Below are positions 1 to 64,000 of a stretch of 64,000 nt of DNA, piece by piece (the stretch's first letter is position 1; every line of letters starts with the position of its first letter). Position numbers and translations under genes: made by a program. The stretch comes from Candidatus Magasanikiibacteriota bacterium (GTDB taxonomy: Bacteria; Patescibacteriota; Patescibacteriia; Magasanikbacterales; GWA2-37-8): assembly GCA_016189025.1 (NCBI GenBank), contig JACPGS010000014.1:16339-80338 (forward strand). The letters are read 5' to 3'. The notes under the pieces are model-generated. The model saw nothing but the letters and a program-made list of their open reading frames with translations, searched no databases and was not told where the DNA came from.

Positions 1-658
1 AACGAATTATAGCATATGCCAATAAACCGGCAAACGGAATGGCGGAAAGAAAAACTATCGGATGTATCGCAATTCCATACGCTGGCAAAAACGCCAGGGG
101 CCCAATAATATCCAGAATAGCATAACCAATCAAAACATAACGCACCTGCACCTTGTGCAAACCAGTGGCCTGGCGATAATGGCGGATGAGGTTGACGAAA
201 AAGAAAACGAAATAGAAAAAGAAATAAACTAAAAAGATATGGTGCAAGGGGCCGGCTAAAGAATGAACCCCCCACTGATAGGTGTAGATACCGCTGATAA
301 ACTGACTAGACAACTGGCTGGCAGACAAAAAGACTAAAGCCAGGACATAACCAAGATACAACCACCGGCGCTGGCGATCAACTAATTGGCTGTAGAGTAA
401 GCCAAAGTGATACAAAAAAACCGGAATAAAAACAACACCGGCATAAATGAAACGATCCCAGCGTATTTGCGCCATTTCGGTCGTGGCATTAAACAAGAAA
501 AAGGTGCCAAACAGCCAAATCGCAATACCAACGGTGTAAAGGAAAAATAAAATCTGCAGGAGATCCTTAGGTTTTTTAAGCCAAACAAAAAATCCCAGCG
601 CCAATGCGATAACGCCGCTAACGAGGGGTAGTAATGATATTAGCGAACGGATTTCCAC
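1..658 (-). CDS. Integral membrane protein, partial: polytopic N-terminal region; the C-terminal part and stop codon lie beyond the window start. Possibly the membrane domain of a sensor.
   Basis: Own translation of the minus strand from GTG at 658 (alternative TTG at 664-676) down to position 1 gives about 219 aa with no stop. It is hydrophobic throughout (...ISLLPLVSGVIALALGFFVWL...IAIWLFGTFFLF...LIGYAILDIIGPLAF...). The ORF track did not list it, probably because its stop is off-window. The listed 382..588 ORF is a shadow frame. Confidence 0.45.
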   Translation of the reverse strand, partial: MEIRSLISLLPLVSGVIALALGFFVWLKKPKDLLQILFFLYTVGIAIWLFGTFFLFNATTEMAQIRWDRFIYAGVVFIPVFLYHFGLLYSQLVDRQRRWLYLGYVLALVFLSASQLSSQFISGIYTYQWGVHSLAGPLHHIFLVYFFFYFVFFFVNLIRHYRQATGLHKVQVRYVLIGYAILDIIGPLAFLPAYGIAIHPIVFLSAIPFAGLLAYAIIR

Positions 659-691
659 ATTCAAAATAGTCAACAATAACCGCTAATTACC

Positions 692-721
692 ATACCGAAA
701 AAACACCGCTTTGTCAACCGG
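692..721 (-). promoter_or_regulatory. Candidate sigma70-type promoter for the 1..658 membrane gene (-35 TTGACA, 18-nt spacer, -10 TATGGT, read on the minus strand).
   Basis: Reverse complement of 692-721 reads TTGACAaagcggtgttttttcggTATGGT; it sits about 30 nt upstream of the candidate start codons. Confidence 0.3.
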
Positions 722-761
722 TTTCTCATCTTCTGATAATACATGCACCCAACTAAAAATC

Positions 762-792
762 CCCCCAATCAGCTTGGAGGGATTTAAAAACT
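762..792 (-). terminator. Intrinsic terminator-like hairpin downstream of the pilin gene.
   Basis: Minus-strand reading gives aaatccc-tccaagctgattg-gggggattt followed by a T-rich run; a stem of about 7 bp lies immediately 3' of the pilin stop at 832. Confidence 0.35.
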
Positions 793-831
793 ATCCAGTA
801 ATTATTTACCCGAAACCAAACGGTGCGGAAT

Positions 832-1260
832 TTACTGCTTGCTGATGCCGGCTGGTTTAAGTTTAATCGCCCCGCTTAAACCGCTGGTGTCGCCTTCCAG
901 CGTAGCGGTAATGGTATAGTCGTTGGCGCCGCTCACCGTGTAAACGTAGGCGCCGCTCTGCGGATCGGCCGGAACTTGACCCATATACGGGTTAGCGCAG
1001 CCGGTCGCCTGGAATCCGCTGCCGTTAAGACAAGCGTAATCGCCGGCTCCCAAGGTGACATTCGTGCCTGCGGGATAAGCATTTTTGTCCGTGTAGTAAA
1101 GCTCCAGCGCAGTCTGCATCTGCTTTAAGTCGGAGAGCCGTTTGGCATCGCGCGCCTTAACGCGGGCGCTGCCGAGCGCCACCACCGCCAGAGTGGAGAG
1201 CAGGCCAATGATGGCTACTACCACAATCAGTTCAATCAAAGTAAAACCTTTCGTCTTCAT
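832..1260 (-). CDS. Type IV pilin / pseudopilin-like protein with a prepilin-type N-terminal cleavage/methylation domain.
   Basis: MKTKGFTLIELIVVVAIIGLLSTLAVVAL... is the class-III signal motif (G-FTLIE plus hydrophobic helix). The ATG at 1260 is preceded by the strong SD aggaggtga. The ORF track begins further upstream at 1305. Confidence 0.75.
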   Translation of the reverse strand: MKTKGFTLIELIVVVAIIGLLSTLAVVALGSARVKARDAKRLSDLKQMQTALELYYTDKNAYPAGTNVTLGAGDYACLNGSGFQATGCANPYMGQVPADPQSGAYVYTVSGANDYTITATLEGDTSGLSGAIKLKPAGISKQ

Positions 1261-1307
1261 ACTGTCACCTCCTTTCGTAATGTCAGATCCATATTGATCA
1301 TTCAAAC

Positions 1308-1706
1308 TTAACGTTTACCGTTTTTTGCCGCCTTCATCGCCGAGCGCACTTTGGCTACTACCTCCGAAGGCTTAAAATGTGCCTTAATTAAATAATCCGC
1401 GGCGCCCTGCTGCAGCCCCTTTTCTACGTCATCTTTCTGCCCCAGATTGGTGAGCAAAATCACCGGGATATCTTTGGTAGCCGGGTCGGCCTTCAGCCGC
1501 TCCAGCACCACAAAGCCGTCCAGTTTGGGCAGTAAAATATCCAGCAATATCGCATCCGGCTTTTTCTTTTTGGCCTCCAGCAGCCCTTTTTCTCCGTTTT
1601 CCGCCTGGCTCACCTTAAATCCTTCCATTTCAAACTTCTTCTGGTAAATTCCGGCCAAAAAAACATCGTCCTCCACCAATAAAATATGAATTTTCTTTTT
1701 TTCCAT
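1308..1706 (-). CDS. Single-domain response regulator (CheY/PilH-like receiver domain).
   Basis: HILLVEDD ... AILLDILLP (phospho-acceptor Asp) ... ILLTNLG ... DYLIKAHFKP are receiver-domain signatures. The likely start is MEKKK at 1706. The upstream extension listed by the ORF track (MSAFFYSF...) is a translation of repeat A1. Confidence 0.75.
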   Translation of the reverse strand: MEKKKIHILLVEDDVFLAGIYQKKFEMEGFKVSQAENGEKGLLEAKKKKPDAILLDILLPKLDGFVVLERLKADPATKDIPVILLTNLGQKDDVEKGLQQGAADYLIKAHFKPSEVVAKVRSAMKAAKNGKR

Positions 1707-1758
1707 ATTTGTTAAGTGCTTAGCCAATAGGACATCATCTGTCAACCATAAACTGAAA

Positions 1759-1938
1759 CTGTAGAAGAATGCTGACAATATCGTTTTTTACCTGGGCGCT
1801 ATCGCTATTGCTCTAGAATTTACTTGGTTGGTCGCGGCAGACACTCTTTGGGTGCTCTCCCGACTTAGTCGGGATGCGCGCCCAAAGACACTCGTCTGCC
1901 GCGCCCTGATGCTGACTGGATTTTTAATTCTTCTACAG
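1759..1938 (+). repeat. Interspersed repeat family A, copy 1 (about 180 bp, bounded by the 12-bp terminal inverted repeats ctgtagaagaat / attcttctacag, with a long internal hairpin).
   Basis: Near-identical copies lie at 26342-26520, 46143-46324 and 54650-54820. The core ...ggtcgctatcgctattgct...gcggcagacactctttgggtgctc-cccgacttagtcggg-atgcgcgcccaaagacactcgtctgccgcgccctgatgcta... is conserved and forms an imperfect long stem-loop. Confidence 0.8.
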
Positions 1939-1961
1939 TATCTGGCTATGAACTACTTAAA

Positions 1962-3122
1962 TCATACCACACCCCGCAAAGCCAGTCCAATCGCCACTGC
2001 CAGCCGCGGCCCTAAATCATCCAGAATCGGCTTTAACCCTTCCTGGTAAATTACCCGGCCCCAAGGGTCGCCCAGGTAGCATTTAAGGCGGAACTGCTCG
2101 GCCAGATATTCGGATAAGCCAGGCAGTTCGGCCGCGCCGCCGGTTAAAATAATCTTTTCCGGGGCGCGCCCGGCGGCGCCGCTCTCCCGCCGATACAGCA
2201 CCATCCCGTATTCAATTTCTTTCACCAAAGGCTGCAATACCGGCGCTAACAATTCAATAAATTTACTGCGATTCAGGCCGGCCGGTAGATTGGCGCCTCC
2301 CACAAATAAATCGCGCCGCAGCTGCTCTACTGCTTCTCCCTTGATGCCGAGAACGCTCTCCAGCCGGGCGGCAATCTGCCGGCCGCCCAATTCTACGCTT
2401 TGGTGGGTTACCGGCACCCCGCCCTCCACCATAAAGAAGTTGGTCCGCTCGGCGCCTAAATCCAGAAGCAACACCACTGCTTCGTCGCGCCCCACCAGCG
2501 AGCGCACCAGGGCAACGGCCTCGGTTTCGAGCGCCGCGAGTTTCAGCCCTGCCGCGGCAAACACCCGCGTATAAAAAGTTACCAGCTCCCGGGGCACGGC
2601 GTTCAACAGCACCTGCTCGGTTTTATCGGCATTCTCGGCTTTCCCCGGCGGCAGCACCTGGTAATCCAAAGTGGCCTCGGCCGCCGGGTAAGGCAAAAGT
2701 TTTTCCGCCTCGGCTTCAATTTGGGCGCGCCGGTTTTTGGGGTCACCCAGGGGAATGGTGAGCAAAGCGTGGAACACGGCAGTTACCGGCAATGATGCTA
2801 CGGCGGTTTTGGTAAGGACTTGCGCCTGCCGGCAAACCTCGCGCAGCTCCCGGCCATAGCGTTCTTCGGCTTGGGCCAGGGCGGCCGTTGCCGTGGGCAA
2901 GACTGCCGCGGCGCCGGGCGCTGCAGCGGCGGCCGGTGATTCTCCTTCGGCTTTAGCTCCCCCTGGTCGGGCTAACCGCGCCAGGGCGTGAATATCGGTC
3001 GGCGCGGCCGTATATCCGTAAGTATGGAGCACCGGACGGTTTTTAACCTTTTTTAATTCTACCACCTTTACGCCAAAGGCGCCAAAATCTACCCCCAAAA
3101 ATGATGGCGGTTTGCCGAACAT
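1962..3122 (-). CDS. pilM: Type IV pilus assembly protein PilM (actin-like ATPase fold).
   Basis: The N-terminus ...FLGVDFGAFGVKVVELKK... and C-terminus ...KIILTGGAAELPGLSEYLAEQF... are typical of PilM. The likely start is the ATG at 3122 (MFGKPP...); the ORF track extends to 3215. Confidence 0.75.
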   Translation of the reverse strand: MFGKPPSFLGVDFGAFGVKVVELKKVKNRPVLHTYGYTAAPTDIHALARLARPGGAKAEGESPAAAAAPGAAAVLPTATAALAQAEERYGRELREVCRQAQVLTKTAVASLPVTAVFHALLTIPLGDPKNRRAQIEAEAEKLLPYPAAEATLDYQVLPPGKAENADKTEQVLLNAVPRELVTFYTRVFAAAGLKLAALETEAVALVRSLVGRDEAVVLLLDLGAERTNFFMVEGGVPVTHQSVELGGRQIAARLESVLGIKGEAVEQLRRDLFVGGANLPAGLNRSKFIELLAPVLQPLVKEIEYGMVLYRRESGAAGRAPEKIILTGGAAELPGLSEYLAEQFRLKCYLGDPWGRVIYQEGLKPILDDLGPRLAVAIGLALRGVV

Positions 3123-3205
3123 ATACGGGTAGTATAGCAGAAAAGGAATGAGGCCGCCAGCGGCGCTGTTGATAAGTAAGGTAAGAGGATGGTACAATCC
3201 TGAAT

Positions 3206-4597
3206 ATGGCAACAATCAACTTCTACAACACCCTCACCCGCCAATTAGAAGAATTTAAACCCATCAAAAAGGGGCGCGCTGGCCTGTATACCTGCGGCCC
3301 CACGGTGTATAACTACGCCCACCTGGGGAACCTGCGCACTTATATTTTTGAGGATGTTTTGAAGCGGGTCTTGGTCTATAACGGCTACCGCGTCAAAAAC
3401 GTGATGAACATCACCGACGTCGGGCACTTAACGAGCGACGCTGATGAAGGCGAGGATAAAATGGAGAAGGGGGCGCGGCGGGAAGGCAAAACTGCCTGGG
3501 AAATTGCTGATTTTTACACCGCCGAGTTTTTAAAAGATTTAGCGGAATTGAATATCGGGCGGCCGGACCTGCTCCCCCGCGCTACCGAACATATTAAAGA
3601 ACAAATTACCCTGGTGAAAAAACTGGAGAAAAATGGCTTTACCTACCGTACCGTGGACGGCATTTATTTTGACACCAGTAAATTGCCGGGCTACGGCCGC
3701 CTGGCTAATCTTGCCAAGCAAAAACTGCGCGCCGGGGTGCGGGTGGACATCGGCGACAAACGCCACCCCACTGATTTTGCCCTCTGGAAATTTTCCCCGC
3801 CTTTAGAAAAACGGCAGATGGAGTGGCCGAGCCCCTGGGGCACGGGGTTCCCGGGCTGGCACCTGGAATGCTCGGCGATGAGCACCAAATACCTGGGGCA
3901 GCCGTTTGACCTCCACTGCGGCGGCATTGACCATGTGCCGGTGCACCATACCAACGAAATTGCCCAAAGCGAGGCGGCGGCGGGCAAACCGCTGGCTAAC
4001 TATTGGCTGCATGGCGAATTTTTAGTGCTACCCGGCGGCAAAATGGCCAAGTCAGCCGATAATTTTATTACTCTACGTACTCTTACCGAACGCGGCCTTC
4101 TCCCCCTGGCTTATCGCTACTTTGTCCTGCAGACCCACTACCGCAAACCGCTGACGTTTGACTGGCGGGCGCTTCGGGCCGCGCAAAACGGCCTGCAGCA
4201 TCTGTACCAGATAATTCGGGAGTGGACCGAAGAGCCGGCAATCGGCTGCGCCGAATTTGAGGCGCGGTTTCTTACGGCGGTGAATAATGATCTGAATCTG
4301 CCCGAGGCTTTGGCCATTACCTGGGAGCTGATTAAAAGCGGCTATCCGGCAAGCGCCAAAAAGAGCACCTTGTTCAAATTTGACGAGGTGCTGGGACTGG
4401 GACTCCGGGAAGTCAAAGCAGAAGCCGAGCCTCCCTTGCCGGCCGCGGTGCAGACACTGGTTAAGGAACGCGACGCGGCCCGCGCCGCCAAAGACTGGGG
4501 CAAAAGCGACGCCCTGCGCCAACGCCTGGAGCGTCTGGATTATGAAGTACGCGATACGAAAGAAGGTACGAAAGTGGTAGAAAAAAACCGAAGATAG
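3206..4597 (+). CDS. cysS: Cysteinyl-tRNA synthetase.
   Basis: Class I motifs HLGNLR (HIGH) and KMAKS (KMSKS) are present, with CysRS-type conservation throughout (...[13 protein letters not shown]...WHLECSAM...). Confidence 0.95.
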
Positions 4598-4621
4598 ATA
4601 CTCCTGCTTACGAAAACAAAA

Positions 4622-4650
4622 AAATCGCCGAGCAGGGCGATGTGTTTTAG
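4622..4650. terminator. Bidirectional intrinsic terminator between convergent cysS and pepN.
   Basis: aaaaaaatcgcc-gagcag-ggcgat-gtgtttt is a hairpin with an A-run 5' and a T-run 3'. A second GC-rich hairpin plus T-run lies at about 4700-4745. Confidence 0.5.
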
Positions 4651-4747
4651 GTAGGCTATCCCGGGGGAACGCACGAATTGTCTCGCGCGCCCCCCGGGGT
4701 ATTTTTGAATTGACGCCGGCGCGCCTCCTTTCCGCGCCGGTTTTGTT

Positions 4748-6550
4748 TCAGGCCGTGGCCGCCACGCCCAGGGCTGCATCCAGCAGGCCCTGTACCACCT
4801 TCTGCGCCACCGGATGGTAGCGGTCGCAATACTGGCCGAAACACTCCGTGGCCAGCTCCTGGAAGCCGCGATGATGGCTGGCGGCGAGCGCCCGGTAGAG
4901 GGGTTTGAGATAGGCGAGGCGCCCCACTTCGCCGAGGAACGTGCGCACGTAGGGCAGCGCCGGCTCGTAGCCGGACTCCACCGCGAGCAGGAGCCAGGCC
5001 GCCCGCACCTCGGCGCTCCGGTGCTCGCCTAGGCGCAGGCGAGCGAATTCGGAGCAGACGAAGTGGTCCACCTGCCGCTTGAACAGGTTCAGGCACAGCA
5101 CCCACTGGGCGCTGGTCCACTTCTCCCCGACGGCTCGGGTCGGGGCGTCGCGAAGGCTCAAGGCATACAACTCCGCCGTCCTGATCGCTTCGCCCGCGAT
5201 TACCGGCGCGTTCAGCGGCAACCCCTCGGACCGGTAGACCCAGTCCTCGGCGTCAACCGCCTTGGCCGCGCCGGGGAGTTCACTATCCAGAAAAGCGAGG
5301 AATTGCTCGGTGGTGAGGCTCTGGAAGCGGAAACGGGCGATGTACTTCCGAACGAACGCATCCCAGCGCTCCCGCCCGACGTGATTCTCCAGCGCCCAGA
5401 GGAACATAGCGCCCTTGTGATAGGGCACTCGCGATAACACCTCGTCCGGGTCCACGGCCGTAAGGTCGGTGACCAGACGCAGATAGCGTGACTTTCCATC
5501 GGTCGCGAACGCTGCGCAGTCGCGTTCGTACTGCTTGGCCAGGAGCGCCCGCACCAGCATCGCCTGCTCCACTCCGTATACCGCCTCCAGTATCCGCCCC
5601 TCGGCCCAGGTGGTCCAGCCCTCGTTCAGCCAGAAGTCGCGCCACCCGGCGTTGGTCACCAGGTTGCCGAACCAGGCGTGCGCCAGCTCGTGCGCCACCA
5701 CGTACACCAGCGACCGGTCGCCGGCGATGATGGCGGGGGTGATGAAGGCGAGCGTCGGGTTCTCCATGCCGCCGTAGGGGAAGCTAGGCGGCGGAACGAG
5801 CAGGCTGAACTCGCCCCAGGGGTAAGCGCCGAACAGCGCCTCACCCGCCCGAATCAGGCTCTCCACCGCGGCGAACTCCTGCGCCGCTGCCCTGACCACT
5901 GACGGCTCGGCCCACACCCGGGAGCGCAGACCGATCTCCCAGTTCTCCAGCTCGCCCACCGCGAAGGCAAAGAGATATGCCGGCACCTGGTTTTTCATCT
6001 GCCAGCGCTCCACCGCGAAGTTGCCTTCTTCACGGCGCTCCAGGCTCTGCGCCGCCATCAGGCCGCGCAGCTCCCGCGGCACCGTGAGCTCACCGGTGAA
6101 GGTGAAACGCACGCCCGGGGTGTCCTGGCAGGGCAGGAACGAGCGAGCGTTCAGGCACTGCCCCTGGCTGAACAGGAACGGGTGCTGGCGGCCCGCGGTC
6201 TGCTCCGGCGTGAGCCACTGGAGGCCGCTTGCCTCCGGCGTGGTGCGGTAGACGATGCGAACGCGGCCGTTCGCGGGCACCGTTACCGTGAGGCAAGCGC
6301 CGAGGAGCGAATCCGGCTCGTGCCGTTCAAACTGAAGCGTGCCCCCTTCTCCGTCGGTCACGGTCCGGATGGCAAGGCCGCGGGTATCCAGGTCCACCTC
6401 GCCGCCCTGGTTGAAGTGAAGCGTCGCCTGGCAAGAGAGCGTCCGCGTCGCGAAGTCAACGGCCGCCCGCCAATCAACGTGGGTCGTCTTCGGCTGACCC
6501 TTGCCGTAGTAAGAATGCGGATCTGGTCTGTCAACGAACGGTTCGCGCAA
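4748..6550 (-). CDS. pepN: M1-family zinc aminopeptidase (aminopeptidase N / LTA4-hydrolase-like).
   Basis: The zinc motif HELAHAWFGN (HEXXH) and downstream LNEGWTTW (zinc-ligand Glu) are present. The start is TTG at 6550 with SD aaaggaga. The gene is about 68-72% GC, far above its neighbours. Confidence 0.85.
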   Translation of the reverse strand: MREPFVDRPDPHSYYGKGQPKTTHVDWRAAVDFATRTLSCQATLHFNQGGEVDLDTRGLAIRTVTDGEGGTLQFERHEPDSLLGACLTVTVPANGRVRIVYRTTPEASGLQWLTPEQTAGRQHPFLFSQGQCLNARSFLPCQDTPGVRFTFTGELTVPRELRGLMAAQSLERREEGNFAVERWQMKNQVPAYLFAFAVGELENWEIGLRSRVWAEPSVVRAAAQEFAAVESLIRAGEALFGAYPWGEFSLLVPPPSFPYGGMENPTLAFITPAIIAGDRSLVYVVAHELAHAWFGNLVTNAGWRDFWLNEGWTTWAEGRILEAVYGVEQAMLVRALLAKQYERDCAAFATDGKSRYLRLVTDLTAVDPDEVLSRVPYHKGAMFLWALENHVGRERWDAFVRKYIARFRFQSLTTEQFLAFLDSELPGAAKAVDAEDWVYRSEGLPLNAPVIAGEAIRTAELYALSLRDAPTRAVGEKWTSAQWVLCLNLFKRQVDHFVCSEFARLRLGEHRSAEVRAAWLLLAVESGYEPALPYVRTFLGEVGRLAYLKPLYRALAASHHRGFQELATECFGQYCDRYHPVAQKVVQGLLDAALGVAATA

Positions 6551-6670
6551 GGTCTTCTCCTTTTTGGTTGGTAGCGTTATCAGCCATTGGTTGCGCCCCA
6601 GCGGCTGGGAATTCTTGAATTAAACTAAAATTAGCATTATTAACCCAAAAAGTCAACTCCGGCAACAAAA

Positions 6671-6705
6671 AATCGCCCCTGTTAGAGGGCGATATTTTTT
6701 ATGCT
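6671..6705. terminator. Bidirectional intrinsic terminator 3' of the corA-like gene.
   Basis: aaaaaatcgccc-ctgttaga-gggcgat-atttttt is a perfect 7-bp stem flanked by A and T runs. Confidence 0.5.
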
Positions 6706-7632
6706 TCACAACCATCCCTTCTTCTTAAATAACCCTAACATCCCGCCGGCGCCCAAAATCACCAAAGCCAAAATTATCCAGAATCCGCCGGGCCAACCCA
6801 CCAACGGCGTGCCCCGTGCCCGCACCGCCAACACGGTAGCGAGCAAAGTCAGCGGGAAAGTAAGCACGGCAATAATGGTAAGCGTCTTCATAATTTCGTT
6901 GGTGCGCATGGCAAGGAGCGACTCGCTGGTTTCGTGCAGAGCATTGATGCTCTCTTTCTGGCTCTCCAGCATCTGCCAGATTTCGCCGGCAAATTCGCGC
7001 AGGTCGTTGAGGTAATGCTGGTAGCTGCCTAAATCAAGCTCGCGCCCGGCATAACGGATTAACCGGTCCAGCACCAGCCGGTGCCCCTGCATGGTGCGGC
7101 GAAAAGTTACCGTATTGGTCTTGAGGCGCAAAATTTCCTCGGCCAGCTCGCGGGGCGGCAGCTTACGAAACAACATCCGGTCTACCCGCGTAATGTCGTC
7201 GTTGACGTGCAGGAGAATAGGAAAAATTGAATCCAGCAAACGGCTTAACAATTCCAACAGCAAGTGCGCGGCGGTGCCGGCAAAATAATTGGCGCGCGCC
7301 GTGGCCCCCTTGGCGCACTCGGCAAAAAATTCTCCCAGGGGCACCAGCTTGCCGTCGTGCACCGTAAGCAAAAATTGCCCGCTCAAGAAAAAATCAACCT
7401 CGGTAAACCCCAGCTTGCGGCTGTCGCGGTCAAACACCGGCCATTGCAGTACCAAAAAGTAGTAGCTGCCACGCTTGACGATTTTAGGGCGCTGAAAAGG
7501 CGGCAGGCTTTCTTTAATGTCGGGCTCCAGCAATCCAAAACGCTGCTGAATCTCGCGGAGCTCCTTCTCGCCCTGTTTAGTAACATTTACCCACACCACT
7601 CCGCCGTGGCTGATGTCGTGAAGATGCTTCAT
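6706..7632 (-). CDS. CorA-family divalent cation transporter-like protein (atypical; no canonical GMN motif seen).
   Basis: The N-terminal soluble domain and two C-terminal TM helices fit CorA/ZntB architecture (...VWVNVTKQGEKELREIQ...; ...TIIAVLTFPLTLLATVLA...ILALVILGAGGMLGLF). The likely start is the ATG at 7632 (MKHLHDI...). Confidence 0.55.
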   Translation of the reverse strand: MKHLHDISHGGVVWVNVTKQGEKELREIQQRFGLLEPDIKESLPPFQRPKIVKRGSYYFLVLQWPVFDRDSRKLGFTEVDFFLSGQFLLTVHDGKLVPLGEFFAECAKGATARANYFAGTAAHLLLELLSRLLDSIFPILLHVNDDITRVDRMLFRKLPPRELAEEILRLKTNTVTFRRTMQGHRLVLDRLIRYAGRELDLGSYQHYLNDLREFAGEIWQMLESQKESINALHETSESLLAMRTNEIMKTLTIIAVLTFPLTLLATVLAVRARGTPLVGWPGGFWIILALVILGAGGMLGLFKKKGWL

Positions 7633-7684
7633 ACCCCTATAGTATACCAAAAACCAGCGCCCTCTGCCATCACTCATCACTAAT

Positions 7685-7800
7685 TTAAAACCCCGACTAA
7701 GTCGGAGCTAATCCTCTGCCCGCCAGTGGCTGACGAATCGCTGACGAATAAAGGACAATGGCGGACGATGGAGTGAAATCCCCTCCCTTCGTTTCTCCAT
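7685..7800. repeat. Short intergenic repeat: a ccccgactaagtcgg hairpin plus a conserved aataaaggacaatggcggacgatggagtgaaatcccctcc module with its own hairpin (ggacgatggag...ctccatcgtcc).
   Basis: The same two modules recur at 11984-12108; a diverged version (ggacgacgaggacgatg...catcgtcc) lies at 9610-9665. All sit upstream of consecutive minus-strand genes (corA-like, helicase, sigma). The cccgact(t/a)agtcggg hairpin also forms the centre of repeat family A. Confidence 0.5.
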
Positions 7801-7844
7801 CGTCCGTACTGCTTAACGTATCCCTGGCCGTCAGCTTCCGGCCG

Positions 7845-9449
7845 TTAGCGCCGTTGGGCAGCCAGGATATCGGAAAGAGCGTAGCAAGTTACTAACTGGC
7901 CGCTGTTACCCAAAGCGCGGCGGGAACGTACCAAGCCATCATACACCTGAAGCCGAGGATTATCCCAGGCAATACCCCGCCGGCGCAGACTATTCAGGGT
8001 CAGCCAGGTTTCACCGTCAGCCTCAAACACACCATCCTCCCCGGTACAATACTCGCCCGCCAATGCCGGAACGCGGTAGCGCTCGCCGGCTCCGGCTGAA
8101 TCCAGGTAAGGAGAAGCTGCCACCCCTGCTACGTCTGTCCCCGGGCCAAGAATTATAGCGCCGGCTGGTACCTCCATGCCCGGCGGCAAAAATAAATCTG
8201 GCGCTGAAAGCGGCTGATAGGTGGTGTTCCCAAAACGGCCGTCCACCACCAATGCCACTTTGCCATTCAAGGGACGCAAGATCCGTCCCAGGGTCTGAAG
8301 GTAGCCAACATAGGTCTTAAACGGCCTCAACATCAGGCAGACTTCCGCACCTTCTACGTCCCATCCCTCGCGCAGCACGTTCACCGAAGTAAGCAGACGT
8401 AGCGCGCCGCTGGCAAAGGCCGGCAGTATCCGGTTACGCCGTTTGGTTGAGGTATCGCTCACCACACAAGCCGACGGAATGCCATTCGCATTCATCGCCT
8501 CGGCGAGCTCGCGCGCAGTGTGCTGGCTAGGGCAAGCGGCAAACACCTGGCGACTAGCCAACTGATATTGCCCGCTTTGATAGAGCCGCGCCACTGCCCG
8601 CGTAATCTGCGACCAATGCCGCCCCAAGTGCTTCGCTAGTGCCTTGCCTTGGTAATCCAGCCCGGCTTCGCCCTCTCCCACCGGCAATCCCTCCAGGGAA
8701 ACGTCTAGCGCCAGGCTACCCCAAGCAAGCGGGCAGAGCCAGCCTTCGGTAACGCCCCAGGGAATGGTCCGGCGGTCCAACCGCAGGCTGAAGTTATTCT
8801 GCGCCAAACGTCCTGGCGCAGCGTAGAGCTGCTGGCCGTTGTCCAGAGTGACCGAGACAAAGTCAGGCCGATGCAGGACAGTCAGATAGTCCGGGGTGGC
8901 GGAGAATCCAATAATCACCGCTTCGGAGAAATGGCGCAACGCCCCTTGCGCCGGCTCGCCGTATCCCCAGTGGCACTCGTCAAAAATAATCAGATGCGGC
9001 TGGAACTCCGTCGCCAGCTCGTGGGCATACCGACCCAGGCTTTCGTCGGTAGTAACCACAATGTCCGAGTGCCGGTGACCCCGCGCTGCCACCACCTGAC
9101 CCGCCGCATTGCGGATGTCCGGCAAGCTGGCCAGGAACCCTACCATCCCGCCGCTAAACTTCACCACCGCCCGCGCTGTCTGCTCCACCAACAGTTTGGT
9201 CGGCTCCACTACCAGCACACGCAATCCGGTACAGAAGCGAGCCCAGGCCGCAAACTCCACAGTTTTGCCAAGGCCCGTGGCTTGCTCCACATAGGCGCGC
9301 CGCGTACCAGAGCGGTCCTCCAACCAATCTTTGGCGTGGTGAAAAGTTTCCCACTGATAACGGCGCAGGGGGGCCGGCAGTTGGCGGTGCCACTCCCGGA
9401 GGGCCGCCAGCCGCTCCGCGAGTGCACGCCGGATATCGTCGTGCCGCAT
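7845..9449 (-). CDS. Superfamily-2 DEAD/DEAH-box helicase-like protein (restriction-enzyme Res-subunit-like fold).
   Basis: Motif I TGLGKTVEF, motif II DECHWG (DExH) and later helicase C-domain motifs are present. The ATG at 9449 has a strong SD (ccaggagga). Confidence 0.7.
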   Translation of the reverse strand: MRHDDIRRALAERLAALREWHRQLPAPLRRYQWETFHHAKDWLEDRSGTRRAYVEQATGLGKTVEFAAWARFCTGLRVLVVEPTKLLVEQTARAVVKFSGGMVGFLASLPDIRNAAGQVVAARGHRHSDIVVTTDESLGRYAHELATEFQPHLIIFDECHWGYGEPAQGALRHFSEAVIIGFSATPDYLTVLHRPDFVSVTLDNGQQLYAAPGRLAQNNFSLRLDRRTIPWGVTEGWLCPLAWGSLALDVSLEGLPVGEGEAGLDYQGKALAKHLGRHWSQITRAVARLYQSGQYQLASRQVFAACPSQHTARELAEAMNANGIPSACVVSDTSTKRRNRILPAFASGALRLLTSVNVLREGWDVEGAEVCLMLRPFKTYVGYLQTLGRILRPLNGKVALVVDGRFGNTTYQPLSAPDLFLPPGMEVPAGAIILGPGTDVAGVAASPYLDSAGAGERYRVPALAGEYCTGEDGVFEADGETWLTLNSLRRRGIAWDNPRLQVYDGLVRSRRALGNSGQLVTCYALSDILAAQRR

Positions 9450-9481
9450 GGCAGTCCTCCTGGGGGTTGGTTGTTTTGTTA

Positions 9482-9510
9482 AAAGGGCACCAATGCCCTG
9501 CCATCAATTT
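9482..9510 (-). terminator. Intrinsic terminator downstream of the sigma-factor gene.
   Basis: Minus-strand reading gives gggcattggtgccc followed by ttttaacaaaac. Confidence 0.4.
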
Positions 9511-9672
9511 ATATCTAATCGCTTAATCATTGTCAAGATAAAAAATCAACTTTGATAAGACAAACTTTGGCAATTGAGAAACGTCCCTTGCCAGCTACTA
9601 ATAAGTAACTGACAAGGGACGACGAGGACGATGCGGTTTCGTTCCCTCCCTGCTGATGCCCTCATCGTCCTG

Positions 9673-11826
9673 CTACTTTTTGGTTAGCCGGTGCTGCCGG
9701 CGCTTCTGCTTTTTGGGCTCCCTCCTTTCCGGTGGCGGCGGCAAAAAATCTGCCAGCCGCGCTTTTCCCAGCAATACCAGTACTTCCTGCACCAGGGCAG
9801 CGACTATGGCAGCAAACGACTGGCTGACTGCCCTCTGCCCCGGGGACGGCGTAACTGCCGCCCGCTTGGTTTGCCGAGCGGGGATTTTTTTGATCCGCCG
9901 CTTTTGTTTTGGTTTCCGGCGCCGCTTTGGGGGTTGCCGCTTTGGGGGGTTAAGCGATGACGGCACCGAAGCGCGACTGACTTCCGGCCGCGTCACTGCC
10001 TCGGCCGGCGCTGGTTCAGTTACTGCCGGCGTAATATCAGCACAACGCGGAGGAATATCTACCCCAGCTTCCGGCGCCATCTCCACTACGGGCACCGGCG
10101 CGGGAAACGCTTCCCTACGTGCGGAAGCAACTTCTACCGGCGCCGCCACCGCCCCGGCCGCCTCGGCGGCTTCCCCGCGCTGAAGAATAACCGCCCGCCA
10201 ACCATCCAGTTGCTTAATCCACTGCAACTGGAGTAGCTCTTGGAGCAGCGCAATAATCTCCACAATGCTGATCGCCGAAAAGTCAACCTGCATAACCAGC
10301 ACTGGCCCGCGCACCACCTGCTGCCCGCCGACTTTAACTGCCCACTTGGCCAGGGTGAGGTAGGCGCTTTCGGCAGTAGCCGGTGCCTGGCGAACGTGGC
10401 GATTCCCGTGAATCGGAGGTTTCTCTTTAATAGACAAAGCGGATGGTTCAATGGCTGCCGTGGTCGGGGGTAAGGCGGCGGTTCCCGCCCCGGCAAATTC
10501 TGCTTCCTTCGGAAGCAACGGCTCCCTGTCCGCTGCCCGAGGCCTGACCGGTGGAGGCCGCTGGGCCGGTTTTTCCGGCCGGGCGCCGAAGGTCGGAATC
10601 GGTACCGCGGGAATAACCCGGATGGTCAGCCATGGCTCGGCACCCGCAATCAGCTGGCGTTGCTGCAGCTCTACTAGCGCCCGCCGGGCTTGAGCAAGCG
10701 ACAACCCGCACCGAATCTGGAGCACCTGGAGGGGCGCTTTGATGATTCGGTGGCCCGTCGGGGTAAGCAAAAGGTGCTCGCAGAGCAGACGGAAAACGTC
10801 TTCGTAAGAAGAAACGTCGTCTGACCCGCCGGATTCCTCACCAGCTTTTCCAACGGCATCGTCTTCTCCTTCTTCCCCTGCCAACGCCTTCAGGTGTTCA
10901 ATCGCCAAGAGCAGCCGCTCAATTTCGGCCGGCGTCATTGCCACCGCCCGCCGCAGCTTAAGAAAGATCTCCACCTCCAGCTGGCGGATCCGCTCACGCG
11001 AAACATCAAGCTGGTCACCGATCTGCTGTAGAGTGAGCGGTTTAGGCAGCCCCCAACCCAGCCGACCGCGCAGTATCGTCAGTTCGTGCTCGTTTAATAC
11101 TCTGGCAATCGCCACCCGCAGGGTGTCCAGTTGTTGTTGATACTCCGCCAACAGCTCCCGGGCCATTATTTCCTGTTCCGGGCTGGCGCTGGGGTCAGGA
11201 ATCAACTCGCTAAGCAAGCGACCCGATTCCTCGCTGGATCCTGTCTCCTGGTCAAACGAATGATGGTAGCGGGAGAGAAAGCTCAAACACCGCCGCAGCA
11301 CCTTCCGGCTCAACTTGCCGACAATCACTTTTCCCTCGGCCGTGCCGTCGACCCGATGGATGAACTGAAACAGCTGTTCTTCTTCCGGCCATTGTCCGTA
11401 AAACTGGAAAAAGCTGAACCGAGCGCGGCGCACATAACGAATTTGTTCGTGGAGATAAACCGGAATCCGGTAAGGCAACTGGCTACCTCCGTTTTCAATC
11501 GCCCGCTGAATATGGTGCCGAATATACCATACCGCATAGGTGCTGAAACGAAATCCCTGCCTTGGCTCAAACCGGTGAAGCGCTTCCTCAATGCCGACTA
11601 CCCCTTCCTGGACCAGATCCAGGAGCGGCAGTCCATAACCGCGATACTTAAAGGCAACGGAAAGCGTGAGGCGAATATTGCCGTAGACCAAACGGTGATA
11701 AGTTTCCTGGTCAGCGGTCTGTTGCCAATAACTAAACAGCTGCCGGAATTCTTGCTCATCGGTGAGCGGCGGGTACTGGCGGAAACGCGCCAGGTACCAC
11801 TGCAAATCTTGCCAGTCAGTGGACAT
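9673..11826 (-). CDS. Sigma-70 family RNA polymerase sigma factor with a roughly 400-aa Pro/Ala-rich, highly basic C-terminal extension.
   Basis: Region 2 (...YGNIRLTLSVAFKYRGYGLPLLDLVQEGVVGIEEALHRFEPRQGFRFSTYAVWYIRHHIQRAIEN...) and region 4 (...LTLQQIGDQLDVSRERIRQLEVEIFLKLRR...) lie within the first about 310 aa. The remaining about 400 aa are low-complexity P/A-rich and end in KRRRKPKQKRRIKKIPARQTKR. Confidence 0.8.
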   Translation of the reverse strand: MSTDWQDLQWYLARFRQYPPLTDEQEFRQLFSYWQQTADQETYHRLVYGNIRLTLSVAFKYRGYGLPLLDLVQEGVVGIEEALHRFEPRQGFRFSTYAVWYIRHHIQRAIENGGSQLPYRIPVYLHEQIRYVRRARFSFFQFYGQWPEEEQLFQFIHRVDGTAEGKVIVGKLSRKVLRRCLSFLSRYHHSFDQETGSSEESGRLLSELIPDPSASPEQEIMARELLAEYQQQLDTLRVAIARVLNEHELTILRGRLGWGLPKPLTLQQIGDQLDVSRERIRQLEVEIFLKLRRAVAMTPAEIERLLLAIEHLKALAGEEGEDDAVGKAGEESGGSDDVSSYEDVFRLLCEHLLLTPTGHRIIKAPLQVLQIRCGLSLAQARRALVELQQRQLIAGAEPWLTIRVIPAVPIPTFGARPEKPAQRPPPVRPRAADREPLLPKEAEFAGAGTAALPPTTAAIEPSALSIKEKPPIHGNRHVRQAPATAESAYLTLAKWAVKVGGQQVVRGPVLVMQVDFSAISIVEIIALLQELLQLQWIKQLDGWRAVILQRGEAAEAAGAVAAPVEVASARREAFPAPVPVVEMAPEAGVDIPPRCADITPAVTEPAPAEAVTRPEVSRASVPSSLNPPKRQPPKRRRKPKQKRRIKKIPARQTKRAAVTPSPGQRAVSQSFAAIVAALVQEVLVLLGKARLADFLPPPPERREPKKQKRRQHRLTKK

Positions 11827-11983
11827 GGCGCATCTCCTGGTTGAGTGAGAAGGACACGATGTGAAAAGAACTAACCCCGCTTTTTCCGTGTCCTAAAAAG
11901 GCGGGGTCCGTTATTCAACGGAATGTTTCCATCGTGCCATAATCCTCCCCGCGTGTCAAAAAATGTCAAAATTAATAATTCAA

Positions 11984-12108
11984 AAACCCCGACTAAGTCG
12001 GGGCATATCAATTTTTACTTGCCCGCTTCCCGACTTAGTCGGGATTCGCGGGCTTCTAATAAAGGACAATGGCGGACGATGAAGTGAATTCCCCTCCTGT
12101 CAAGACGG
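11984..12108. repeat. Second copy of the hairpin + aataaaggacaatggcggacgatg module (see 7685-7800), with two cccgact(a/t)agtcggg hairpins.
   Basis: aaaaccccgactaagtcgggg...cccgacttagtcggga...aataaaggacaatggcggacgatgaagtgaattcccctcc lies in the divergent intergenic region upstream of the sigma-factor gene. Confidence 0.5.
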
Positions 12109-12253
12109 CTTCGGATATGATATAATATCCCCAATTCGGACGACCAACAGCTGGCTGGCAATTTTGCTGTATTTTTTGGATTCCCGCCTTCTCCCACTTA
12201 CTTCTACCAACCTTCTCGCCTACCATCCTACAAGCCTACAAGCTACCAACATT

Positions 12254-12787
12254 ATGACTGACGGGAACGAACCACGCCTAGCATCTGCTGCAGCGGAACC
12301 GCCGCGCGAACTCCTACCCCGCCCGCCGGAGCGCCCCCGCCTGCCTGACCTAAAGCCCGAAGCCGCGCCCGAGGCCACCCCTGAAACTGTCGCGGAAAAA
12401 GAAGCCGCCGCGGCTGCGGCGCCGGCCGAGGAAGCCAAACCCAAATTGCGCCTGTTGCCCCGACTGCGCAAAACCCCGCCGGCTCTGCCCAAAACCCGCG
12501 ACGAAGTAACCGTGCGCATTGAAAAAATTCTGGAGGAGGGAGTGGGCGATGCCTTTGCGCGGCTCTCGCCGGTCGCCAAGGAGGAATTCAAGCTGAAGGG
12601 CGAAGAGACCGCCCGCGCCATCCGCACCCTGCTGCAGGCCACCCACGTGAAGGTGAAAAAAATTTTCCGCCTGATTTTAGCCTGGCTGAAAATGCTCCCC
12701 GGCATCAACCGGTTCTTTTTAGAACAGGAAGCGAAGATTAAAACCGACAAAATCATCGCTTTACATCAACGACAACGTCAAAAATAG
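12254..12787 (+). CDS. Hypothetical protein with a low-complexity Pro/Ala/Glu-rich N-terminus.
   Basis: The ORF is long with no recognisable motifs; the first ATG is at 12254 (the ORF track starts at 12164 with a non-ATG codon). Confidence 0.35.
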   Translation: MTDGNEPRLASAAAEPPRELLPRPPERPRLPDLKPEAAPEATPETVAEKEAAAAAAPAEEAKPKLRLLPRLRKTPPALPKTRDEVTVRIEKILEEGVGDAFARLSPVAKEEFKLKGEETARAIRTLLQATHVKVKKIFRLILAWLKMLPGINRFFLEQEAKIKTDKIIALHQRQRQK

Positions 12788-12792
12788 AGCGT

Positions 12793-12893
12793 CAGCAGAT
12801 TCGGCAAGTCAGCAGATACAGCAGATTCAGTAGCGAATGAACTAGTTACCATTATGCTGATTAACTGAATCTGCTGATTAACTGAATCTGCTT
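12793..12893. repeat. Iteron/operator-like repeat cluster: three direct CAGCAGAT octamers, then an 18-bp tandem direct repeat (ctgattaactgaatctgc, 2 copies) that carries the inverse octamer ATCTGCTG.
   Basis: CAGCAGAT occurs at 12793, 12810 and 12819; atctgctg occurs at 12869 and 12886. The tandem repeat spans 12848-12883. The cluster lies immediately upstream of the coupling-protein-like ATPase gene. Confidence 0.5.
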
Positions 12894-12903
12894 TTAACTC
12901 TCC

Positions 12904-15483
12904 TTGCCCATGCCTCCCGACCTCGCCCCTTTCTCTCCCCCCGAAGCCATCTCTTTTGTCGCCGCTCTTTTGCAGAACCCGGCGGTGTTTTTGCTGGTCG
13001 TAGTCTGGGGCATTATTTTCGCCCTGGTCGCTTTGCTCTACCTGCTGCGGGCGTTGTTACACGCCAAAAGCCGCGCTGCCAAAGCCTTCCACAAAACCGT
13101 CCTGCTCGTCCGCGTGCCCAAGGAAAAGAAAACCGAAACCGAACAGCAGCGCTCGGCCGAGGCCGCCCTGAACCAAATCCGCGAAGAAATTGCCGTAGCC
13201 GACACCTTTTTCTCGGCCGTGGCGGGACTCAAGCGCGAGCGCGGGTTGATGAAGTGGCTGAAGGGCCGCAACGACCACTTGGCGTTTGAACTGGTGGCCA
13301 AAGCAGGCAAAATTTCTTTCTACGTGGCCGTACCGGATAAACTGCGCGGCTTTGTGGAACAGCAAATCCATGCCCAGTACCCGCACGCGGAAATTACCGA
13401 GGCGCTGGACTATAACCTGTTTACCCCCTACAGCTATATTGCAGGCAGCTACCTGTGGTGCAAATTCAAATCCGCTTTCCCTTTTAAAACCTACAAAAAA
13501 ATGGACAGCGACCCCCTGCTTGCCCTCTTGAATCCCCTCTCCAAAATCGGCGCCGACGAAGGGGCGCTGATCCAGTATGTCGTGCGCCCGGCCAGCCCCC
13601 GCTGGCGCTCCCAGGGGGTGCAGATGATCCGCGACATCAAGGAAGGCCAGAAATTTGAATATGTCGCGCGCCGGGGAGCGCTAATGCGTGAGCTGTTTAA
13701 GACTAAAAAAGCGCTCTTCCCCCAAAAACGCGACGCCGCCAAGCAGACGGCCGCGGCCGAACCCTACCGCCTGACCCAGATGGAAGAAGAAATGGTAAAA
13801 GGCATGGAAGAAAAACTCTCGCACGGCGGGCTGGAAATTACCGTTCGGGTGGTAAGCTCGGCGGGAAGCCGCGCCCGCGCCCAGTTAAACCTGGAAAACA
13901 TTATCAATGCTTTCAGCCAGTACAACATTTACCGCTACGGCAACTCGTTCGGCGCCGCCTTGCCGCGCCGGGTGGGAACGCTCATCAGCAATTCCATCTA
14001 CCGCGGGTTTGACGAGCGCCATTACCAGGTGGTCAACACCGAGGAGCTGGCGAGCCTCTGGCATCTGCCGCTGCCCGCTACGGAGACTCCCCGGATTAAC
14101 TGGCTCACGGCCCGGCGCGCGCCCCCGCCGATCAATATGGGAACGGAAGGAATTATCTTGGGGCGGGCAGTATACCGGGGAGAAGAAACTGTGGTGCGTA
14201 TGAAGCGCGCCGACCGGCGCAAACACCTTTATGTGGTCGGCAAATCCGGCAGCGGCAAATCGGTCTTTATTCAAAATCTGGCGGTGCAGGACATCCAGAA
14301 CGGCGAAGGCGTGTGCGTGGTTGACCCCCACGGCGACTTTGTGGAATATGTCCTGCAGCACATCCCTAAAGAGCGCGTGGACGATGTGGTATATTTTAAT
14401 CCGGCGGACACGGAGCGGCCGATTGGCCTGAACATGCTGGAAGCGGCTACCGAAGAACAGAAGGATTTTGTCACTCAGGAAATGGTTTCCATTTTCTACA
14501 AACTGGTAACCGACCCTAGCATGATCGGCCCGATGTTTGAGCACAACATGCGCAATGTGATGCTGACTTTAATGGCCGACCCGGAAACTCCCGGCACCAT
14601 TGTGGAAATTCCGCGGATGTTTACCGACGACGCCTTTGTGGCCAAATGGAAAAAGAAGCTGCGCGACCCGGTGGTGCTCGCTTTCTGGGAAAAAGAAATG
14701 GCCAAAACCAGCGATTTTCACAAGTCGGAAATGCTCGGCTACCTGATTTCCAAGGTGGGGCGCTTTGTGGAAAACGTAATGATGCGCAATATTATTGGAC
14801 AATCGCATTCTGGTTTTAACCTGCGCGAGATTATGGACCAGCGCAAAATTCTTTTGGTCAACCTGGCCAAAGGGCTGGTAGGAGAAATCAACTCCAACCT
14901 GCTGGGGCTGATAATCGTTTCCAAACTGCAGATGGCCGCCCTGGAGCGCGCGGCCTTGCCCGAAGAAGAACGCCACGACTTTTATCTCTACATTGACGAA
15001 TTCCAGAACTTTATTACCGAATCCATTGCCACCATTTTGTCCGAAGCCCGCAAATACCGGCTGAACCTAATTATGGCCCACCAATATATGAAGCAGCTGG
15101 AAGATAACAAGGGCAAAACCACGGTGCGCGACGCGGTGCTCGGGAACGCCGGCACCATTGTGGCTTTCCGCATCGGGCCGGAAGACGCCGAGGTGCTGCA
15201 GAAAGAGTTTGCCCCGGTGTTCGGCAGCTACGACCTCCTTAATATTGAGCAATATACTGCTTATATTAAATTGCTAATTGACAATACGGCCAGCAAGCCT
15301 TTTAATATGATGACCTACCCGCCGCTTGCCGGCAATAAAGAGCTGGCCGCCGCCATTAAAGAGCTCTGCCGCCTAAAATACGGCCGGCCGCGCGAAATTG
15401 TGGAGGCGGAAATTATGGAACGCGCCCAGCTGGGAGTGGCGGCTAAATCTTCGGAAGTAGATTTAAGCGAAGCCAGTTTATGA
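12904..15483 (+). CDS. Type IV secretion coupling-protein-like ATPase (VirD4/TraG/TraD-type AAA-like P-loop protein with an N-terminal TM anchor).
   Basis: Features are an N-terminal TM helix, Walker A VVGKSGSGKS followed by VVDPHGDF (the DPxGD motif of T4CPs), Walker B LYIDEFQNF and an ...EARKYRLNLIMAHQ... arginine-finger region. The stop overlaps the dnaX start (ATGA). Confidence 0.55.
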   Translation: MPMPPDLAPFSPPEAISFVAALLQNPAVFLLVVVWGIIFALVALLYLLRALLHAKSRAAKAFHKTVLLVRVPKEKKTETEQQRSAEAALNQIREEIAVADTFFSAVAGLKRERGLMKWLKGRNDHLAFELVAKAGKISFYVAVPDKLRGFVEQQIHAQYPHAEITEALDYNLFTPYSYIAGSYLWCKFKSAFPFKTYKKMDSDPLLALLNPLSKIGADEGALIQYVVRPASPRWRSQGVQMIRDIKEGQKFEYVARRGALMRELFKTKKALFPQKRDAAKQTAAAEPYRLTQMEEEMVKGMEEKLSHGGLEITVRVVSSAGSRARAQLNLENIINAFSQYNIYRYGNSFGAALPRRVGTLISNSIYRGFDERHYQVVNTEELASLWHLPLPATETPRINWLTARRAPPPINMGTEGIILGRAVYRGEETVVRMKRADRRKHLYVVGKSGSGKSVFIQNLAVQDIQNGEGVCVVDPHGDFVEYVLQHIPKERVDDVVYFNPADTERPIGLNMLEAATEEQKDFVTQEMVSIFYKLVTDPSMIGPMFEHNMRNVMLTLMADPETPGTIVEIPRMFTDDAFVAKWKKKLRDPVVLAFWEKEMAKTSDFHKSEMLGYLISKVGRFVENVMMRNIIGQSHSGFNLREIMDQRKILLVNLAKGLVGEINSNLLGLIIVSKLQMAALERAALPEEERHDFYLYIDEFQNFITESIATILSEARKYRLNLIMAHQYMKQLEDNKGKTTVRDAVLGNAGTIVAFRIGPEDAEVLQKEFAPVFGSYDLLNIEQYTAYIKLLIDNTASKPFNMMTYPPLAGNKELAAAIKELCRLKYGRPREIVEAEIMERAQLGVAAKSSEVDLSEASL

Positions 15484-17114
15484 CTACCTTATACCGCAAA
15501 TACCGTCCGCAAAAATTTGCTGACTTAACCGGCCAGGAAGTGGCCGTAACGACGATTACTAATCAGCTGGCGACCAACCGCGTGGCGCACGCTTATTTGT
15601 TTTCCGGTCCCCGCGGCGTGGGCAAAACCACTCTCGCGCGCCTGTTGGCCAAAGCCGTAAACTGCGAGCGCCGGAAAGCGGTGGAAGCCGAGCCTTGCAA
15701 TGCCTGTGATTCTTGTACCGCGATTACCGCCGGCAAACACTTTGACGTGGTGGAAATGGACGCCGCCTCGCATACCCAGGTGGACAATGTGCGCGAAAAT
15801 ATTATTGCCAACCTAAACGTGCCGCCTGCCCGCGGCAAATTCCGCGTATTTATTATTGACGAAGCGCACATGCTCTCGGGCAGCTCTTTCAACGCCCTGT
15901 TGAAAACCCTGGAAGAGCCGCCCGCGCATATGATCTTTATTTTGGCTACTACCGAACCAGGCAAATTCCCCGCCACGGTGGTATCGCGCTGCCAGCGCTT
16001 TCAATTTAAGCGCATTCCCGCCGCTATCATGCGGGAGCGCTTAGCGGCCCTGGCCAAGGCGGAAGGAGTGCAAGTGGAGCGCGAAGTTTTAGATCGCATT
16101 ATTAAAAAGAGCGACGGCTGCCTGCGCGATGCCGAGAGTCTGTTGGGGCAGGTATTATCCCTTAATCAAAAAAAAATCAGCGCCGCTGACGCCTCTTTAT
16201 TTTTGCCGCCGGCCAATCTGGGAGCAGTGCTGGATTACCTGGAAGCGCTGGCGCGGGGTGAGGCCGGCGCCGCGCTCCGGATAGTGGCTGATTTATTTAA
16301 CCAGGGCGCCTCGCTGGAACAATTCGGCGAAGAATTGCTGGAAACGCTGCGCCTGATTATGCTCGTCCAAATCAGACCCGATTCCCTGGAGGCCTCCGAT
16401 GGGGGGGCGGACGCAGTATCGCGTCTGCGCGCCCTGGCGCGAACCTTGCCGCTTCCGAGCCTCCCTGCCTTGATTGAATTAGCCCTAAATACCAAGGCGC
16501 GGGAGCGCCAGACCATTGCCCCCACTCTCCCCTGGGAACTGTTTGCCGCCGAGGCAGCGCTGCGGTTAACCGCCGTCGGCCCGGCCCTTAATGCTAATCG
16601 CCCTCCGCCTACGGATACCGCGCCGGTCCCGCTGGCTCCGGCTGCCCCCCTACCCAAAACCGAAGCTAAACCGGCTAAAGATACTCCTAAAAAAACTCCT
16701 GCCCCCCACCATTCTACCCAGCCGACCACCGCCATCCCGCCCGCGATCAGCTTGGAAAAAATTCAAAATCAGTGGGGGGCGGTAATTGAGCGGGTGGCAA
16801 ATTCTACTCCCTCGCTCACCGTAATTATGAAGACTTGCCAGCTGGCCCAGGTTGATGAACAAGGCTTGCATCTGACCGTGCCGTTCCGGCTGCACCAGGA
16901 AAAAATTGCTGAATTAAAAAACCGCCAAGTGCTGGAGGCGAGTTTGCGCGCCGTAACCGGAGTGGCACTAGCGGTAATCTGCCGGGTGGCTGCCAGGGGC
17001 CCCCGCCCCGCCGCGCCAGTTCCCCAGCCGGCTGCCGGCCCGGCACCCGAATCCAGCTCCCCGGCTGATCTCACTGGTTTTGCCCTGGAATTTGGGGGAG
17101 AAGTGGTGAGTTAA
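15480..17114 (+). CDS. dnaX: DNA polymerase III subunit gamma/tau.
   Basis: MTTLYRKYRPQKFADLTGQE...AYLFSGPRGVGKTT... (clamp-loader AAA+), the zinc module CNACDSC and Walker B FIIDEAHML are present. Confidence 0.9.
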   Translation: MTTLYRKYRPQKFADLTGQEVAVTTITNQLATNRVAHAYLFSGPRGVGKTTLARLLAKAVNCERRKAVEAEPCNACDSCTAITAGKHFDVVEMDAASHTQVDNVRENIIANLNVPPARGKFRVFIIDEAHMLSGSSFNALLKTLEEPPAHMIFILATTEPGKFPATVVSRCQRFQFKRIPAAIMRERLAALAKAEGVQVEREVLDRIIKKSDGCLRDAESLLGQVLSLNQKKISAADASLFLPPANLGAVLDYLEALARGEAGAALRIVADLFNQGASLEQFGEELLETLRLIMLVQIRPDSLEASDGGADAVSRLRALARTLPLPSLPALIELALNTKARERQTIAPTLPWELFAAEAALRLTAVGPALNANRPPPTDTAPVPLAPAAPLPKTEAKPAKDTPKKTPAPHHSTQPTTAIPPAISLEKIQNQWGAVIERVANSTPSLTVIMKTCQLAQVDEQGLHLTVPFRLHQEKIAELKNRQVLEASLRAVTGVALAVICRVAARGPRPAAPVPQPAAGPAPESSSPADLTGFALEFGGEVVS

Positions 17115-17115
17115 T

Positions 17116-17146
17116 ACTGTCATTCCGAACTAATGTGAGGAATCTC
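17116..17146. mobile_element. Truncated copy (one terminus only) of the CTGTCATTCC palindromic mini-element; it overlaps and supplies the start codon of the 17135 gene.
   Basis: ctgtcattccgaactaatgtgaggaatctct matches the reverse complement of the left end of the leuS copy (ctgtcattccgaacgaacgtgaggaatctctg). The ATG of MRNLFLK lies inside it. Confidence 0.45.
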
Positions 17147-17983
17147 TTTCTTAAATTATCTAAATTTCCCCCGCTCTTGATTCTTGCACTCTCGCTCCTC
17201 CCCGCCTCTGCCTTCGCCGCCACTCCCGCGCATTATCTTAATGTGCCGTTCACCCCTCAAGTGCCGGACGGCAACTGGAGTCCGCCCTGGAACAATGCTT
17301 GCGAGGAATCCAGCGTGATTATGGTGGAGCGCTATTATCTGGGAGACCAGCGGCAACGGATTCCCCCCGCCGAGGCCAAGGCGCTGATGCGGCCGCTGTT
17401 TCGCTGGGAAGACCGGGTATTCGGCGGTAATGCCGATACCAACGCCGAACGCACGGCGCGGCTGATTAATGAATACACCTCTTTTGAGGCTACCATCGTA
17501 CGTAACCCCTCTCCCGAGGCGATTGAAGCCGAACTTAATGCAGACCGGCCGGTTATTACCCTTAATTACGGCATTGCTCTTAACAATCCCCGCCACCGCT
17601 TCCGGCGCGGCGGCTCCGGCTACCACATGATGGTGCTAACCGGCTACGATCACGCCCGCAATCAATTCGCCGTGAACGACCCAGAGCTCTCCGAAGGCCT
17701 TGACTATCCTTATTCTTATGATAAGATTCTCTCTACTTTGGGCGATTTTGACCACCGCACTAAAAAAGTAAACCGCGAACTCCCTACCGTCATTTTTACC
17801 AAACCCAAAGAGTTTATCCGCGCCGCCGGCCGCCGGCGGGTATACCTGGTGCGCGAAGGACGTAAATTCCTAATCACCAGACCGAAAGTATTCACTGCCC
17901 ACCGCTGGAGCTGGCGCCTGGTGCGCGCGGTGAGCGCTGAAGAGTTGGCCGCCTTGCCTGAGGGCGAACCGATTGAGGAATAA
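17135..17983 (+). CDS. Secreted protein with a signal peptide; possibly a papain-like/C39-like cysteine peptidase fold.
   Basis: The signal peptide is MRNLFLKLSKFPPLLILALSLLPASAFAATP. Candidate catalytic residues are Cys in NNACEESSVIMVERYY, His in GYHMMVLTGYD and Asn/Asp in AVNDPE. The fold assignment is tentative. Confidence 0.4.
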   Translation: MRNLFLKLSKFPPLLILALSLLPASAFAATPAHYLNVPFTPQVPDGNWSPPWNNACEESSVIMVERYYLGDQRQRIPPAEAKALMRPLFRWEDRVFGGNADTNAERTARLINEYTSFEATIVRNPSPEAIEAELNADRPVITLNYGIALNNPRHRFRRGGSGYHMMVLTGYDHARNQFAVNDPELSEGLDYPYSYDKILSTLGDFDHRTKKVNRELPTVIFTKPKEFIRAAGRRRVYLVREGRKFLITRPKVFTAHRWSWRLVRAVSAEELAALPEGEPIEE

Positions 17984-18028
17984 ATTAAAATTATCGTGCG
18001 CTAAAAACTCTAAATTAAAAATCAACTT

Positions 18029-18099
18029 TCCGAGGTCGTCTAATGGTAGGACCCATGGCTCTGAACCATGGTATCTTGGTTCGAATCCAAGCCTCGGAG
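18029..18099 (+). tRNA. tRNA-Gln (anticodon CUG).
   Basis: Manual cloverleaf: acceptor tccgagg/cctcgga, D-arm gtct-aatggta-ggac, anticodon stem catgg/ccatg with loop cuCUGaa, T-arm cttgg-ttcgaat-ccaag, discriminator G; CCA is not encoded. Confidence 0.85.
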
Positions 18100-18216
18100 C
18101 ATACTGATCCCACCCACAACGACTTTTATTTTGGATACTACAACCCAGAGAATAAACGCATTGCCTGCTACTTCCCCGAGTAGCACAGGAGGTAAAAAAG
18201 CAGAGGTGTGGATAAG

Positions 18217-18246
18217 TTGACATTTGTATCAAGAATGGTGTATACT
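18217..18246 (+). promoter_or_regulatory. Candidate sigma70 promoter (TTGACA, 18 nt, TATACT) upstream of the NYN-domain gene.
   Basis: ttgacatttgtatcaagaatggtgtatact carries consensus -35 and near-consensus -10 elements. Confidence 0.35.
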
Positions 18247-18259
18247 TGAAACATAAAGT

Positions 18260-18304
18260 CTCCTGCGCCTACCCCTCCCGGGGTAGTGTGCAGGATTTTT
18301 GTTT
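18260..18304 (+). terminator. Intrinsic terminator-like hairpin + U-run about 15 nt downstream of the candidate promoter (attenuator-like leader, or tRNA-Gln terminator).
   Basis: tcctgc-gc-ctacccc-tcc-cggggtag-tg-tgcagga followed by tttttgtttt. Confidence 0.4.
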
Positions 18305-18328
18305 TAGGGGGCTAAAACAAGGCTTTTT

Positions 18329-18991
18329 ATGCCACAAACAGAGCGAGTTCAAATTTATACAGACGGTGGAAATTTTTATCACCTGGTTCTTAAAAAGTTG
18401 AATATCGGGGAGTTAGATTTTTCATTTGAAAAATTCAGCCATTTTTTAGCCAATGGAAGAACAGTAACTGGGAAACGTTATTATGTGGGCACGGTAAGAG
18501 AACGAGAAGGAAATTTGAGGACTAGAGAAGCGATGTCGCGGCAAACAAAATTTTTTACCGTATTACATTCAAGCCAGTGGAGTATAAATACCAGTAAGCT
18601 ACGCACGCGCTTAGAAAAAATAATAATTGATGACCGAGTAAAGGGGTATCAGGAACTTCGCAAAAAGGGAGTACACTTCATTGAGTTTGAACGAACAAGA
18701 GAAAAGGGTATCGATGTGAAGCTCGCTACTGATTTAATTGTTGGAGCAATTGATAATCAGTATGACACTGCCATCGTGGTGAGTTCTGACGCCGACCTTG
18801 TGCCGGCAATAGATTGGGTGCGTTTCCGCCAAAAAAAGAAAGTTGAATACATTGGTTTTTCCTTTCCCGCCAACTTAAAAGACGAACCAACCAAACCTCT
18901 TCAAACGATGATAAGCAAAACCGATATTCAGAGAGTGCTAACCGAGTCGGATTTACGGCCTTTTATTATAGAAAACCCTAGGCTTTTGTAA
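18329..18991 (+). CDS. NYN-domain (LabA/PIN-like) protein.
   Basis: The N-terminal ...VQIYTDGGNFYH... and central ...TAIVVSSDADLVPAIDW... fit the NYN nuclease-like fold with acidic residues in the expected positions. The gene is AT-rich (about 40% GC). Confidence 0.5.
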   Translation: MPQTERVQIYTDGGNFYHLVLKKLNIGELDFSFEKFSHFLANGRTVTGKRYYVGTVREREGNLRTREAMSRQTKFFTVLHSSQWSINTSKLRTRLEKIIIDDRVKGYQELRKKGVHFIEFERTREKGIDVKLATDLIVGAIDNQYDTAIVVSSDADLVPAIDWVRFRQKKKVEYIGFSFPANLKDEPTKPLQTMISKTDIQRVLTESDLRPFIIENPRLL

Positions 18992-19029
18992 ATAAAAACA
19001 CTTGAAATTGTATTTTTTATTTTCAGAGC

Positions 19030-19872
19030 ATGACTAAACTGATTGACGGACGCGCCCTGGCCGATAAAATCCTGGTGGATTTACGCCGGCGCGTGGCGCG
19101 CCTCGCCCGCCAGGGCATTCGTCCCCGCCTGGCGGTGATATTAGTCGGCAACGATCCGGCTTCGGTGCTTTATGTGCGCCGCAAGGGTAAAGCAGCCAAA
19201 GCCATTGGCCTGCGCTTTACTTTGGTTAAACTCCCGGCCCGCGTCCCGCGCCGTGCCCTGTTAGAAAAAATTAAAAAGCTACAAATTAAACCAGACCTCG
19301 CCGGTCTGATTGTACAACTACCCCTGCCTAAAACCCTGAATCATCCCGAGGTGCTCAACGCCATCCGGCCGGAAATTGACGTGGACTGCCTGACTGACGT
19401 TAATCTCGGCAAACTAATGCGCGGCGCGCCTGATTTTATTCCCCCTACTCCGGCAGCCATTTTAGCGATTCTGAAATCGCTACGCTGTCAACTGTTGGGG
19501 AGTAACATCACTATTGTCGGCACCGGCCTTTTAGTCGGGCGGCCGCTGGCTATGCTGTGCATGCAGGCCGGGGCGAGTGTAACTACGGTGAACAGCCGGA
19601 GCGGCGGCCTAAAGGAAAAATGCCGCGCGGCTGATATCATTATCAGCGCCGTCGGAATTCCTAACTTAATCCGGGGAAATATGGTTAAACCCAGAGCAAT
19701 TGTAATTGACGCCGGTTCGGGCCTGGTCGGAAACAAGGTCGCAGGCGACGTACACCTCCCTTCGGTCCAACGAATCGCCGCCGCCGTTACCCCCACCCCA
19801 GGCGGCGTCGGCCCCCTAACTGTCGCCAAACTGCTAGAAAATACCGTCCGGTGCGCGGAGCGGCTTTGGTAA
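19030..19872 (+). CDS. folD: Bifunctional methylenetetrahydrofolate dehydrogenase/cyclohydrolase.
   Basis: MTKLIDGRALADKI...ILVGNDPASVLYVRRKGKAA... and a Rossmann region ...TIVGTGLLVGRPLAMLC... ending ...PTPGGVGPLTVAKLLENT are present. Confidence 0.9.
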   Translation: MTKLIDGRALADKILVDLRRRVARLARQGIRPRLAVILVGNDPASVLYVRRKGKAAKAIGLRFTLVKLPARVPRRALLEKIKKLQIKPDLAGLIVQLPLPKTLNHPEVLNAIRPEIDVDCLTDVNLGKLMRGAPDFIPPTPAAILAILKSLRCQLLGSNITIVGTGLLVGRPLAMLCMQAGASVTTVNSRSGGLKEKCRAADIIISAVGIPNLIRGNMVKPRAIVIDAGSGLVGNKVAGDVHLPSVQRIAAAVTPTPGGVGPLTVAKLLENTVRCAERLW

Positions 19873-19899
19873 CTGTCTTGCTTTTTACTTTCGCTCTTT

Positions 19900-20835
19900 C
19901 TACGCTGGCCACTCCAACAACCAATTAATGCTGCTTTTATAAACCTGGATACAATACCAGTACCACTTATTTTTTCTTCCCTCATCCGCCTGGTCGAGCG
20001 CGTTAAAATAGCGTTGTCGATTACGGTACAAAAAAAGAATCGGCGGATAGCCAAAATAAAATAATATCCAATTAAATAACAACCGCCCGATGCGGCCGTT
20101 GCCATCCGTAAACGGATGAATTCGCTCAAAACGCTGATGGAAATCCGCCGCGAGAGCCAACGGGTGGCGCTGGCTGGTTTTATTGCTATTCCACCACGCC
20201 AATAACATTTTCATCTCTTGGCGTACTCGCCCCACCGGAGTAGTAGGCTTATTATTTACGATAATATCCACTTTTTTATAGCCGCTGGCAATTCCCAAAC
20301 CCCGTACCAACAACTTATGCAGCTGGATAATCTGGCGCTGGTTGAGGGTGAATTGGGTGCCGCGGATAACCGGAAAAACTTTGATTGAATTTTTTACTTC
20401 CACAATTTCTTTGCGAGCGATGGTTTTTTTAATATATTTATTCTTAACTATCGCCTTAACCTCACTTTGACTTAGCTTGCTTCCTTCAATGGCATTGGAC
20501 TCAAAAATAAATTGCACCGCGTAACGCGTCCATAATTGTCTGGTTGCAAAATGAGATAGGCCCAATAATTTATATTTGAATTGAGTCTTGAGAACTTCAA
20601 TTTTACTAATCTGTTCCCCATTAAAAATTTTCTCTAAAATAAACAACTTAGGGAGGTTGGCGATAATTAAATCCCGCTCTTTTTGTGCCAGCTTAATCCG
20701 GTAGCGGGCTAAATTGTTAGGTATATTTTTACCCAAGTAAACCTGAATTTTTTTATTTTTTTGGTCTATCCTTACCTGTTCTTCCAGGTAAAAATACCGC
20801 TTATTTCTGAAGAATTTACGACGAATGGTCGGCAT
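19900..20835 (-). CDS. fic: Fic-family protein (AMPylase-type Fic/DOC fold) with an N-terminal inhibitory motif.
   Basis: The Fic motif [14 protein letters not shown] (HxFx[DE]GNGRxxR) is present, with an upstream SNAIEG ([ST]xxxE[GN] inhibitory helix). The gene is about 35-40% GC. Confidence 0.85.
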
Positions 20836-20913
20836 ATTAGTTAGGTATATTTTTTGCCTACTTAATTATACCTGATTCAAGTAATATCAGTCAACCGCGC
20901 TGATCAAAATAAC

Positions 20914-21621
20914 TCAATCCCGCGCTAACACCAAACCCCATACCCAGCGCGCGCCGGCAGCACGCAATACCCGCGCACACTCCTGCATGGTGGCGCCGGT
21001 GGTATAAACATCATCTACTAAAATCACCGCCGGCGGTGGTGGCTTGCTCTCCATCCACACAAAAGCGCCGGCGACGTTCTGAAAACGCTCCGGCCGCGAT
21101 AGCCGCGCCTGCTGGGCCGTGGCGCGCCGGCGCGCTAAACCTGGAGTGACGGAGAGCTGCCAGCGCCGGGCGCAAAGCTCGGCAATTAAAATCGCCTGGT
21201 TAAACCCCCGCTCCCGCTCGCGCCGCCGGTAGAGCGGCACCGGCATAATCACCGGCGCCCGGCCCCCTACTGCTGCAGGAGCTGCGGGCGCCAGGGCCGG
21301 CAGCGCCCGGCTGAAAAATTCCGCTGCTTCGCGCACCAATGAATATTTCAATAAGCGTATCAGCTGGCCGACCGGTTCTTCCTCGCGATACCAAAAAAGA
21401 GCGGTGAGGCCGCTCAAGGGATGACTGACGCAATCCGGACAGGTCTGCCCGAGGGAGGTAGGCTTAGCGCAACCAGGGCAGCTAGCCGGCAACGTACTGG
21501 TTTTTAATTGACAGGGTTCGCACCACCAATTCCCTTCGGCCCGGCAGCCCACGCAAAAGCCAGGAAAAATTGCCTCCTGTAGATAAGCGGCTATAAGGCC
21601 CGGAAACTTGCTACTTGCCAC
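20914..21621 (-). CDS. comF: ComF-family protein (ComFC-like phosphoribosyltransferase with N-terminal Cys-cluster zinc finger).
   Basis: N-terminal Cys pairs (CVGCRAEG...CEPC...CPGC...CPDC) and the C-terminal PRTase motif VILVDDVYTTGATM are present. Confidence 0.75.
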   Translation of the reverse strand: MASSKFPGLIAAYLQEAIFPGFCVGCRAEGNWWCEPCQLKTSTLPASCPGCAKPTSLGQTCPDCVSHPLSGLTALFWYREEEPVGQLIRLLKYSLVREAAEFFSRALPALAPAAPAAVGGRAPVIMPVPLYRRRERERGFNQAILIAELCARRWQLSVTPGLARRRATAQQARLSRPERFQNVAGAFVWMESKPPPPAVILVDDVYTTGATMQECARVLRAAGARWVWGLVLARD

Positions 21622-22187
21622 ACGCCGGAGGATTTAGTCAGCGTCGCCTGGTAGCGGCGCTGTCCCCGTTTGATTATTCCCTGCTGTTCCCGCGTTTCCG
21701 CGACCGAGAGTTCAACTTCGGCCGCCGGCGGCTCCCAGCGGGTCAGTTCTACTACCACTACTTGAGTTTCTAGCGCGGAAAACCCTGCCGGCGCTGCCCC
21801 GGGTTTAATCTGCCGCTGCAATTTTTCCCATAAAGCGGGCGTTACCAGCGCTTCCACCTCGCGGATGTTCTGGAAATTGCCGGCGCTGGAATAAGTATAG
21901 AAACGTTCAATAAAAATGCGGGCCGCCTGGCGCGCCGCCTGCTGTTCTACCTCTTCGGGAGTAAGCTGCCGCGCCGGTGCGGCCACTGGCGTCACGCTGC
22001 CAGCCGGAGCCGCTCCCCCAGGCACCGTTGCCGCCCCTCCGGCCGGGGCCGGCGCTTCCCCCGGCGCTTCGCCACCCGTAGTAACCGAGGGCGCCGCGCG
22101 CCGGCGCACCAAGAAAAACAGGCTGATGCCCAAGATAACTAAAATTACCAAACTGATGAGGATAAAAATCCGAGCGCGGAGAGTCAT
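21591..22187 (-). CDS. Hypothetical membrane-anchored protein.
   Basis: N-terminal TM ARIFILISLVILVILGISLFFLV, then a Pro/Ala/Gly-rich linker and a globular C-terminal part; no motifs seen. Confidence 0.35.
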   Translation of the reverse strand: MTLRARIFILISLVILVILGISLFFLVRRRAAPSVTTGGEAPGEAPAPAGGAATVPGGAAPAGSVTPVAAPARQLTPEEVEQQAARQAARIFIERFYTYSSAGNFQNIREVEALVTPALWEKLQRQIKPGAAPAGFSALETQVVVVELTRWEPPAAEVELSVAETREQQGIIKRGQRRYQATLTKSSGVWQVASFRAL

Positions 22188-22233
22188 ATTTGTCTACCGA
22201 TTATACTGAGGCCATCTAAAAAATCACTTTTAA

Positions 22234-22374
22234 CTGTCATTCCGAGCGCAGTCGAGAAATCTCTCTCGACTTCGCTCGAGACTGGCTCTTAATTTAGAAA
22301 ACAAGGGATTCCTCGACTTCACTCACTCCCCCTCGGCTTTGCTCGGGGTCGTTCATTTCGCTCGGAATGACAAG
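22234..22374. mobile_element. Full-length (141 bp) copy of the palindromic mini-element with 14-bp terminal inverted repeats ctgtcattccgagcg / cgctcggaatgacag; intergenic.
   Basis: The termini are perfect inverted repeats. The internal palindrome is gtcgagaaatctctctcgac. The interior shares ...gaggaatctct... and ...ccccctcg..tgctcggggtc... with the copy inside leuS (61778-61861, opposite orientation). Confidence 0.65.
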
Positions 22375-22387
22375 GGTGGCGAGTTTT

Positions 22388-24244
22388 TCACCCCCCGTGC
22401 TCCCGCGCAAACTCGCGCTTGGCGGCTTCAATTTCCAATAACTGCTGGGGATTAGTGGTAACAATCTGATCTTCGGTGTAGGAAGCGAGTACCTTAATGG
22501 CCGCGTGCTTGGGGCCGGCAAAGAAAATCCCCTCCCCCACCCCGCTCTCCAGCAGCAGATACTTCTCGGAATCAGTCAGCAAAAACACTTTCTGCACCAA
22601 ATCAATCGCCGCCGGGGACTGCTTCATCAAGAGCTGCAAGGCCGAATTGGTAACAATGGTCTGGCCGTACTGCGACTTCAAAAAATCATTAACGTCCTGG
22701 GTAATGGTAGTTACCCCCAGGTAGTATTTGCGGCAGCGCTTCACCAGGGCATGAATAAATTTGGCCGAATCCTCGTGCTGCATCAGCCACCAGGCCTCGT
22801 CAATAATCAGCAGGCGCTTTTTGCGCTCCGAGCGCACCACGTTCCAGATATAATTGACAATGGCATAAATGGCGAGCGGACGCAATTCGTCTTCCAGGTC
22901 GCGCACGCTGAACACCACCAGCTGATTGGCAATATCCACGTTGGTCGGCGAATTGAATAGCCCGGCAAAGGTGCCGGTGGTATATTTGCTTAACTTCAAT
23001 ACCAGCTCTTCGCTCCCTTCCATCCCCTCCAGCACCTCCTGCAGATCCTGCATAATCGGCGGGGTGACGGTTTTTAAGTCCGCCTCCGGCGTAATATCTT
23101 TTTTAGCATACACCTCGCGCAGCGCCCGGTCAATTAAGGCGTCTTCCACGGTGGTAAGGCCGCCGAGCATAATGCGCAGCAGGCCCTTCACGGTAATAAT
23201 CGCCCCGCGCAGAATGTTGCCGACCGAAGCCTCCAGCCCTACCGGCCGCGGCAGATCAAAGGGATTAACCTTGCTCTCCGAAGAAAGGGAAATGCTGACA
23301 TAAGTGCCGCCCACCGCCTCGGCCAGATATTTATATTCCATTTCCGGATCAATTACAATCACGTCGGTGCCTAACATCAGGGTGCGCATAATTTCCAGCT
23401 TCACGGCATAGCTTTTGCCGGCGCCGGCGGTGGCAAACACCACCATATTGGCATTCTGCAGGGAAAACCGATCAAACAAAATCAGCGAATTATTGTGCCG
23501 GTTGATGCCGTAGAGGATGCCGTTGTCCGAGGTGAGGTCCGCGTAAATAAAGGGGAAGGAGGCTGCAATCGGGCTGGAATTCATGTTGAACGCAATCATC
23601 AGCTCGTCAATGCCGAGCGGCAGGGTGGAGGTAAACCCCTGCTCGGACTGGAACAGCACCTTGCGGCTGGTGATGAGTTTGCTGCCGAAAATGCTTTCAA
23701 TGTCCTGCGACAGCTCATCCAGTTTTTCCTTGCTCGGCGCGTACAGGGTAACGTAAAAAGCAAACTGGAAAAAGTGCTCTACCCCCTGGGTGAGGTTGTC
23801 GCGCAGCTGCTCAATGTCGCGCAAAGCGGTTTCCCGCAGGGGGTCGCGGGGCGCCCCTTTTTCCGTATCGGCGTTAATCTGGGCTTCCAGGGCGCCCACC
23901 TTTTTTTTCAGCTGTTTAAGGATCACCGCCGATTTAACCGGGTAAAAAAACATCGCGATATCCAGGGTGAGCGACAAGTTGACAATCGGCGAGCTCCAGC
24001 CGATGGAGATGTAACGGGGATAAGTAACCACAAAAACGGTGCGCACAAAAGTGGTGCCGAGCTGCACAAAGCCGGACTCAATGTTAAAAGCCGCCGGCGC
24101 CATCAGATCGCGCAGGGTTACCACTCCTTCGCGGTAGAGCTTTTCCTCTTCCAGGGTCGCGCGCTCGGCTGCCCCTCGACTCGGCTCCGCCGGCGCCGCG
24201 CTCCGCGGCCGGGTAATTTTTTCCGCTTTCGGTAAAAAAGCCAT
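22388..24244 (-). CDS. VirB4/TraC/PrgJ-like type IV secretion ATPase.
   Basis: Walker A VVFATAGAGKSYAV, ...VIDPEMEY... and Walker B RLLIIDEAWWLM are present; size and motif spacing match Gram-positive-type VirB4 homologues. Confidence 0.7.
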   Translation of the reverse strand: MAFLPKAEKITRPRSAAPAEPSRGAAERATLEEEKLYREGVVTLRDLMAPAAFNIESGFVQLGTTFVRTVFVVTYPRYISIGWSSPIVNLSLTLDIAMFFYPVKSAVILKQLKKKVGALEAQINADTEKGAPRDPLRETALRDIEQLRDNLTQGVEHFFQFAFYVTLYAPSKEKLDELSQDIESIFGSKLITSRKVLFQSEQGFTSTLPLGIDELMIAFNMNSSPIAASFPFIYADLTSDNGILYGINRHNNSLILFDRFSLQNANMVVFATAGAGKSYAVKLEIMRTLMLGTDVIVIDPEMEYKYLAEAVGGTYVSISLSSESKVNPFDLPRPVGLEASVGNILRGAIITVKGLLRIMLGGLTTVEDALIDRALREVYAKKDITPEADLKTVTPPIMQDLQEVLEGMEGSEELVLKLSKYTTGTFAGLFNSPTNVDIANQLVVFSVRDLEDELRPLAIYAIVNYIWNVVRSERKKRLLIIDEAWWLMQHEDSAKFIHALVKRCRKYYLGVTTITQDVNDFLKSQYGQTIVTNSALQLLMKQSPAAIDLVQKVFLLTDSEKYLLLESGVGEGIFFAGPKHAAIKVLASYTEDQIVTTNPQQLLEIEAAKREFAREHGG

Positions 24245-24248
24245 ACAA

Positions 24249-24935
24249 TCAACTGATTTCCACTTCCATTTTATCTAAGGGCGGCAAAGTTTCCGTTAAG
24301 GCAATATCCGGATTAAAGGTGGAATAAAACAGCTCAACGAGCGACTGGGTGTCCAGCCGGACGATTGACAAACCCATGGCTCCGAGCCCGGACTCAATCT
24401 GGCGCAGGCGCAAGTCCAGCTCATACTTGCGCTTCTGGAATCTTTCCTCTTTCAGCCGCACTGTCAGCGCCGGGTGGAACAGCTCGCCGAGGCGCGACCA
24501 AAAACTTTTTTTCCGGTTGGAGAGCGGATCGTAGGGCACCACTACGTAGAAATGCTTGCTCATAATGGCGCCGAGCTCCACCAGCTCCCCGACAAACGAC
24601 CGGTAGTCGGCCATCTGGGCGCGCAACAGCTCGTTAGTCTGCTCCCGTTCGCGGGTCCTTAACATCTCCAGATAGGGGGCAATGTTCAGGCGCCGCGACT
24701 GAATGGCAATCTGCAGGGGGTGGTCCAGGGAATTCAAAAACGAAACATAGGCGGCAATAATGGCGTTCTGCTCCTCTTCGTTTTTCAGGGCAAAGTTGAT
24801 GCTGGAAACCAGCAAAACCGCCCGCAGGGTGCCGTCTTTCAGCACCACTGTATCCTGCTTGATTTCCGCAATCGGCAGGTGATACTGCGCCGGGGTCAGC
24901 CGTGATTTTTTTTTGGCTGCTTTTTTGTTTTTCAT
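24249..24935 (-). CDS. Hypothetical protein in the T4SS-like operon.
   Basis: Its start overlaps the PrgI-like stop and its stop lies 5 nt from the VirB4-like start, indicating translational coupling; no motifs seen. Confidence 0.35.
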   Translation of the reverse strand: MKNKKAAKKKSRLTPAQYHLPIAEIKQDTVVLKDGTLRAVLLVSSINFALKNEEEQNAIIAAYVSFLNSLDHPLQIAIQSRRLNIAPYLEMLRTREREQTNELLRAQMADYRSFVGELVELGAIMSKHFYVVVPYDPLSNRKKSFWSRLGELFHPALTVRLKEERFQKRKYELDLRLRQIESGLGAMGLSIVRLDTQSLVELFYSTFNPDIALTETLPPLDKMEVEIS

Positions 24936-25360
24936 AATTCTTCCGGATGATAATAGCCGCCGGTATTGACCAGGAGCGACAAATCGCGCAGGCGGTTGTA
25001 AGAAATGCGCTTCACCGGCTTGGCGGCCTCGGGCGGCGACGGCTCGGTTATCTGCAAGCTCTTAATTTCATCGGTGGTATAGCGGCGGCACCACACCCGC
25101 CGGCTCGGCCGCCGCAGGGTCTGAATAATGTTGAGCAAAAAATAATGGAAGGGCTGCCCGTTAATTTTAACAAATGCCAGCGTTAATGCCAAGCCGCCGA
25201 TAATAGCAAGCAGCACCACAAACAGGGCGGTGTCCGCCAGCTTAAAGGCCACAAACAAAATCAGCCCGGCGACCAACAGAATAATAAACTGGCGGGTGGT
25301 AATCGGCCCGAAAATTTTATCTTCTACGTCAATGAATTGGGGGACGGTGAATTGATTCAT
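24932..25360 (-). CDS. PrgI-family small membrane protein (VirB3-like T4SS component).
   Basis: MNQFTVPQFIDVEDKIFGPITTRQFIILLVAGLILFVAF... is the characteristic PrgI N-terminus with two TM helices. Confidence 0.6.
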   Translation of the reverse strand: MNQFTVPQFIDVEDKIFGPITTRQFIILLVAGLILFVAFKLADTALFVVLLAIIGGLALTLAFVKINGQPFHYFLLNIIQTLRRPSRRVWCRRYTTDEIKSLQITEPSPPEAAKPVKRISYNRLRDLSLLVNTGGYYHPEEL

Positions 25361-25362
25361 AC

Positions 25363-26334
25363 CTACAGTCCTACGCGATACGCCATCTCGGCCAGCGCCG
25401 CCACCTCGGCGCCCGAGAGCTGATTATTTCCCGCGGTAAATTCCGCCAGTTTCCGGCGTTCATTCAACGCGGAGGCTGTGGTAGCGAGATAATTCTGGTA
25501 GAGCGGACTACCCCGCCAGGACTGCCGGCCCAATAGCCACAGCAGCACCGACTCGGAGCGCAAACGGGCAAATTTATCGGCAATCGCCCCGGCCGCGGCC
25601 GGCGGGTCGGCCGCTAGGCGCCGGAAGTCCGTTATCGTCAGCGCCCCTAATTCTTCCACCGGCCCCACGGTAATTTTCGGGGCCACCACGTCGGTAATTA
25701 CCGGGCGCTCGCGGCGGGATAGCTGGAAAGCCGGCGGCGCTGCCGCGATTTCCGCGCCAGGCCGGGGCGCGGCCGGTGGCGGCGGAGCAGAAACCGAAAC
25801 CGCTGCGGCCCGGCGCGGCAAAGCAGCGCGCGGGGGAACATTGCGGTTTACCAACACCGGAACATTGGTCGCCGCGGGCTGGCGCAGTTCGGCTAACCGC
25901 TCGTCGTTGCCGCGCGCCAACACTTCGCGCGCCTGGGTAGGCGCTAGCCCCACGCCGCCTTGCGGCGCCGGCCGCACCAGAATAGCCAGGGTCTGCTCCG
26001 GTGTGCGTACGTCTTTTAAAAAAAGCTGCACCGCGCTGCGCAGGCGGTTAGCCGCATTGCCCGCCACGGTAAACGAAAGCGATTTAACAATCTTCTCAAT
26101 AATCTGCTCCCGCCCCGGGCTACGGCGCGGCCCGGCTCCCCCCGGCTCGGCTTCTTCCAACAGCGGCGGCTCGTCGCCGCGGCCGGCCGCCGGCAAGACT
26201 GGCGCTGGCTTAAGTGCTGGTTGGTCCGGTAATACTTTATCTTTCACCGCGGCGCGAATAAGCACCGCCCCGAGCGGCCGGCGCTCAAACGTGCCATCAG
26301 CTTTTTTTACCAATACGGTCAATTCTTCGGCCAT
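25363..26334 (-). CDS. Hypothetical Pro/Ala-rich protein, first gene of the T4SS-like sub-operon.
   Basis: The ATG at 26334 is immediately preceded by repeat A2; sequence is low complexity in the middle. Confidence 0.35.
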   Translation of the reverse strand: MAEELTVLVKKADGTFERRPLGAVLIRAAVKDKVLPDQPALKPAPVLPAAGRGDEPPLLEEAEPGGAGPRRSPGREQIIEKIVKSLSFTVAGNAANRLRSAVQLFLKDVRTPEQTLAILVRPAPQGGVGLAPTQAREVLARGNDERLAELRQPAATNVPVLVNRNVPPRAALPRRAAAVSVSAPPPPAAPRPGAEIAAAPPAFQLSRRERPVITDVVAPKITVGPVEELGALTITDFRRLAADPPAAAGAIADKFARLRSESVLLWLLGRQSWRGSPLYQNYLATTASALNERRKLAEFTAGNNQLSGAEVAALAEMAYRVGL

Positions 26335-26341
26335 AATGCAA

Positions 26342-26520
26342 CTGTAGAATAATGTTGACGATAATCGTTATCCGCCTGGTCGCTATCGCTATTGCTAAAA
26401 CTCACTTGGTTGGTCGCGGCAGACACTCTTTGGGTGCTCCCCCGACTTTAGATCGGGGTGCGCGCCCAAAGACACTCGTCTGCCGCGCCCTGATGCTAAC
26501 TAGTTATTTTTATTCTTCTC
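26342..26520 (+). repeat. Interspersed repeat family A, copy 2.
   Basis: See 1759-1938; this copy has left TIR ctgtagaataat and right attcttctcc. Confidence 0.8.
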
Positions 26521-26532
26521 CAATATCATAAT

Positions 26533-27534
26533 TTACACTAATGTCCCCGCCCGCAGGCGCAACACAATCTGAATCGCCTCGCGCAGCCACCCGGCAAAGG
26601 CATCGCGCCCCACCTGATCGCGGTAAATGCCGCCGGCAAACTCTTCCAGCCGGAAAGCATCAGCACCTTTGCCCCGGGTGGCTGCCTCGGCCTCTTTAAT
26701 TAATTCAATTAGCGGCCGGGCGCGGGCGCCGGCGGTGTCCACCGCCACCAGTTCTTTATTTTCTCCCAGCATCTTCACCAGCGCCGGGGCCGGCGCCCGG
26801 GCCGCCGCGTCGGGAATTACCAGCGCTACCTGCAGCCGCTCCCGCACCGGCACGCCGCAGGCAATCGCCTGCCAAAAATAATGCGTTAATAATAATTGCT
26901 GGTCGGGAGGGCGCAGATGCGGAAAATAGCGCCAGGCGGCCTGCAGAGTAAGCGCATAAAGCAGCGCCCCGCTCCAGTCGGCCAGCTGCCCCCACCCGCC
27001 GCCGCTCGCGGCCTGCTGTTCCAAGCCGCCCAACAACTGCGGCACCATCAACTCCATTTCCCCACCCTGGAGCACTGCCCGCAAAGTATGGGCAAACACC
27101 GCGTCGTTATAATACTCGATGCCCTCTTCTTCAAACAATATCTGCCGCAGCTCCTCCGGAGTATACGGGGTCAGATCAGTGCGCAACCCCAGCGCCGCAT
27201 GCACTAACATCACCTCCAGCGCCAGGGCGTCGCGCATTTCCTGGCTGGTAGGGTCAGCAATAAAATCGCGCAGCAGCGGCGCCTCAATCAGCCGAATAGT
27301 CTGCTCGTCGGCCGGCCAGTAAGCCGAGTTAACATCGTGCGCGCTCCAGCGCTGGTAAATCGGCTCCAGATATTGCCAAAGCCTGGTCGCCGCCGCGGGG
27401 GCGGTAGCCAGCAGCCGCTCGCGGCCCACAATCAGCTCGCGCCAGACCCGGTCCACCTCGGCGTTGCTTTGGGTAAACCACGCCACCAGCATTAGGTCAA
27501 AAGAAGAGGGCATAAGAAAAAGAATTATCATCAA
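26533..27534 (-). CDS. Hypothetical protein; paralogue of the 28221..29720 protein.
   Basis: A shared block ...AAWRYFPHL...LLLTHYFWQAIACGVPVRERLQVAL... corresponds to ...AAWFDFKIL...LCQHLIWRAISLGVPVETLLKEKLAE... in the 499-aa protein. Confidence 0.4.
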   Translation of the reverse strand: MMIILFLMPSSFDLMLVAWFTQSNAEVDRVWRELIVGRERLLATAPAAATRLWQYLEPIYQRWSAHDVNSAYWPADEQTIRLIEAPLLRDFIADPTSQEMRDALALEVMLVHAALGLRTDLTPYTPEELRQILFEEEGIEYYNDAVFAHTLRAVLQGGEMELMVPQLLGGLEQQAASGGGWGQLADWSGALLYALTLQAAWRYFPHLRPPDQQLLLTHYFWQAIACGVPVRERLQVALVIPDAAARAPAPALVKMLGENKELVAVDTAGARARPLIELIKEAEAATRGKGADAFRLEEFAGGIYRDQVGRDAFAGWLREAIQIVLRLRAGTLV

Positions 27535-27689
27535 CTGCCCGTTGCCAAAGACGGGCTTTGTCTTAAGGAATTAAGTCATTCCTGAATCTTTCACTATCTA
27601 TATCCACAGGTCTCTACTTGACAAAAAATCGTATCTATAATATATTATAGCCAGATCACGATGGGTAGGGCATGCTTAGGGTTCCGTCC

Positions 27690-28055
27690 TTAAGTAGACC
27701 CCCCAGCTCCGCCCAACCAGGCGGAGTTTTTATTTCCCTTATATTCCAACAATCTCTTAAGATCGTTAATAAAGGTAAATAATCCGGGTGCCGGCAATGC
27801 ATAACGAAGGAGTTTAGAATAACGAAATTTATTGGGCACTATCAAGCGCTGTAACTTATTTTGTCTAAACAGATATTTCACCAGACAGCCGAAATCTCCA
27901 TCCCCGGTAACTAATACGGCCTGCTGGTAGTTGCTAAAATCGATCATTGCCTGCAAAACGAGCTCGGCATCCACGTTACCTTTCACCTGATCGCCATCAA
28001 ATCTGATAATCGGCTTAAATACTAAAAAGGCATAGTTACCCAACGTCTTTTGCAT
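27690..28055 (-). CDS. NYN-domain-like protein (possibly a truncated or degenerate C-terminal portion).
   Basis: ...QAVLVTGDGDFGCLVKYL... is the conserved NYN/LabA C-terminal motif; the canonical N-terminal Asp region is not evident. The first ATG is at 28055. Confidence 0.35.
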   Translation of the reverse strand: MQKTLGNYAFLVFKPIIRFDGDQVKGNVDAELVLQAMIDFSNYQQAVLVTGDGDFGCLVKYLFRQNKLQRLIVPNKFRYSKLLRYALPAPGLFTFINDLKRLLEYKGNKNSAWLGGAGGST

Positions 28056-28060
28056 AAAAA

Positions 28061-28220
28061 TCTTTCCCTTTCTCTCCCCGTTCCGTTTTACCAATCTCCC
28101 TGCCTTAACTCGCCTACCCCCCTATCGTCCTGTTTTCCTACTATCCTAAACCTTTCGCCTGTTACCTTTCTCCTTTTCACCGCAACACCTGTTCGTTCCA
28201 GTGGCATCTACAAATCCGAA
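28061..28220 (+). repeat. Roughly 160-nt homopyrimidine (C/T) tract on the plus strand, purine-rich on the coding strand of the flanking minus genes.
   Basis: tctttccctttctctccccgttccgttttaccaatctccctgccttaactcgcctacccccctatcgtcctgttttcctactatcctaaacctttcgcctgttacctttctccttttcacc... has almost no G; it is intergenic between 28221..29720 and 27690..28055. Confidence 0.6.
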
Positions 28221-29720
28221 TCACCATGCTTTAGGTATTTCTTTCCGCAGTTTCCAGATGCGCCCTGGTTCATCAAAATAAATTAATGGACTATAAGGTA
28301 AATCATAAACGTCATCATAAATCTCATTCAGGGCTAGGACGCGCGATAAATAAGGTTCTTTCTGCCAGGATACCGACTCAAAGGCAAGAACCAATTCAAT
28401 TTTTAAGCGCGTTGGCCGTTGCAACAATTTAAAATACTCCTTGACCCGGTCTTTTTCCACTGCCGTCAAATCACGCTGCATCAGCGCTTTCCAGTCATAC
28501 GGTTCCCGACGCCCACCTTCCTCGGTAAGAAAACCGCGGTAATCAATCAGATCGCATTCTCGCAAATGCAAATAAATATCAAGAATTCTTTCTAAATACC
28601 TTCGCGCCTCAGCTGGCCAACCGTGCCCGGTCATTACCTTTTTGACATATGATTGTTGACTGGTAGGATCAAGATCCTTGTCCTTGGCTTGAGACAAATA
28701 TGCTTGTAAAAAAGCCGAAATTGTCATCGTTTGCGAACCGCTGAAAAAAATTACTTCATCATTCTTTAATAAATTTTCAGCGAAGAGACCAGAAAAATAT
28801 ACATACTGATTAGCTTGCGGCTCTTCCGCCAGCTTCTCTTTAAGCAGGGTCTCTACTGGAACACCCAGAGAAATAGCTCGCCAAATTAAGTGCTGGCACA
28901 ATCGCTCCTGAAATTCTCCATTAAGAATTTTAAAATCAAACCAAGCGGCATAGACCAACGCCAAGAACAACAAACGATTAAACCTGGTACCGAGCAAGCG
29001 CTGACCAAAGGACTGACTGCTAAACCAGGAGATGGCCAAATCTCGTACCTCGCCATCCCGGCCGATCACCGCTTGACCCACAAAGCGCAATATCGCTGCC
29101 CACCACTCCCACAATTCATCTTTTTGCAGCATTACCCCCTGTAAAAATTTCTCCTTAAACTCCGTAAATAGAGCGAAAGCACCAGGCGGAGTGTAATACA
29201 ACAACATTGCCGCAAAATGGGAAAAATACAATTTAAAAGCTTGGTATTGAGCGGCGAGATTACGCAGCTGTTCCAAGGCTGTGGGCTGGTCGGCGGCCGA
29301 TAATCCAGATAAAACCCGTAACAGATAGTTTTCACCGACCTGATTCAGTTCAAGTAGCCCTACCGTGCCGACCCACTCCGTGGGATAGCCTTCTGACCCG
29401 ATTGGACTAAGGGCAAATTTTTTTTCTACTACAAATTCCCGCCAATCAGCCAGGACAATGCGGAGCGAATCAATTCTTTCGAAATCAATACTATCCACTA
29501 CAGCGTAGAAAAAGGCCGCATCAATTTCAAGATCAACACCCTTCTGCTCAATACTATCCCACTGCGGATCTTCATTCAAAAAAGATAACCAGTGCCAGGC
29601 GGTATTCTCTTCCCATTCACCCAAGACTGCCGCCCGCGCACTAGCCATAGTGCCGCGCAGGGTGATTCTCTTTTTATTCCACCCCTCTTTATTAAACGGG
29701 GTAGTGAAGGCGGGTAGCAT
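28221..29720 (-). CDS. Hypothetical protein; paralogue of 26533..27534.
   Basis: See the paralogy block above; no catalytic motifs recognised. Confidence 0.4.
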   Translation of the reverse strand: MLPAFTTPFNKEGWNKKRITLRGTMASARAAVLGEWEENTAWHWLSFLNEDPQWDSIEQKGVDLEIDAAFFYAVVDSIDFERIDSLRIVLADWREFVVEKKFALSPIGSEGYPTEWVGTVGLLELNQVGENYLLRVLSGLSAADQPTALEQLRNLAAQYQAFKLYFSHFAAMLLYYTPPGAFALFTEFKEKFLQGVMLQKDELWEWWAAILRFVGQAVIGRDGEVRDLAISWFSSQSFGQRLLGTRFNRLLFLALVYAAWFDFKILNGEFQERLCQHLIWRAISLGVPVETLLKEKLAEEPQANQYVYFSGLFAENLLKNDEVIFFSGSQTMTISAFLQAYLSQAKDKDLDPTSQQSYVKKVMTGHGWPAEARRYLERILDIYLHLRECDLIDYRGFLTEEGGRREPYDWKALMQRDLTAVEKDRVKEYFKLLQRPTRLKIELVLAFESVSWQKEPYLSRVLALNEIYDDVYDLPYSPLIYFDEPGRIWKLRKEIPKAW

Positions 29721-29738
29721 AATCTAAAATATAAAAAA

Positions 29739-32700
29739 CTATATCTCGTGAGCGGCAAATTGCTCTTCAATTTCCCGCGCGCCTTTTTCCGGCTTAGGCA
29801 AGGCTGACATTACCTGCGATAATATCACTTCTTTATATTCCCGATCTTCATCCATAAATTCTGTAATCGCCCGGCTATCAGCCTCGTATGCCTCACGGGT
29901 TGCGCCACGATACTTATTTATCCAACTAATCAGTTCTCGCAGGTGGCCAATTTTAGTGCCATCTCCCATCATTAAATTTAATTTGCCGTTCATCGCATCG
30001 GCAAAATTGACGCCAGAATGTTTGGCGAGCAGCGTCATTAAAATCTGGGGCGCCTCCTGTAGGGCCACGGCCCAATCACGCGCGATATCTTTCATGGCTA
30101 TCTGTACTGCCTGCGGACCGTAATGACCGTACTTTTTGCTGGTTAAATCGGAAAACGCATCGCCTACCAACAGACGGCCGTCCTTTTTGCGCGCCTTTTC
30201 CGTAGCTGACAATTTCAGCAGTAAATTTTGGTTGCGCGGGTCCATCCGTTCAATCATAATCTGGCTATTAATGCCGGAAAAAATGGTTCGCATCGCTTCC
30301 GGCACAAAGTGGCTGGCGGTGCCCCAATCTTCATCCATATGGGCCACGCTGTGAATTTTGAGCTTACCCATGCGGTGGGAAGAATCTAGTTTGGCAAATT
30401 CTCCCATCATAAAGCCCATGGCGTTCTTGTACAACTGGCCGCGCGCGAAGCCTTCCTTCATGTCAAAATAGGTATGGCCGCCGTCATCGGCGTGCATGGT
30501 GGCAATAGCCAAATTTTTAAAATCGGTAAGCATTTCAGTCTGATCGGAAAAATCTCTGATGCTTTTAATAAATTTATCTTTAGCCGCAGCGCCTTCCTTG
30601 GCAAATCTCTCGCCAAACGCTTTGACTTCGTTAACCACCCGATCAGTTGCCAAACCAAACTCTTGGCCTAGTTCAACGAGCCCCAGCTCGGTGGCCATCG
30701 CAGTGTAATCCTTCCCGGCTTCCGTGCCCTGCTGAATTTTTTCAGCCAGATCCTGCGCCGCTTCCGAGTAGTCCATTGTCTGGCCGGTGGTCTGTTGAGT
30801 TCGCTCTTGGTGCATTAGCACCGCATTTTCCGACAGCATCAGCTTAGAATCTCCCGCAAACCCCATCAGACGGTGCAGATCATTAGTGGAAAGCCCGGAT
30901 GATTCGCTTTTGACGATTCGAATGCTGCCGTCGCTTTGACGCTCCCCCCACCCCAAATCGTCAACAAAAGCTTGTTCCAGGGCTACGGCTTCGTCGCGGG
31001 CTTTACCGGTGTACTTGCCTTGCTGGTTTTCTCGAATCACGTTATGAATGCGGGCGAGCAAATCATCCGACCACCCGTTGGTAGTAAGATACTTGATATT
31101 GGCCATTAGTTGAGCTTCTAAATCCTTATCGCCTTTGCCTGCCTTTTTCAAGGCGGCGATATGCTTTAACGAACCGATCGCCATAGTTACCGCCTGCTCG
31201 CGCTCCACCCCCTGAAATTGCTCCATGCGCTTCTTGACCCAATTTTTAAAAGCCGAGGTGGGCGTAGACAAACCATATTTTTCGGTAGTCCAAGAGCTTT
31301 CTGCATAATCCTTAGCAGCGGTTTTCTGAATGCCGGTAATGTCTTTATGATAATCCTCCAGCACTTCGGCCAAGGCACCGAGCGCGCCCACGGCCACTGG
31401 CCCTTCGGCTCGTAAATTACGCACCACGGCTTCTACTTTCATGCCTTTCTTAACCGCTTCGAGCGCCTCCCTCATTTTTTCTGCGCCATTCTCAAATATC
31501 TTACCCAGCTTGGCTTGTTTGATTTTTTCCACAAAACTCTTGGCGGCTTTTTCTGCCACTTCGGACAACTGTAATTGGTCAAGCATAGCGCCGAAGGCCG
31601 GTAGCTCAAAGCCAGCCTCTTCCAATTCAGATTCAGCTTGTTTTAGGGTTTGCCCGGAAACCTGCGCGCGCAATTTGCTCTGCCACCAGCGTGCCCCGGA
31701 CGTTACCGTCGACTGTTGTAGCTGTTCCCGACGCGCCTGCCGATCTGCCTCGGCTGCCTGATACGCAGGTACTGCTTTCTCCTTAGCTACTTTCTGTTTA
31801 TAGTCATCAGTCTCAAACCGCTCCTTGGTCTGTTTAACGCCAACCACTTCTTCCGCTCGGCTAATGATTTGTGCCTTGCGACGATTGTGCTCATCAATAA
31901 TATCTTGCACCGTTTTCTCACGCCTCTGTAACTCATCGGCAATAGCCCGCATCGCCCATTCTTCAGAGCTTACCGGCAGTGCTGCCTCTTCTTTTTCTAA
32001 ATCTTCAATGTCTTTCTGTAAATCACCGGCATTTTTAATCGGCCGTCCGGCTTGTTCCGCTTCCAGAGCGAAGGCGGCTTTAGCCTGTGCTTGTTTTAAT
32101 CGTTTTGTCAGTATTGCTTTATTTTCGGCAGTAATGCTCGGATCCGCTAGTGCGGCTTCCCAACCAACAATATCAGTTTTGATTTCAGCTAAATTCTGAA
32201 CCGGCGTGCCAGTCGCGTCCTGCGCTTGCACTTTTAGTAACTCCTCTTGCCGTTTTTCTAACTTTGTTCTAAGCTGGTCACGTCTTTGATACGTTTCATC
32301 TTTAAGAAGCGACGTGTGAGCCTGTTCTAGGCCACGCTTAAATTCAGCTATTTCCTGCTGTGGCCTGGCCAGTGCGGCTTTCTGCTCCTTATCCAGTTGA
32401 GCAAGCGACGTAATTCCAGGCGCCGCCTCGGTGCCAGCTAAAATACGCTCCAAACGCCCCTGTGCTTCTTGCAAACCTTGCTGGGCCTCCCGTTCAGTAT
32501 CAGTCAGACTTTCCTCATCCAATTGCGCCAGTTGCTGTCTGATATTTTCAAGTTCGGCCTTGCCTTCATCAATCAACTGCTGTCGGACAGCGCTCTCTAA
32601 ATCTTTAATATCTTCCTTGACCGTTTCTTGAAGCATCTCCTGTTCCTTAGAGTGCGCCACCGCTAATGACTGTGCGCCGGTTTCGGTAGTAACTGTTGCT

Positions 32701-35105
32701 GTCTTAAGGGCCTCGTCTTTAGCCTCCTCTTTACGTCTTTCATCTTCAGTAGTTAGTGCCCTGGTACGCGCTTCAATAGCAGCCAACTCGGCCAACTCGT
32801 CCTGCCCATGATCCCCCCGATAAAACTCTGTCTCCGCCTCCTTCTTCGCCTCCTTGGCCCGCTCTTCGGCCAGGTGCTCTTCTTTTTCCGCTTCCACCCG
32901 CTCTTTTAGGGTCTTGGCGCCGGCTGTGGTATCCCCAAGGTAAGCGGCTTTTTCGCCGGCTTCCACTGTTTTGAACTGGGCCGCAGCGGTGGCCGCCATT
33001 TCCCGCTGGGCAGTGGTTTCGGCCACGGCCGCCTTTTCGCTGCCCACCGCCAGCTTCACCTTGGCCTCGCCTTCCAAGCGGGCCAGGTTCTGCTTATTGC
33101 GCTCGGCCTGCAACAGATGCTTTTGAATCAAATCCGCCTGGGTCTGCCCCGACTGTTCCACCTTTTTATAGCCAAACCCCTGCCTTTCATACTGCACGCG
33201 TTCGCCCTGCGCCACCCAGGCCCGGCCGATAGACTGAAACTGCTCAGTTTTGGCGGCGCTGCGTTTTTTCTCCTGATCGGCAATTCCCTGCTCCATGCGA
33301 TCCACCGCGTCCACGTCTTCGCCGGCGCCGTATAACTTACCCTGCAACCAGTATTTAGGCACGCCGCGCACCCGGGCGCGCATAATTTCGGCGCGGCGAT
33401 CGGCAAAATTTTTGTTCTTCTCGGCAATTTTTTCGGACTGAATTTCTTTCATGTACCGGCTGTTGGCGCGCTGCAGCAGCACCCCCAGCACCCCACCCTT
33501 AGCCCAGGCGGTTTTCATAGACGCCTCCACCATTTCTTTTTCAAAACCCACGGTCTGCCACCCTTCCGCGTCCGCCACATCCAAACCGACGATGCGCCGA
33601 CTCCCGTCAGCATTCTCCTGAATTCTAGATTTAATCCGCTCTTCCGGAGTCAGCGCCTCGGCGCGGGCGCCCTCCAGCTGGCCGGCGACATATGTTTTTG
33701 CCCGCTTGGCCCAGCTGGGGAAAGGCGTAACGCGGGCGCCCACCTTGGCGAGCCCAATACCGGCTTTTTGCGTAATGCCCTTGCCGCCCTCGTACAGCCA
33801 GCGGCCAAGAGCGTATCCGGAAGCAATGGTCGCCACTTTCTTGCCAAAACTCGCGACGCCGGTTAAGGCCGAGCCGCTGGAGCCCCCGATTTCCGAGGCG
33901 ACTTTGGCGCCGGCAATCAGCATGCCGATGGCAATGGCAAAATTGGCGATGTTGTTCCAGCCCATAGCGTCGCTGATACCCACGCGCTGGCCGCCTAATT
34001 GATCAATCGCGGCAATTTCGCCGGTTTTAATTTTTGAGGTTTCCGGAATGTCGGAATAATATGCCAGCTCCTCGGCCGGGGTGCGCTGGGCACTGCCCAC
34101 GGTAACAAACGACAACCAGATAAAAAACATTAAGACCGGGCCCGTAACCAGGCGGTCGCCGAGCTCGCGCCACCATTTGCCGGCAAAGCTGGCGGTGGTA
34201 GGCAGCACCGAGAGCACAAAAGCAAAGGGCGAGAGCACGATTAATACCCATAGGCCGATGAGGCGGGCGACCAGAATAAACAAATAAATTCCCATTACTG
34301 CCATGGCCATGCCGGCAAACACCACGGCGCCGAGGCTCGCCGTAAAGATGCCGGGCGAGGCTAATTGCGCCGGCTGGGCCGCGTTGTGGAGCTTAACGAT
34401 TTTTTCCAGGTTAAAAGCATTAATGAGGTTGCCGCCGGCGGTGGCCACCACGCCGTTAACGAAAGTGGTCATTACCAGCTGGGAAATGTCTATCAGGACG
34501 CCGATAATCAGCCGGCTGAAGTTGACGAGAATGGCGGCAATGGCAAACTTGGCAATCATTTTTTTCCACTCGTACTGCTCTATGCCGAGGATGGTGCCGA
34601 AGGCCATTAAGAGCAGCACCAATACAAAAAACATGTTGGTGATATCGCGCACCATTACCCAGCCGACATTAACCGCCGTGGCGTCCAGGTACCCGTTGTA
34701 GGCGGCAATTTCAATAATGAAAGTGAGGATGAAAAGAGTGAGTTTGATGAAAAAAGTGGCGACGGTCAAGAGAATTGAAGCAAACAGCCCGGTCCACCAG
34801 TCCCAGGTAAAAATCATGCCGGTAGACCAAAAATTGAACGAACCCGGGTTATCGCCCAGATTGCCGCCGCCTTGTTCCACGATATTAGTACCACCCTGAG
34901 CAGCATTCTTGGTGGCAATATCTAGGGCGCTCTTGGAAGCCCTGGCATCAAAGTCGGAATTGTCAGGAAGGTTTCCTACTGCCAAAACAGGCACGACAAT
35001 CAGTAACGCTACGACCGTAGTGATCGTCACTAACACCGCCCGCCGTTTGGCGAAAAACTTACGTAGAGCGTGGAACGTGGAACGCATAAGCCGATTGCTG
35101 ATCAC
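29739..35105 (-). CDS. Giant (1788 aa) polytopic membrane protein with a roughly 600-aa coiled-coil region; candidate VirB6/TrbL-like channel component fused to a long extracellular or periplasmic extension.
   Basis: Residues about 1-450 contain more than 8 hydrophobic helices (FASILLTVATFFIKLTLFILTFIIEIAAY..., VLVLLLMAFGTILGI..., AMAVMGIYLFILVARLIGLWVLIVLSPFAFVLSVL...). Residues about 560-1150 are E/K/A/Q-rich with heptad-like periodicity. A large globular C-terminal region follows. Confidence 0.6.
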   Translation of the reverse strand: MISNRLMRSTFHALRKFFAKRRAVLVTITTVVALLIVVPVLAVGNLPDNSDFDARASKSALDIATKNAAQGGTNIVEQGGGNLGDNPGSFNFWSTGMIFTWDWWTGLFASILLTVATFFIKLTLFILTFIIEIAAYNGYLDATAVNVGWVMVRDITNMFFVLVLLLMAFGTILGIEQYEWKKMIAKFAIAAILVNFSRLIIGVLIDISQLVMTTFVNGVVATAGGNLINAFNLEKIVKLHNAAQPAQLASPGIFTASLGAVVFAGMAMAVMGIYLFILVARLIGLWVLIVLSPFAFVLSVLPTTASFAGKWWRELGDRLVTGPVLMFFIWLSFVTVGSAQRTPAEELAYYSDIPETSKIKTGEIAAIDQLGGQRVGISDAMGWNNIANFAIAIGMLIAGAKVASEIGGSSGSALTGVASFGKKVATIASGYALGRWLYEGGKGITQKAGIGLAKVGARVTPFPSWAKRAKTYVAGQLEGARAEALTPEERIKSRIQENADGSRRIVGLDVADAEGWQTVGFEKEMVEASMKTAWAKGGVLGVLLQRANSRYMKEIQSEKIAEKNKNFADRRAEIMRARVRGVPKYWLQGKLYGAGEDVDAVDRMEQGIADQEKKRSAAKTEQFQSIGRAWVAQGERVQYERQGFGYKKVEQSGQTQADLIQKHLLQAERNKQNLARLEGEAKVKLAVGSEKAAVAETTAQREMAATAAAQFKTVEAGEKAAYLGDTTAGAKTLKERVEAEKEEHLAEERAKEAKKEAETEFYRGDHGQDELAELAAIEARTRALTTEDERRKEEAKDEALKTATVTTETGAQSLAVAHSKEQEMLQETVKEDIKDLESAVRQQLIDEGKAELENIRQQLAQLDEESLTDTEREAQQGLQEAQGRLERILAGTEAAPGITSLAQLDKEQKAALARPQQEIAEFKRGLEQAHTSLLKDETYQRRDQLRTKLEKRQEELLKVQAQDATGTPVQNLAEIKTDIVGWEAALADPSITAENKAILTKRLKQAQAKAAFALEAEQAGRPIKNAGDLQKDIEDLEKEEAALPVSSEEWAMRAIADELQRREKTVQDIIDEHNRRKAQIISRAEEVVGVKQTKERFETDDYKQKVAKEKAVPAYQAAEADRQARREQLQQSTVTSGARWWQSKLRAQVSGQTLKQAESELEEAGFELPAFGAMLDQLQLSEVAEKAAKSFVEKIKQAKLGKIFENGAEKMREALEAVKKGMKVEAVVRNLRAEGPVAVGALGALAEVLEDYHKDITGIQKTAAKDYAESSWTTEKYGLSTPTSAFKNWVKKRMEQFQGVEREQAVTMAIGSLKHIAALKKAGKGDKDLEAQLMANIKYLTTNGWSDDLLARIHNVIRENQQGKYTGKARDEAVALEQAFVDDLGWGERQSDGSIRIVKSESSGLSTNDLHRLMGFAGDSKLMLSENAVLMHQERTQQTTGQTMDYSEAAQDLAEKIQQGTEAGKDYTAMATELGLVELGQEFGLATDRVVNEVKAFGERFAKEGAAAKDKFIKSIRDFSDQTEMLTDFKNLAIATMHADDGGHTYFDMKEGFARGQLYKNAMGFMMGEFAKLDSSHRMGKLKIHSVAHMDEDWGTASHFVPEAMRTIFSGINSQIMIERMDPRNQNLLLKLSATEKARKKDGRLLVGDAFSDLTSKKYGHYGPQAVQIAMKDIARDWAVALQEAPQILMTLLAKHSGVNFADAMNGKLNLMMGDGTKIGHLRELISWINKYRGATREAYEADSRAITEFMDEDREYKEVILSQVMSALPKPEKGAREIEEQFAAHEI

Positions 35106-35139
35106 TGACTCTGCTGATTTCTGAATCTGCTGTTCACCC

Positions 35140-38100
35140 TCACTGGCTCGGGGCGACGATTACATTGCCCTGGAACGTGGTCCAGGCGCCCGAAGTGGGC
35201 GAATTATCCTGGCACTCCTCTCGGTAACAGCCCAGGTTGCGGCCCGCGGAATCGGTGCGGCCGCAATTGCCGTTGCACCAGCCCCAGTTGTCGGTTAACT
35301 GCACCCGGGGGCGATAGATGCAGCAGCCGCCCGGCAACCCGGCGGCCCGGCAGCGGCTGTCGTTCGGCAGCCAGTTAAGGTTGCCGGCGTCCGCCGCACA
35401 CTGGTAAACATGCTCAAACTGGAAAAAGGCGTTGTCGCAGGTAGCGCCTTCCTGGCGGTCAAAAGTCGGCGCCTGGCCGGCCTCCACGCACCAGCGGGCC
35501 GGGCCGCAGGAACCGTTTAGTTGCGTGCAGCTCTGCCCGCCGACCGTGCAGCGCAGGCCCGAGGAGCAGGTGGGCGTCGGTTGATTGGGTAGCGGAGGGC
35601 AGGCCTGGTCCGTGGTACAGACATCGCCTTTCTGGCCGTTGATATCGCAATACTTGGTGGACGGCACGCTGCAGGGCGTACGCGGTCGGTTTGAATCGTT
35701 GTCAAAAAACGGGCAATCGGAATTGTCGCTCGCGGTACACGCAATGCTCCGGTCGTCGCGGCAGCGGCCTTCGGTTTCCCTGATACTGCACTGGTAGTGC
35801 TGCAGCTGGCCCTGACAATCAGCATCCGCTGAACAGGTGCGGCCGTTTACCGCCGGATCGCCCTGGCAGACGCGGGCGCCTTGCCGGCAGATATCCTCAA
35901 TTTTCCCGCGCTGATTGCGGTACTGACCGGCGTAGCGGATAACGCGGCCGTCGCCCCAGTCCACGGCCACGCCGCGCAAGGGCATTTGGTTGGAATCAGC
36001 CGCCCCAAAAAAGCGCAGCACGGCGGTGCGGTTGGCGGCGCCGGAAATTTTGGCGGTGCTGGTAACGCCGTTAACCGTAAACACATCGCGGCTGGTGGGC
36101 CCTTCAAAACAATCGTCCGCGGCATCGCACCGGAACGGCGCCCATAACTGGGGCCGCTGCGGGGCGACGCCCACTGTATTACCATCATGCAGGTCGCCGG
36201 TGGCCGTATAATCGTAGACAAAGTCGGCAAACAGACTGCCCGCGGTCGCAATCCGCTCATCAGTAACTTGGTAGCCGGTATAACCAGAGGCAGTGGAGGC
36301 AGGCGTTAGGTCAAAACGGAAAATGCGTTTGACCGCGGCAAAAATCTGGCCTAGATTATTGCGGCCTTCCGGCGCCAGGTATTCTCCGGCCGCAGTCTTA
36401 ACAGTAACCAGCTTGCCTTGCTGTTCTTCGCTGCGGGTACAGATGCGGGAGCCGGCGGCGTCGGCACAACTGTAGGGCGCGCCAATGGAGGCCTGCGGGT
36501 CGAGAATCCAGTAGCGGCATTCTTCCAGTCCCCCCGAAGGGCAGCGGCAGGTGGCCGGCAGATTAGTGCGCTCCACCAGACCGCTGCAAGGGCGCCCCAC
36601 CTGCCCCGCTTCCGAGGGCAACGAGAAAGGCGTCAGAATTACCGGGCTCGCCAGCCCCTCGGGAGAATTGGCGTCCAGGCTGCCAAACGGGCTAAACGGC
36701 GTATTCACATTATAGTTAAGGTTGGTTTTACCGGCGCTGGAAGTAAATCTTAAAGCCTGAATAGGGAACTGGCGTAATTTATTCCAAAGGCGATTCGTCC
36801 AGGGCGCGGTTTCGGGTGCGGCATAATCCACCTTGGCTTCGGCAATCGCCCGGCACCATTCGCGCAAATGAAAAGTAACTTTATAATCAATCCCGCCGCT
36901 GTCCGGAGAATCATCGCAAAAAGAGAAGTCGTAGCCGAGAAAAGCCCGCGTTTCAAGGTCAAAACGCACCTTAATGGCATGCCAATTGCCGTTGCCGCGA
37001 TTAGCGCCGGGACAGCTGCTGCTCTGCCAGGGGTCGCCGATAATCCGGGTAAAAATATTGCCGCTTAAATCACCGCACCGGCCGCCCGCCAAAGGAAAGC
37101 ATACCTGGCCGTCTTCCTTAACATAGGTGTCGGCGGTATTGCCTTGCACCAGCTGACTGCCGTACATCAGCACCAGCTGGTGGGACTGGCCCAGGAAGCG
37201 CCCAGCCACGGCGTAACCTAACTGCCAATCCCCATCTTCCTTGTTTTTCGGCTTTACTTTATAACTGGCCTGCTGGGTAGCCGGATCATTGGGCCAGATT
37301 TCAAAAATCGTGCCTGGCGCCGGATCTTCCGGGCCCGAACTTACCACCTGGAAAGTGATTTTTTCAATATCGGTCTGGATAATTTTCGCTTCTTCGGTGC
37401 TGCTGTCCGGCGGCAGGGGATTAACGGCAAACTGATTGGTAGAAATAGACAAGTGAGGGCGCGTCACAAAACTATGGCCGCCTTGCGCGTCCGCGCCGCC
37501 GCTGCTGTTGAGGCAATAAAAAGTGCCGCCGCGCTCCGGATTCTGGTAGCCGGCCTCGGCATGCTGGTTGTTGATATCCAGAGCGCCCTGCAGGGTATCC
37601 ACCGGCCACCAGGTAAGGCAGGGGTGAGTTTTAGGATCATTATTCAGCGGGCGGCTTTGGTCGTACTCCAGGCAATACCCGCGCCAGCCGATGCGCTTGT
37701 CTTCGCGGGTTAAGCGCTGGCAGGTGCCGTCCGGCGTGGCGCCGGGCCGCGGCGCGCAGTCCGCGTTAGTAGCGCAAACTTTGCCGGCCTGGGTGCCGCC
37801 TTCGCACAAAGCCGGCGGCACGCCCTTGGGTCCGGGGAGGGTAGCGCCGGCGCGGGGCAAGGGATTGGCGCTGTTAGGAGCGCGATAATTCCAGAATTTA
37901 GTGGTGAGGTCGCCGTACTGAACCCGGGTATAATCGCATTCACAAGCCAAAGCAGTGGGACCAGCAGCAGACGGGCCGGATTCCTGGCAGCGCTTGACGC
38001 CGTTGAACAGGGGCGCGTCAACCAGCGACAGCGTATTGGGGAACGGCGCATCTTCTTCCGGATAAGCGCGGCAGGTCAGGCGTTCCGCTGCTGCGGTATT

Positions 38101-41100
38101 GTCCCTGGCAGGGGCGATACACACGCCATTGGTACAGACGCCCGACCCGTCGGCTCCGCAGGGAGCGCCGTCTGGATTGCAGCTGTAAACTGCCGGGCCA
38201 GCGGTGGTCGGCACCCGTCTCACCAGCCGCCAGTCGGCCGGGGCGCTGGGGGGCGCGATATTCATCTGCCAGAGCTCTTCGGGAGGCGGCAGCCCCAAAA
38301 GCGAATATCCAGAATATTCCTGATTCCGCCAGCCTACCCCGCGTTTAACATAATCGGCGACAGTTAAGGCCGGGGTAGCGCCTTTGTTCTCCACCCAGTT
38401 GCCGCAATTAGTGAGGTCGCCCGGCTCGGTCGCCGGCGCCGCGGTATTGCAACGCCCTACTTCGTCGCATACTTCCCGCCAACGGGAAGTGGTCTGATCC
38501 CACACCCGGTGCGAGGAGCGGCACTGCAGCCACTCGCCGCATTCGCGGTCAGGCGCTACTTTAATGATGATGTTGGCATCGTTCTTGTTGCTGGCTGGCT
38601 CGGGCGGAACTAGCCGGCCGTCGTTGCGGTCGGATTTGCGGTAACTCGCCGCCGTATTCCACAGCTTGGCGGGGTTCGCTGTTTCGTCAAACAGGGCGCA
38701 GCCGTTTTTCAGACTCACTTCGCCGCTGCAGTCGTTTTTGTTGACCTTGTCGTTATTAAGGAAGTACCAGGGCCGGTTATTGTCGTTGCGGTCCACAAAT
38801 TCGCTACAGCCGGCTTCGGCCGCCGGACATTCGCCGACAAACCCGGCGTAAGTATTAACGTCGCCGGCCGACCACAAGCCATAGGAGCCGTCGGCCAAAG
38901 TATAATTGGGGTAACACGCGCGATCTTGGTTACACTTGTTGCCGGCGCCGCAGGCGGCATCGCTCGCGCAAATCTTAGTGGCATCGTTATCGCAGACCTT
39001 AACCCCGCTCCAGTACCAGCCGGCGCGGATGCCCTTATCCGGTACCGCCGGGCGATAAGCGCAAATCCGGTTGCCCTGCACGGCCGGATCTTTGGCATAA
39101 GTAGTGCCGCCCCTGGCGTCCAAGAGCGCGCTGCACCCCACCGCTTCGCTTTGGCAGAGCGCTTCGCGGTAGAGGGCAGGGTCGTTCTTAATCAGCGTGT
39201 CCTCAAACTGCGTGCCCGCTGCCGCCGGCACTAGAGCGCCAGCCGCGGTACAGCCGCGATCCGGCTCGCGGCAGATGGTTTCCTGATTATTTACCAGATA
39301 CCACGGCGTGGTGCTGGGCGTATCCGCGGGCAGATATACCGAGGAGGGGGTTAGTTGCGGACGCACCGCGGCGCCATTAATTTCTCCTTGGGCAGTTAAA
39401 ATGCCGGGCTCTACATCGCGCACGTCTACATAACAGCCCGGCTCCCCGGCCGGCACGGCGCAGGTGACCGGCGTGCGGCCGTCCGGGGCCGCCAGATCGC
39501 GGCCGTTAATGGTCAGCTTAAGAGTGCCGGGGCCGTTGCCTGGCAACCAGACGCGATACACCTGCGGGCCCTGGTCGGCTTCCGTCACCCGCCCGCCGGT
39601 CAGGGTGTTATAAGTATCCAAAACCGCAGTGCAGCCGATGGCCGCCTCGCGGCAGAGGAAGCTAAAATTAGTGAGGTTTTCGCTGCGGCCGTCCGCCGCC
39701 GTGTAGGCGCGACAGCCAAGAGCCTCGCCGGGCAGATTATCTTCCGGGTGAGAATCGCAGGCCGCCGGGATAGTGAGGGAATTTTTTAAGCGATAAAGAT
39801 AATCGCTCACTTCGGTGAGCTGGACATTGTCAATAAAGAACTGGCCGGGCGAAGCGGGATTAAAGAAAAGATACGCGCTGGTGGTGGCGCCGGTAAAAAT
39901 AACCGGGCCGTAGCGATAATACTGCCAGGCGTCGCCTAACCCGCGGCTCTCTAGAGTGGTATCAAAATTGCCGTCCGCATCCACCAGACGCACCGAGAGA
40001 TTCCCCCCGCTGCCTTTGGCCCAAAAGGTGAGGGTATAGCTTTCGCCCAGGCGCAGCGCTTCGCTATCAGTCAGACGGCGAATCAGCACCCCGCCGGCGC
40101 CGGAGACGGTAAGCGACTGTTCGTTGGCATGGGTGGATTCGGACGACAGCGCATAATTGGTGGCGCCGGCCGGCGCGCTCCAGGCCGGCAGATCCGCGGT
40201 GGTAGTAACGCCTTCAAAGGTATCGGTAAAAATCTGGCGCACGCGGTTGCCGCGCGGCCCCTTGTACTCGCGGCAGGATTCGGCCGCGGCGCTGCAGCTG
40301 GCGCTCGCGCCGGCGTTAGTCAAGACGCCGCCGGGCAGCCCGCGGTAATAGCAAAAGCCGTCGCGATATTCGCCGCCGCTGTAACACAATTCGCACCGGC
40401 CGCTCGCTAGCTCCCATTTGCCGCTTTCCGCCGCACACTCGGCAGCGCCAAACTCGCACCGCCCGTTATTCCACCGGCCGTGGCGGAGCGTGCAGGCCGC
40501 TTGGGTAGCCGCCCCGCTGACCAGCGCGGTGTACAGCTCCGGCGCGTCCAGCCGGTAATCGGTGCAGGAATTGGATACGGGAATAGTTTGGGCGAGCAGG
40601 CGATAATAAACCCGGCCTTGGTCATCGTTAAACTGCCGGCAATCTGCGTCCGCCTGTCCTGCTTGGTAGAGAGCCGCCGTGCATTTTTGCTCAAACCCAG
40701 CTAGTTCCTCTAGGGTGCGATAGAAATACTTGGGACCACCGCTGCCATCCGTTGCCAGAGTGTAAACGCGCAACTGGAATCCGGCTTGGGCGGTACCTTC
40801 AAACACCGTAAAATTCTTTTCTTTAGTTTTGGGGGTAGCGGGGTCCGGCAGCTGGCAAGGACGCAGCCTGGTAAAGTATTCCACCTGTTCAGCGCGACCC
40901 TCACTGACATTAGTAAAGGCGCGGCAGCCTTTTTCTTCGGCGCGGCACTCTTTGGCCAGATCCGGAATTAAATACGCCAGCGGCTCCCCGGCCGAATAAT
41001 CGCTTTCGGTTTCGCGATAAGCGTCATACCCCACGCACTGCGCCTCACAGCGGTCGCCGCTCACCACCTTGCCCGGAATCCGCTCGCCGGTTTCTTTGGC

Positions 41101-43305
41101 GGTGTACACCGCACAGCCCACTTCGTCGGGAATACAGGCCGGCGCATACTGCCCGCAGGCAGCCGGGGCGCCCGCGGCCAGGCGGTTCAAATCCGCCGGA
41201 TTTTCCGGCCACTGAATACCCGGGGCGGTGCGGTCAGCATCATAGCACCCCAGGTAATCGGGCGCTTTGCGCAAATTCAGCAAATCTCCGGCCGGGTCAG
41301 CGGCGGCCACAAACGCGGTGCAGCCCGCGGAGCGAGCGCCGCAGGTGGAAGCGGCCGGCAATTTAGCGTTAAAGTACACCGCATCCGAAGCAAAACCCAA
41401 AGCAGCGTCCGGCGTACTAGGCAGCTGCCACTTGCCGCTCGCATCCTGGCGCAGGCTGTAAGCGCGGCAGCCGACTGCCGCTTCGCTGCAGGAGCGGGTA
41501 TCCAGGGTGCGGGAGAGATAAGAAACTTCTTTCCCGCCTGACTGATAAGTCTGGCAGGTGCGATTTTCCGCCCGGCAGGTATCGGCATTAAATTTCCAGG
41601 CATTCTTCTCCCGCGCGCAATAGGCAAAAGTAGCGCAGGTTTTGTTATCCGGGGCATAAGCCACGCAGGTAGAGAGGTCGGCGCATTCGGTGAGGCGGGT
41701 CGGCACATCGCGCCCCAGATGCAGGGCCCCCGGCCCCAGGGCATTGCAGCGCGCCGGCGGCGCCTTGATTACCCAATCCGGATCAATCAGATGGCAATAG
41801 GGGAAGCGCGCCGGGTCGGGGCGCACGCCGGTAATCTCCCCGGCCGGATTGCGGATAAAGTCGCAGTCATTAAAGCCTTTCACTACGTCGCCCAAAATCC
41901 AGGGGCGATCCGGGTTGCTGTTCGCGGCGGCAATCTCAAAGCCCAGGGGCAGTATCCGCGCCTGGCGCAATACTTTAATGTTGCTGTAACAATAAGCATT
42001 CTGGCAGAATTGTTTTAAGTCGGCGTTCTCGGTCACCCGGCTCCCGGGAATCAGTTTGCGGTCAGCGTGCAGCCAGCCGCGCGCCAAGGCCGAAGCAACG
42101 GTAACGGTTTCACCGCCCGCCGCGTTCTGTAGCGCCAGCAAAAGGTCGTTGTCGGCGCGGCAGTTATAGGTGCCGCTCCCCTCGCAGTTGCCGAGCTCGG
42201 CAATTAAATCATAGCTTTCTTTGGCGCCAAGCTCCACTGCCAGAAATGAGCTGAATAATTCCTGGGCCGCGCGCCGGCCTCCCACGGCCCCGCCGGCTTC
42301 AAATTGCTGGGCAGCAGCCCCGGCGCCGAGACAATTTTGGCTGCCGTCGCGGCAGCCGCTGCCAAAGGGCAGAATACCCTTTTCCTGGTAATTTTTTACC
42401 ATCGTAGAAACCAGGGTATTCAGGAAAATTCCCAACACATTGGGAATGACCCTGATTTCGCCGGAAGTAAGGAGCGCCCGCACCTGCTCTTCGTCGCTTT
42501 CGCCTTGTTTGCTGGGGATGATGTTTTCAAATCCTTTTTGAATTAGCGCCGCCGGATTGGTAATCTGGTTGGAGATCAACGTGGTCTTAGCTAAAAAGCC
42601 TTTGCCTTCCTCGCGCTGCTTATCGGCCCCGGCCACTTTATTGCGAATCAGCTGATCAATTTTTTGGGTAGTTTTTAAATGAATGCCAAAATCGGTCTGG
42701 GATAATTCCAGATTGGCGCTGAATCTTTCGGCCAGCGATTCTTCGCTGTATTTGCTCCGCCAGGCATCGCCGCTAAACCACTCGCTGGTAAACTGCGAAA
42801 AACTGCACTTGCCTTTGAGCGGCGATCCCGGCTCGGCGCCGGGGACATCTTCAAAACCGGTGCGCAAACCAATGCGCAGCGCCAGATTAACCTTAACATC
42901 AGGAATCTGGCAGATATTTTCCACGCCAAACGCACTCCCTAGCTGTTCAATGCCGGCCCCCAGGGCGTCATCACCCACCTGCTTCAGATAATCGCCAAAT
43001 CCTTTAGTGAAAGCGAGCGGGCTTTGGCCCTTGCCCCCCGCGGCCAGCCACACGGCCGAGTCATAAGCGAATTTGCGCAGGGCATAAGCCACCACCCGGC
43101 TGGTGGCGGTGAGCACCGCGGCCTTCAAGCCGGCATAAATCTGATTGATGATCTTATTGGTGGTATCGGGAATGCTGCCGGTGATAAAAGCCGGCAAGCC
43201 TTGCGCCTGCGCCGGCGCCGGAATAAGCAGGGTGCCGGCGAGCGAAGTGGCAGCCAGCAATACCGCCAAAAGCCCGAGACTGAATTTTTGCCAGGGTTTA
43301 GGCAT
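35140..43305 (-). CDS. Giant (2721 aa) secreted cysteine-rich surface protein with a lectin/CBM-like beta-sandwich segment.
   Basis: The signal peptide MPKPWQKFSLGLLAVLLAATSLAGTLLIPAPAQAQG and many Cys clusters throughout are present. The segment ...LTFWAKGSGGNLSVRLVDADGNFD...FFNPASPGQFFIDNVQLTEV resembles carbohydrate-binding beta-sandwich modules. The gene is about 65% GC. Confidence 0.65.
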   Translation of the reverse strand: MPKPWQKFSLGLLAVLLAATSLAGTLLIPAPAQAQGLPAFITGSIPDTTNKIINQIYAGLKAAVLTATSRVVAYALRKFAYDSAVWLAAGGKGQSPLAFTKGFGDYLKQVGDDALGAGIEQLGSAFGVENICQIPDVKVNLALRIGLRTGFEDVPGAEPGSPLKGKCSFSQFTSEWFSGDAWRSKYSEESLAERFSANLELSQTDFGIHLKTTQKIDQLIRNKVAGADKQREEGKGFLAKTTLISNQITNPAALIQKGFENIIPSKQGESDEEQVRALLTSGEIRVIPNVLGIFLNTLVSTMVKNYQEKGILPFGSGCRDGSQNCLGAGAAAQQFEAGGAVGGRRAAQELFSSFLAVELGAKESYDLIAELGNCEGSGTYNCRADNDLLLALQNAAGGETVTVASALARGWLHADRKLIPGSRVTENADLKQFCQNAYCYSNIKVLRQARILPLGFEIAAANSNPDRPWILGDVVKGFNDCDFIRNPAGEITGVRPDPARFPYCHLIDPDWVIKAPPARCNALGPGALHLGRDVPTRLTECADLSTCVAYAPDNKTCATFAYCAREKNAWKFNADTCRAENRTCQTYQSGGKEVSYLSRTLDTRSCSEAAVGCRAYSLRQDASGKWQLPSTPDAALGFASDAVYFNAKLPAASTCGARSAGCTAFVAAADPAGDLLNLRKAPDYLGCYDADRTAPGIQWPENPADLNRLAAGAPAACGQYAPACIPDEVGCAVYTAKETGERIPGKVVSGDRCEAQCVGYDAYRETESDYSAGEPLAYLIPDLAKECRAEEKGCRAFTNVSEGRAEQVEYFTRLRPCQLPDPATPKTKEKNFTVFEGTAQAGFQLRVYTLATDGSGGPKYFYRTLEELAGFEQKCTAALYQAGQADADCRQFNDDQGRVYYRLLAQTIPVSNSCTDYRLDAPELYTALVSGAATQAACTLRHGRWNNGRCEFGAAECAAESGKWELASGRCELCYSGGEYRDGFCYYRGLPGGVLTNAGASASCSAAAESCREYKGPRGNRVRQIFTDTFEGVTTTADLPAWSAPAGATNYALSSESTHANEQSLTVSGAGGVLIRRLTDSEALRLGESYTLTFWAKGSGGNLSVRLVDADGNFDTTLESRGLGDAWQYYRYGPVIFTGATTSAYLFFNPASPGQFFIDNVQLTEVSDYLYRLKNSLTIPAACDSHPEDNLPGEALGCRAYTAADGRSENLTNFSFLCREAAIGCTAVLDTYNTLTGGRVTEADQGPQVYRVWLPGNGPGTLKLTINGRDLAAPDGRTPVTCAVPAGEPGCYVDVRDVEPGILTAQGEINGAAVRPQLTPSSVYLPADTPSTTPWYLVNNQETICREPDRGCTAAGALVPAAAGTQFEDTLIKNDPALYREALCQSEAVGCSALLDARGGTTYAKDPAVQGNRICAYRPAVPDKGIRAGWYWSGVKVCDNDATKICASDAACGAGNKCNQDRACYPNYTLADGSYGLWSAGDVNTYAGFVGECPAAEAGCSEFVDRNDNNRPWYFLNNDKVNKNDCSGEVSLKNGCALFDETANPAKLWNTAASYRKSDRNDGRLVPPEPASNKNDANIIIKVAPDRECGEWLQCRSSHRVWDQTTSRWREVCDEVGRCNTAAPATEPGDLTNCGNWVENKGATPALTVADYVKRGVGWRNQEYSGYSLLGLPPPEELWQMNIAPPSAPADWRLVRRVPTTAGPAVYSCNPDGAPCGADGSGVCTNGVCIAPARDNTAAAERLTCRAYPEEDAPFPNTLSLVDAPLFNGVKRCQESGPSAAGPTALACECDYTRVQYGDLTTKFWNYRAPNSANPLPRAGATLPGPKGVPPALCEGGTQAGKVCATNADCAPRPGATPDGTCQRLTREDKRIGWRGYCLEYDQSRPLNNDPKTHPCLTWWPVDTLQGALDINNQHAEAGYQNPERGGTFYCLNSSGGADAQGGHSFVTRPHLSISTNQFAVNPLPPDSSTEEAKIIQTDIEKITFQVVSSGPEDPAPGTIFEIWPNDPATQQASYKVKPKNKEDGDWQLGYAVAGRFLGQSHQLVLMYGSQLVQGNTADTYVKEDGQVCFPLAGGRCGDLSGNIFTRIIGDPWQSSSCPGANRGNGNWHAIKVRFDLETRAFLGYDFSFCDDSPDSGGIDYKVTFHLREWCRAIAEAKVDYAAPETAPWTNRLWNKLRQFPIQALRFTSSAGKTNLNYNVNTPFSPFGSLDANSPEGLASPVILTPFSLPSEAGQVGRPCSGLVERTNLPATCRCPSGGLEECRYWILDPQASIGAPYSCADAAGSRICTRSEEQQGKLVTVKTAAGEYLAPEGRNNLGQIFAAVKRIFRFDLTPASTASGYTGYQVTDERIATAGSLFADFVYDYTATGDLHDGNTVGVAPQRPQLWAPFRCDAADDCFEGPTSRDVFTVNGVTSTAKISGAANRTAVLRFFGAADSNQMPLRGVAVDWGDGRVIRYAGQYRNQRGKIEDICRQGARVCQGDPAVNGRTCSADADCQGQLQHYQCSIRETEGRCRDDRSIACTASDNSDCPFFDNDSNRPRTPCSVPSTKYCDINGQKGDVCTTDQACPPLPNQPTPTCSSGLRCTVGGQSCTQLNGSCGPARWCVEAGQAPTFDRQEGATCDNAFFQFEHVYQCAADAGNLNWLPNDSRCRAAGLPGGCCIYRPRVQLTDNWGWCNGNCGRTDSAGRNLGCYREECQDNSPTSGAWTTFQGNVIVAPSQ

Positions 43306-43310
43306 AAATT

Positions 43311-43958
43311 TTACCGCCGGGTTGCGGGAGCGATCAGGGCGGGCAGATTCGCAAAGGGACTACTCGTGCTCATCAGTTCTCTAACCAGGGCAATGAGCGT
43401 CGCATCATCCACCTGATTTAATACTTCCTCGCTGGTGCCGGTTTCGCGCAGCAGCTGGCGCAGCGCCTTGGGGTCGGCGAGCAGCGCCGCCAAATCCAGG
43501 GACGGCGCGGCAAGGGCCGCCGCTCCTCCCGGCAGAATATTTTCCGCCGTGGCAGTGGCGCTAGCGCGCGGCACTGCGCCGCCGCTGACCACTAGATTGG
43601 AACAGTCTTGACCCCTAGGGCACAGCGGCAACCCTTGGGCCACTACCTCCGCATCGGAGAATCCATAGCTGAACGTGTCGTAAAGATAAGGACTGGTGCC
43701 GTAAACATACAATTCTTCAAAATCAGACAAGGTATCGCGATCCGTATCCCGAAAGCGCAGGGCATCGGTGCTTTGTACCGAGTGGCGCACCGTTGCCGGC
43801 ACGTCGTTGGTTAAGGCAAACGGCGCGTACATGGTATTGCGAATCTGCAGCGCGCCCAGCCCCACGGTAAAAATCGCAAAAACGCTAAGCAGAACGACGC
43901 CGATTTGCCGTTCGCGGGAAATGGTGGCCGGACGTTCTGCTTCCATGAAATATAACAA
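43311..43958 (-). CDS. Hypothetical membrane-anchored protein with an EF-hand-like calcium-binding loop.
   Basis: TM helix IGVVLLSVFAIFTVGLGALQI and the loop DTDRDTLSDFEE (D-x-D-x-D-x-x-x-D-x-x-E pattern). It is the first gene of the operon that continues into the two giant genes. Confidence 0.4.
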   Translation of the reverse strand: MLYFMEAERPATISRERQIGVVLLSVFAIFTVGLGALQIRNTMYAPFALTNDVPATVRHSVQSTDALRFRDTDRDTLSDFEELYVYGTSPYLYDTFSYGFSDAEVVAQGLPLCPRGQDCSNLVVSGGAVPRASATATAENILPGGAAALAAPSLDLAALLADPKALRQLLRETGTSEEVLNQVDDATLIALVRELMSTSSPFANLPALIAPATRR

Positions 43959-44018
43959 AATGAATGCCTAACTCGCGGCCGGTAGTTATTCTGGAGTATA
44001 GCATAAAAAACCGAAAAA

Positions 44019-44045
44019 GACAAGAAATGGAAAATCTTTTCCATC
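44019..44045 (-). terminator. Intrinsic terminator downstream of rsmA.
   Basis: aaatggaaaa-tc-ttttccattt is a 10-bp perfect palindrome followed (minus orientation) by a T-rich run. Confidence 0.4.
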
Positions 44046-44062
44046 TTTATCATTAAAACCTC

Positions 44063-44965
44063 TTAACCAAGCAAAATTTTCGTTAATTCTTCCCACTGCG
44101 CCACGGACAATTCCTGGGCCCGCACGGTCGGCGGCAACGACCAGGTGCCAAAAATACGCCCTAATTCAGTCTGTTGCCCCTTTCCCGCTACTGCCGCCAG
44201 ATTCTTAATCAGCAGCTTGCGACGATTACTAAACCCGGCCTTTACTACTCTAAAAAACTCCCGAGCAAACTTTTTCTTTACTCCGTTCTCCCCCTCGGCT
44301 TGGCTCGGGGTAAACTTTTTACTTTTTACTTTCACCTTCAATATCGCTGAATCAACCTTGGGCTCCGGCCAAAACGCCTGCCGCGGCACTAAAGCGATAA
44401 TCTCCGGCGCCGCATAATACTGCACCGCTACTGAAAGCAGCGACATCTCTCCTGGTCTGGCGCAGATCCGCTCCGCCACCTCGCGCTGCACCATCAGCAC
44501 CATTAACTGCGGCGGGTGCGACGCCTCTAAAAACGCCCGGATGAGCGCCGAGGTAATCTGATAGGGCAAATTAGCCACTACTTTATACTGCTGGCTGATT
44601 GCTGAATCTGCTGCCTGCCCTGAGCCTGCCGAATGGGATTGCTGAATCTCCCGCAACGCATTCCCCCAGACAATCTCTAAATTCTTCTGTTGCTTTAATT
44701 GCTCCTCCCAATACGGCTGCAACTTCTTTTCAATCTCCAACGCCACCACCCGACCGACGCGCGGGGAAAGCGCCAGAGTAAGTGCGCCAAACCCCGGTCC
44801 GATTTCTACTATCGTATCATCCGGTTTCAATTCCGCCGCCGCGAACATTTTTTCTAAAGGAGCAGGGTCAATCAAAAAATTCTGGCCGTATTTTGCGGTG
44901 GGCTTAAGGTGATACCGTTGACAAAGGGACTGAAGATAATTGAGATTAAACAAATCATGATACAT
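44063..44965 (-). CDS. rsmA: 16S rRNA (adenine1518/1519-N6)-dimethyltransferase.
   Basis: ...KYGQNFLIDPAPLEKMF...DTIVEIGPGFGALTLAL... (SAM-binding motif I) and conserved KsgA regions are present. Confidence 0.9.
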   Translation of the reverse strand: MYHDLFNLNYLQSLCQRYHLKPTAKYGQNFLIDPAPLEKMFAAAELKPDDTIVEIGPGFGALTLALSPRVGRVVALEIEKKLQPYWEEQLKQQKNLEIVWGNALREIQQSHSAGSGQAADSAISQQYKVVANLPYQITSALIRAFLEASHPPQLMVLMVQREVAERICARPGEMSLLSVAVQYYAAPEIIALVPRQAFWPEPKVDSAILKVKVKSKKFTPSQAEGENGVKKKFAREFFRVVKAGFSNRRKLLIKNLAAVAGKGQQTELGRIFGTWSLPPTVRAQELSVAQWEELTKILLG

Positions 44966-44975
44966 AGAGGAATCT

Positions 44976-46133
44976 CTACCGGTCTCCCGCCAACTCTGTC
45001 TTTAACCCCGCCGCCGTATAATGGTTGCGCGAATTCCATAACAGCCACCCGGCGTCGCTTACCTTTTCTACGGCATCAATCTGGGCGCGGATTTTTTTGG
45101 CGTCGTATACGGCGCCGAGGTTAAACGCCTGCAGCCAGGGGCGCACCCGGGCGCGCTTATCAGCAAACTTCGGCAATCCCAGCTTAAGGCCATAGGCGAT
45201 GACTTTCGCCGGCGCCGCGGCCGGATTCTTTAACCCCAAGTGCCCGCGCGGGTAATGCGAGGGGTACATCATCGGCGAAATATAATCCACGTGGGGGGCG
45301 GCATCCGCAATCCGCTGGCCGATGTTGAGGTCATTCTGGCCGGCGGCTTCCATGGTCAAACCAAACAAATCCAGCGATATCCAGGCGGGCTCTTGCCCCA
45401 ACTCTTCCCCCAGATACTGATAAAATTTAGCCATCACTTGCGCCCGCGACTGATTGCCGTTGGTATATTTTACTAAGCGGATGTTGCCATCCGAGGGAAA
45501 ACGGATATAATCAAAATTTATCTCATCAAACCCCAAGCTAATCGCCTCTTTAGCAATCGCTAAATTATATTCCCACACTTCGCGCCGCGTCGGGTCTACC
45601 CAGGTCAAACCTTTATAATCGCGCCACCGCCCCCCGCGCTTGCTTTTAATCGCCCACTCCGGCCGGCGCCCGGCTAAAACCGGATCCTGGAACACTACCT
45701 GGCGCGCCATTACATACACGCCCGCCTGGTGTAATTGGGTAATGATAGACGACAAATCGGAGAGAATCGGTTTTTTTGTTTTAAGCTGGTTCACCAGGGG
45801 CACGGCGCTGTCGTACAACACATAGCCGGTATAGTCTTTAATGTCAATCACCACGGCATTGAGCTCGGTTCGCTGAATCAGGCGGAGGATTGCCCGGAGT
45901 TTATCCGGACTGGCAGCCGAATAGGCAGTTAAGTATATGCCTTTCACGGTTTGAGCCGGCGGCTTCTCGCGCGCCGCCAGAGGAAGAGCCGACGGCACCG
46001 TAACCGTCGCCGGCGTACTGGTAGAAACGATTTCCGTCTCCGCCTGCGCCCACTGGTCGGATATACTCCCGGCTGCGCCGAGACTAATAACTAAGAAACA
46101 GACCAAATTAAAAACTGAATGCTGACGAAACAT
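44976..46133 (-). CDS. Putative secreted glycoside-hydrolase-like protein (GHL10/DUF187-type TIM-barrel).
   Basis: A signal peptide and the block ...VKGIYLTAYSAASPDKLRAILRLIQRTELNAVVIDIKDYTGYVLY...GVYVMARQVVFQD are typical of the family-10-like 'glycosyl hydrolase-like' lipoproteins. The likely ATG is at 46133 (MFRQHS...); the ORF track start at 46163 is encoded by repeat A3. Confidence 0.5.
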   Translation of the reverse strand: MFRQHSVFNLVCFLVISLGAAGSISDQWAQAETEIVSTSTPATVTVPSALPLAAREKPPAQTVKGIYLTAYSAASPDKLRAILRLIQRTELNAVVIDIKDYTGYVLYDSAVPLVNQLKTKKPILSDLSSIITQLHQAGVYVMARQVVFQDPVLAGRRPEWAIKSKRGGRWRDYKGLTWVDPTRREVWEYNLAIAKEAISLGFDEINFDYIRFPSDGNIRLVKYTNGNQSRAQVMAKFYQYLGEELGQEPAWISLDLFGLTMEAAGQNDLNIGQRIADAAPHVDYISPMMYPSHYPRGHLGLKNPAAAPAKVIAYGLKLGLPKFADKRARVRPWLQAFNLGAVYDAKKIRAQIDAVEKVSDAGWLLWNSRNHYTAAGLKTELAGDR

Positions 46134-46142
46134 ATTTTGAAA

Positions 46143-46324
46143 CTGTAGAAGAATGCCGAACATAATCGTTATCCGCCTGGTCGCTATCGCTATTGCTAAA
46201 ATTAGCCTGGTTAGTCGCGGCAGACACTCTTTGGGTGCTCTCCCGACTTGAGATCGGGATGCGCGCCCAAAGACACTCGTCTGCCGCGCCCTGATGCTAA
46301 CTGGTTTTTTTAATTCTTCTCCAG
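46143..46324 (+). repeat. Interspersed repeat family A, copy 3.
   Basis: TIRs are ctgtagaagaat / attcttctccag (11/12); the core is identical to the other copies. Confidence 0.8.
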
Positions 46325-46341
46325 TCTCATTTTTAGCCTGG

Positions 46342-46953
46342 CTAAATCTGCTCCACTTTTACTTCTCCTTGTCTGATTACTTTTAATATTCCCCCTACCA
46401 CGCTCACGACTGTCGTGGGCAGGCGCCGCGGCAATTTGCCATAGTCTAAAATAATGTCTGGCTGCTCGCGGCGCTCCTTAAACTGTCGGATTACTTCTGC
46501 CGAATCGTATAAATCACCCTGGTCAGCCAGATTCGCCGACGTTGCCACCAGCGGCCGCCCCAATTTTCCGGTCAGCGATTGCAGCAACGGATGGGCAGTT
46601 ACGCGGATCGCCAGGGTGTTATCTTTGGCAACTACACCCCTCGCCAAATCTTTCTCCTTTTTCTCTTTTGCCTTTCCCACTACCGTTACCGCCCCTGGCC
46701 AATACTTGGCGGCAATTTTTTCAAGAAGATCATTCCAGACTACATATTCTTTCGCCATAGCCACCGAAGACACAACCACGAGCAAGGGCTTTTCGCTTAG
46801 CCGGCCTTTGATTTTGAAGATCTTGTCTACGGCTAGTTGGTTGGTAGCATCGCACCCCAGGCCATAAGAAGTTTCGGTGGGGAAGACGATGGTTTTACCA
46901 CTGCGTAATTCAATAAACACTTCGGAAAGATTGCCGGCGGTAAAAATTTTCAT
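46342..46953 (-). CDS. tsaC: L-threonylcarbamoyladenylate synthase (YrdC/TsaC type).
   Basis: ...TIVFPTETSYGLGCDATNQ...KIKGRLSEKPLLVVV... are YrdC-fold signature blocks. Confidence 0.85.
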   Translation of the reverse strand: MKIFTAGNLSEVFIELRSGKTIVFPTETSYGLGCDATNQLAVDKIFKIKGRLSEKPLLVVVSSVAMAKEYVVWNDLLEKIAAKYWPGAVTVVGKAKEKKEKDLARGVVAKDNTLAIRVTAHPLLQSLTGKLGRPLVATSANLADQGDLYDSAEVIRQFKERREQPDIILDYGKLPRRLPTTVVSVVGGILKVIRQGEVKVEQI

Positions 46954-46997
46954 ATCTCTCCGAGCGAGAGTAATCTAAAAATCTATCTGAATCCTAA

Positions 46998-48071
46998 TCA
47001 TTCCTTAATCCACTTTAGATACGCTTCACTCAGCGGCAACAATTCACCCTCCAGCACGCTTTCCGGATCAGTTGCTTTATAGTCAGTGCGATGATCATTC
47101 ACCAGATGATACGGGTGGAGCACATACGAGCGGATCTGATTGCCCCACTCGGCGGATTTATATTCGCCGCGGAGTTCCTGGCGCTCTTTCGCTTGTCTTT
47201 CTTCCTCCAACCGATGTAACTTAGCTTTCAAAATTTTCATCGCCGTCTCTTTATTCTGCGTTTGCGAGCGTTCGTTTTGGCAAGAAACCGTTATGCCGGT
47301 GGGAATGTGCACAATACGGACGGCGGAATAAGTAGTGTTGACGCTCTGCCCGCCTTTGCCGCCGGACATAAACGTATCAACCCGCAGGTCTTCCGGCTTA
47401 ATTTCAATCTTAATCTCTTCGCCCAATTCGGGCAGCACTTCTACCAAGGCGAATGAGGTGTGGCGCATTTTTTCCGCATCAAAAGGCGAGATGCGCACCA
47501 GCCGATGCACGCCGTGCTCGGATTTTAAGTAGCCATAGGCATACCGCCCCTTAACTTCAAACATTACCGACTTGTAACCAGCCTCGGCCCCGCGCGATTC
47601 GTCCAGGAGGCGCGTAGTCCACCCCTGTTTTTCGCAGAAACGAAAAATCATGCGCAACAGCATTTCTGCCCAGTCCTGGGCCTCGGTGCCGCCGCTGCCG
47701 GCGTGAATAGCCACCAGGGCATTGGTCTGGTCATACGGGCCGTTGAGCAAGAGATAAAACTCGTAATTATTATACTCTTTTTCTAGCGCGGCGGTTGCTC
47801 TGGCAATCTCCGCGGCCAAAGATTCGTCGCTGGTCTGCGCTAGCTCAATCAAATCACCTGTTTTATTTTCCAGCGCCTGCCATTTGGCGACTTCCTTTTT
47901 AATGTCTTCGTAATCCTGCGCCACTGTTTTGGCTTCCTCCGGCTGGGACCAAAAATCCGGCCGGTTCATTTCGGCCTCCAGGCGCGCCATTTTCTGCTTT
48001 AGTTCATCAATTTTAAGCAAACGCTCGGTATCTTGAATTTTGGCTTGCAGAGTTTGTAGGCGAACGAGCAT
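46998..48071 (-). CDS. prfB: Peptide chain release factor 2, encoded without a programmed +1 frameshift.
   Basis: The GGQ motif (GGKGGQSVNTTYSAVRIVHIPTGI) and the SPF tripeptide (RISPFDA) are specific for RF2. The 357-aa frame is uninterrupted from Met1. Confidence 0.9.
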   Translation of the reverse strand: MLVRLQTLQAKIQDTERLLKIDELKQKMARLEAEMNRPDFWSQPEEAKTVAQDYEDIKKEVAKWQALENKTGDLIELAQTSDESLAAEIARATAALEKEYNNYEFYLLLNGPYDQTNALVAIHAGSGGTEAQDWAEMLLRMIFRFCEKQGWTTRLLDESRGAEAGYKSVMFEVKGRYAYGYLKSEHGVHRLVRISPFDAEKMRHTSFALVEVLPELGEEIKIEIKPEDLRVDTFMSGGKGGQSVNTTYSAVRIVHIPTGITVSCQNERSQTQNKETAMKILKAKLHRLEEERQAKERQELRGEYKSAEWGNQIRSYVLHPYHLVNDHRTDYKATDPESVLEGELLPLSEAYLKWIKE

Positions 48072-48075
48072 AGCG

Positions 48076-48576
48076 CTAAAATATCTTATCCGCCCCGACC
48101 GTTACTAACAAAGTGATCAAACCAGAAATCAGCACTCCGGCGAGTACATACGGCCAGGCTTTGCGAAAAGGAATGCCGAAGACAAAAGCCGCCAGCGCCC
48201 CGGTCCAGGCCCCGGTCAGCGGCAAAGGAATGCCGATAAATATCATCAGGCCGATGAGGCCATATTTCTGATAATCACCGCTGAATTTGGCCTGCGCCCG
48301 GGCGAGCGCCCGGGCCCAGTGCTTGCCGAGGAGCCAGCCGGATTTAGTTTCTACATACCGATGGAAGCGGTCGGCGAATAACAAAATAATCAGCGGTGGG
48401 ATGAGGTTGCCGAGCACCGCCCAGAAAAACGCTTCCCACAGCGGCAGCTTAAATCCTAATACCGCCACCGGCAACGCCAGCCGCAGTTCCCCCACCGGCA
48501 TCATCGCCATCAGCAGGGTCGCGAGTTCGGGCGGGAATTGTGAAAAAAAATTTACGATGGCACTGGTCATAACCAT
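48076..48576 (-). CDS. Small polytopic membrane protein (COG2426-like).
   Basis: Four predicted TM helices; no catalytic motifs seen. Confidence 0.4.
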   Translation of the reverse strand: MVMTSAIVNFFSQFPPELATLLMAMMPVGELRLALPVAVLGFKLPLWEAFFWAVLGNLIPPLIILLFADRFHRYVETKSGWLLGKHWARALARAQAKFSGDYQKYGLIGLMIFIGIPLPLTGAWTGALAAFVFGIPFRKAWPYVLAGVLISGLITLLVTVGADKIF

Positions 48577-48691
48577 CTCATTCTACTCTATTTAACTTAC
48601 CTTGACAACTAAAAAGACGCCCCTATAGCGGGACGTCTTTTTCATTACAATAATCCGTGTAATCCTCACTGGCAATCCGCGTAATCTATAT

Positions 48692-50515
<1,824 letters not shown>

Positions 50516-50521
50516 ATGGAT

Positions 50522-50809
50522 TTACTCCATCACCGCTAAAATTTTATCGTGCGGCAGAATTTTGTATTCTACCTCGTCTTTGCCTTTACCGACCTTGACC
50601 TCCTCGCCGCCCCACTTTTCAAATACCACGCGGTCACCCGTCTTCAGGCCGAGCTTTTTGAGCTCCTCGCCCCCGCCGAGCGCCATAATGGTGCCCCAGG
50701 CCTTCTTTTCTTTGTCCACCGTATCCGGCAGCACAATGCCGGAGGCGGTAACCTCCTCTTCCCGATCGGGCTTGATGAGCGCCCGATCACCCAGTGGTTT
50801 GATGTTCAT
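50522..50809 (-). CDS. groS: Co-chaperonin GroES (10 kDa).
   Basis: MNIKPLGDRALIKPDREEEVTASGIVLPDT... is present. The ATG at 50809 is preferred over the track's TTG at 50815. Confidence 0.95.
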   Translation of the reverse strand: MNIKPLGDRALIKPDREEEVTASGIVLPDTVDKEKKAWGTIMALGGGEELKKLGLKTGDRVVFEKWGGEEVKVGKGKDEVEYKILPHDKILAVME

Positions 50810-50845
50810 AACCAAGGCTAAAAATAAACTTAATTAAATTAAGTA

Positions 50846-50964
50846 GGACTTACGCGTTTGGATGCAATGCAAGGAAAAAGCGAGGAGCGGAATAAGCTGT
50901 ATACAGATATACAGCGTTGAGCACCGGAGCATATGAGCACGCAGTGCGCCAAACGCGTAAGTCC
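50846..50964. repeat. Large structured element in the groESL 5' UTR: 16-bp perfect inverted repeat ggacttacgcgtttgg / ccaaacgcgtaagtcc around about 87 nt containing a ctgtatacag palindrome.
   Basis: It lies between the CIRCE operator and the groES start, so it would be part of the leader transcript. Confidence 0.5.
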
Positions 50965-50985
50965 TGTTAAGTAAATCCAGGGCTA

Positions 50986-51012
50986 TTATCACTCATAATC
51001 GCCGAGTGATAA
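50986..51012. promoter_or_regulatory. CIRCE operator (HrcA binding site) of groESL.
   Basis: TTATCACTC-ataatcgcc-GAGTGATAA matches the CIRCE consensus TTAGCACTC-N9-GAGTGCTAA with one substitution per arm and perfect dyad symmetry. Confidence 0.8.
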
Positions 51013-51023
51013 TAGCAGGTGGC

Positions 51024-51052
51024 ATTGTAACCACAAACAAAAAAACTGTCAA
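51024..51052 (-). promoter_or_regulatory. groESL sigma70 promoter (TTGACA, 17 nt, TACAAT) immediately upstream of CIRCE.
   Basis: Minus-strand reading gives TTGACAgtttttttgtttgtggtTACAATgccacctgcta followed directly by the CIRCE dyad. Confidence 0.55.
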
Positions 51053-51150
51053 CCCCGTACCAAACCAAAGGCTGTGGATAAAAAAACAGGGCGACGGTGC
51101 CCCACTGAATTAATATCTACTACCCAAATTCAGTTATTTTTGGTACGGGG

Positions 51151-52440
51151 TCAAGAGACAGCTTCCGGGTAGTTATCCACAACTATCGATAACCCCAAAA
51201 TTGCCCACCCCAACATCTGCCCGGCGTATAAACTCCACCAAAAATGGTCAAAAAAGGCACTAAGCATAACAACAGCAACTACCGGCAAGAAAAACTTGTT
51301 TTGCCGCCAGATATATTTTAAGAAATAAAATATCATCAAGATTAAGATTAAGAAACCAACCAGGCCAACTTCGGCGAGCGCTAGCAAATACGAATTATGT
51401 ACCGGCTGATATTGCCAGGCCGGCAACCGCGGATTTTGCTGATACTGCGCGGCGGTATAAATTCCCGGCCCCACTCCCCAAAGGGGACTGCGTGTTATCA
51501 TCTGCCCGGCAGCCGCCCACTGACTGCGACGTTCCGTAAATGATTTTGCTTCCAGACGGGAAGCAGCAGAAAAGCGAGCGGAAAATAAGGGCGGAAAAAT
51601 AAGCAATAAAGCAATGATAAGCAGAAAAGAGTAAAGTAATGATTTAGCGAGGAGCGGGTAAAAACGTTTCCTCGTCGCTATTACCGTGACGATAATCCCG
51701 CCGACTGCCGCCAGCCAGGCACCGCGGGAAAAAGAAAAAATTAACCCGGAAAGAATTATCAGCTGGCCGGCCGCGACCCAATATCGCGCCCTACCCCGCA
51801 GCAGCGGATAGGTGAGAAAACCAATCACCCAGGCTACGGCCAGATAGCCCCCCAAAATGTTGGGCGACCCGAATGCGCCGTAAGCGCGCAGCCAACGCTC
51901 GCCGCCGGCTTCAATTACAAAGTCGCCTAGCTGGGAGGGAGCGTGCGCCGCGAGCCCCAGCCATTTATTCGCGATCACCGTTTGAGTAAAAAATTGCCCC
52001 ACCGCCAACAGCCCCTGTCCCGCTCCGCCCAGCCAAAAAGCTAAACCGGCTGCCCGGGAATCGTTGACATAAATTTTAAGCAAAGCTACCGCCGCTGCCC
52101 CCTCGATTACCCAACTGACCCACTGCGCGGTAACCGCGGGCAAGGGACTAGTGAGGATAGCGGTGAGTAAAAAAATAAGCCCCAGACCAAATAAAACAAG
52201 AGTGCGCCGGCGCCGGGAGCGCGCCGGCGCGTCAACGGTTTGACGCCAGATTCGCTCGCGCCAAGCTGACACTAGAGCAAGCAGAATCGCTAACCCCAAC
52301 AGCAATTCCGTAGCGTAAATGGACAGCGTACCATATTCCCACGCGCCGCCGTTGAGAGAGCCAGGCTGATAAATAAACCGGGTCTGCCAGGGGAGCAGAA
52401 ATAAAAATAATAATAATAACCAGCTGATTATTTTCTTCAT
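51151..52440 (-). CDS. O-antigen ligase/polymerase-family (Wzy_C-like) polytopic membrane protein.
   Basis: About 10 TM helices and the N-terminal ...LLPWQTRFIY... typical of this family are present. The ATG is at 52440. Confidence 0.5.
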   Translation of the reverse strand: MKKIISWLLLLFLFLLPWQTRFIYQPGSLNGGAWEYGTLSIYATELLLGLAILLALVSAWRERIWRQTVDAPARSRRRRTLVLFGLGLIFLLTAILTSPLPAVTAQWVSWVIEGAAAVALLKIYVNDSRAAGLAFWLGGAGQGLLAVGQFFTQTVIANKWLGLAAHAPSQLGDFVIEAGGERWLRAYGAFGSPNILGGYLAVAWVIGFLTYPLLRGRARYWVAAGQLIILSGLIFSFSRGAWLAAVGGIIVTVIATRKRFYPLLAKSLLYSFLLIIALLLIFPPLFSARFSAASRLEAKSFTERRSQWAAAGQMITRSPLWGVGPGIYTAAQYQQNPRLPAWQYQPVHNSYLLALAEVGLVGFLILILMIFYFLKYIWRQNKFFLPVVAVVMLSAFFDHFWWSLYAGQMLGWAILGLSIVVDNYPEAVS

Positions 52441-52450
52441 ACCAATAACG

Positions 52451-53368
52451 CTAATTGTCTTGGCGAAAATATACAATCTTGGCGCGCCATTGCTGCCGGT
52501 AACGCTCCCGGCTGTCGTTCAGGTGGAATTTAAGCGCGCCCGGGGCAATCACCACGCTGTGGTCAGGGGAGTTGGCGCGCTGCTTAATTTCCGGCAACAG
52601 CCAATGCCATTGAATAAATCGGGTCAGGCGTTCGGCCCAATCATCCCTTTTACCGCCCGACGGCCTTAATTCTGATTGAATAGGCGGCGTTGGCCGCTCA
52701 ATATTAGGCAAATAACTTCGGGTCCACCGGTTAACGGCAATCAGCTGATCGTAATAATGGTGCGGATCATAAAGCGGCAACATCTGATGCAGCCAGTAAG
52801 CAAAATGAATATCGTCATCCGCCACCCGGAGGGGCGCTAAATCAAGCTGATTAGCCGCCACAAAAAAACACAAACAAATCCGGTCGCGGCGCTCTCTGCC
52901 ATACACCCGCCAGCCTAATAATCGCAATAAGGCGTTAGCAAAAAACCGCGCCAGCCAAAGGCGGCCCGGCGCGGTGATAATAAAGAAGTCAAGGTCGCTC
53001 TCTGGCGCCGCATTCTCGGCCGCCACCGAGCTGGAAAGGAATACGGCCCGGATAAAGGGAAGCCGGCCGACAAGGCGAGCCGCCTGGCTAGCGCGTTGGC
53101 GCTTTTGCTCGCTTACTAGCCCCCTCGCGCGGCGCTCTTCTATCAACAAACCCCGGCCCGCTAAATAATGGAATCCGAATTTTTCTGCTACCGTGCCCCC
53201 GGTCTTCAGCCGGTTTAGCGCCGCCGCAAATGCAGCGGCTGCCCCCGACGGCGCCTGCCATAAATAGCGCCACAGCTCCTCTTTAGTGAGGGGAAAATCA
53301 AGTAAATCAAAATAAGCAAGCGTTTCGCTGATAGATTGTTCCAGCGTGCGCACACATTTAGAGCTCAT
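52451..53368 (-). CDS. Hypothetical protein, possibly with a nucleotidyltransferase fold.
   Basis: ...SDLDFFIITAPGRLWLARF... resembles the hG[GS]...[DE]h[DE]h nucleotidyltransferase motif; the assignment is weak. Confidence 0.3.
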   Translation of the reverse strand: MSSKCVRTLEQSISETLAYFDLLDFPLTKEELWRYLWQAPSGAAAAFAAALNRLKTGGTVAEKFGFHYLAGRGLLIEERRARGLVSEQKRQRASQAARLVGRLPFIRAVFLSSSVAAENAAPESDLDFFIITAPGRLWLARFFANALLRLLGWRVYGRERRDRICLCFFVAANQLDLAPLRVADDDIHFAYWLHQMLPLYDPHHYYDQLIAVNRWTRSYLPNIERPTPPIQSELRPSGGKRDDWAERLTRFIQWHWLLPEIKQRANSPDHSVVIAPGALKFHLNDSRERYRQQWRAKIVYFRQDN

Positions 53369-53519
53369 TTCAAAACCTGCTTTCGCAAGCGAGCCGTTTG
53401 ATTTTCGTAGCGAGGCGAAGCGGCGGAGGCGGAAACGTATTGGAAATACGTTGAAGCCGAGCCGCTAGCCACAGCCGAAAATCAAACGGGGTAGCCGAAA
53501 TGAGGTTTTGAAATGAGCT
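53362..53519. repeat. Nested palindromic element exactly filling the intergenic gap (outer 17-bp inverted repeat agctcatttcaaaacct / aggttttgaaatgagct; inner cgtttgattttcg / cgaaaatcaaacg; central aacgtatt..aatacgtt).
   Basis: The left arm overlaps the ATG of the 52451..53368 gene and the right arm ends 2 nt before the stop of the 53521..53826 gene. Confidence 0.55.
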
Positions 53520-53520
53520 C

Positions 53521-53826
53521 TTACTGCTTGGTCGTTGGCATCACCCCGCTAAGGGCGGTCTGCCGGCCTGGCAAGGCGGAACGCTCCTCCGCCGCCGCCC
53601 GCTCCCCTCCCACGGCATCCTCTACGATCAAGGCTTCCGGCGTAAAACGTTTTACTTGCGAGGGCGCCACGCGATAATTAATCCGCGCGCTCCAGCGCGA
53701 CCCGATGCTGTAAGCACCAATGCTGCTAGTGCCAAAATCAACTTCCACATCTTTCACTACTCCTAAACGGATTCCCGATTCGGTCAATGCCGGCAAACCC
53801 AGCAGTTGTCTAGCGGAAGAACGCAT
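53521..53826 (-). CDS. Small PRC-barrel-like hypothetical protein.
   Basis: ...GIRLGVVKDVEVDFGTSSIGAYSI...LIVEDAV... is weakly PRC-barrel-like; it is adjacent to yidC. Confidence 0.3.
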   Translation of the reverse strand: MRSSARQLLGLPALTESGIRLGVVKDVEVDFGTSSIGAYSIGSRWSARINYRVAPSQVKRFTPEALIVEDAVGGERAAAEERSALPGRQTALSGVMPTTKQ

Positions 53827-53838
53827 ATTGCTACTAGC

Positions 53839-54618
53839 TTACTTCTTCACTATTTCTCCCTCCACCACTCCGCCGGCAGCAATAGCCGTGGCGGGTGCCA
53901 TCGGAACCTGCCGCTGCAAAATCATCTGCTGCAGCGCCATCAGCACCGTGGACAGGAACCAATACCAGGTCAGCCCGGCCTGCAGGCTAAAGCCGATTAC
54001 CACCGTCAGGACGGGAAAGACGTAGAGCATCTGCTTGTTCATCATCGCGGCCATCCCTTCGTCGCGCCCGCCCTTGCCGGCCTCCGGCGGCGGCGCTTTA
54101 CGGATGAGACTTTTGGCCTGCCAAAACTGGGCAATACCGGCGAGCACCGCCAATACCGCATTGGGTTTGCCCATATCAATCCACCCTAAAGAAACCGAAT
54201 TAATCGTGCCGGGGTTGGCCACCAACGGATAAAGGTTTTGCGCGATGTTGGCCGAGCCCAGGCCGTCGCGCAACACCAGATATAAGGCAATCAGAATGGG
54301 AAACTGAATCAGCATCGGCAGACAGGAGGTGACCGGATTCACCCGATGCGTTTTATACATCTCCATAATCGCCGCGGTCTGCTGCTGCTTGTCGTCGGCA
54401 TACTTCTTTTTAATCTCTTCCAGTTTGGGCTGCAATTCCTGCAGGGAACGCTGGGCTTTAATGGATGAGCTGGTTAAGGGGTAGAGCACCAGCCGGACGA
54501 TGACGGTAATAATCAGAATGACAATGCCAACATCGTGCCCGGGCACGATGTTGTAGAGCGCTACAAACCCATTAAAAATCGGCTGATACAACCCGGCGTA
54601 AAACAACGCTTTGAACAT
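53839..54618 (-). CDS. yidC: Membrane protein insertase YidC (short, Gram-positive/Oxa1-like form).
   Basis: ...GIVILIITVIVRLVLYPLT...KLQPKLEEIKKKY...MLIQFPILIALY... are conserved YidC TM1/C1/TM2 signatures. Confidence 0.85.
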   Translation of the reverse strand: MFKALFYAGLYQPIFNGFVALYNIVPGHDVGIVILIITVIVRLVLYPLTSSSIKAQRSLQELQPKLEEIKKKYADDKQQQTAAIMEMYKTHRVNPVTSCLPMLIQFPILIALYLVLRDGLGSANIAQNLYPLVANPGTINSVSLGWIDMGKPNAVLAVLAGIAQFWQAKSLIRKAPPPEAGKGGRDEGMAAMMNKQMLYVFPVLTVVIGFSLQAGLTWYWFLSTVLMALQQMILQRQVPMAPATAIAAGGVVEGEIVKK

Positions 54619-54649
54619 AATAATCCAAATTAAGATTAGACTATACGCA

Positions 54650-54820
54650 GAATGATGGTGACATTGTTATCCGCCAGGGCGCTATCGCTATTGCTAAAAC
54701 TCACTTGGTTGGTCGCGGCAGACACTCTTTGGGTGCTCCCCCGATTTAATCGGGGTGCGCGCCCAAAGACACTCGTCTGCCGCTCCCTAATGCTAACTGG
54801 TTTTTTCGATTATTCTACAG
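54650..54820 (+). repeat. Interspersed repeat family A, copy 4 (left terminus diverged or truncated).
   Basis: The core ...ttatccgccagggcgctatcgctattgctaaaactcacttggttggtcgcggcagacactctttgggtgctcccccgatttaatcggggtgcgcgcccaaagacactcgtctgccgc... and right TIR attattctacag are present. Confidence 0.75.
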
Positions 54821-54826
54821 TCTTAA

Positions 54827-56101
54827 CTATTCTGCCGACGGAGTTGGCGTCTGGTCGTTAGTTAACTCTCCCGCCTCCTCTGCCGCCGGGACCGCTTCTG
54901 CCGCCTGATCCGTTTCTGCCGCGGGTGCTGCGGCGCCGGCCGCGGCCTCGGGCAGAGGTTCGCCTCCCCCTTCCTGGCGCACGTTTAACCGCCAGCCGGT
55001 CAGCTCGGAAGCTAACCGTACATTCTGGCCGCTACGGCCGATTGCCAGGGAATATTGGTCCGGCGCCACGGTAACCACCGCAGTCTGGGCGCCGGAATCC
55101 AGCTCCACGCGGAAGACCTTGGCTGGCGATAAGGCATGGCTGATGAAATCTGCCGGATTATCGCTGTATTGGATAATGTCAATTTTTTCGCCGCCTAACT
55201 GATCAATGATGGTGTTAATCCGGCTGCCCCGCTGCCCGATGCAGGAACCGATCGGATCAATGGCCGAGTCGGTGGCCGCCACTGCCACTTTGCTGCGCCA
55301 GCCGGCCTCGCGGGCAATGCCTTTCACCTCCACTTTGCCGCCCCCGATTTCCGGAATCTCCTGCCGGAAAATTTCCCGGACCATTCCCGCGTGCCGGCGC
55401 GACAGAATTATCTCGGGGCCGCGCACCGTCATGGTGACCGACACTACATAAAACTTCAGCCGCGCTCCGGGGCGATAGCGTTCGCTTTCCACCTGCTCTT
55501 CCCCCGGCATAATGCCGGTGATTTTACCCAAATCCACCAAGACCTTGCGCGCTTCGGCTCGTTGCACCGTACCCACAATCAGCTGCCCCTCGTGATTCTT
55601 AAAATCATCAAATACTAAACCGCGCTCCGCCTCGCGGATTTTCTGGATGATCACCTGCTTGGCGGTCTGCGCCGCCATGCGGCCGAATTCGTGGGGGATC
55701 TTTAATTCCATTTCCAACACCTCGCCGATTTGCGCGTCACTTTTAATCTCTCGCGCCGGCGTTAACATCATTTCCAACTTCGGATTAAACCGCGGCAAAT
55801 CAGCGGTCTCCTCCTCGGTCAGCTCGCGCCCTTCCTCGCGCGCCTTCTCGCGCCGCGTCGCCAGCTCTTCTTGGGCTTTTTCCAACGCTTCTTCGGGAAT
55901 ATCCGCTACCACGGTCTTAATGTCCCAGGCCTGCATGTCGCCGGTTTCCGGATCAAATTTTACCTTGATGTTCTGCTGCTTATTGCCAAAATCCTTGCGG
56001 TATGCCGCGGCCAAGGCTGATTCCACGGTTTCCATCACTGTTTCGTAGGCAATGCCTTTTTCATCGCACAGGGCCTGGATTGCTTTAGTGATTTCTGACA
56101 T
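54827..56101 (-). CDS. nusA: Transcription termination/antitermination factor NusA.
   Basis: MSEITKAIQALCDEKGI... is followed by S1 and tandem KH regions (...GSRINTIIDQLGGEKIDII...), with a C-terminal acidic/Ala-rich tail. Confidence 0.9.
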   Translation of the reverse strand: MSEITKAIQALCDEKGIAYETVMETVESALAAAYRKDFGNKQQNIKVKFDPETGDMQAWDIKTVVADIPEEALEKAQEELATRREKAREEGRELTEEETADLPRFNPKLEMMLTPAREIKSDAQIGEVLEMELKIPHEFGRMAAQTAKQVIIQKIREAERGLVFDDFKNHEGQLIVGTVQRAEARKVLVDLGKITGIMPGEEQVESERYRPGARLKFYVVSVTMTVRGPEIILSRRHAGMVREIFRQEIPEIGGGKVEVKGIAREAGWRSKVAVAATDSAIDPIGSCIGQRGSRINTIIDQLGGEKIDIIQYSDNPADFISHALSPAKVFRVELDSGAQTAVVTVAPDQYSLAIGRSGQNVRLASELTGWRLNVRQEGGGEPLPEAAAGAAAPAAETDQAAEAVPAAEEAGELTNDQTPTPSAE

Positions 56102-56198
56102 AAAATAAATCCTTGATAATTATACAATAAAAAGCACTCTTTAGTAAGTGCTCTATTGTCAATAGTATAGCAAACCTTTCCGGTCAATGTCAAGTCCG

Positions 56199-57080
56199 TT
56201 ATTTTATTGTAATATCCCCGCTGGTGTCAGTCCGCAATACTACAATGCCGGAGCGCTCCAGGCGCCGCAACACCCGCCGCGACGGATGCCCATAACGATT
56301 TTGTTTGCCGGCTGAAATAACTGCCTGGCGCGGGCGCACGGCCGCCAGCCACTCGGCGCTGGTAGAGCTGCCGCTGCCGTGATGGCCGACTTTCAAAACG
56401 TCGGAGCGCAGAGCCGGGCAACCCGCCGCGCAATATTTAGCAATCAACGCCTGCTCCAGCGGCACTTCGGCATCGCCCGTAAACAAAAACGACTGGCCGT
56501 GCCGCGCCAGCCGGAAAACGATGGAATAATTATTATTGTCATCTTCCTTTACCGCCAGCTTCAGGGTCGGGTCCGGAGAAATAAACTCCAGAGTATTATC
56601 GGCAATCTGCCAAACGGTCGGGCTGGCCATCACGATTACCGCGGCGCCTTCGGCTTTCACGGCGTTATCCCATTCCCGCCAATAGGGATCATAAGATTTC
56701 TGCCGACCGTTGACGATGATGCGCTTTACCTGGTAGCGCCGCAGCACGTCCACGCAGCCGCCGTAGTGATCCAAGTCCGGATGCGTTGCCACCAGGTAAT
56801 CAATCGTGCGGTCAAGCCAGGGCAAAGTAGCCCCTAATTTGCTTAAAATTTTCCGATCCGGCCCGCAGTCCACCAGCATCTTGGCGCCGTTGCCAAAACG
56901 GATAAGCGCCGCGTCCCCCTGGCCGATGTCAAAGAAATGGACGGCGAAAGTCTGATTCCACGCCTTACTCCAGCGATAATAAAACAGTCCGCCGGCAGCA
57001 ATAAATACTAAGCTAATCAGCAGTAAGCCAATAACCTTTCGGTACTTCCTGAATAATTCGGCAAGAACTTTAACTACCAC
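56199..57080 (-). CDS. ComEC-type metallo-beta-lactamase domain protein (stand-alone C-terminal nuclease-like domain of ComEC/Rec2).
   Basis: A TM anchor, then ...VHFFDIGQGDAALIRFGNGAKMLVDCG...HPDLDHYGG... (MBL HxHxDH motif) are present. Confidence 0.7.
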   Translation of the reverse strand: MVVKVLAELFRKYRKVIGLLLISLVFIAAGGLFYYRWSKAWNQTFAVHFFDIGQGDAALIRFGNGAKMLVDCGPDRKILSKLGATLPWLDRTIDYLVATHPDLDHYGGCVDVLRRYQVKRIIVNGRQKSYDPYWREWDNAVKAEGAAVIVMASPTVWQIADNTLEFISPDPTLKLAVKEDDNNNYSIVFRLARHGQSFLFTGDAEVPLEQALIAKYCAAGCPALRSDVLKVGHHGSGSSTSAEWLAAVRPRQAVISAGKQNRYGHPSRRVLRRLERSGIVVLRTDTSGDITIK

Positions 57081-57128
57081 AATGAGACTGTACGAAGAGC
57101 ATAAAAACCAGCTAGCATCAGGGCGCGG

Positions 57129-57782
57129 CTACTTTCGCGCCACTAATATCTGATTCACCCAGGTATCGCGTTCGTGAATAAACACTTCTTCGGCAATCGT
57201 AAACGCCAAAGCCAATAGCGCTTTCCGCACTGCTTCGGGGCGGTGGTAATAGGATTTAATTACGATCGAGCCGTGCCGTGATTTGAGGGGCGGCGGTTCT
57301 TTTTGGTTAATGTTGGTAACTACCAAAATCCCTTCGGGTTTAAGCACGCGGTACACTTCGTCAAAAAAGCCGGCGGGATTTTTCAGATGCACCAATAAAA
57401 AAGTCGCCACCACAATATCAAACACCTCGCTCTCAAATGGCAGGGTTTCCGCATCAGTCACCTCGGTAGCTACAAACCGGTTGGCGGCCTGGCATTTTTT
57501 TACCAAAATTTTCAGCATCTCTTCGGAAATATCCGCGGCCGTTACCCGGGCGCCCAGGCGCGCCAGCGGCAAAGAGATTCTGCCGGTGCCGGCGCCGATG
57601 TCCAGCACGCGCTTGCCGTTAACGCCGCCGAGGAGCGGTAGGAGCTTGCCCTGCTCAAAACTGTTCAGGTACTTCTCGCGGGCATCATAAAAAGGCGCCG
57701 CCAGATTATAGCCGGCTACCGCAGAAAACGTTGCGCTTGGGTTAATCGCCGCTTTGCCTGATTTTTTAAGAAACTTTTTCAT
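57129..57782 (-). CDS. Class I SAM-dependent methyltransferase.
   Basis: Motif I VLDIGAGTGRISLPLA and post-I acidic ...VTAADISEEML are present. Confidence 0.75.
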   Translation of the reverse strand: MKKFLKKSGKAAINPSATFSAVAGYNLAAPFYDAREKYLNSFEQGKLLPLLGGVNGKRVLDIGAGTGRISLPLARLGARVTAADISEEMLKILVKKCQAANRFVATEVTDAETLPFESEVFDIVVATFLLVHLKNPAGFFDEVYRVLKPEGILVVTNINQKEPPPLKSRHGSIVIKSYYHRPEAVRKALLALAFTIAEEVFIHERDTWVNQILVARK

Positions 57783-57841
57783 AATGGCTGATGGGCTCGT
57801 ATTAAAAAAGGGGTGGTCTCCCCCTTAAAAATATCACTAAT

Positions 57842-59596
57842 TCATTTTCTCGTCGCCGGATGGCCATAACGATAAACTACCACAATCCCCGCTCCATAAG
57901 CAAGGACGGTAGCCCACAGGGGAATGCTTAACTCGGCCGCGGCGCCGCGCCAAGCACCGAACCACGCAATCACACCCAGCACATATTTAAGGCCGAGCGC
58001 AGTGGTTGCCGCGGCTAACTGCCCCGCAGGAAAAAACAACCAACTGATGCTGGCGGCTAACGCCCCTCCCAGCATCAGCCAGGGAATAGTCCAGAGCACT
58101 AAAATATTAACCAGCGGCGCTACCAAAGAAAAGCGCCCAAACTGATACAGGATGAGCGGAGTGGTGGCAATGATCGCGGATAGGGTAGAGAGGAGCGACT
58201 CACGCAAAAACGCCAGCCGGTCACCCCGAGCGAGGCCGTTTAACAGACGGCCGAGCGAAGCAATCCCCCATCTTACCGCTGACGTAATTGATCCGGAACG
58301 CCGGGGGACCGCTACCTCATCCCCCGCCGCTCTGCGCTCAAGGATCTTCGCGATGACGCTCTGGAGAATGGGCGACACATAGACTAACCCCATGGTGGAA
58401 AGAAAAGATAGCTGGAACCCGGCATCCCACAGCACGACATAAGGATTATTCAGCGTCATGAGAGCCGCGGCCAAAGCCAGGGCATTGCCCATCCGCGACA
58501 AGCGCCCCAGATGCTGGCCGATGAGCACCAGACTACCCATAATTGCCGCCCGAACTACCGAGGCCGAAGCGCCGGTAAACACCACAAAAAGCGCTAACAT
58601 CAAGAGCACCAGCCAAAACGCCTGGCGCCGCCACAGGCCGATACTGATGAAGGCGCTCATCAGTATGGTTGCAATAATCGTAACATTGTAACCGGAAACC
58701 GCAATAATATGGGTAAGGCCGGTGCGATTAAAGTTCTCCATTACTTCTGGGGGAAGTCCGCTCCGGCTGCCGTAAAGAAGTCCCGCCACCAGACTACTCT
58801 CCGGCTCGGGCCATAATTGGTCAATCTGACTGCGGACTTCAGACTTCAGCCAGAGGATTTTTTTCATTGGCAGTGCTCCTAGGCGCCAATTGTCATCCCC
58901 GTGTAGGCGGGGATCCAGATTCTGGATTCCCACTTCCGTGGGAATGACAGGGTGTACCTTCGGCCTCTCGCACCCTGCCCACACCCCGCCGAGCGCCAGA
59001 TATTTGTCGTAACGAAACGAACTGTCGGCCCGGCGCTCCGGTTTCTGCAACTGGCATTCAAGGCTCAACCAATCGCCATAATTATACTGGGGATACAAAC
59101 GAGTCTTGATAATTATTTTACCGCCCACTGCTTTCATGCCAACCGAAGAAGTAATAGACTCCCTCCCTGTCATTCCCGCGAAAGCGGGAATCCAGTCGGG
59201 GATGACAATCATAGACACGCTAACCACATACCTCGCCTCGCTAATCCGAACATCCGGCTCCTCGCTTATCCGGCCGACTAAAGTAACGCGTCTGCCGTTA
59301 TATGAACACAAGTTGTGTTCATCAGTACAGTCGGGAATCGTAATCAATAATCGCCACACGCCCAGCAGAACAAAAAACGTGCTCAAGCCGGCAAAACGAA
59401 TGGCCGGCCGGCGCCAAACCATTATTACCGCGACCAATAGAAAAAACAGCGCCCCGTAGACTGTTAAAGTCGCGCTCGGCTTACTCGGAAAATCTCCGGC
59501 CGAGGCAGCCGTGGCGCCGATAATAAAACAAAAACAAAACGCCAAAAACGTTTTGCTTTTTGAATTGAGGAACTGAAGAAATTTATCCGACCACAT
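57842..59596 (-). CDS. comEC: ComEC/Rec2 competence channel protein (membrane domains), carrying two in-frame mini-element insertions.
   Basis: The N-terminal DUF4131-like region and polytopic 'Competence' domain are present (...GLTHIIAVSGYNVTIIATILMSAF...). The peptide segments SMIVIPDWIPAFAGMTGRE and HPVIPTEVGIQNLDPRLHGDDN are encoded by palindromic elements. Confidence 0.8.
   Translation of the reverse strand: MWSDKFLQFLNSKSKTFLAFCFCFIIGATAASAGDFPSKPSATLTVYGALFFLLVAVIMVWRRPAIRFAGLSTFFVLLGVWRLLITIPDCTDEHNLCSYNGRRVTLVGRISEEPDVRISEARYVVSVSMIVIPDWIPAFAGMTGRESITSSVGMKAVGGKIIIKTRLYPQYNYGDWLSLECQLQKPERRADSSFRYDKYLALGGVWAGCERPKVHPVIPTEVGIQNLDPRLHGDDNWRLGALPMKKILWLKSEVRSQIDQLWPEPESSLVAGLLYGSRSGLPPEVMENFNRTGLTHIIAVSGYNVTIIATILMSAFISIGLWRRQAFWLVLLMLALFVVFTGASASVVRAAIMGSLVLIGQHLGRLSRMGNALALAAALMTLNNPYVVLWDAGFQLSFLSTMGLVYVSPILQSVIAKILERRAAGDEVAVPRRSGSITSAVRWGIASLGRLLNGLARGDRLAFLRESLLSTLSAIIATTPLILYQFGRFSLVAPLVNILVLWTIPWLMLGGALAASISWLFFPAGQLAAATTALGLKYVLGVIAWFGAWRGAAAELSIPLWATVLAYGAGIVVVYRYGHPATRK
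58891..58950. mobile_element. Palindromic mini-element (60 bp, subtype II) inserted in-frame within comEC.
   Basis: tgtcatcccc-gtgtaggc-ggggat-ccagattctgg-attccc-acttccgt-gggaatgaca has terminal inverted repeats, two arm hairpins and a central ccag..ctgg palindrome. It is translated in comEC as VIPTEVGIQNLDPRLHGDD. Confidence 0.65.
59167..59208. mobile_element. Palindromic mini-element half-copy (42 bp) inserted in-frame within comEC.
   Basis: ctgtcattccc-gcgaaagc-gggaat-ccagtc-ggggatgacaat is translated as IVIPDWIPAFAGMTG. Confidence 0.65.
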
Positions 59597-59643
59597 ACGA
59601 GGAGCGCCCCAGTCACTCCCCGTTTGACCAGCGGTCTGATGTT

Positions 59644-60276
59644 TTAAATTTCTCTGCTTTTACCGTCCTCCAGCATCATCCATTCTATGCCCGCTTGTTT
59701 AAATTCCCGCTCGGCGTGCGTATAGTAAGGATTGGCTGGCTTCAAAAAAGCGTCATGGGTTGGGAATATTACCTGGGGTTTTACCTGCAAACCGTAATCA
59801 AGCATATCAGCAAGTTTCATCCAGGGCGCCGCAATCGGACAGGCCAAAATGTCTACCGCGATGTTTGGCACATTCAAAGCATCGCCCGGATGAAACAAAC
59901 GACCGGCAATCAAGTATCCGGTATTATCTACCACCGGCAAAGTAGAGTAAATAAAGGCATGTTTTTCGCCGACCCCTTCAATTTTTACTCCCGCTACTTC
60001 GCTCACCTGTTTATTCCCCAAATTCTGATAAGCCACCCCCGCTTCTGCCAGCTTCTTTCCCACTCCCGCATTAGTATAAATGATACAGTTTGGATTAGAT
60101 AGCAATAATTTCTTGATATTCTCAATACCAAGATGATCTTGATGTTCATGAGTAACCAAAATAGCGTCCAAATTAGTAAGTTCGGGAATGGTTGACCAAA
60201 CGCCCGGGTCAATCAGAATCCGTGCCCTGCCTTCTTCAACCAACAGGCAGGAGTGGCCGAATTTGGTGATGCGCAT
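59644..60276 (-). CDS. MBL-fold metallo-hydrolase.
   Basis: ...ILVTHEHQDHLG... (HxHxDH) is present. The ATG at 60276 (MRITKFGHSCLLVEEG...) is preferred over the track start at 60324. Confidence 0.7.
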   Translation of the reverse strand: MRITKFGHSCLLVEEGRARILIDPGVWSTIPELTNLDAILVTHEHQDHLGIENIKKLLLSNPNCIIYTNAGVGKKLAEAGVAYQNLGNKQVSEVAGVKIEGVGEKHAFIYSTLPVVDNTGYLIAGRLFHPGDALNVPNIAVDILACPIAAPWMKLADMLDYGLQVKPQVIFPTHDAFLKPANPYYTHAEREFKQAGIEWMMLEDGKSREI

Positions 60277-60281
60277 ACTTG

Positions 60282-60893
60282 CTAGATTAGTGCCAGTTTG
60301 GTTTGATATAGTATCTTTCGACAAGTTGAACGATCTCCCTGATGACAGATCGCTAAGGTATTTGCCTTAAACCGAACCGGGAGTTTGTCTGTCTTCGCAA
60401 ATGAAGTTCGCAAAGTAAGGTGCGGATCGAACTTTTTAAAGCTTGCCGCCTGCAAAAAATTTTGTAACCAACGCGGGGTAATGGGATCGAAATATTCACC
60501 GCGTTTCTTAAAATACACTGCGGGAGTAGCTCGCTGGTGAGTGAAGGGACGAAGCTGCGCAATAATTTTTTCATGTAATTTCTGTAAAGCGGCGGTTTTC
60601 TTTGCTTTGAACTGAAACATTCTGCCACTGCCAACCATCACTGAGCGCAAATCTGTTAAAGTGATAAGCACAGACTTAAATTGTTCAGCGACTTCACCTA
60701 ATACTTGCCGCGCTTTGGGCATATCCTTCTCTGCCAATACACACATAAATAACGACAGATGTGGTAAATTATCCTTTACGTTCAACGAAAAAGGACGCTT
60801 TTGACGACCAGCAAACTCTTGACTAATTTGAATGCACTTATCACGTATTTCTTTTGGCGGCAAAAGCACTACGTCAATAGCAAAATACTTCAT
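60282..60893 (-). CDS. 2H-phosphoesterase superfamily protein (LigT / 2'-5' RNA ligase-like).
   Basis: Two H-x-[ST]-x motifs are present at the expected spacing: ...NLPHLSLFM... and ...DPHLTLRTSF... Confidence 0.6.
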   Translation of the reverse strand: MKYFAIDVVLLPPKEIRDKCIQISQEFAGRQKRPFSLNVKDNLPHLSLFMCVLAEKDMPKARQVLGEVAEQFKSVLITLTDLRSVMVGSGRMFQFKAKKTAALQKLHEKIIAQLRPFTHQRATPAVYFKKRGEYFDPITPRWLQNFLQAASFKKFDPHLTLRTSFAKTDKLPVRFKANTLAICHQGDRSTCRKILYQTKLALI

Positions 60894-60905
60894 AATCCGT
60901 TCGAA

Positions 60906-63900
60906 TCAAACTACAATGCTCACCAACCTTCCCTTTACATAAATTATTTTCTTCGGCGCTTTTCCTTCCAGCCATTTTTGCACCCGATCGTCCGATAAGG
61001 CATTCCTCTTTATTATCTCTTCATCCAAATTCGTGCCGACCTGCTGTCGAGCGCGGACTTTACCATTTACTTGTATAACTATTGTCATCCTTTCCTCATA
61101 CAGATTCTTCTCATCTACGATCGGCCACTTTTCGGATGCTAAACTTCCATTATTTTCAAAAAATGGTTCGCTGTTCCATAATTCATCAGCAATATGCGGT
61201 GCAAATGGTGAAAGAAGCTTTAAGAATATTTTCCAAACTCCTCTTGAGATAACAGAATTAGATGATATTTCGTTAATAAATTCCATCATTTTAGCAATTG
61301 CTGTATTGAATTTCATTTCATCAATATCTGTGGTTATTTTTCGAATTAGCTTATGCACTAATTTTAATTGGTCATCAAAAATCCAACCGTCCTCTCCTTC
61401 TCTGTCGAATTTATTATTATTCTGTATTGCCCACACTTTTTCTAAAAACCTCTTCACTCCTTTCACCCCATTGGTATCCCACGCCACCGGCTGGTCAAAC
61501 GGCCCCATAAACATAATGTACATCCGCAACGCGTCCGCGCCGTACTGCTCTACCATTTCATCGGGGTTGACGACGTTGCCGCGGCTCTTGCTCATTTTTT
61601 CTCCGTCTGGACCCAGGATCAGACCGTGGCTGGTGCGTTTTTTGTACGGCTCGCGCGTGGGCACCAGGCCAAGGTCGTAGAGAAACTGATTCCAGAAGCG
61701 GGAATACAATAAGTGCAATACAGTATGCTCCATACCGCCGTTGTACCAATCCACGCCACCACCAGTACTGTCATCCTGACCCCGAGCAGGAGCGAGGGGG
61801 AAGGATCTCTGTCCGTTTGGCGATTGGGACAGAGATTCCTCACGTTCGTTCGGAATGACAGTATTGCGACCCATCCAGTACTCTAACTTCTTCATTGAGG
61901 CAAACTCTTTATTATTATGCGGATCGCAGTAGCGCAAAAAGTACCAGCTGGACCCGGCCCAGTTCGGCATCGTATCGGTTTCGCGCCGCGCCGGGCCGCC
62001 GCAGCGCGGGCAGGTGGTTTTTACCCATTCCGTCATTGCCGCCAGAGGCGACTCGCCGGTATCGGTGGGCTGATATTTGGCTACTTTGGGGAGCTCTAAA
62101 GGTAGTTTATCTTCGGGTAGCGGGATCCAACCGGAATTAAAAGATTGAACGTCGGGAAATTCATCAAGAATTTCCGGCAATTCCAGAATTCCAGCGCGTT
62201 CGTTAAAGTGGCCCTTATTCTTAAAAATTTTCACCTTTGCCCTCAGTGGGGAGTAATTATCTGTAACTGACAGCGGAACGAACGGGTCGTCCTCTGATAA
62301 ATATATAATGGTTTCCTTCGCCAGGTTTCTAACTTTATCCAAGCTCTGGTTAGCCGCATTAAATTTTTTAATACACTCAATACTCTCCTCGTCGCATCCG
62401 GCATCCCGCAAATTTTTCCAATTAATCGCTTCTTGCCTGTCGCCCGTCGGGCTGATTAGAATTAACCTTTCAATTTGGGCGCTGTGCTTTAGCACAAACT
62501 GACAGGCCGCTGGCCCGCCTAAGCTGTGCCCAACCACAATCAAACTTTCGTCTTTCCCGATAGGCAAATCTGCCAAGGTTTTTAACCACTTATCGAGCGA
62601 CGGATGAACATTGTTTGGTAAATTCGGAGCCAAAACTTCATAACCTCTCTTTTTCATTTCTTTACGAAACCAGGGAATCCAGTTCTCTTCGCTGTATCCG
62701 TAAATTCCATGAATGTATAAAATTTTTGGTTTTCTCTGCGCACAATTCTCGCAATACACCAGCGGTATCGGCTCGCCCCAATAACGTTGGCGACTAAACA
62801 CCCAATCCCGCAATTTATAATTCACCTGCCGCTTGCCTATGCCCTGCTCCTCCAGCCAGGCAATCATTTTGGCTTTGGCTTCTGGCGTTGAGAGGCCGGT
62901 GAGAAAATCGGAATTAATGCTGATACCATCGGGAGTGTACGCCTGCCCCCCATGGTTAAACCAGTTCCAAATAAACGGGCCGTCAACTACATTAATAAAA
63001 TTACCGACCTCCTCTGGTTCAATCCAGACTGGAGTGTGTTTTTCCATTTCTGCCGCCGACACTGTATCCTGTTCATCAGAATTTAATTCAAAATGCAATA
63101 CTCTGATTTCGGCATAACGATTTTCATCTTTATGCGCAGCGTGATACTCGGTATGCACTTCTAAACCAAGATCTTTGACAAAACGCAAATTACGATAGCC
63201 GGTTTCTTCCTTAATCTCGCGCTCGGCCGATACCACGGGGTCTTCTCCCGCCTCTGTCCCGCCAATAATAAAAGTGCGGGGTTCGCGTCCTTCCCACATC
63301 GCTCCTTTCCATTGCAGCATTAAAATCTTGCCGTCGCTCTTACGACGCACAATGGCATGTACGGTTTGGCGACGCTTAGTCTTTTTTCCCGGCTGGGGAG
63401 GGTGAACCGGCTCGATAAAATGAGCGGCAACGACCTGCTTGATTGGCAGATGGTATTTACTAGCAAATTCCCAATCCCGCTGGTCGTGCGCCGGCACCGC
63501 CATAATCGCGCCGGTGCCGTAGCTCGCGAGCACATAGTCCGCGATCCACACCGGGATGGCTTCGTTATTTACCGGATTGATAGCTTTGATGCCTTTCAGC
63601 TCCACGCCGGTTTTCTCGCGGCCTTCGGCGGTGCGTTCTTGTTCGGTTTTTTTATTAACCTGTTCAAGATAGGCGCCTACTTCGGCGGCATTCAAAATTC
63701 TGGATTTCAACCGCTTCACCAACTCGTGTTCGGGCGCGAGCACCATGTACGTCGCGCCGAAGAGGGTATCGGGGCGGGTGGTAAAGACTTCGACTATCAT
63801 CCCCGACTGGATTCCCGCTGGCGCGGGAATGACAGAGAAACGGACAACCGCGCCCTCGCTCCGGCCAATCCAATTCTCCTGTTGCACCCGCGCTTGGGGA

Positions 63901-64000
63901 ATGTAGTCAACTTCTTTCAAACCGGCGAGGAGCTTGTCGGCATACTTTGTAATCGCCAGCATCCATTGTTCTTTATTGCGCTTTTCCACCGGCGCATAGC
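60906..64000 (-). CDS. leuS: Leucyl-tRNA synthetase, 5'-partial (N-terminus with HIGH motif beyond window end). It carries two embedded foreign domains (Nudix; alpha/beta-hydrolase) and two mini-element-derived peptide inserts.
   Basis: It aligns with bacterial LeuRS: ...QENWIGRSEG..VVRF...TTRPDT (CP1 editing start)...GTGAIMAVPAHDQRDWEFASKY...VNYKLRDWVFSRQRYWGEPIP...GMEHTVLHLLYSRFW...KMSKSRGN (KMSKS)...C-terminal anticodon-binding and Leu-specific domains ...VIQVNGKVRA... Confidence 0.9.
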   Translation of the reverse strand, partial: YAPVEKRNKEQWMLAITKYADKLLAGLKEVDYIPQARVQQENWIGRSEGAVVRFSVIPAPAGIQSGMIVEVFTTRPDTLFGATYMVLAPEHELVKRLKSRILNAAEVGAYLEQVNKKTEQERTAEGREKTGVELKGIKAINPVNNEAIPVWIADYVLASYGTGAIMAVPAHDQRDWEFASKYHLPIKQVVAAHFIEPVHPPQPGKKTKRRQTVHAIVRRKSDGKILMLQWKGAMWEGREPRTFIIGGTEAGEDPVVSAEREIKEETGYRNLRFVKDLGLEVHTEYHAAHKDENRYAEIRVLHFELNSDEQDTVSAAEMEKHTPVWIEPEEVGNFINVVDGPFIWNWFNHGGQAYTPDGISINSDFLTGLSTPEAKAKMIAWLEEQGIGKRQVNYKLRDWVFSRQRYWGEPIPLVYCENCAQRKPKILYIHGIYGYSEENWIPWFRKEMKKRGYEVLAPNLPNNVHPSLDKWLKTLADLPIGKDESLIVVGHSLGGPAACQFVLKHSAQIERLILISPTGDRQEAINWKNLRDAGCDEESIECIKKFNAANQSLDKVRNLAKETIIYLSEDDPFVPLSVTDNYSPLRAKVKIFKNKGHFNERAGILELPEILDEFPDVQSFNSGWIPLPEDKLPLELPKVAKYQPTDTGESPLAAMTEWVKTTCPRCGGPARRETDTMPNWAGSSWYFLRYCDPHNNKEFASMKKLEYWMGRNTVIPNEREESLSQSPNGQRSFPLAPARGQDDSTGGGVDWYNGGMEHTVLHLLYSRFWNQFLYDLGLVPTREPYKKRTSHGLILGPDGEKMSKSRGNVVNPDEMVEQYGADALRMYIMFMGPFDQPVAWDTNGVKGVKRFLEKVWAIQNNNKFDREGEDGWIFDDQLKLVHKLIRKITTDIDEMKFNTAIAKMMEFINEISSNSVISRGVWKIFLKLLSPFAPHIADELWNSEPFFENNGSLASEKWPIVDEKNLYEERMTIVIQVNGKVRARQQVGTNLDEEIIKRNALSDDRVQKWLEGKAPKKIIYVKGRLVSIVV
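61778..61861. mobile_element. Palindromic mini-element (84 bp, subtype I) inserted in-frame in leuS.
   Basis: ctgtcatcc...ggatctctgtcc-gtttggcgattg-ggacagagattcc...tcggaatgacag has an internal 10-bp perfect inverted repeat. It is translated as ...TVIPNEREESLSQSPNGQRSFPLAPARGQDDS..., an insert between conserved LeuRS YWMGRN and GGVDWYNGGMEH with no counterpart in E. coli LeuRS. Confidence 0.65.
62154..62729 (-). other. Embedded alpha/beta-hydrolase (serine hydrolase, RBBP9/YdeN-like) domain inserted in the LeuRS catalytic core.
   Basis: About 190 aa lie between the conserved LeuRS blocks RQRYWGEPIPLV and PTDTGESP...TEWVKTT. E. coli LeuRS has about 15 aa here. The nucleophile elbow VVGHSLGG (G-H-S-x-G), ...KILYIHGIYGYSE... 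and later Asp/His candidates (SEDDPF, KGHFNE) are present. The segment is about 40% GC. Confidence 0.7.
62946..63395 (-). other. Embedded Nudix hydrolase domain inserted near the C-terminal end of the LeuRS CP1 editing domain.
   Basis: The Nudix box GGTEAGEDPVVSAEREIKEETGY (G-x5-E-x7-R-E-U-x-E-E-x-G-U) lies within about 150 extra residues between conserved LeuRS blocks FASKYHLPIK and GIGKRQVNYKLRDW. Confidence 0.75.
63798..63836. mobile_element. Palindromic mini-element half-copy (39 bp, subtype II) inserted in-frame in leuS.
   Basis: tcatcccc-gactgg-attccc-gctggcgc-gggaatgacag is translated as VIPAPAGIQSGM between the conserved VVRF and IVEVFTTRPDT of LeuRS. Confidence 0.65.

Follow-up and report, generated by a model that had tools for sequence, protein, structure and literature searches.

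A patescibacterial leucyl-tRNA synthetase gene with nested Nudix and serine hydrolase domains

The stretch of 64,000 nucleotides analysed here (the window) ends in most of a genuine leuS gene of an ultra-small bacterium of the Patescibacteria (Magasanikbacteria-like), encoding an intact bacterial-type leucyl-tRNA synthetase (LeuRS). Two complete foreign hydrolase domains, one of the Nudix and one of the alpha/beta serine hydrolase type, are nested in its reading frame. With a probability not far above one half (about 0.55), we regard them as exchangeable cassettes that would serve LeuRS as tethered accessory hydrolases in local house-cleaning or quality control. The features of the gene are listed below, with residues (aa) numbered along the translated fragment.

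60906..64000, minus strand: leuS, partial coding sequence, with the stop codon at 60906-60908, running past the window end
63423..63878, minus strand: CP1 editing domain, canonical part (aa 41-192; Pfam PF13603, 199 bits)
63765-63782, minus strand: TTRPDT in CP1 (aa 73-78; motif search)
63474-63491, minus strand: AHDQRD in CP1 (aa 170-175; motif search)
62943..63428, minus strand: nested Nudix hydrolase domain (aa 191-352), replacing the loop that corresponds to T. thermophilus LeuRS residues 365-374, inside the editing domain
63195..63263, minus strand: Nudix box GGTEAGEDPVVSAEREIKEETGY (aa 246-268), an exact match to GX5EX7REUXEEXGU
62742..62753, minus strand: first CxxC of the zinc knuckle (CENC, aa 416-419), aligning with T. 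thermophilus C439-x-x-C442-G443
62133..62741, minus strand: nested YdeN/RBBP9-type alpha/beta serine hydrolase (aa 420-622, 203 aa), directly after the first CxxC
aa 430-431, minus strand: oxyanion motif HG of the hydrolase
62514-62531, minus strand: nucleophile elbow GHSLGG of the hydrolase (aa 490-495), with Ser492
within 62280-62297, minus strand: triad residue Asp571 of the hydrolase
within 62199-62216, minus strand: triad residue His597 of the hydrolase
62001..62012, minus strand: second CxxC of the zinc knuckle (CPRC, aa 663-666), downstream of the hydrolase insert, aligning with T. thermophilus TTCPKCGG
61758..61871, minus strand: short third insert of 38 aa (aa 710-747, GRNTVIPNEREESLSQSPNGQRSFPLAPARGQDDSTGG), between T. 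thermophilus residues 530 and 532
61584..61598, minus strand: KMSKS catalytic loop (aa 801-805; motif and T. thermophilus alignment)
61011..61367, minus strand: anticodon-binding domain (aa 878-996; Pfam Anticodon_1, 80 bits)

The leuS frame is open on the minus strand from 63998 to its stop codon and comprises 1030 codons, in agreement with the more than 1027 codons given in an earlier note on this DNA. Judged by full-length homologues, the N-terminal 160-190 or so residues, the HIGH motif included, lie beyond the window end. The 1030-aa fragment scores 645.9 bits with the NCBIfam equivalog model leuS_bact (cut-off 548.4), Pfam places tRNA-synt_1 at aa 767-831, and T. thermophilus LeuRS (1H3N) aligns with it in five collinear blocks (E 8.5e-144). 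All LeuRS essentials that fall within the window are kept, namely the CP1 editing site, the zinc knuckle, KMSKS and the anticodon-binding and C-terminal domains. Among 52 aligned homologues the CP1 residues T74, D77, T78, H171, D172, R174 and D175 are invariant and the zinc-knuckle cysteines C416, C419, C663 and C666 nearly so. As the editing residues are retained, the inserts are additions and not replacements, which is what the earlier note had concluded.

Pfam searches, motifs and the alignment to T. thermophilus LeuRS agree on two complete hydrolase domains in frame, as first proposed. For the Nudix domain, Pfam NUDIX is found at aa 209-331 with 40.9 bits (cut-off 21.1), and the Nudix box lies where it had been reported. 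Of 93 homologous inserts, at least 95% retain the R, E, E, E and G of this box, which are invariant in a 30-sequence alignment (A1). The insert had been thought to extend up to VNYKLRDW; it is present near that place, but the 40 residues preceding this motif are canonical CP1, and the alignment to T. thermophilus LeuRS puts the true insert at about aa 193-351 (some 160 aa). The second domain, described before as an RBBP9/YdeN-like alpha/beta hydrolase with GHSLGG, matches Pfam Ser_hydrolase PF06821 at aa 427-612 with 57.2 bits (cut-off 22), and is similar to B. subtilis YdeN (1uxo, E 5.8e-16) and to RBBP9 (3e-9). It occupies the region originally indicated, with 203 residues instead of about 190. 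Its Ser, His and HG motif are invariant and its Asp is at least 90% conserved (alignment A3). Both inserts reach pLDDT values of 90-97 in a model of the 1030-aa fragment, whose overall pTM is only 0.60, and the Nudix domain modelled alone reaches 96.2. Going by motifs and models, both nested domains are autonomous and well folded, with intact predicted catalytic sites, and are located in surface loops.

The short third insert is of another kind. A dispersed palindromic repeat has left an in-frame copy here, with the inverted repeats I2 and I3 inside; the copy forms a disordered loop in the model (pLDDT about 30), and related copies are present in the window at 17113-17151 and around 22233-22274. 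This repeat bears on the question of whether a chimeric join or a frameshift has put unrelated hydrolase genes into leuS. Three independent Logan contigs covering the leuS 3' end all stop at window position 61823, the centre of the repeat, so that assemblers do break inside leuS. However, both inserts lie upstream of this break, which falls in a repeat present in several copies, and this repeat recurs at the corresponding site in the leuS genes of relatives. Moreover, both inserts are in frame, at exactly the loop positions where over 100 homologues have them, and these homologues stem from independent assemblies and sources. Mis-assembly as the origin of the leuS architecture is excluded by these independent homologues, and the chance that an artefact explains it is practically nil.

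Among the 120 best database matches (NCBI, JGI, ENA, Logan), which come from Magasanikbacteria, Uhrbacteria, Paceibacterota and related groups, none lacks a large insert and roughly half have both. The relatives in GTDB are Magasanikbacteria, Uhrbacteria, Paceibacterota, Nomurabacteria and Taylorbacteria. The suggested comparison with related genomes finds the inserts across several groups. At least five LeuRS loops accept inserts. The Nudix family is found at site B in 91 sequences and at site A in two, and the hydrolase family at site C in 76, at site A in four and at site B in two. HAD domains occupy sites B and D, and further types comprise Ham1, methyltransferase, DUF559 and unknown folds. 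This distribution suggests that the Nudix domain, the YdeN-type hydrolase, HAD, Ham1, methyltransferase and the unknown folds make up one pool of accessory cassettes that can take each other's place.

In this lineage, insertion, exchange and loss of such cassettes appear to have recurred at five or six permissive loops. Identities of core and insert are uncorrelated (Spearman -0.09 for the Nudix domain, +0.14 for the hydrolase). The closest relative of the window Nudix domain is 69% identical in a LeuRS with a 63% identical core (P0014), that of the hydrolase 57% with a 56% identical core (P0004), whereas the nearest cores (71-74%) hold inserts only 23-26% identical to those of the window. Insert occupancy differs in 54 of 123 pairs (44%) with at least 80% core identity, and P0024 and P0044, whose cores are 96% identical, differ in that one has the Nudix domain and the other has not. 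The inserts are dispensable among close relatives, on short evolutionary time-scales, so that LeuRS can do without whatever they contribute. In the pair L043/L076, dS is 0.52 in the insert versus 1.28 in the core. Exchange most likely proceeds by homologous recombination between leuS alleles, a route read from the discordance of core and insert and from composition rather than from mapped breakpoints.

With regard to composition, the hydrolase insert has 43.6% GC versus 52.5% and 54.9% in its flanks. The earlier note had put these values at about 40% and 58%; the insert is indeed lower in GC, by a smaller margin. The Nudix insert has 48.3% GC. The lowest value in leuS belongs to the anticodon-binding domain, which is no insert (34.9% GC, GC3 0.31). 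GC3 in this region ranges from 0.20 to 0.35, compared with 0.62 +/- 0.09 for the genes of the window, and the window leuS as a whole is a GC3 mosaic.

Such patterns would also be expected if the inserts were selfish or neutral passengers, gene-sized elements lodged in permissive loops of an essential gene, much like inteins and homing endonuclease genes, and spread by recombination or homing with no benefit for LeuRS. The patchy distribution, the insert phylogeny decoupled from that of the core, the deviating composition and the location in an essential gene are all consistent with this, as are the dispersed repeat inserted in frame in the same gene and a DUF559/Vsr-like endonuclease domain in some relatives, found beside the hydrolase in P0094. 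However, most inserts come without an endonuclease, the Pfam search of the 1030-aa fragment found no Hint/intein domain, and the splice junction residues are wrong, as the inserts start with Ala and are followed by Ala and Gly. Viral contigs gave only three weak matches. The inserts are under purifying selection, with dN/dS of 0.09-0.21 versus 0.05-0.12 in the core; since the catalytic motifs are strictly conserved as well, selection acts on enzymatic function. We consider passengers without benefit rather improbable.

On the side of function, the Nudix domain belongs to a narrow subfamily (298 matches among 1.84 billion representatives) with a conserved N-terminal NPPxxGKK leader and an HKDENR motif as hallmarks. 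This subfamily is linked to aminoacyl-tRNA synthetase (aaRS) genes. In DPANN archaea it is nested in ProRS as well, and four of the eight free-standing members examined, a small count, have an aaRS gene no more than 3 kb away; one of them is 2 nt upstream of leuS and another 12 nt downstream of argS. Generic Nudix genes show no enrichment near leuS (4 in 950 kb of flanks). One free-standing member adjoins fpg/MutM, which points to ordinary MutT-like nucleotide sanitation without a link to translation. By structure, the Nudix domain comes closest to 2azw, a protein itself uncharacterised; among the top characterised neighbours are Ap6A and other diadenosine-polyphosphate hydrolases, and in sequence the domain matches solved Nudix enzymes only weakly (E >= 0.01). 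For the hydrolase insert, the one characterised PF06821 member is, to our knowledge, RBBP9. The human enzyme forms acyl-enzymes with free-amine hydrophobic amino acids, among them Leu, Ile, Phe, Tyr and Trp (PMC8866121).

These observations could be taken to indicate a dedicated extra proofreading module acting in cis on the same LeuRS, in which the Nudix domain would hydrolyse mis-activated aminoacyl-adenylate (pre-transfer) or Ap4A, and the alpha/beta hydrolase would deacylate mischarged tRNA-Leu (post-transfer). In its favour are the association of the Nudix subfamily with two synthetases, LeuRS as well as ProRS, and with the surroundings of aaRS genes, the ApnA hydrolases among the structural neighbours, and the free-amine acyl-enzymes of RBBP9 (PMC8866121), which represent the chemistry needed for aminoacyl-ester deacylation. 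However, CP1 is fully intact, which leaves no editing gap to fill, and LeuRS whose cores are 90-96% identical differ in having or lacking the inserts. In relatives, the same loops house HAD, Ham1 or methyltransferase domains, and the occurrence of the hydrolase family at three different loops speaks against a cis-editing site that depends on precise docking. In addition, the bonds cleaved by Nudix enzymes are diphosphate linkages, which are absent from aminoacyl-AMP, so that this chemistry does not fit an acyl-phosphate such as leucyl-AMP. The Pfam search of the 1030-aa fragment detected no homology of the inserts to a known editing fold. A proofreading module is thus unlikely, although less so than mere passengers. 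While the structural part of the earlier interpretation holds, its proposals of proofreading and Ap4A turnover are plausible, not established and in part contradicted.

Another explanation is a defence of the synthetase against inhibitors or toxins hitting LeuRS or its tRNA, for example aminoacyl-adenylate mimics or toxins that N-acetylate aminoacyl-tRNA; the inserts would hydrolyse or modify such molecules where these act. Domains of diverse kinds that modify small molecules (hydrolases, a methyltransferase) turn over and are shuffled fast at the same sites, a typical pattern of conflict systems, and an NCBIfam model (NF040702) describes an IleRS containing an N-acetyltransferase domain. On the other hand, no toxin or immunity genes were seen adjoining leuS, and the free-standing Nudix relative next to fpg stands in a DNA-repair context. 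Defence of this kind seems to us quite doubtful, more so than the two preceding explanations.

As tethered accessory hydrolases, the inserts would work beside the intact CP1, in no way replacing it. The most likely substrate of the Nudix domain would be a by-product or contaminant of the adenine-nucleotide type, for example a dinucleoside polyphosphate or non-canonical NTP, and that of the serine hydrolase an aminoacyl ester or amide. Jointly, the two domains may couple local house-cleaning or quality control to the work of a synthetase.

No description of a LeuRS with nested hydrolases was found in the searchable literature, in accordance with the novelty claimed before; the architecture itself is abundant in public sequence databases, and JGI automatically names some members 'leucyl-tRNA synthetase/predicted alpha/beta hydrolase family esterase'. 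The window LeuRS shares its domain order with the canonical bacterial enzymes (T. thermophilus 1H3N/2BYT, E. coli 4AQ7), including the T-rich motif and catalytic Asp in CP1, two CxxC pairs, KMSKS and the anticodon-binding and C-terminal domains. It differs from T. thermophilus LeuRS by the 203-aa hydrolase between residues 443 and 444, and it is devoid of the leucine-specific domain (T. thermophilus about 577-634) that precedes KMSKS in T. thermophilus and E. coli. The IleRS family NF040702 ('ileS_w_GNAT') would, going by its name, likewise combine a complete class I synthetase with an unrelated small-molecule-modifying domain. In contrast, the window LeuRS has two domains nested at once, a Nudix and an alpha/beta hydrolase, and in LeuRS the insert positions vary and frequent exchange is evident.

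B. subtilis YdeN (1uxo) and human RBBP9 (2qs9, 7oex), both of PF06821, share with the hydrolase insert an HG oxyanion motif, a GxSxG elbow and a Ser-Asp-His triad and match it over its full length, whereas the LeuRS domain is nested instead of free-standing and of low identity to them. Similarly, T. thermophilus Ndx1, A. aeolicus Ap4A hydrolase (3i7u), M. tuberculosis Rv2985, NudI and MutT share fold and Nudix box with the Nudix insert, which is only 15-20% identical to these (di)nucleoside polyphosphate/NTP pyrophosphohydrolases and, unlike them, nested in synthetases. The free-standing trans-editing factors YbaK/ProX, AlaX and Dtd may be functional analogues, as auxiliary hydrolases alongside a synthetase; their folds are different, so there is no homology, and the LeuRS domains are covalently nested. 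Finally, inteins and homing-endonuclease insertions likewise reside sporadically in essential conserved host genes, with decoupled phylogeny and different composition. The LeuRS inserts differ from these in being devoid of Hint and splicing motifs, in staying in the mature protein and in being conserved enzymes themselves.

The leuS reading frame lies on the minus strand, is open for 1030 codons, from 63998 to the stop codon at 60906-60908, and continues past the window end. Judged by its sequence, the gene product is a bacterial-type leucyl-tRNA synthetase (LeuRS): the NCBIfam equivalog model TIGR00396 scores 645.9 bits at a curated cut-off of 548.4, with the N-terminus missing, and the KMSKS motif was found at aa 801-805 (numbering of the 1030-aa fragment). 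The HIGH region is located beyond the window end, where P0001, a homologue retrieved from the databases, has HVGH. The Pfam domains were detected in the following order:

aa 41-192: LeuRS editing domain (PF13603), 199 bits
aa 209-331: NUDIX domain (PF00293), 40.9 bits, cut-off 21.1
aa 427-612: Ser_hydrolase domain (PF06821), 57.2 bits, cut-off 22
aa 767-831: tRNA-synt_1 domain
aa 878-996: Anticodon_1 domain

The earlier note had described a Nudix and an alpha/beta-hydrolase domain nested in LeuRS, as additions and not as replacements. Domain order, equivalog score and the positions of the motifs, which were found where they had been described, establish that this observation is real, and the HMM searches confirmed both domain assignments. 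The TTRPDT and AHDQRD motifs of the CP1 editing domain were both found, and the editing residues T74, D77, T78, H171, D172, R174 and D175 are invariant among 52 homologues. As had been claimed, the inserts have thus been added to an editing synthetase that is itself intact, and their use as a replacement for a decayed CP1 domain is ruled out by the same residues.

The insert borders were placed by alignment to the LeuRS of Thermus thermophilus (1H3N; E 8.5e-144, five collinear blocks). Compared with this enzyme, the Nudix domain (aa ~193-351) takes the place of the loop 365-374 within the editing domain, and the hydrolase (aa 420-622) is located between G443 and V444. It begins directly after the first CxxC of the zinc knuckle (CENC), while the second CxxC (CPRC) follows downstream of the insert. 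Residues 710-747 of the fragment (38 aa) form a third insert, between T. thermophilus residues 530 and 532, and the leucine-specific domain of the T. thermophilus enzyme is missing. In an AlphaFold2 model of the whole fragment (mean pLDDT 84.6, pTM 0.60) both large inserts reach pLDDT values of 90-97, and the Nudix insert modelled separately gave a pLDDT of 96.2 and a pTM of 0.90. The short third insert (pLDDT ~30) is predicted to be disordered.

Both large inserts retain the residues of active enzymes. The Nudix box GGTEAGEDPVVSAEREIKEETGY fits the consensus GX5EX7REUXEEXGU exactly, its R, E, E, E and G being conserved to at least 95% in 93 inserts, and the assignment to PF00293 is based on a score above the gathering threshold and on the alpha/beta/alpha Nudix fold. 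In the structure comparison, the best neighbour (2azw, itself uncharacterised) is followed by the T. thermophilus Ap6A hydrolase Ndx1 (15.1), NudI (15.0) and the diadenosine polyphosphatase Rv2985 of Mycobacterium tuberculosis (14.6), with MutT-like proteins, ADP-ribose pyrophosphatases and RppH close behind. The neighbours found by these fold searches belong to mixed substrate classes and none was singled out. The hydrolase insert has the oxyanion motif H430-G431, the nucleophile elbow GHSLGG (Ser492), Asp571 and His597; in the alignment of hydrolase inserts, Ser, His and the HG motif are invariant and Asp is conserved to at least 90%. It is matched by YdeN of Bacillus subtilis (1uxo; E 5.8e-16, over residues 6-183 of 192) and by human RBBP9 (E 3e-9), which by sequence makes it a clear member of PF06821 (YdeN/RBBP9). 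In relatives with DNA close enough for comparison, dN/dS was 0.09-0.21 for the inserts and 0.05-0.12 for the core, i.e. LeuRS minus inserts, with most dS values close to saturation.

The sequence of the third insert (61758-61871) is that of a dispersed palindromic repeat, one copy of which lies in frame within leuS; the conserved core of the repeat is ACTGTCATTCCGA...GAGGAATCTCT. Intergenic copies occur in the window (17113-17151 and ~22233-22274) and in relatives, and in the LeuRS P0009 a peptide motif derived from the repeat (EESLSQ..GQRS..DD) is found at three different loops. In-frame palindromic elements of this kind recall those of Rickettsia. Independent assemblies end in this repeat: three Logan contigs (SRR12113422, SRR12113419 and SRR12113385) are 100% identical to window positions 59169-61823, and each of them stops at 61823, exactly in the centre of the repeat. 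Continuity across this point rests on the window assembly, on the kept frame and on the occurrence of this repeat at the same leuS site in relatives. The gene neighbouring leuS was detected on Logan contigs alone, none of them longer than 2.7 kb, and an exact 33-mer search of the JGI metagenomes gave no match. The large inserts do not depend on it, as both are located upstream of 61823, and mis-assembly is excluded by their recurrence: in a whole-protein search of NCBI, JGI, ENA and Logan, each of the best 120 among 8000 LeuRS has one or more large inserts, and both are present in about half of these 120.

Where these 120 matches are named, they belong to Magasanikbacteria, Uhrbacteria, Paceibacter, Nomurabacteria or the 'Patescibacteria group', so that the inserts are present lineage-wide; the sample is skewed towards insert-bearing sequences, since these score best. 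A scan of the GTDB species representatives yielded 77 loci of these groups and, in addition, outgroups that lack inserts, and the closest GTDB relative is at most 60% identical in the best aligned segment. Many GTDB titles read 'uncultured Gammaproteobacteria bacterium' (L004, L006 and L007 are such loci) with a LeuRS that groups with Patescibacteria, and these labels appear unreliable. When all sequences were aligned to an 802-aa reference without inserts, six insertion sites could be defined, listed here with the Pfam families of representative inserts where assigned:

Site A, just ahead of EVFTTRPDT: Ham1, NUDIX, or Ser_hydrolase plus DUF559 endonuclease
Site B, CP1 loop: NUDIX, HAD, methyltransferase or Ser_hydrolase
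Site C, after the first CxxC
Site D, after the second CxxC: HAD
Site E, before VDWYNGG
Site F, before the anticodon-binding domain

The Nudix family was counted 91 times at site B and twice at site A, the hydrolase family 76 times at site C, four times at site A and twice at site B; thus, the same families occur at different sites. Several inserted domains have no Pfam match. Such inserts of 130-190 aa are found at site E (proteins P0072, P0086, P0087 and P0111, loci L033 and L050), at site B (P0046, L035) and at site C (P0093); the P0046/L035 type has a GG...DxD pattern and looks nucleotidyltransferase-like. At site A the window LeuRS has the peptide 'SVIPAPAGIQS' (63804-63836), which may be a remnant; in relatives, P0066 and P0070 among them, this site is occupied by longer inserts of the type 'VIPAKAGIQ...RGND' that resemble translated copies of another repeat family. 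The cysteinyl-tRNA synthetase of the window (3206-4597) has a normal length of 463 aa and no nested domain, so nesting is not general to the synthetases of this genome.

The history of the inserts is decoupled from that of the host gene. There is no correlation between core and insert identity (Spearman coefficients: Nudix inserts -0.09, n = 99; hydrolase inserts +0.14, n = 84), and in 60 of 90 pairs with cores at least 75% identical the Nudix inserts share less than 35% identity. The nearest relative of the window Nudix domain (P0014) is 69% identical at a core identity of 63%, that of the hydrolase (P0004) 57% at 56%, whereas the LeuRS with the cores nearest to the window's (71-74%) have inserts merely 23-26% identical. 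Insert states are patchy on a neighbour-joining tree of the core, and site occupancy differs in 54 of 123 pairs with cores at least 80% identical. One pair of LeuRS with 96% identical cores (P0024/P0044) differs by the presence of the Nudix domain, and in two close sisters on the core tree (P0019/P0056) the same site holds Nudix in one and HAD in the other. For the loci L043 and L076, dS is 0.52 in the insert versus 1.28 in the core. We infer that such cassettes would have been repeatedly gained, replaced and lost by recombination between leuS alleles.

This turnover bears on the proposal of the earlier note, in which the inserts form an extra, dedicated proofreading module in cis. That proposal is weakened by the dispensability of the inserts between near-identical hosts, by the same family sitting in different loops, by domain types in relatives that are not editing domains, and by Nudix chemistry, which is unsuited to an acyl-phosphate. 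The inserts showed no homology to the known editing folds of aminoacyl-tRNA synthetases (CP1, INS/YbaK, AlaX, Dtd) and match only Nudix and alpha/beta-hydrolase families. The opposite reading, purely selfish, intein-like passengers, is likewise weakened, as splicing motifs are lacking and the catalytic residues are under selection. For inteins we looked for a Hint domain, for Cys or Ser at the insert start and for HN followed by Cys, Ser or Thr at the end; no Hint/intein Pfam match was obtained, and the inserts start with AAHF and AQRK, the residues after them being AYT and GWI, which rejects an intein. A defence against toxins that target the synthetase, a less probable role, would be compatible with the turnover of the inserts. 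Our data show an intact LeuRS with two autonomous, folded, selected and apparently catalytically competent hydrolases that come from an exchangeable pool.

Base composition gave a mixed picture. The leuS gene is a mosaic in GC3 against a window background of 0.62 +/- 0.09:

Core: 0.6-0.8
Nudix domain, second half: 0.33
Hydrolase ends: 0.35-0.47
Anticodon-binding domain: 0.20-0.35

The distinct composition claimed for the hydrolase insert holds in so far as the inserts are low in parts, but it is not specific for them, because the anticodon-binding domain and two downstream genes are lower still. Together these form a contiguous low-GC3 block at 59644-61400 (0.20-0.46 versus 0.62), which suggests a recombined or laterally acquired segment ending inside leuS. 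The two genes and further features of the window are:

60282-60893: 2',5' RNA ligase/2H-phosphoesterase family gene, 13 nt after leuS
59644-60324: metallo-beta-lactamase-fold (MBL) gene, next and overlapping
54827-56101: NusA, with an N-terminal domain of 158 residues over a Pfam profile of 119 positions, suggesting an insertion of ~40 aa
29739-35105 and 35140-43305: two giant ORFs side by side (1788 and 2721 aa), neither matched by Pfam
12904-15483 and 22388-24244: type IV secretion-like ATPases near the giant ORFs

The Nudix domain belongs to a narrow subfamily. A phmmer search with the window insert against 1.84 billion representatives returned only 298 proteins at E<=1e-3 and 159 at E<=1e-10. 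Among the 150 matches listed, 148 were new sequences, of which 105 resemble LeuRS and about 30, with lengths of 143-210 aa, are free-standing; one of the latter (P0131) keeps the N-terminal 'NPPxxGKK' leader of the Nudix inserts. Another match, P0173, is a prolyl-tRNA synthetase (ProRS) with the same subfamily nested between the anticodon-binding and C-terminal domains; its relatives are ProRS of Nanoarchaeota/Woesearchaeota, where the insert is present in five clusters and absent from ~115 close relatives. We inspected the gene neighbourhoods of eight free-standing members:

One, 2 nt upstream of a leuS that also has a nested Nudix domain
One (contig L089), 12 nt downstream of argS and 0.9 kb upstream of an IleRS-like gene
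One, 0.7 kb upstream of a Nudix-bearing proS
One, in a cluster metG-like ... TatD-Nudix ... HD-domain ... Nudix-leuS
One, after fpg/MutM
Three, with no synthetase gene close by

Hence four of the eight are located within 3 kb of a synthetase gene, more than the ~15% expected by chance, which is a rough estimate by reasoning. These data show that the Nudix subfamily is recurrently linked with synthetases. Generic Nudix-box ORFs were not enriched in the flanks of leuS, and a tblastn search of all inserts against the 77 leuS loci and the window detected no free-standing copy beside leuS except one DUF559. Viral contigs scanned with the Nudix alignment gave only three weak matches and therefore no sign of a phage origin.

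The Nudix-bearing ProRS form a small clade of DPANN archaeal enzymes; the contig L092 encodes one at 2762-4693, with the free-standing copy 0.7 kb upstream. In L089 (3279-10316) argS is followed by Nudix, by a 1167-aa IleRS-like gene with a nested His_Phos_1 domain, by a second Nudix and by an MBL gene. The IleRS-like gene is thus a further synthetase with a nested phosphohydrolase, and the order synthetase-Nudix-MBL is found here as well.

A possible overall reading, to which we give a probability of only about 30%, is that the ultra-small, symbiotic CPR bacteria and DPANN archaea share a pool of gene-sized catalytic cassettes that move laterally into permissive loops of synthetases (LeuRS, ProRS, IleRS-like). 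The synthetases would thereby become exchangeable platforms, used either in quality control at the nucleotide or aminoacyl level or in defence. The pool may comprise the dedicated Nudix subfamily, YdeN-type serine hydrolases, HAD, Ham1, histidine phosphatase and methyltransferase domains and unknown folds.

As to function, the inserts would act as tethered accessory enzymes alongside CP1. The Nudix domain might remove by-products or contaminants of the adenine-nucleotide type, for instance ApnA or non-canonical NTPs. The alternative cassettes fit this theme of nucleotide cleaning, with Ham1, HAD and histidine phosphatase likewise being phosphohydrolases of nucleotides. The serine hydrolase might act on an aminoacyl ester or amide. 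Human RBBP9, the sole member of PF06821 with a defined activity documented here, forms acyl-enzyme intermediates with the single hydrophobic amino acids Leu/Ile, Phe, Tyr and Trp and requires a free alpha-amine (PMC8866121). From this lead, taken from a distant relative, an aminoacyl-ester hydrolase is chemically plausible for the insert.

If the inserts indeed act on ApnA-type by-products, damaged ATP analogues or aminoacyl esters, they would represent a natural experiment in which house-cleaning or proofreading is coupled to tRNA charging in minimal genomes. The system also offers a testable handle on what the bacterial YdeN family and a new Nudix subfamily do, and it pinpoints LeuRS loops that tolerate insertions of 150-400 aa, which can be used for protein engineering.

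The architecture had been regarded as undescribed for LeuRS. In the literature searched, we found no account of a Nudix or alpha/beta-hydrolase domain nested in LeuRS, of a cassette-like turnover of such domains or of synthetase domain insertions in CPR; the sequences themselves are plentiful in public databases, some under the automatic name 'leucyl-tRNA synthetase/predicted alpha/beta hydrolase family esterase'. A cassette pool of CPR and DPANN would, if true, represent a previously undescribed modular evolution within essential translation enzymes. That synthetases can have additional domains is well established; NCBIfam, for instance, lists a model for an IleRS that includes a GNAT domain. 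The synthetases rank with the most conserved of enzymes, and where they have additional domains, these are as a rule attached at the termini and fixed in large clades. In contrast, the hydrolases described here are complete and apparently active, and they are nested within an essential enzyme, one in its editing domain and the other in its zinc knuckle. Their turnover is seen even between near-identical hosts, and one family recurs with other synthetases, including those of archaea.
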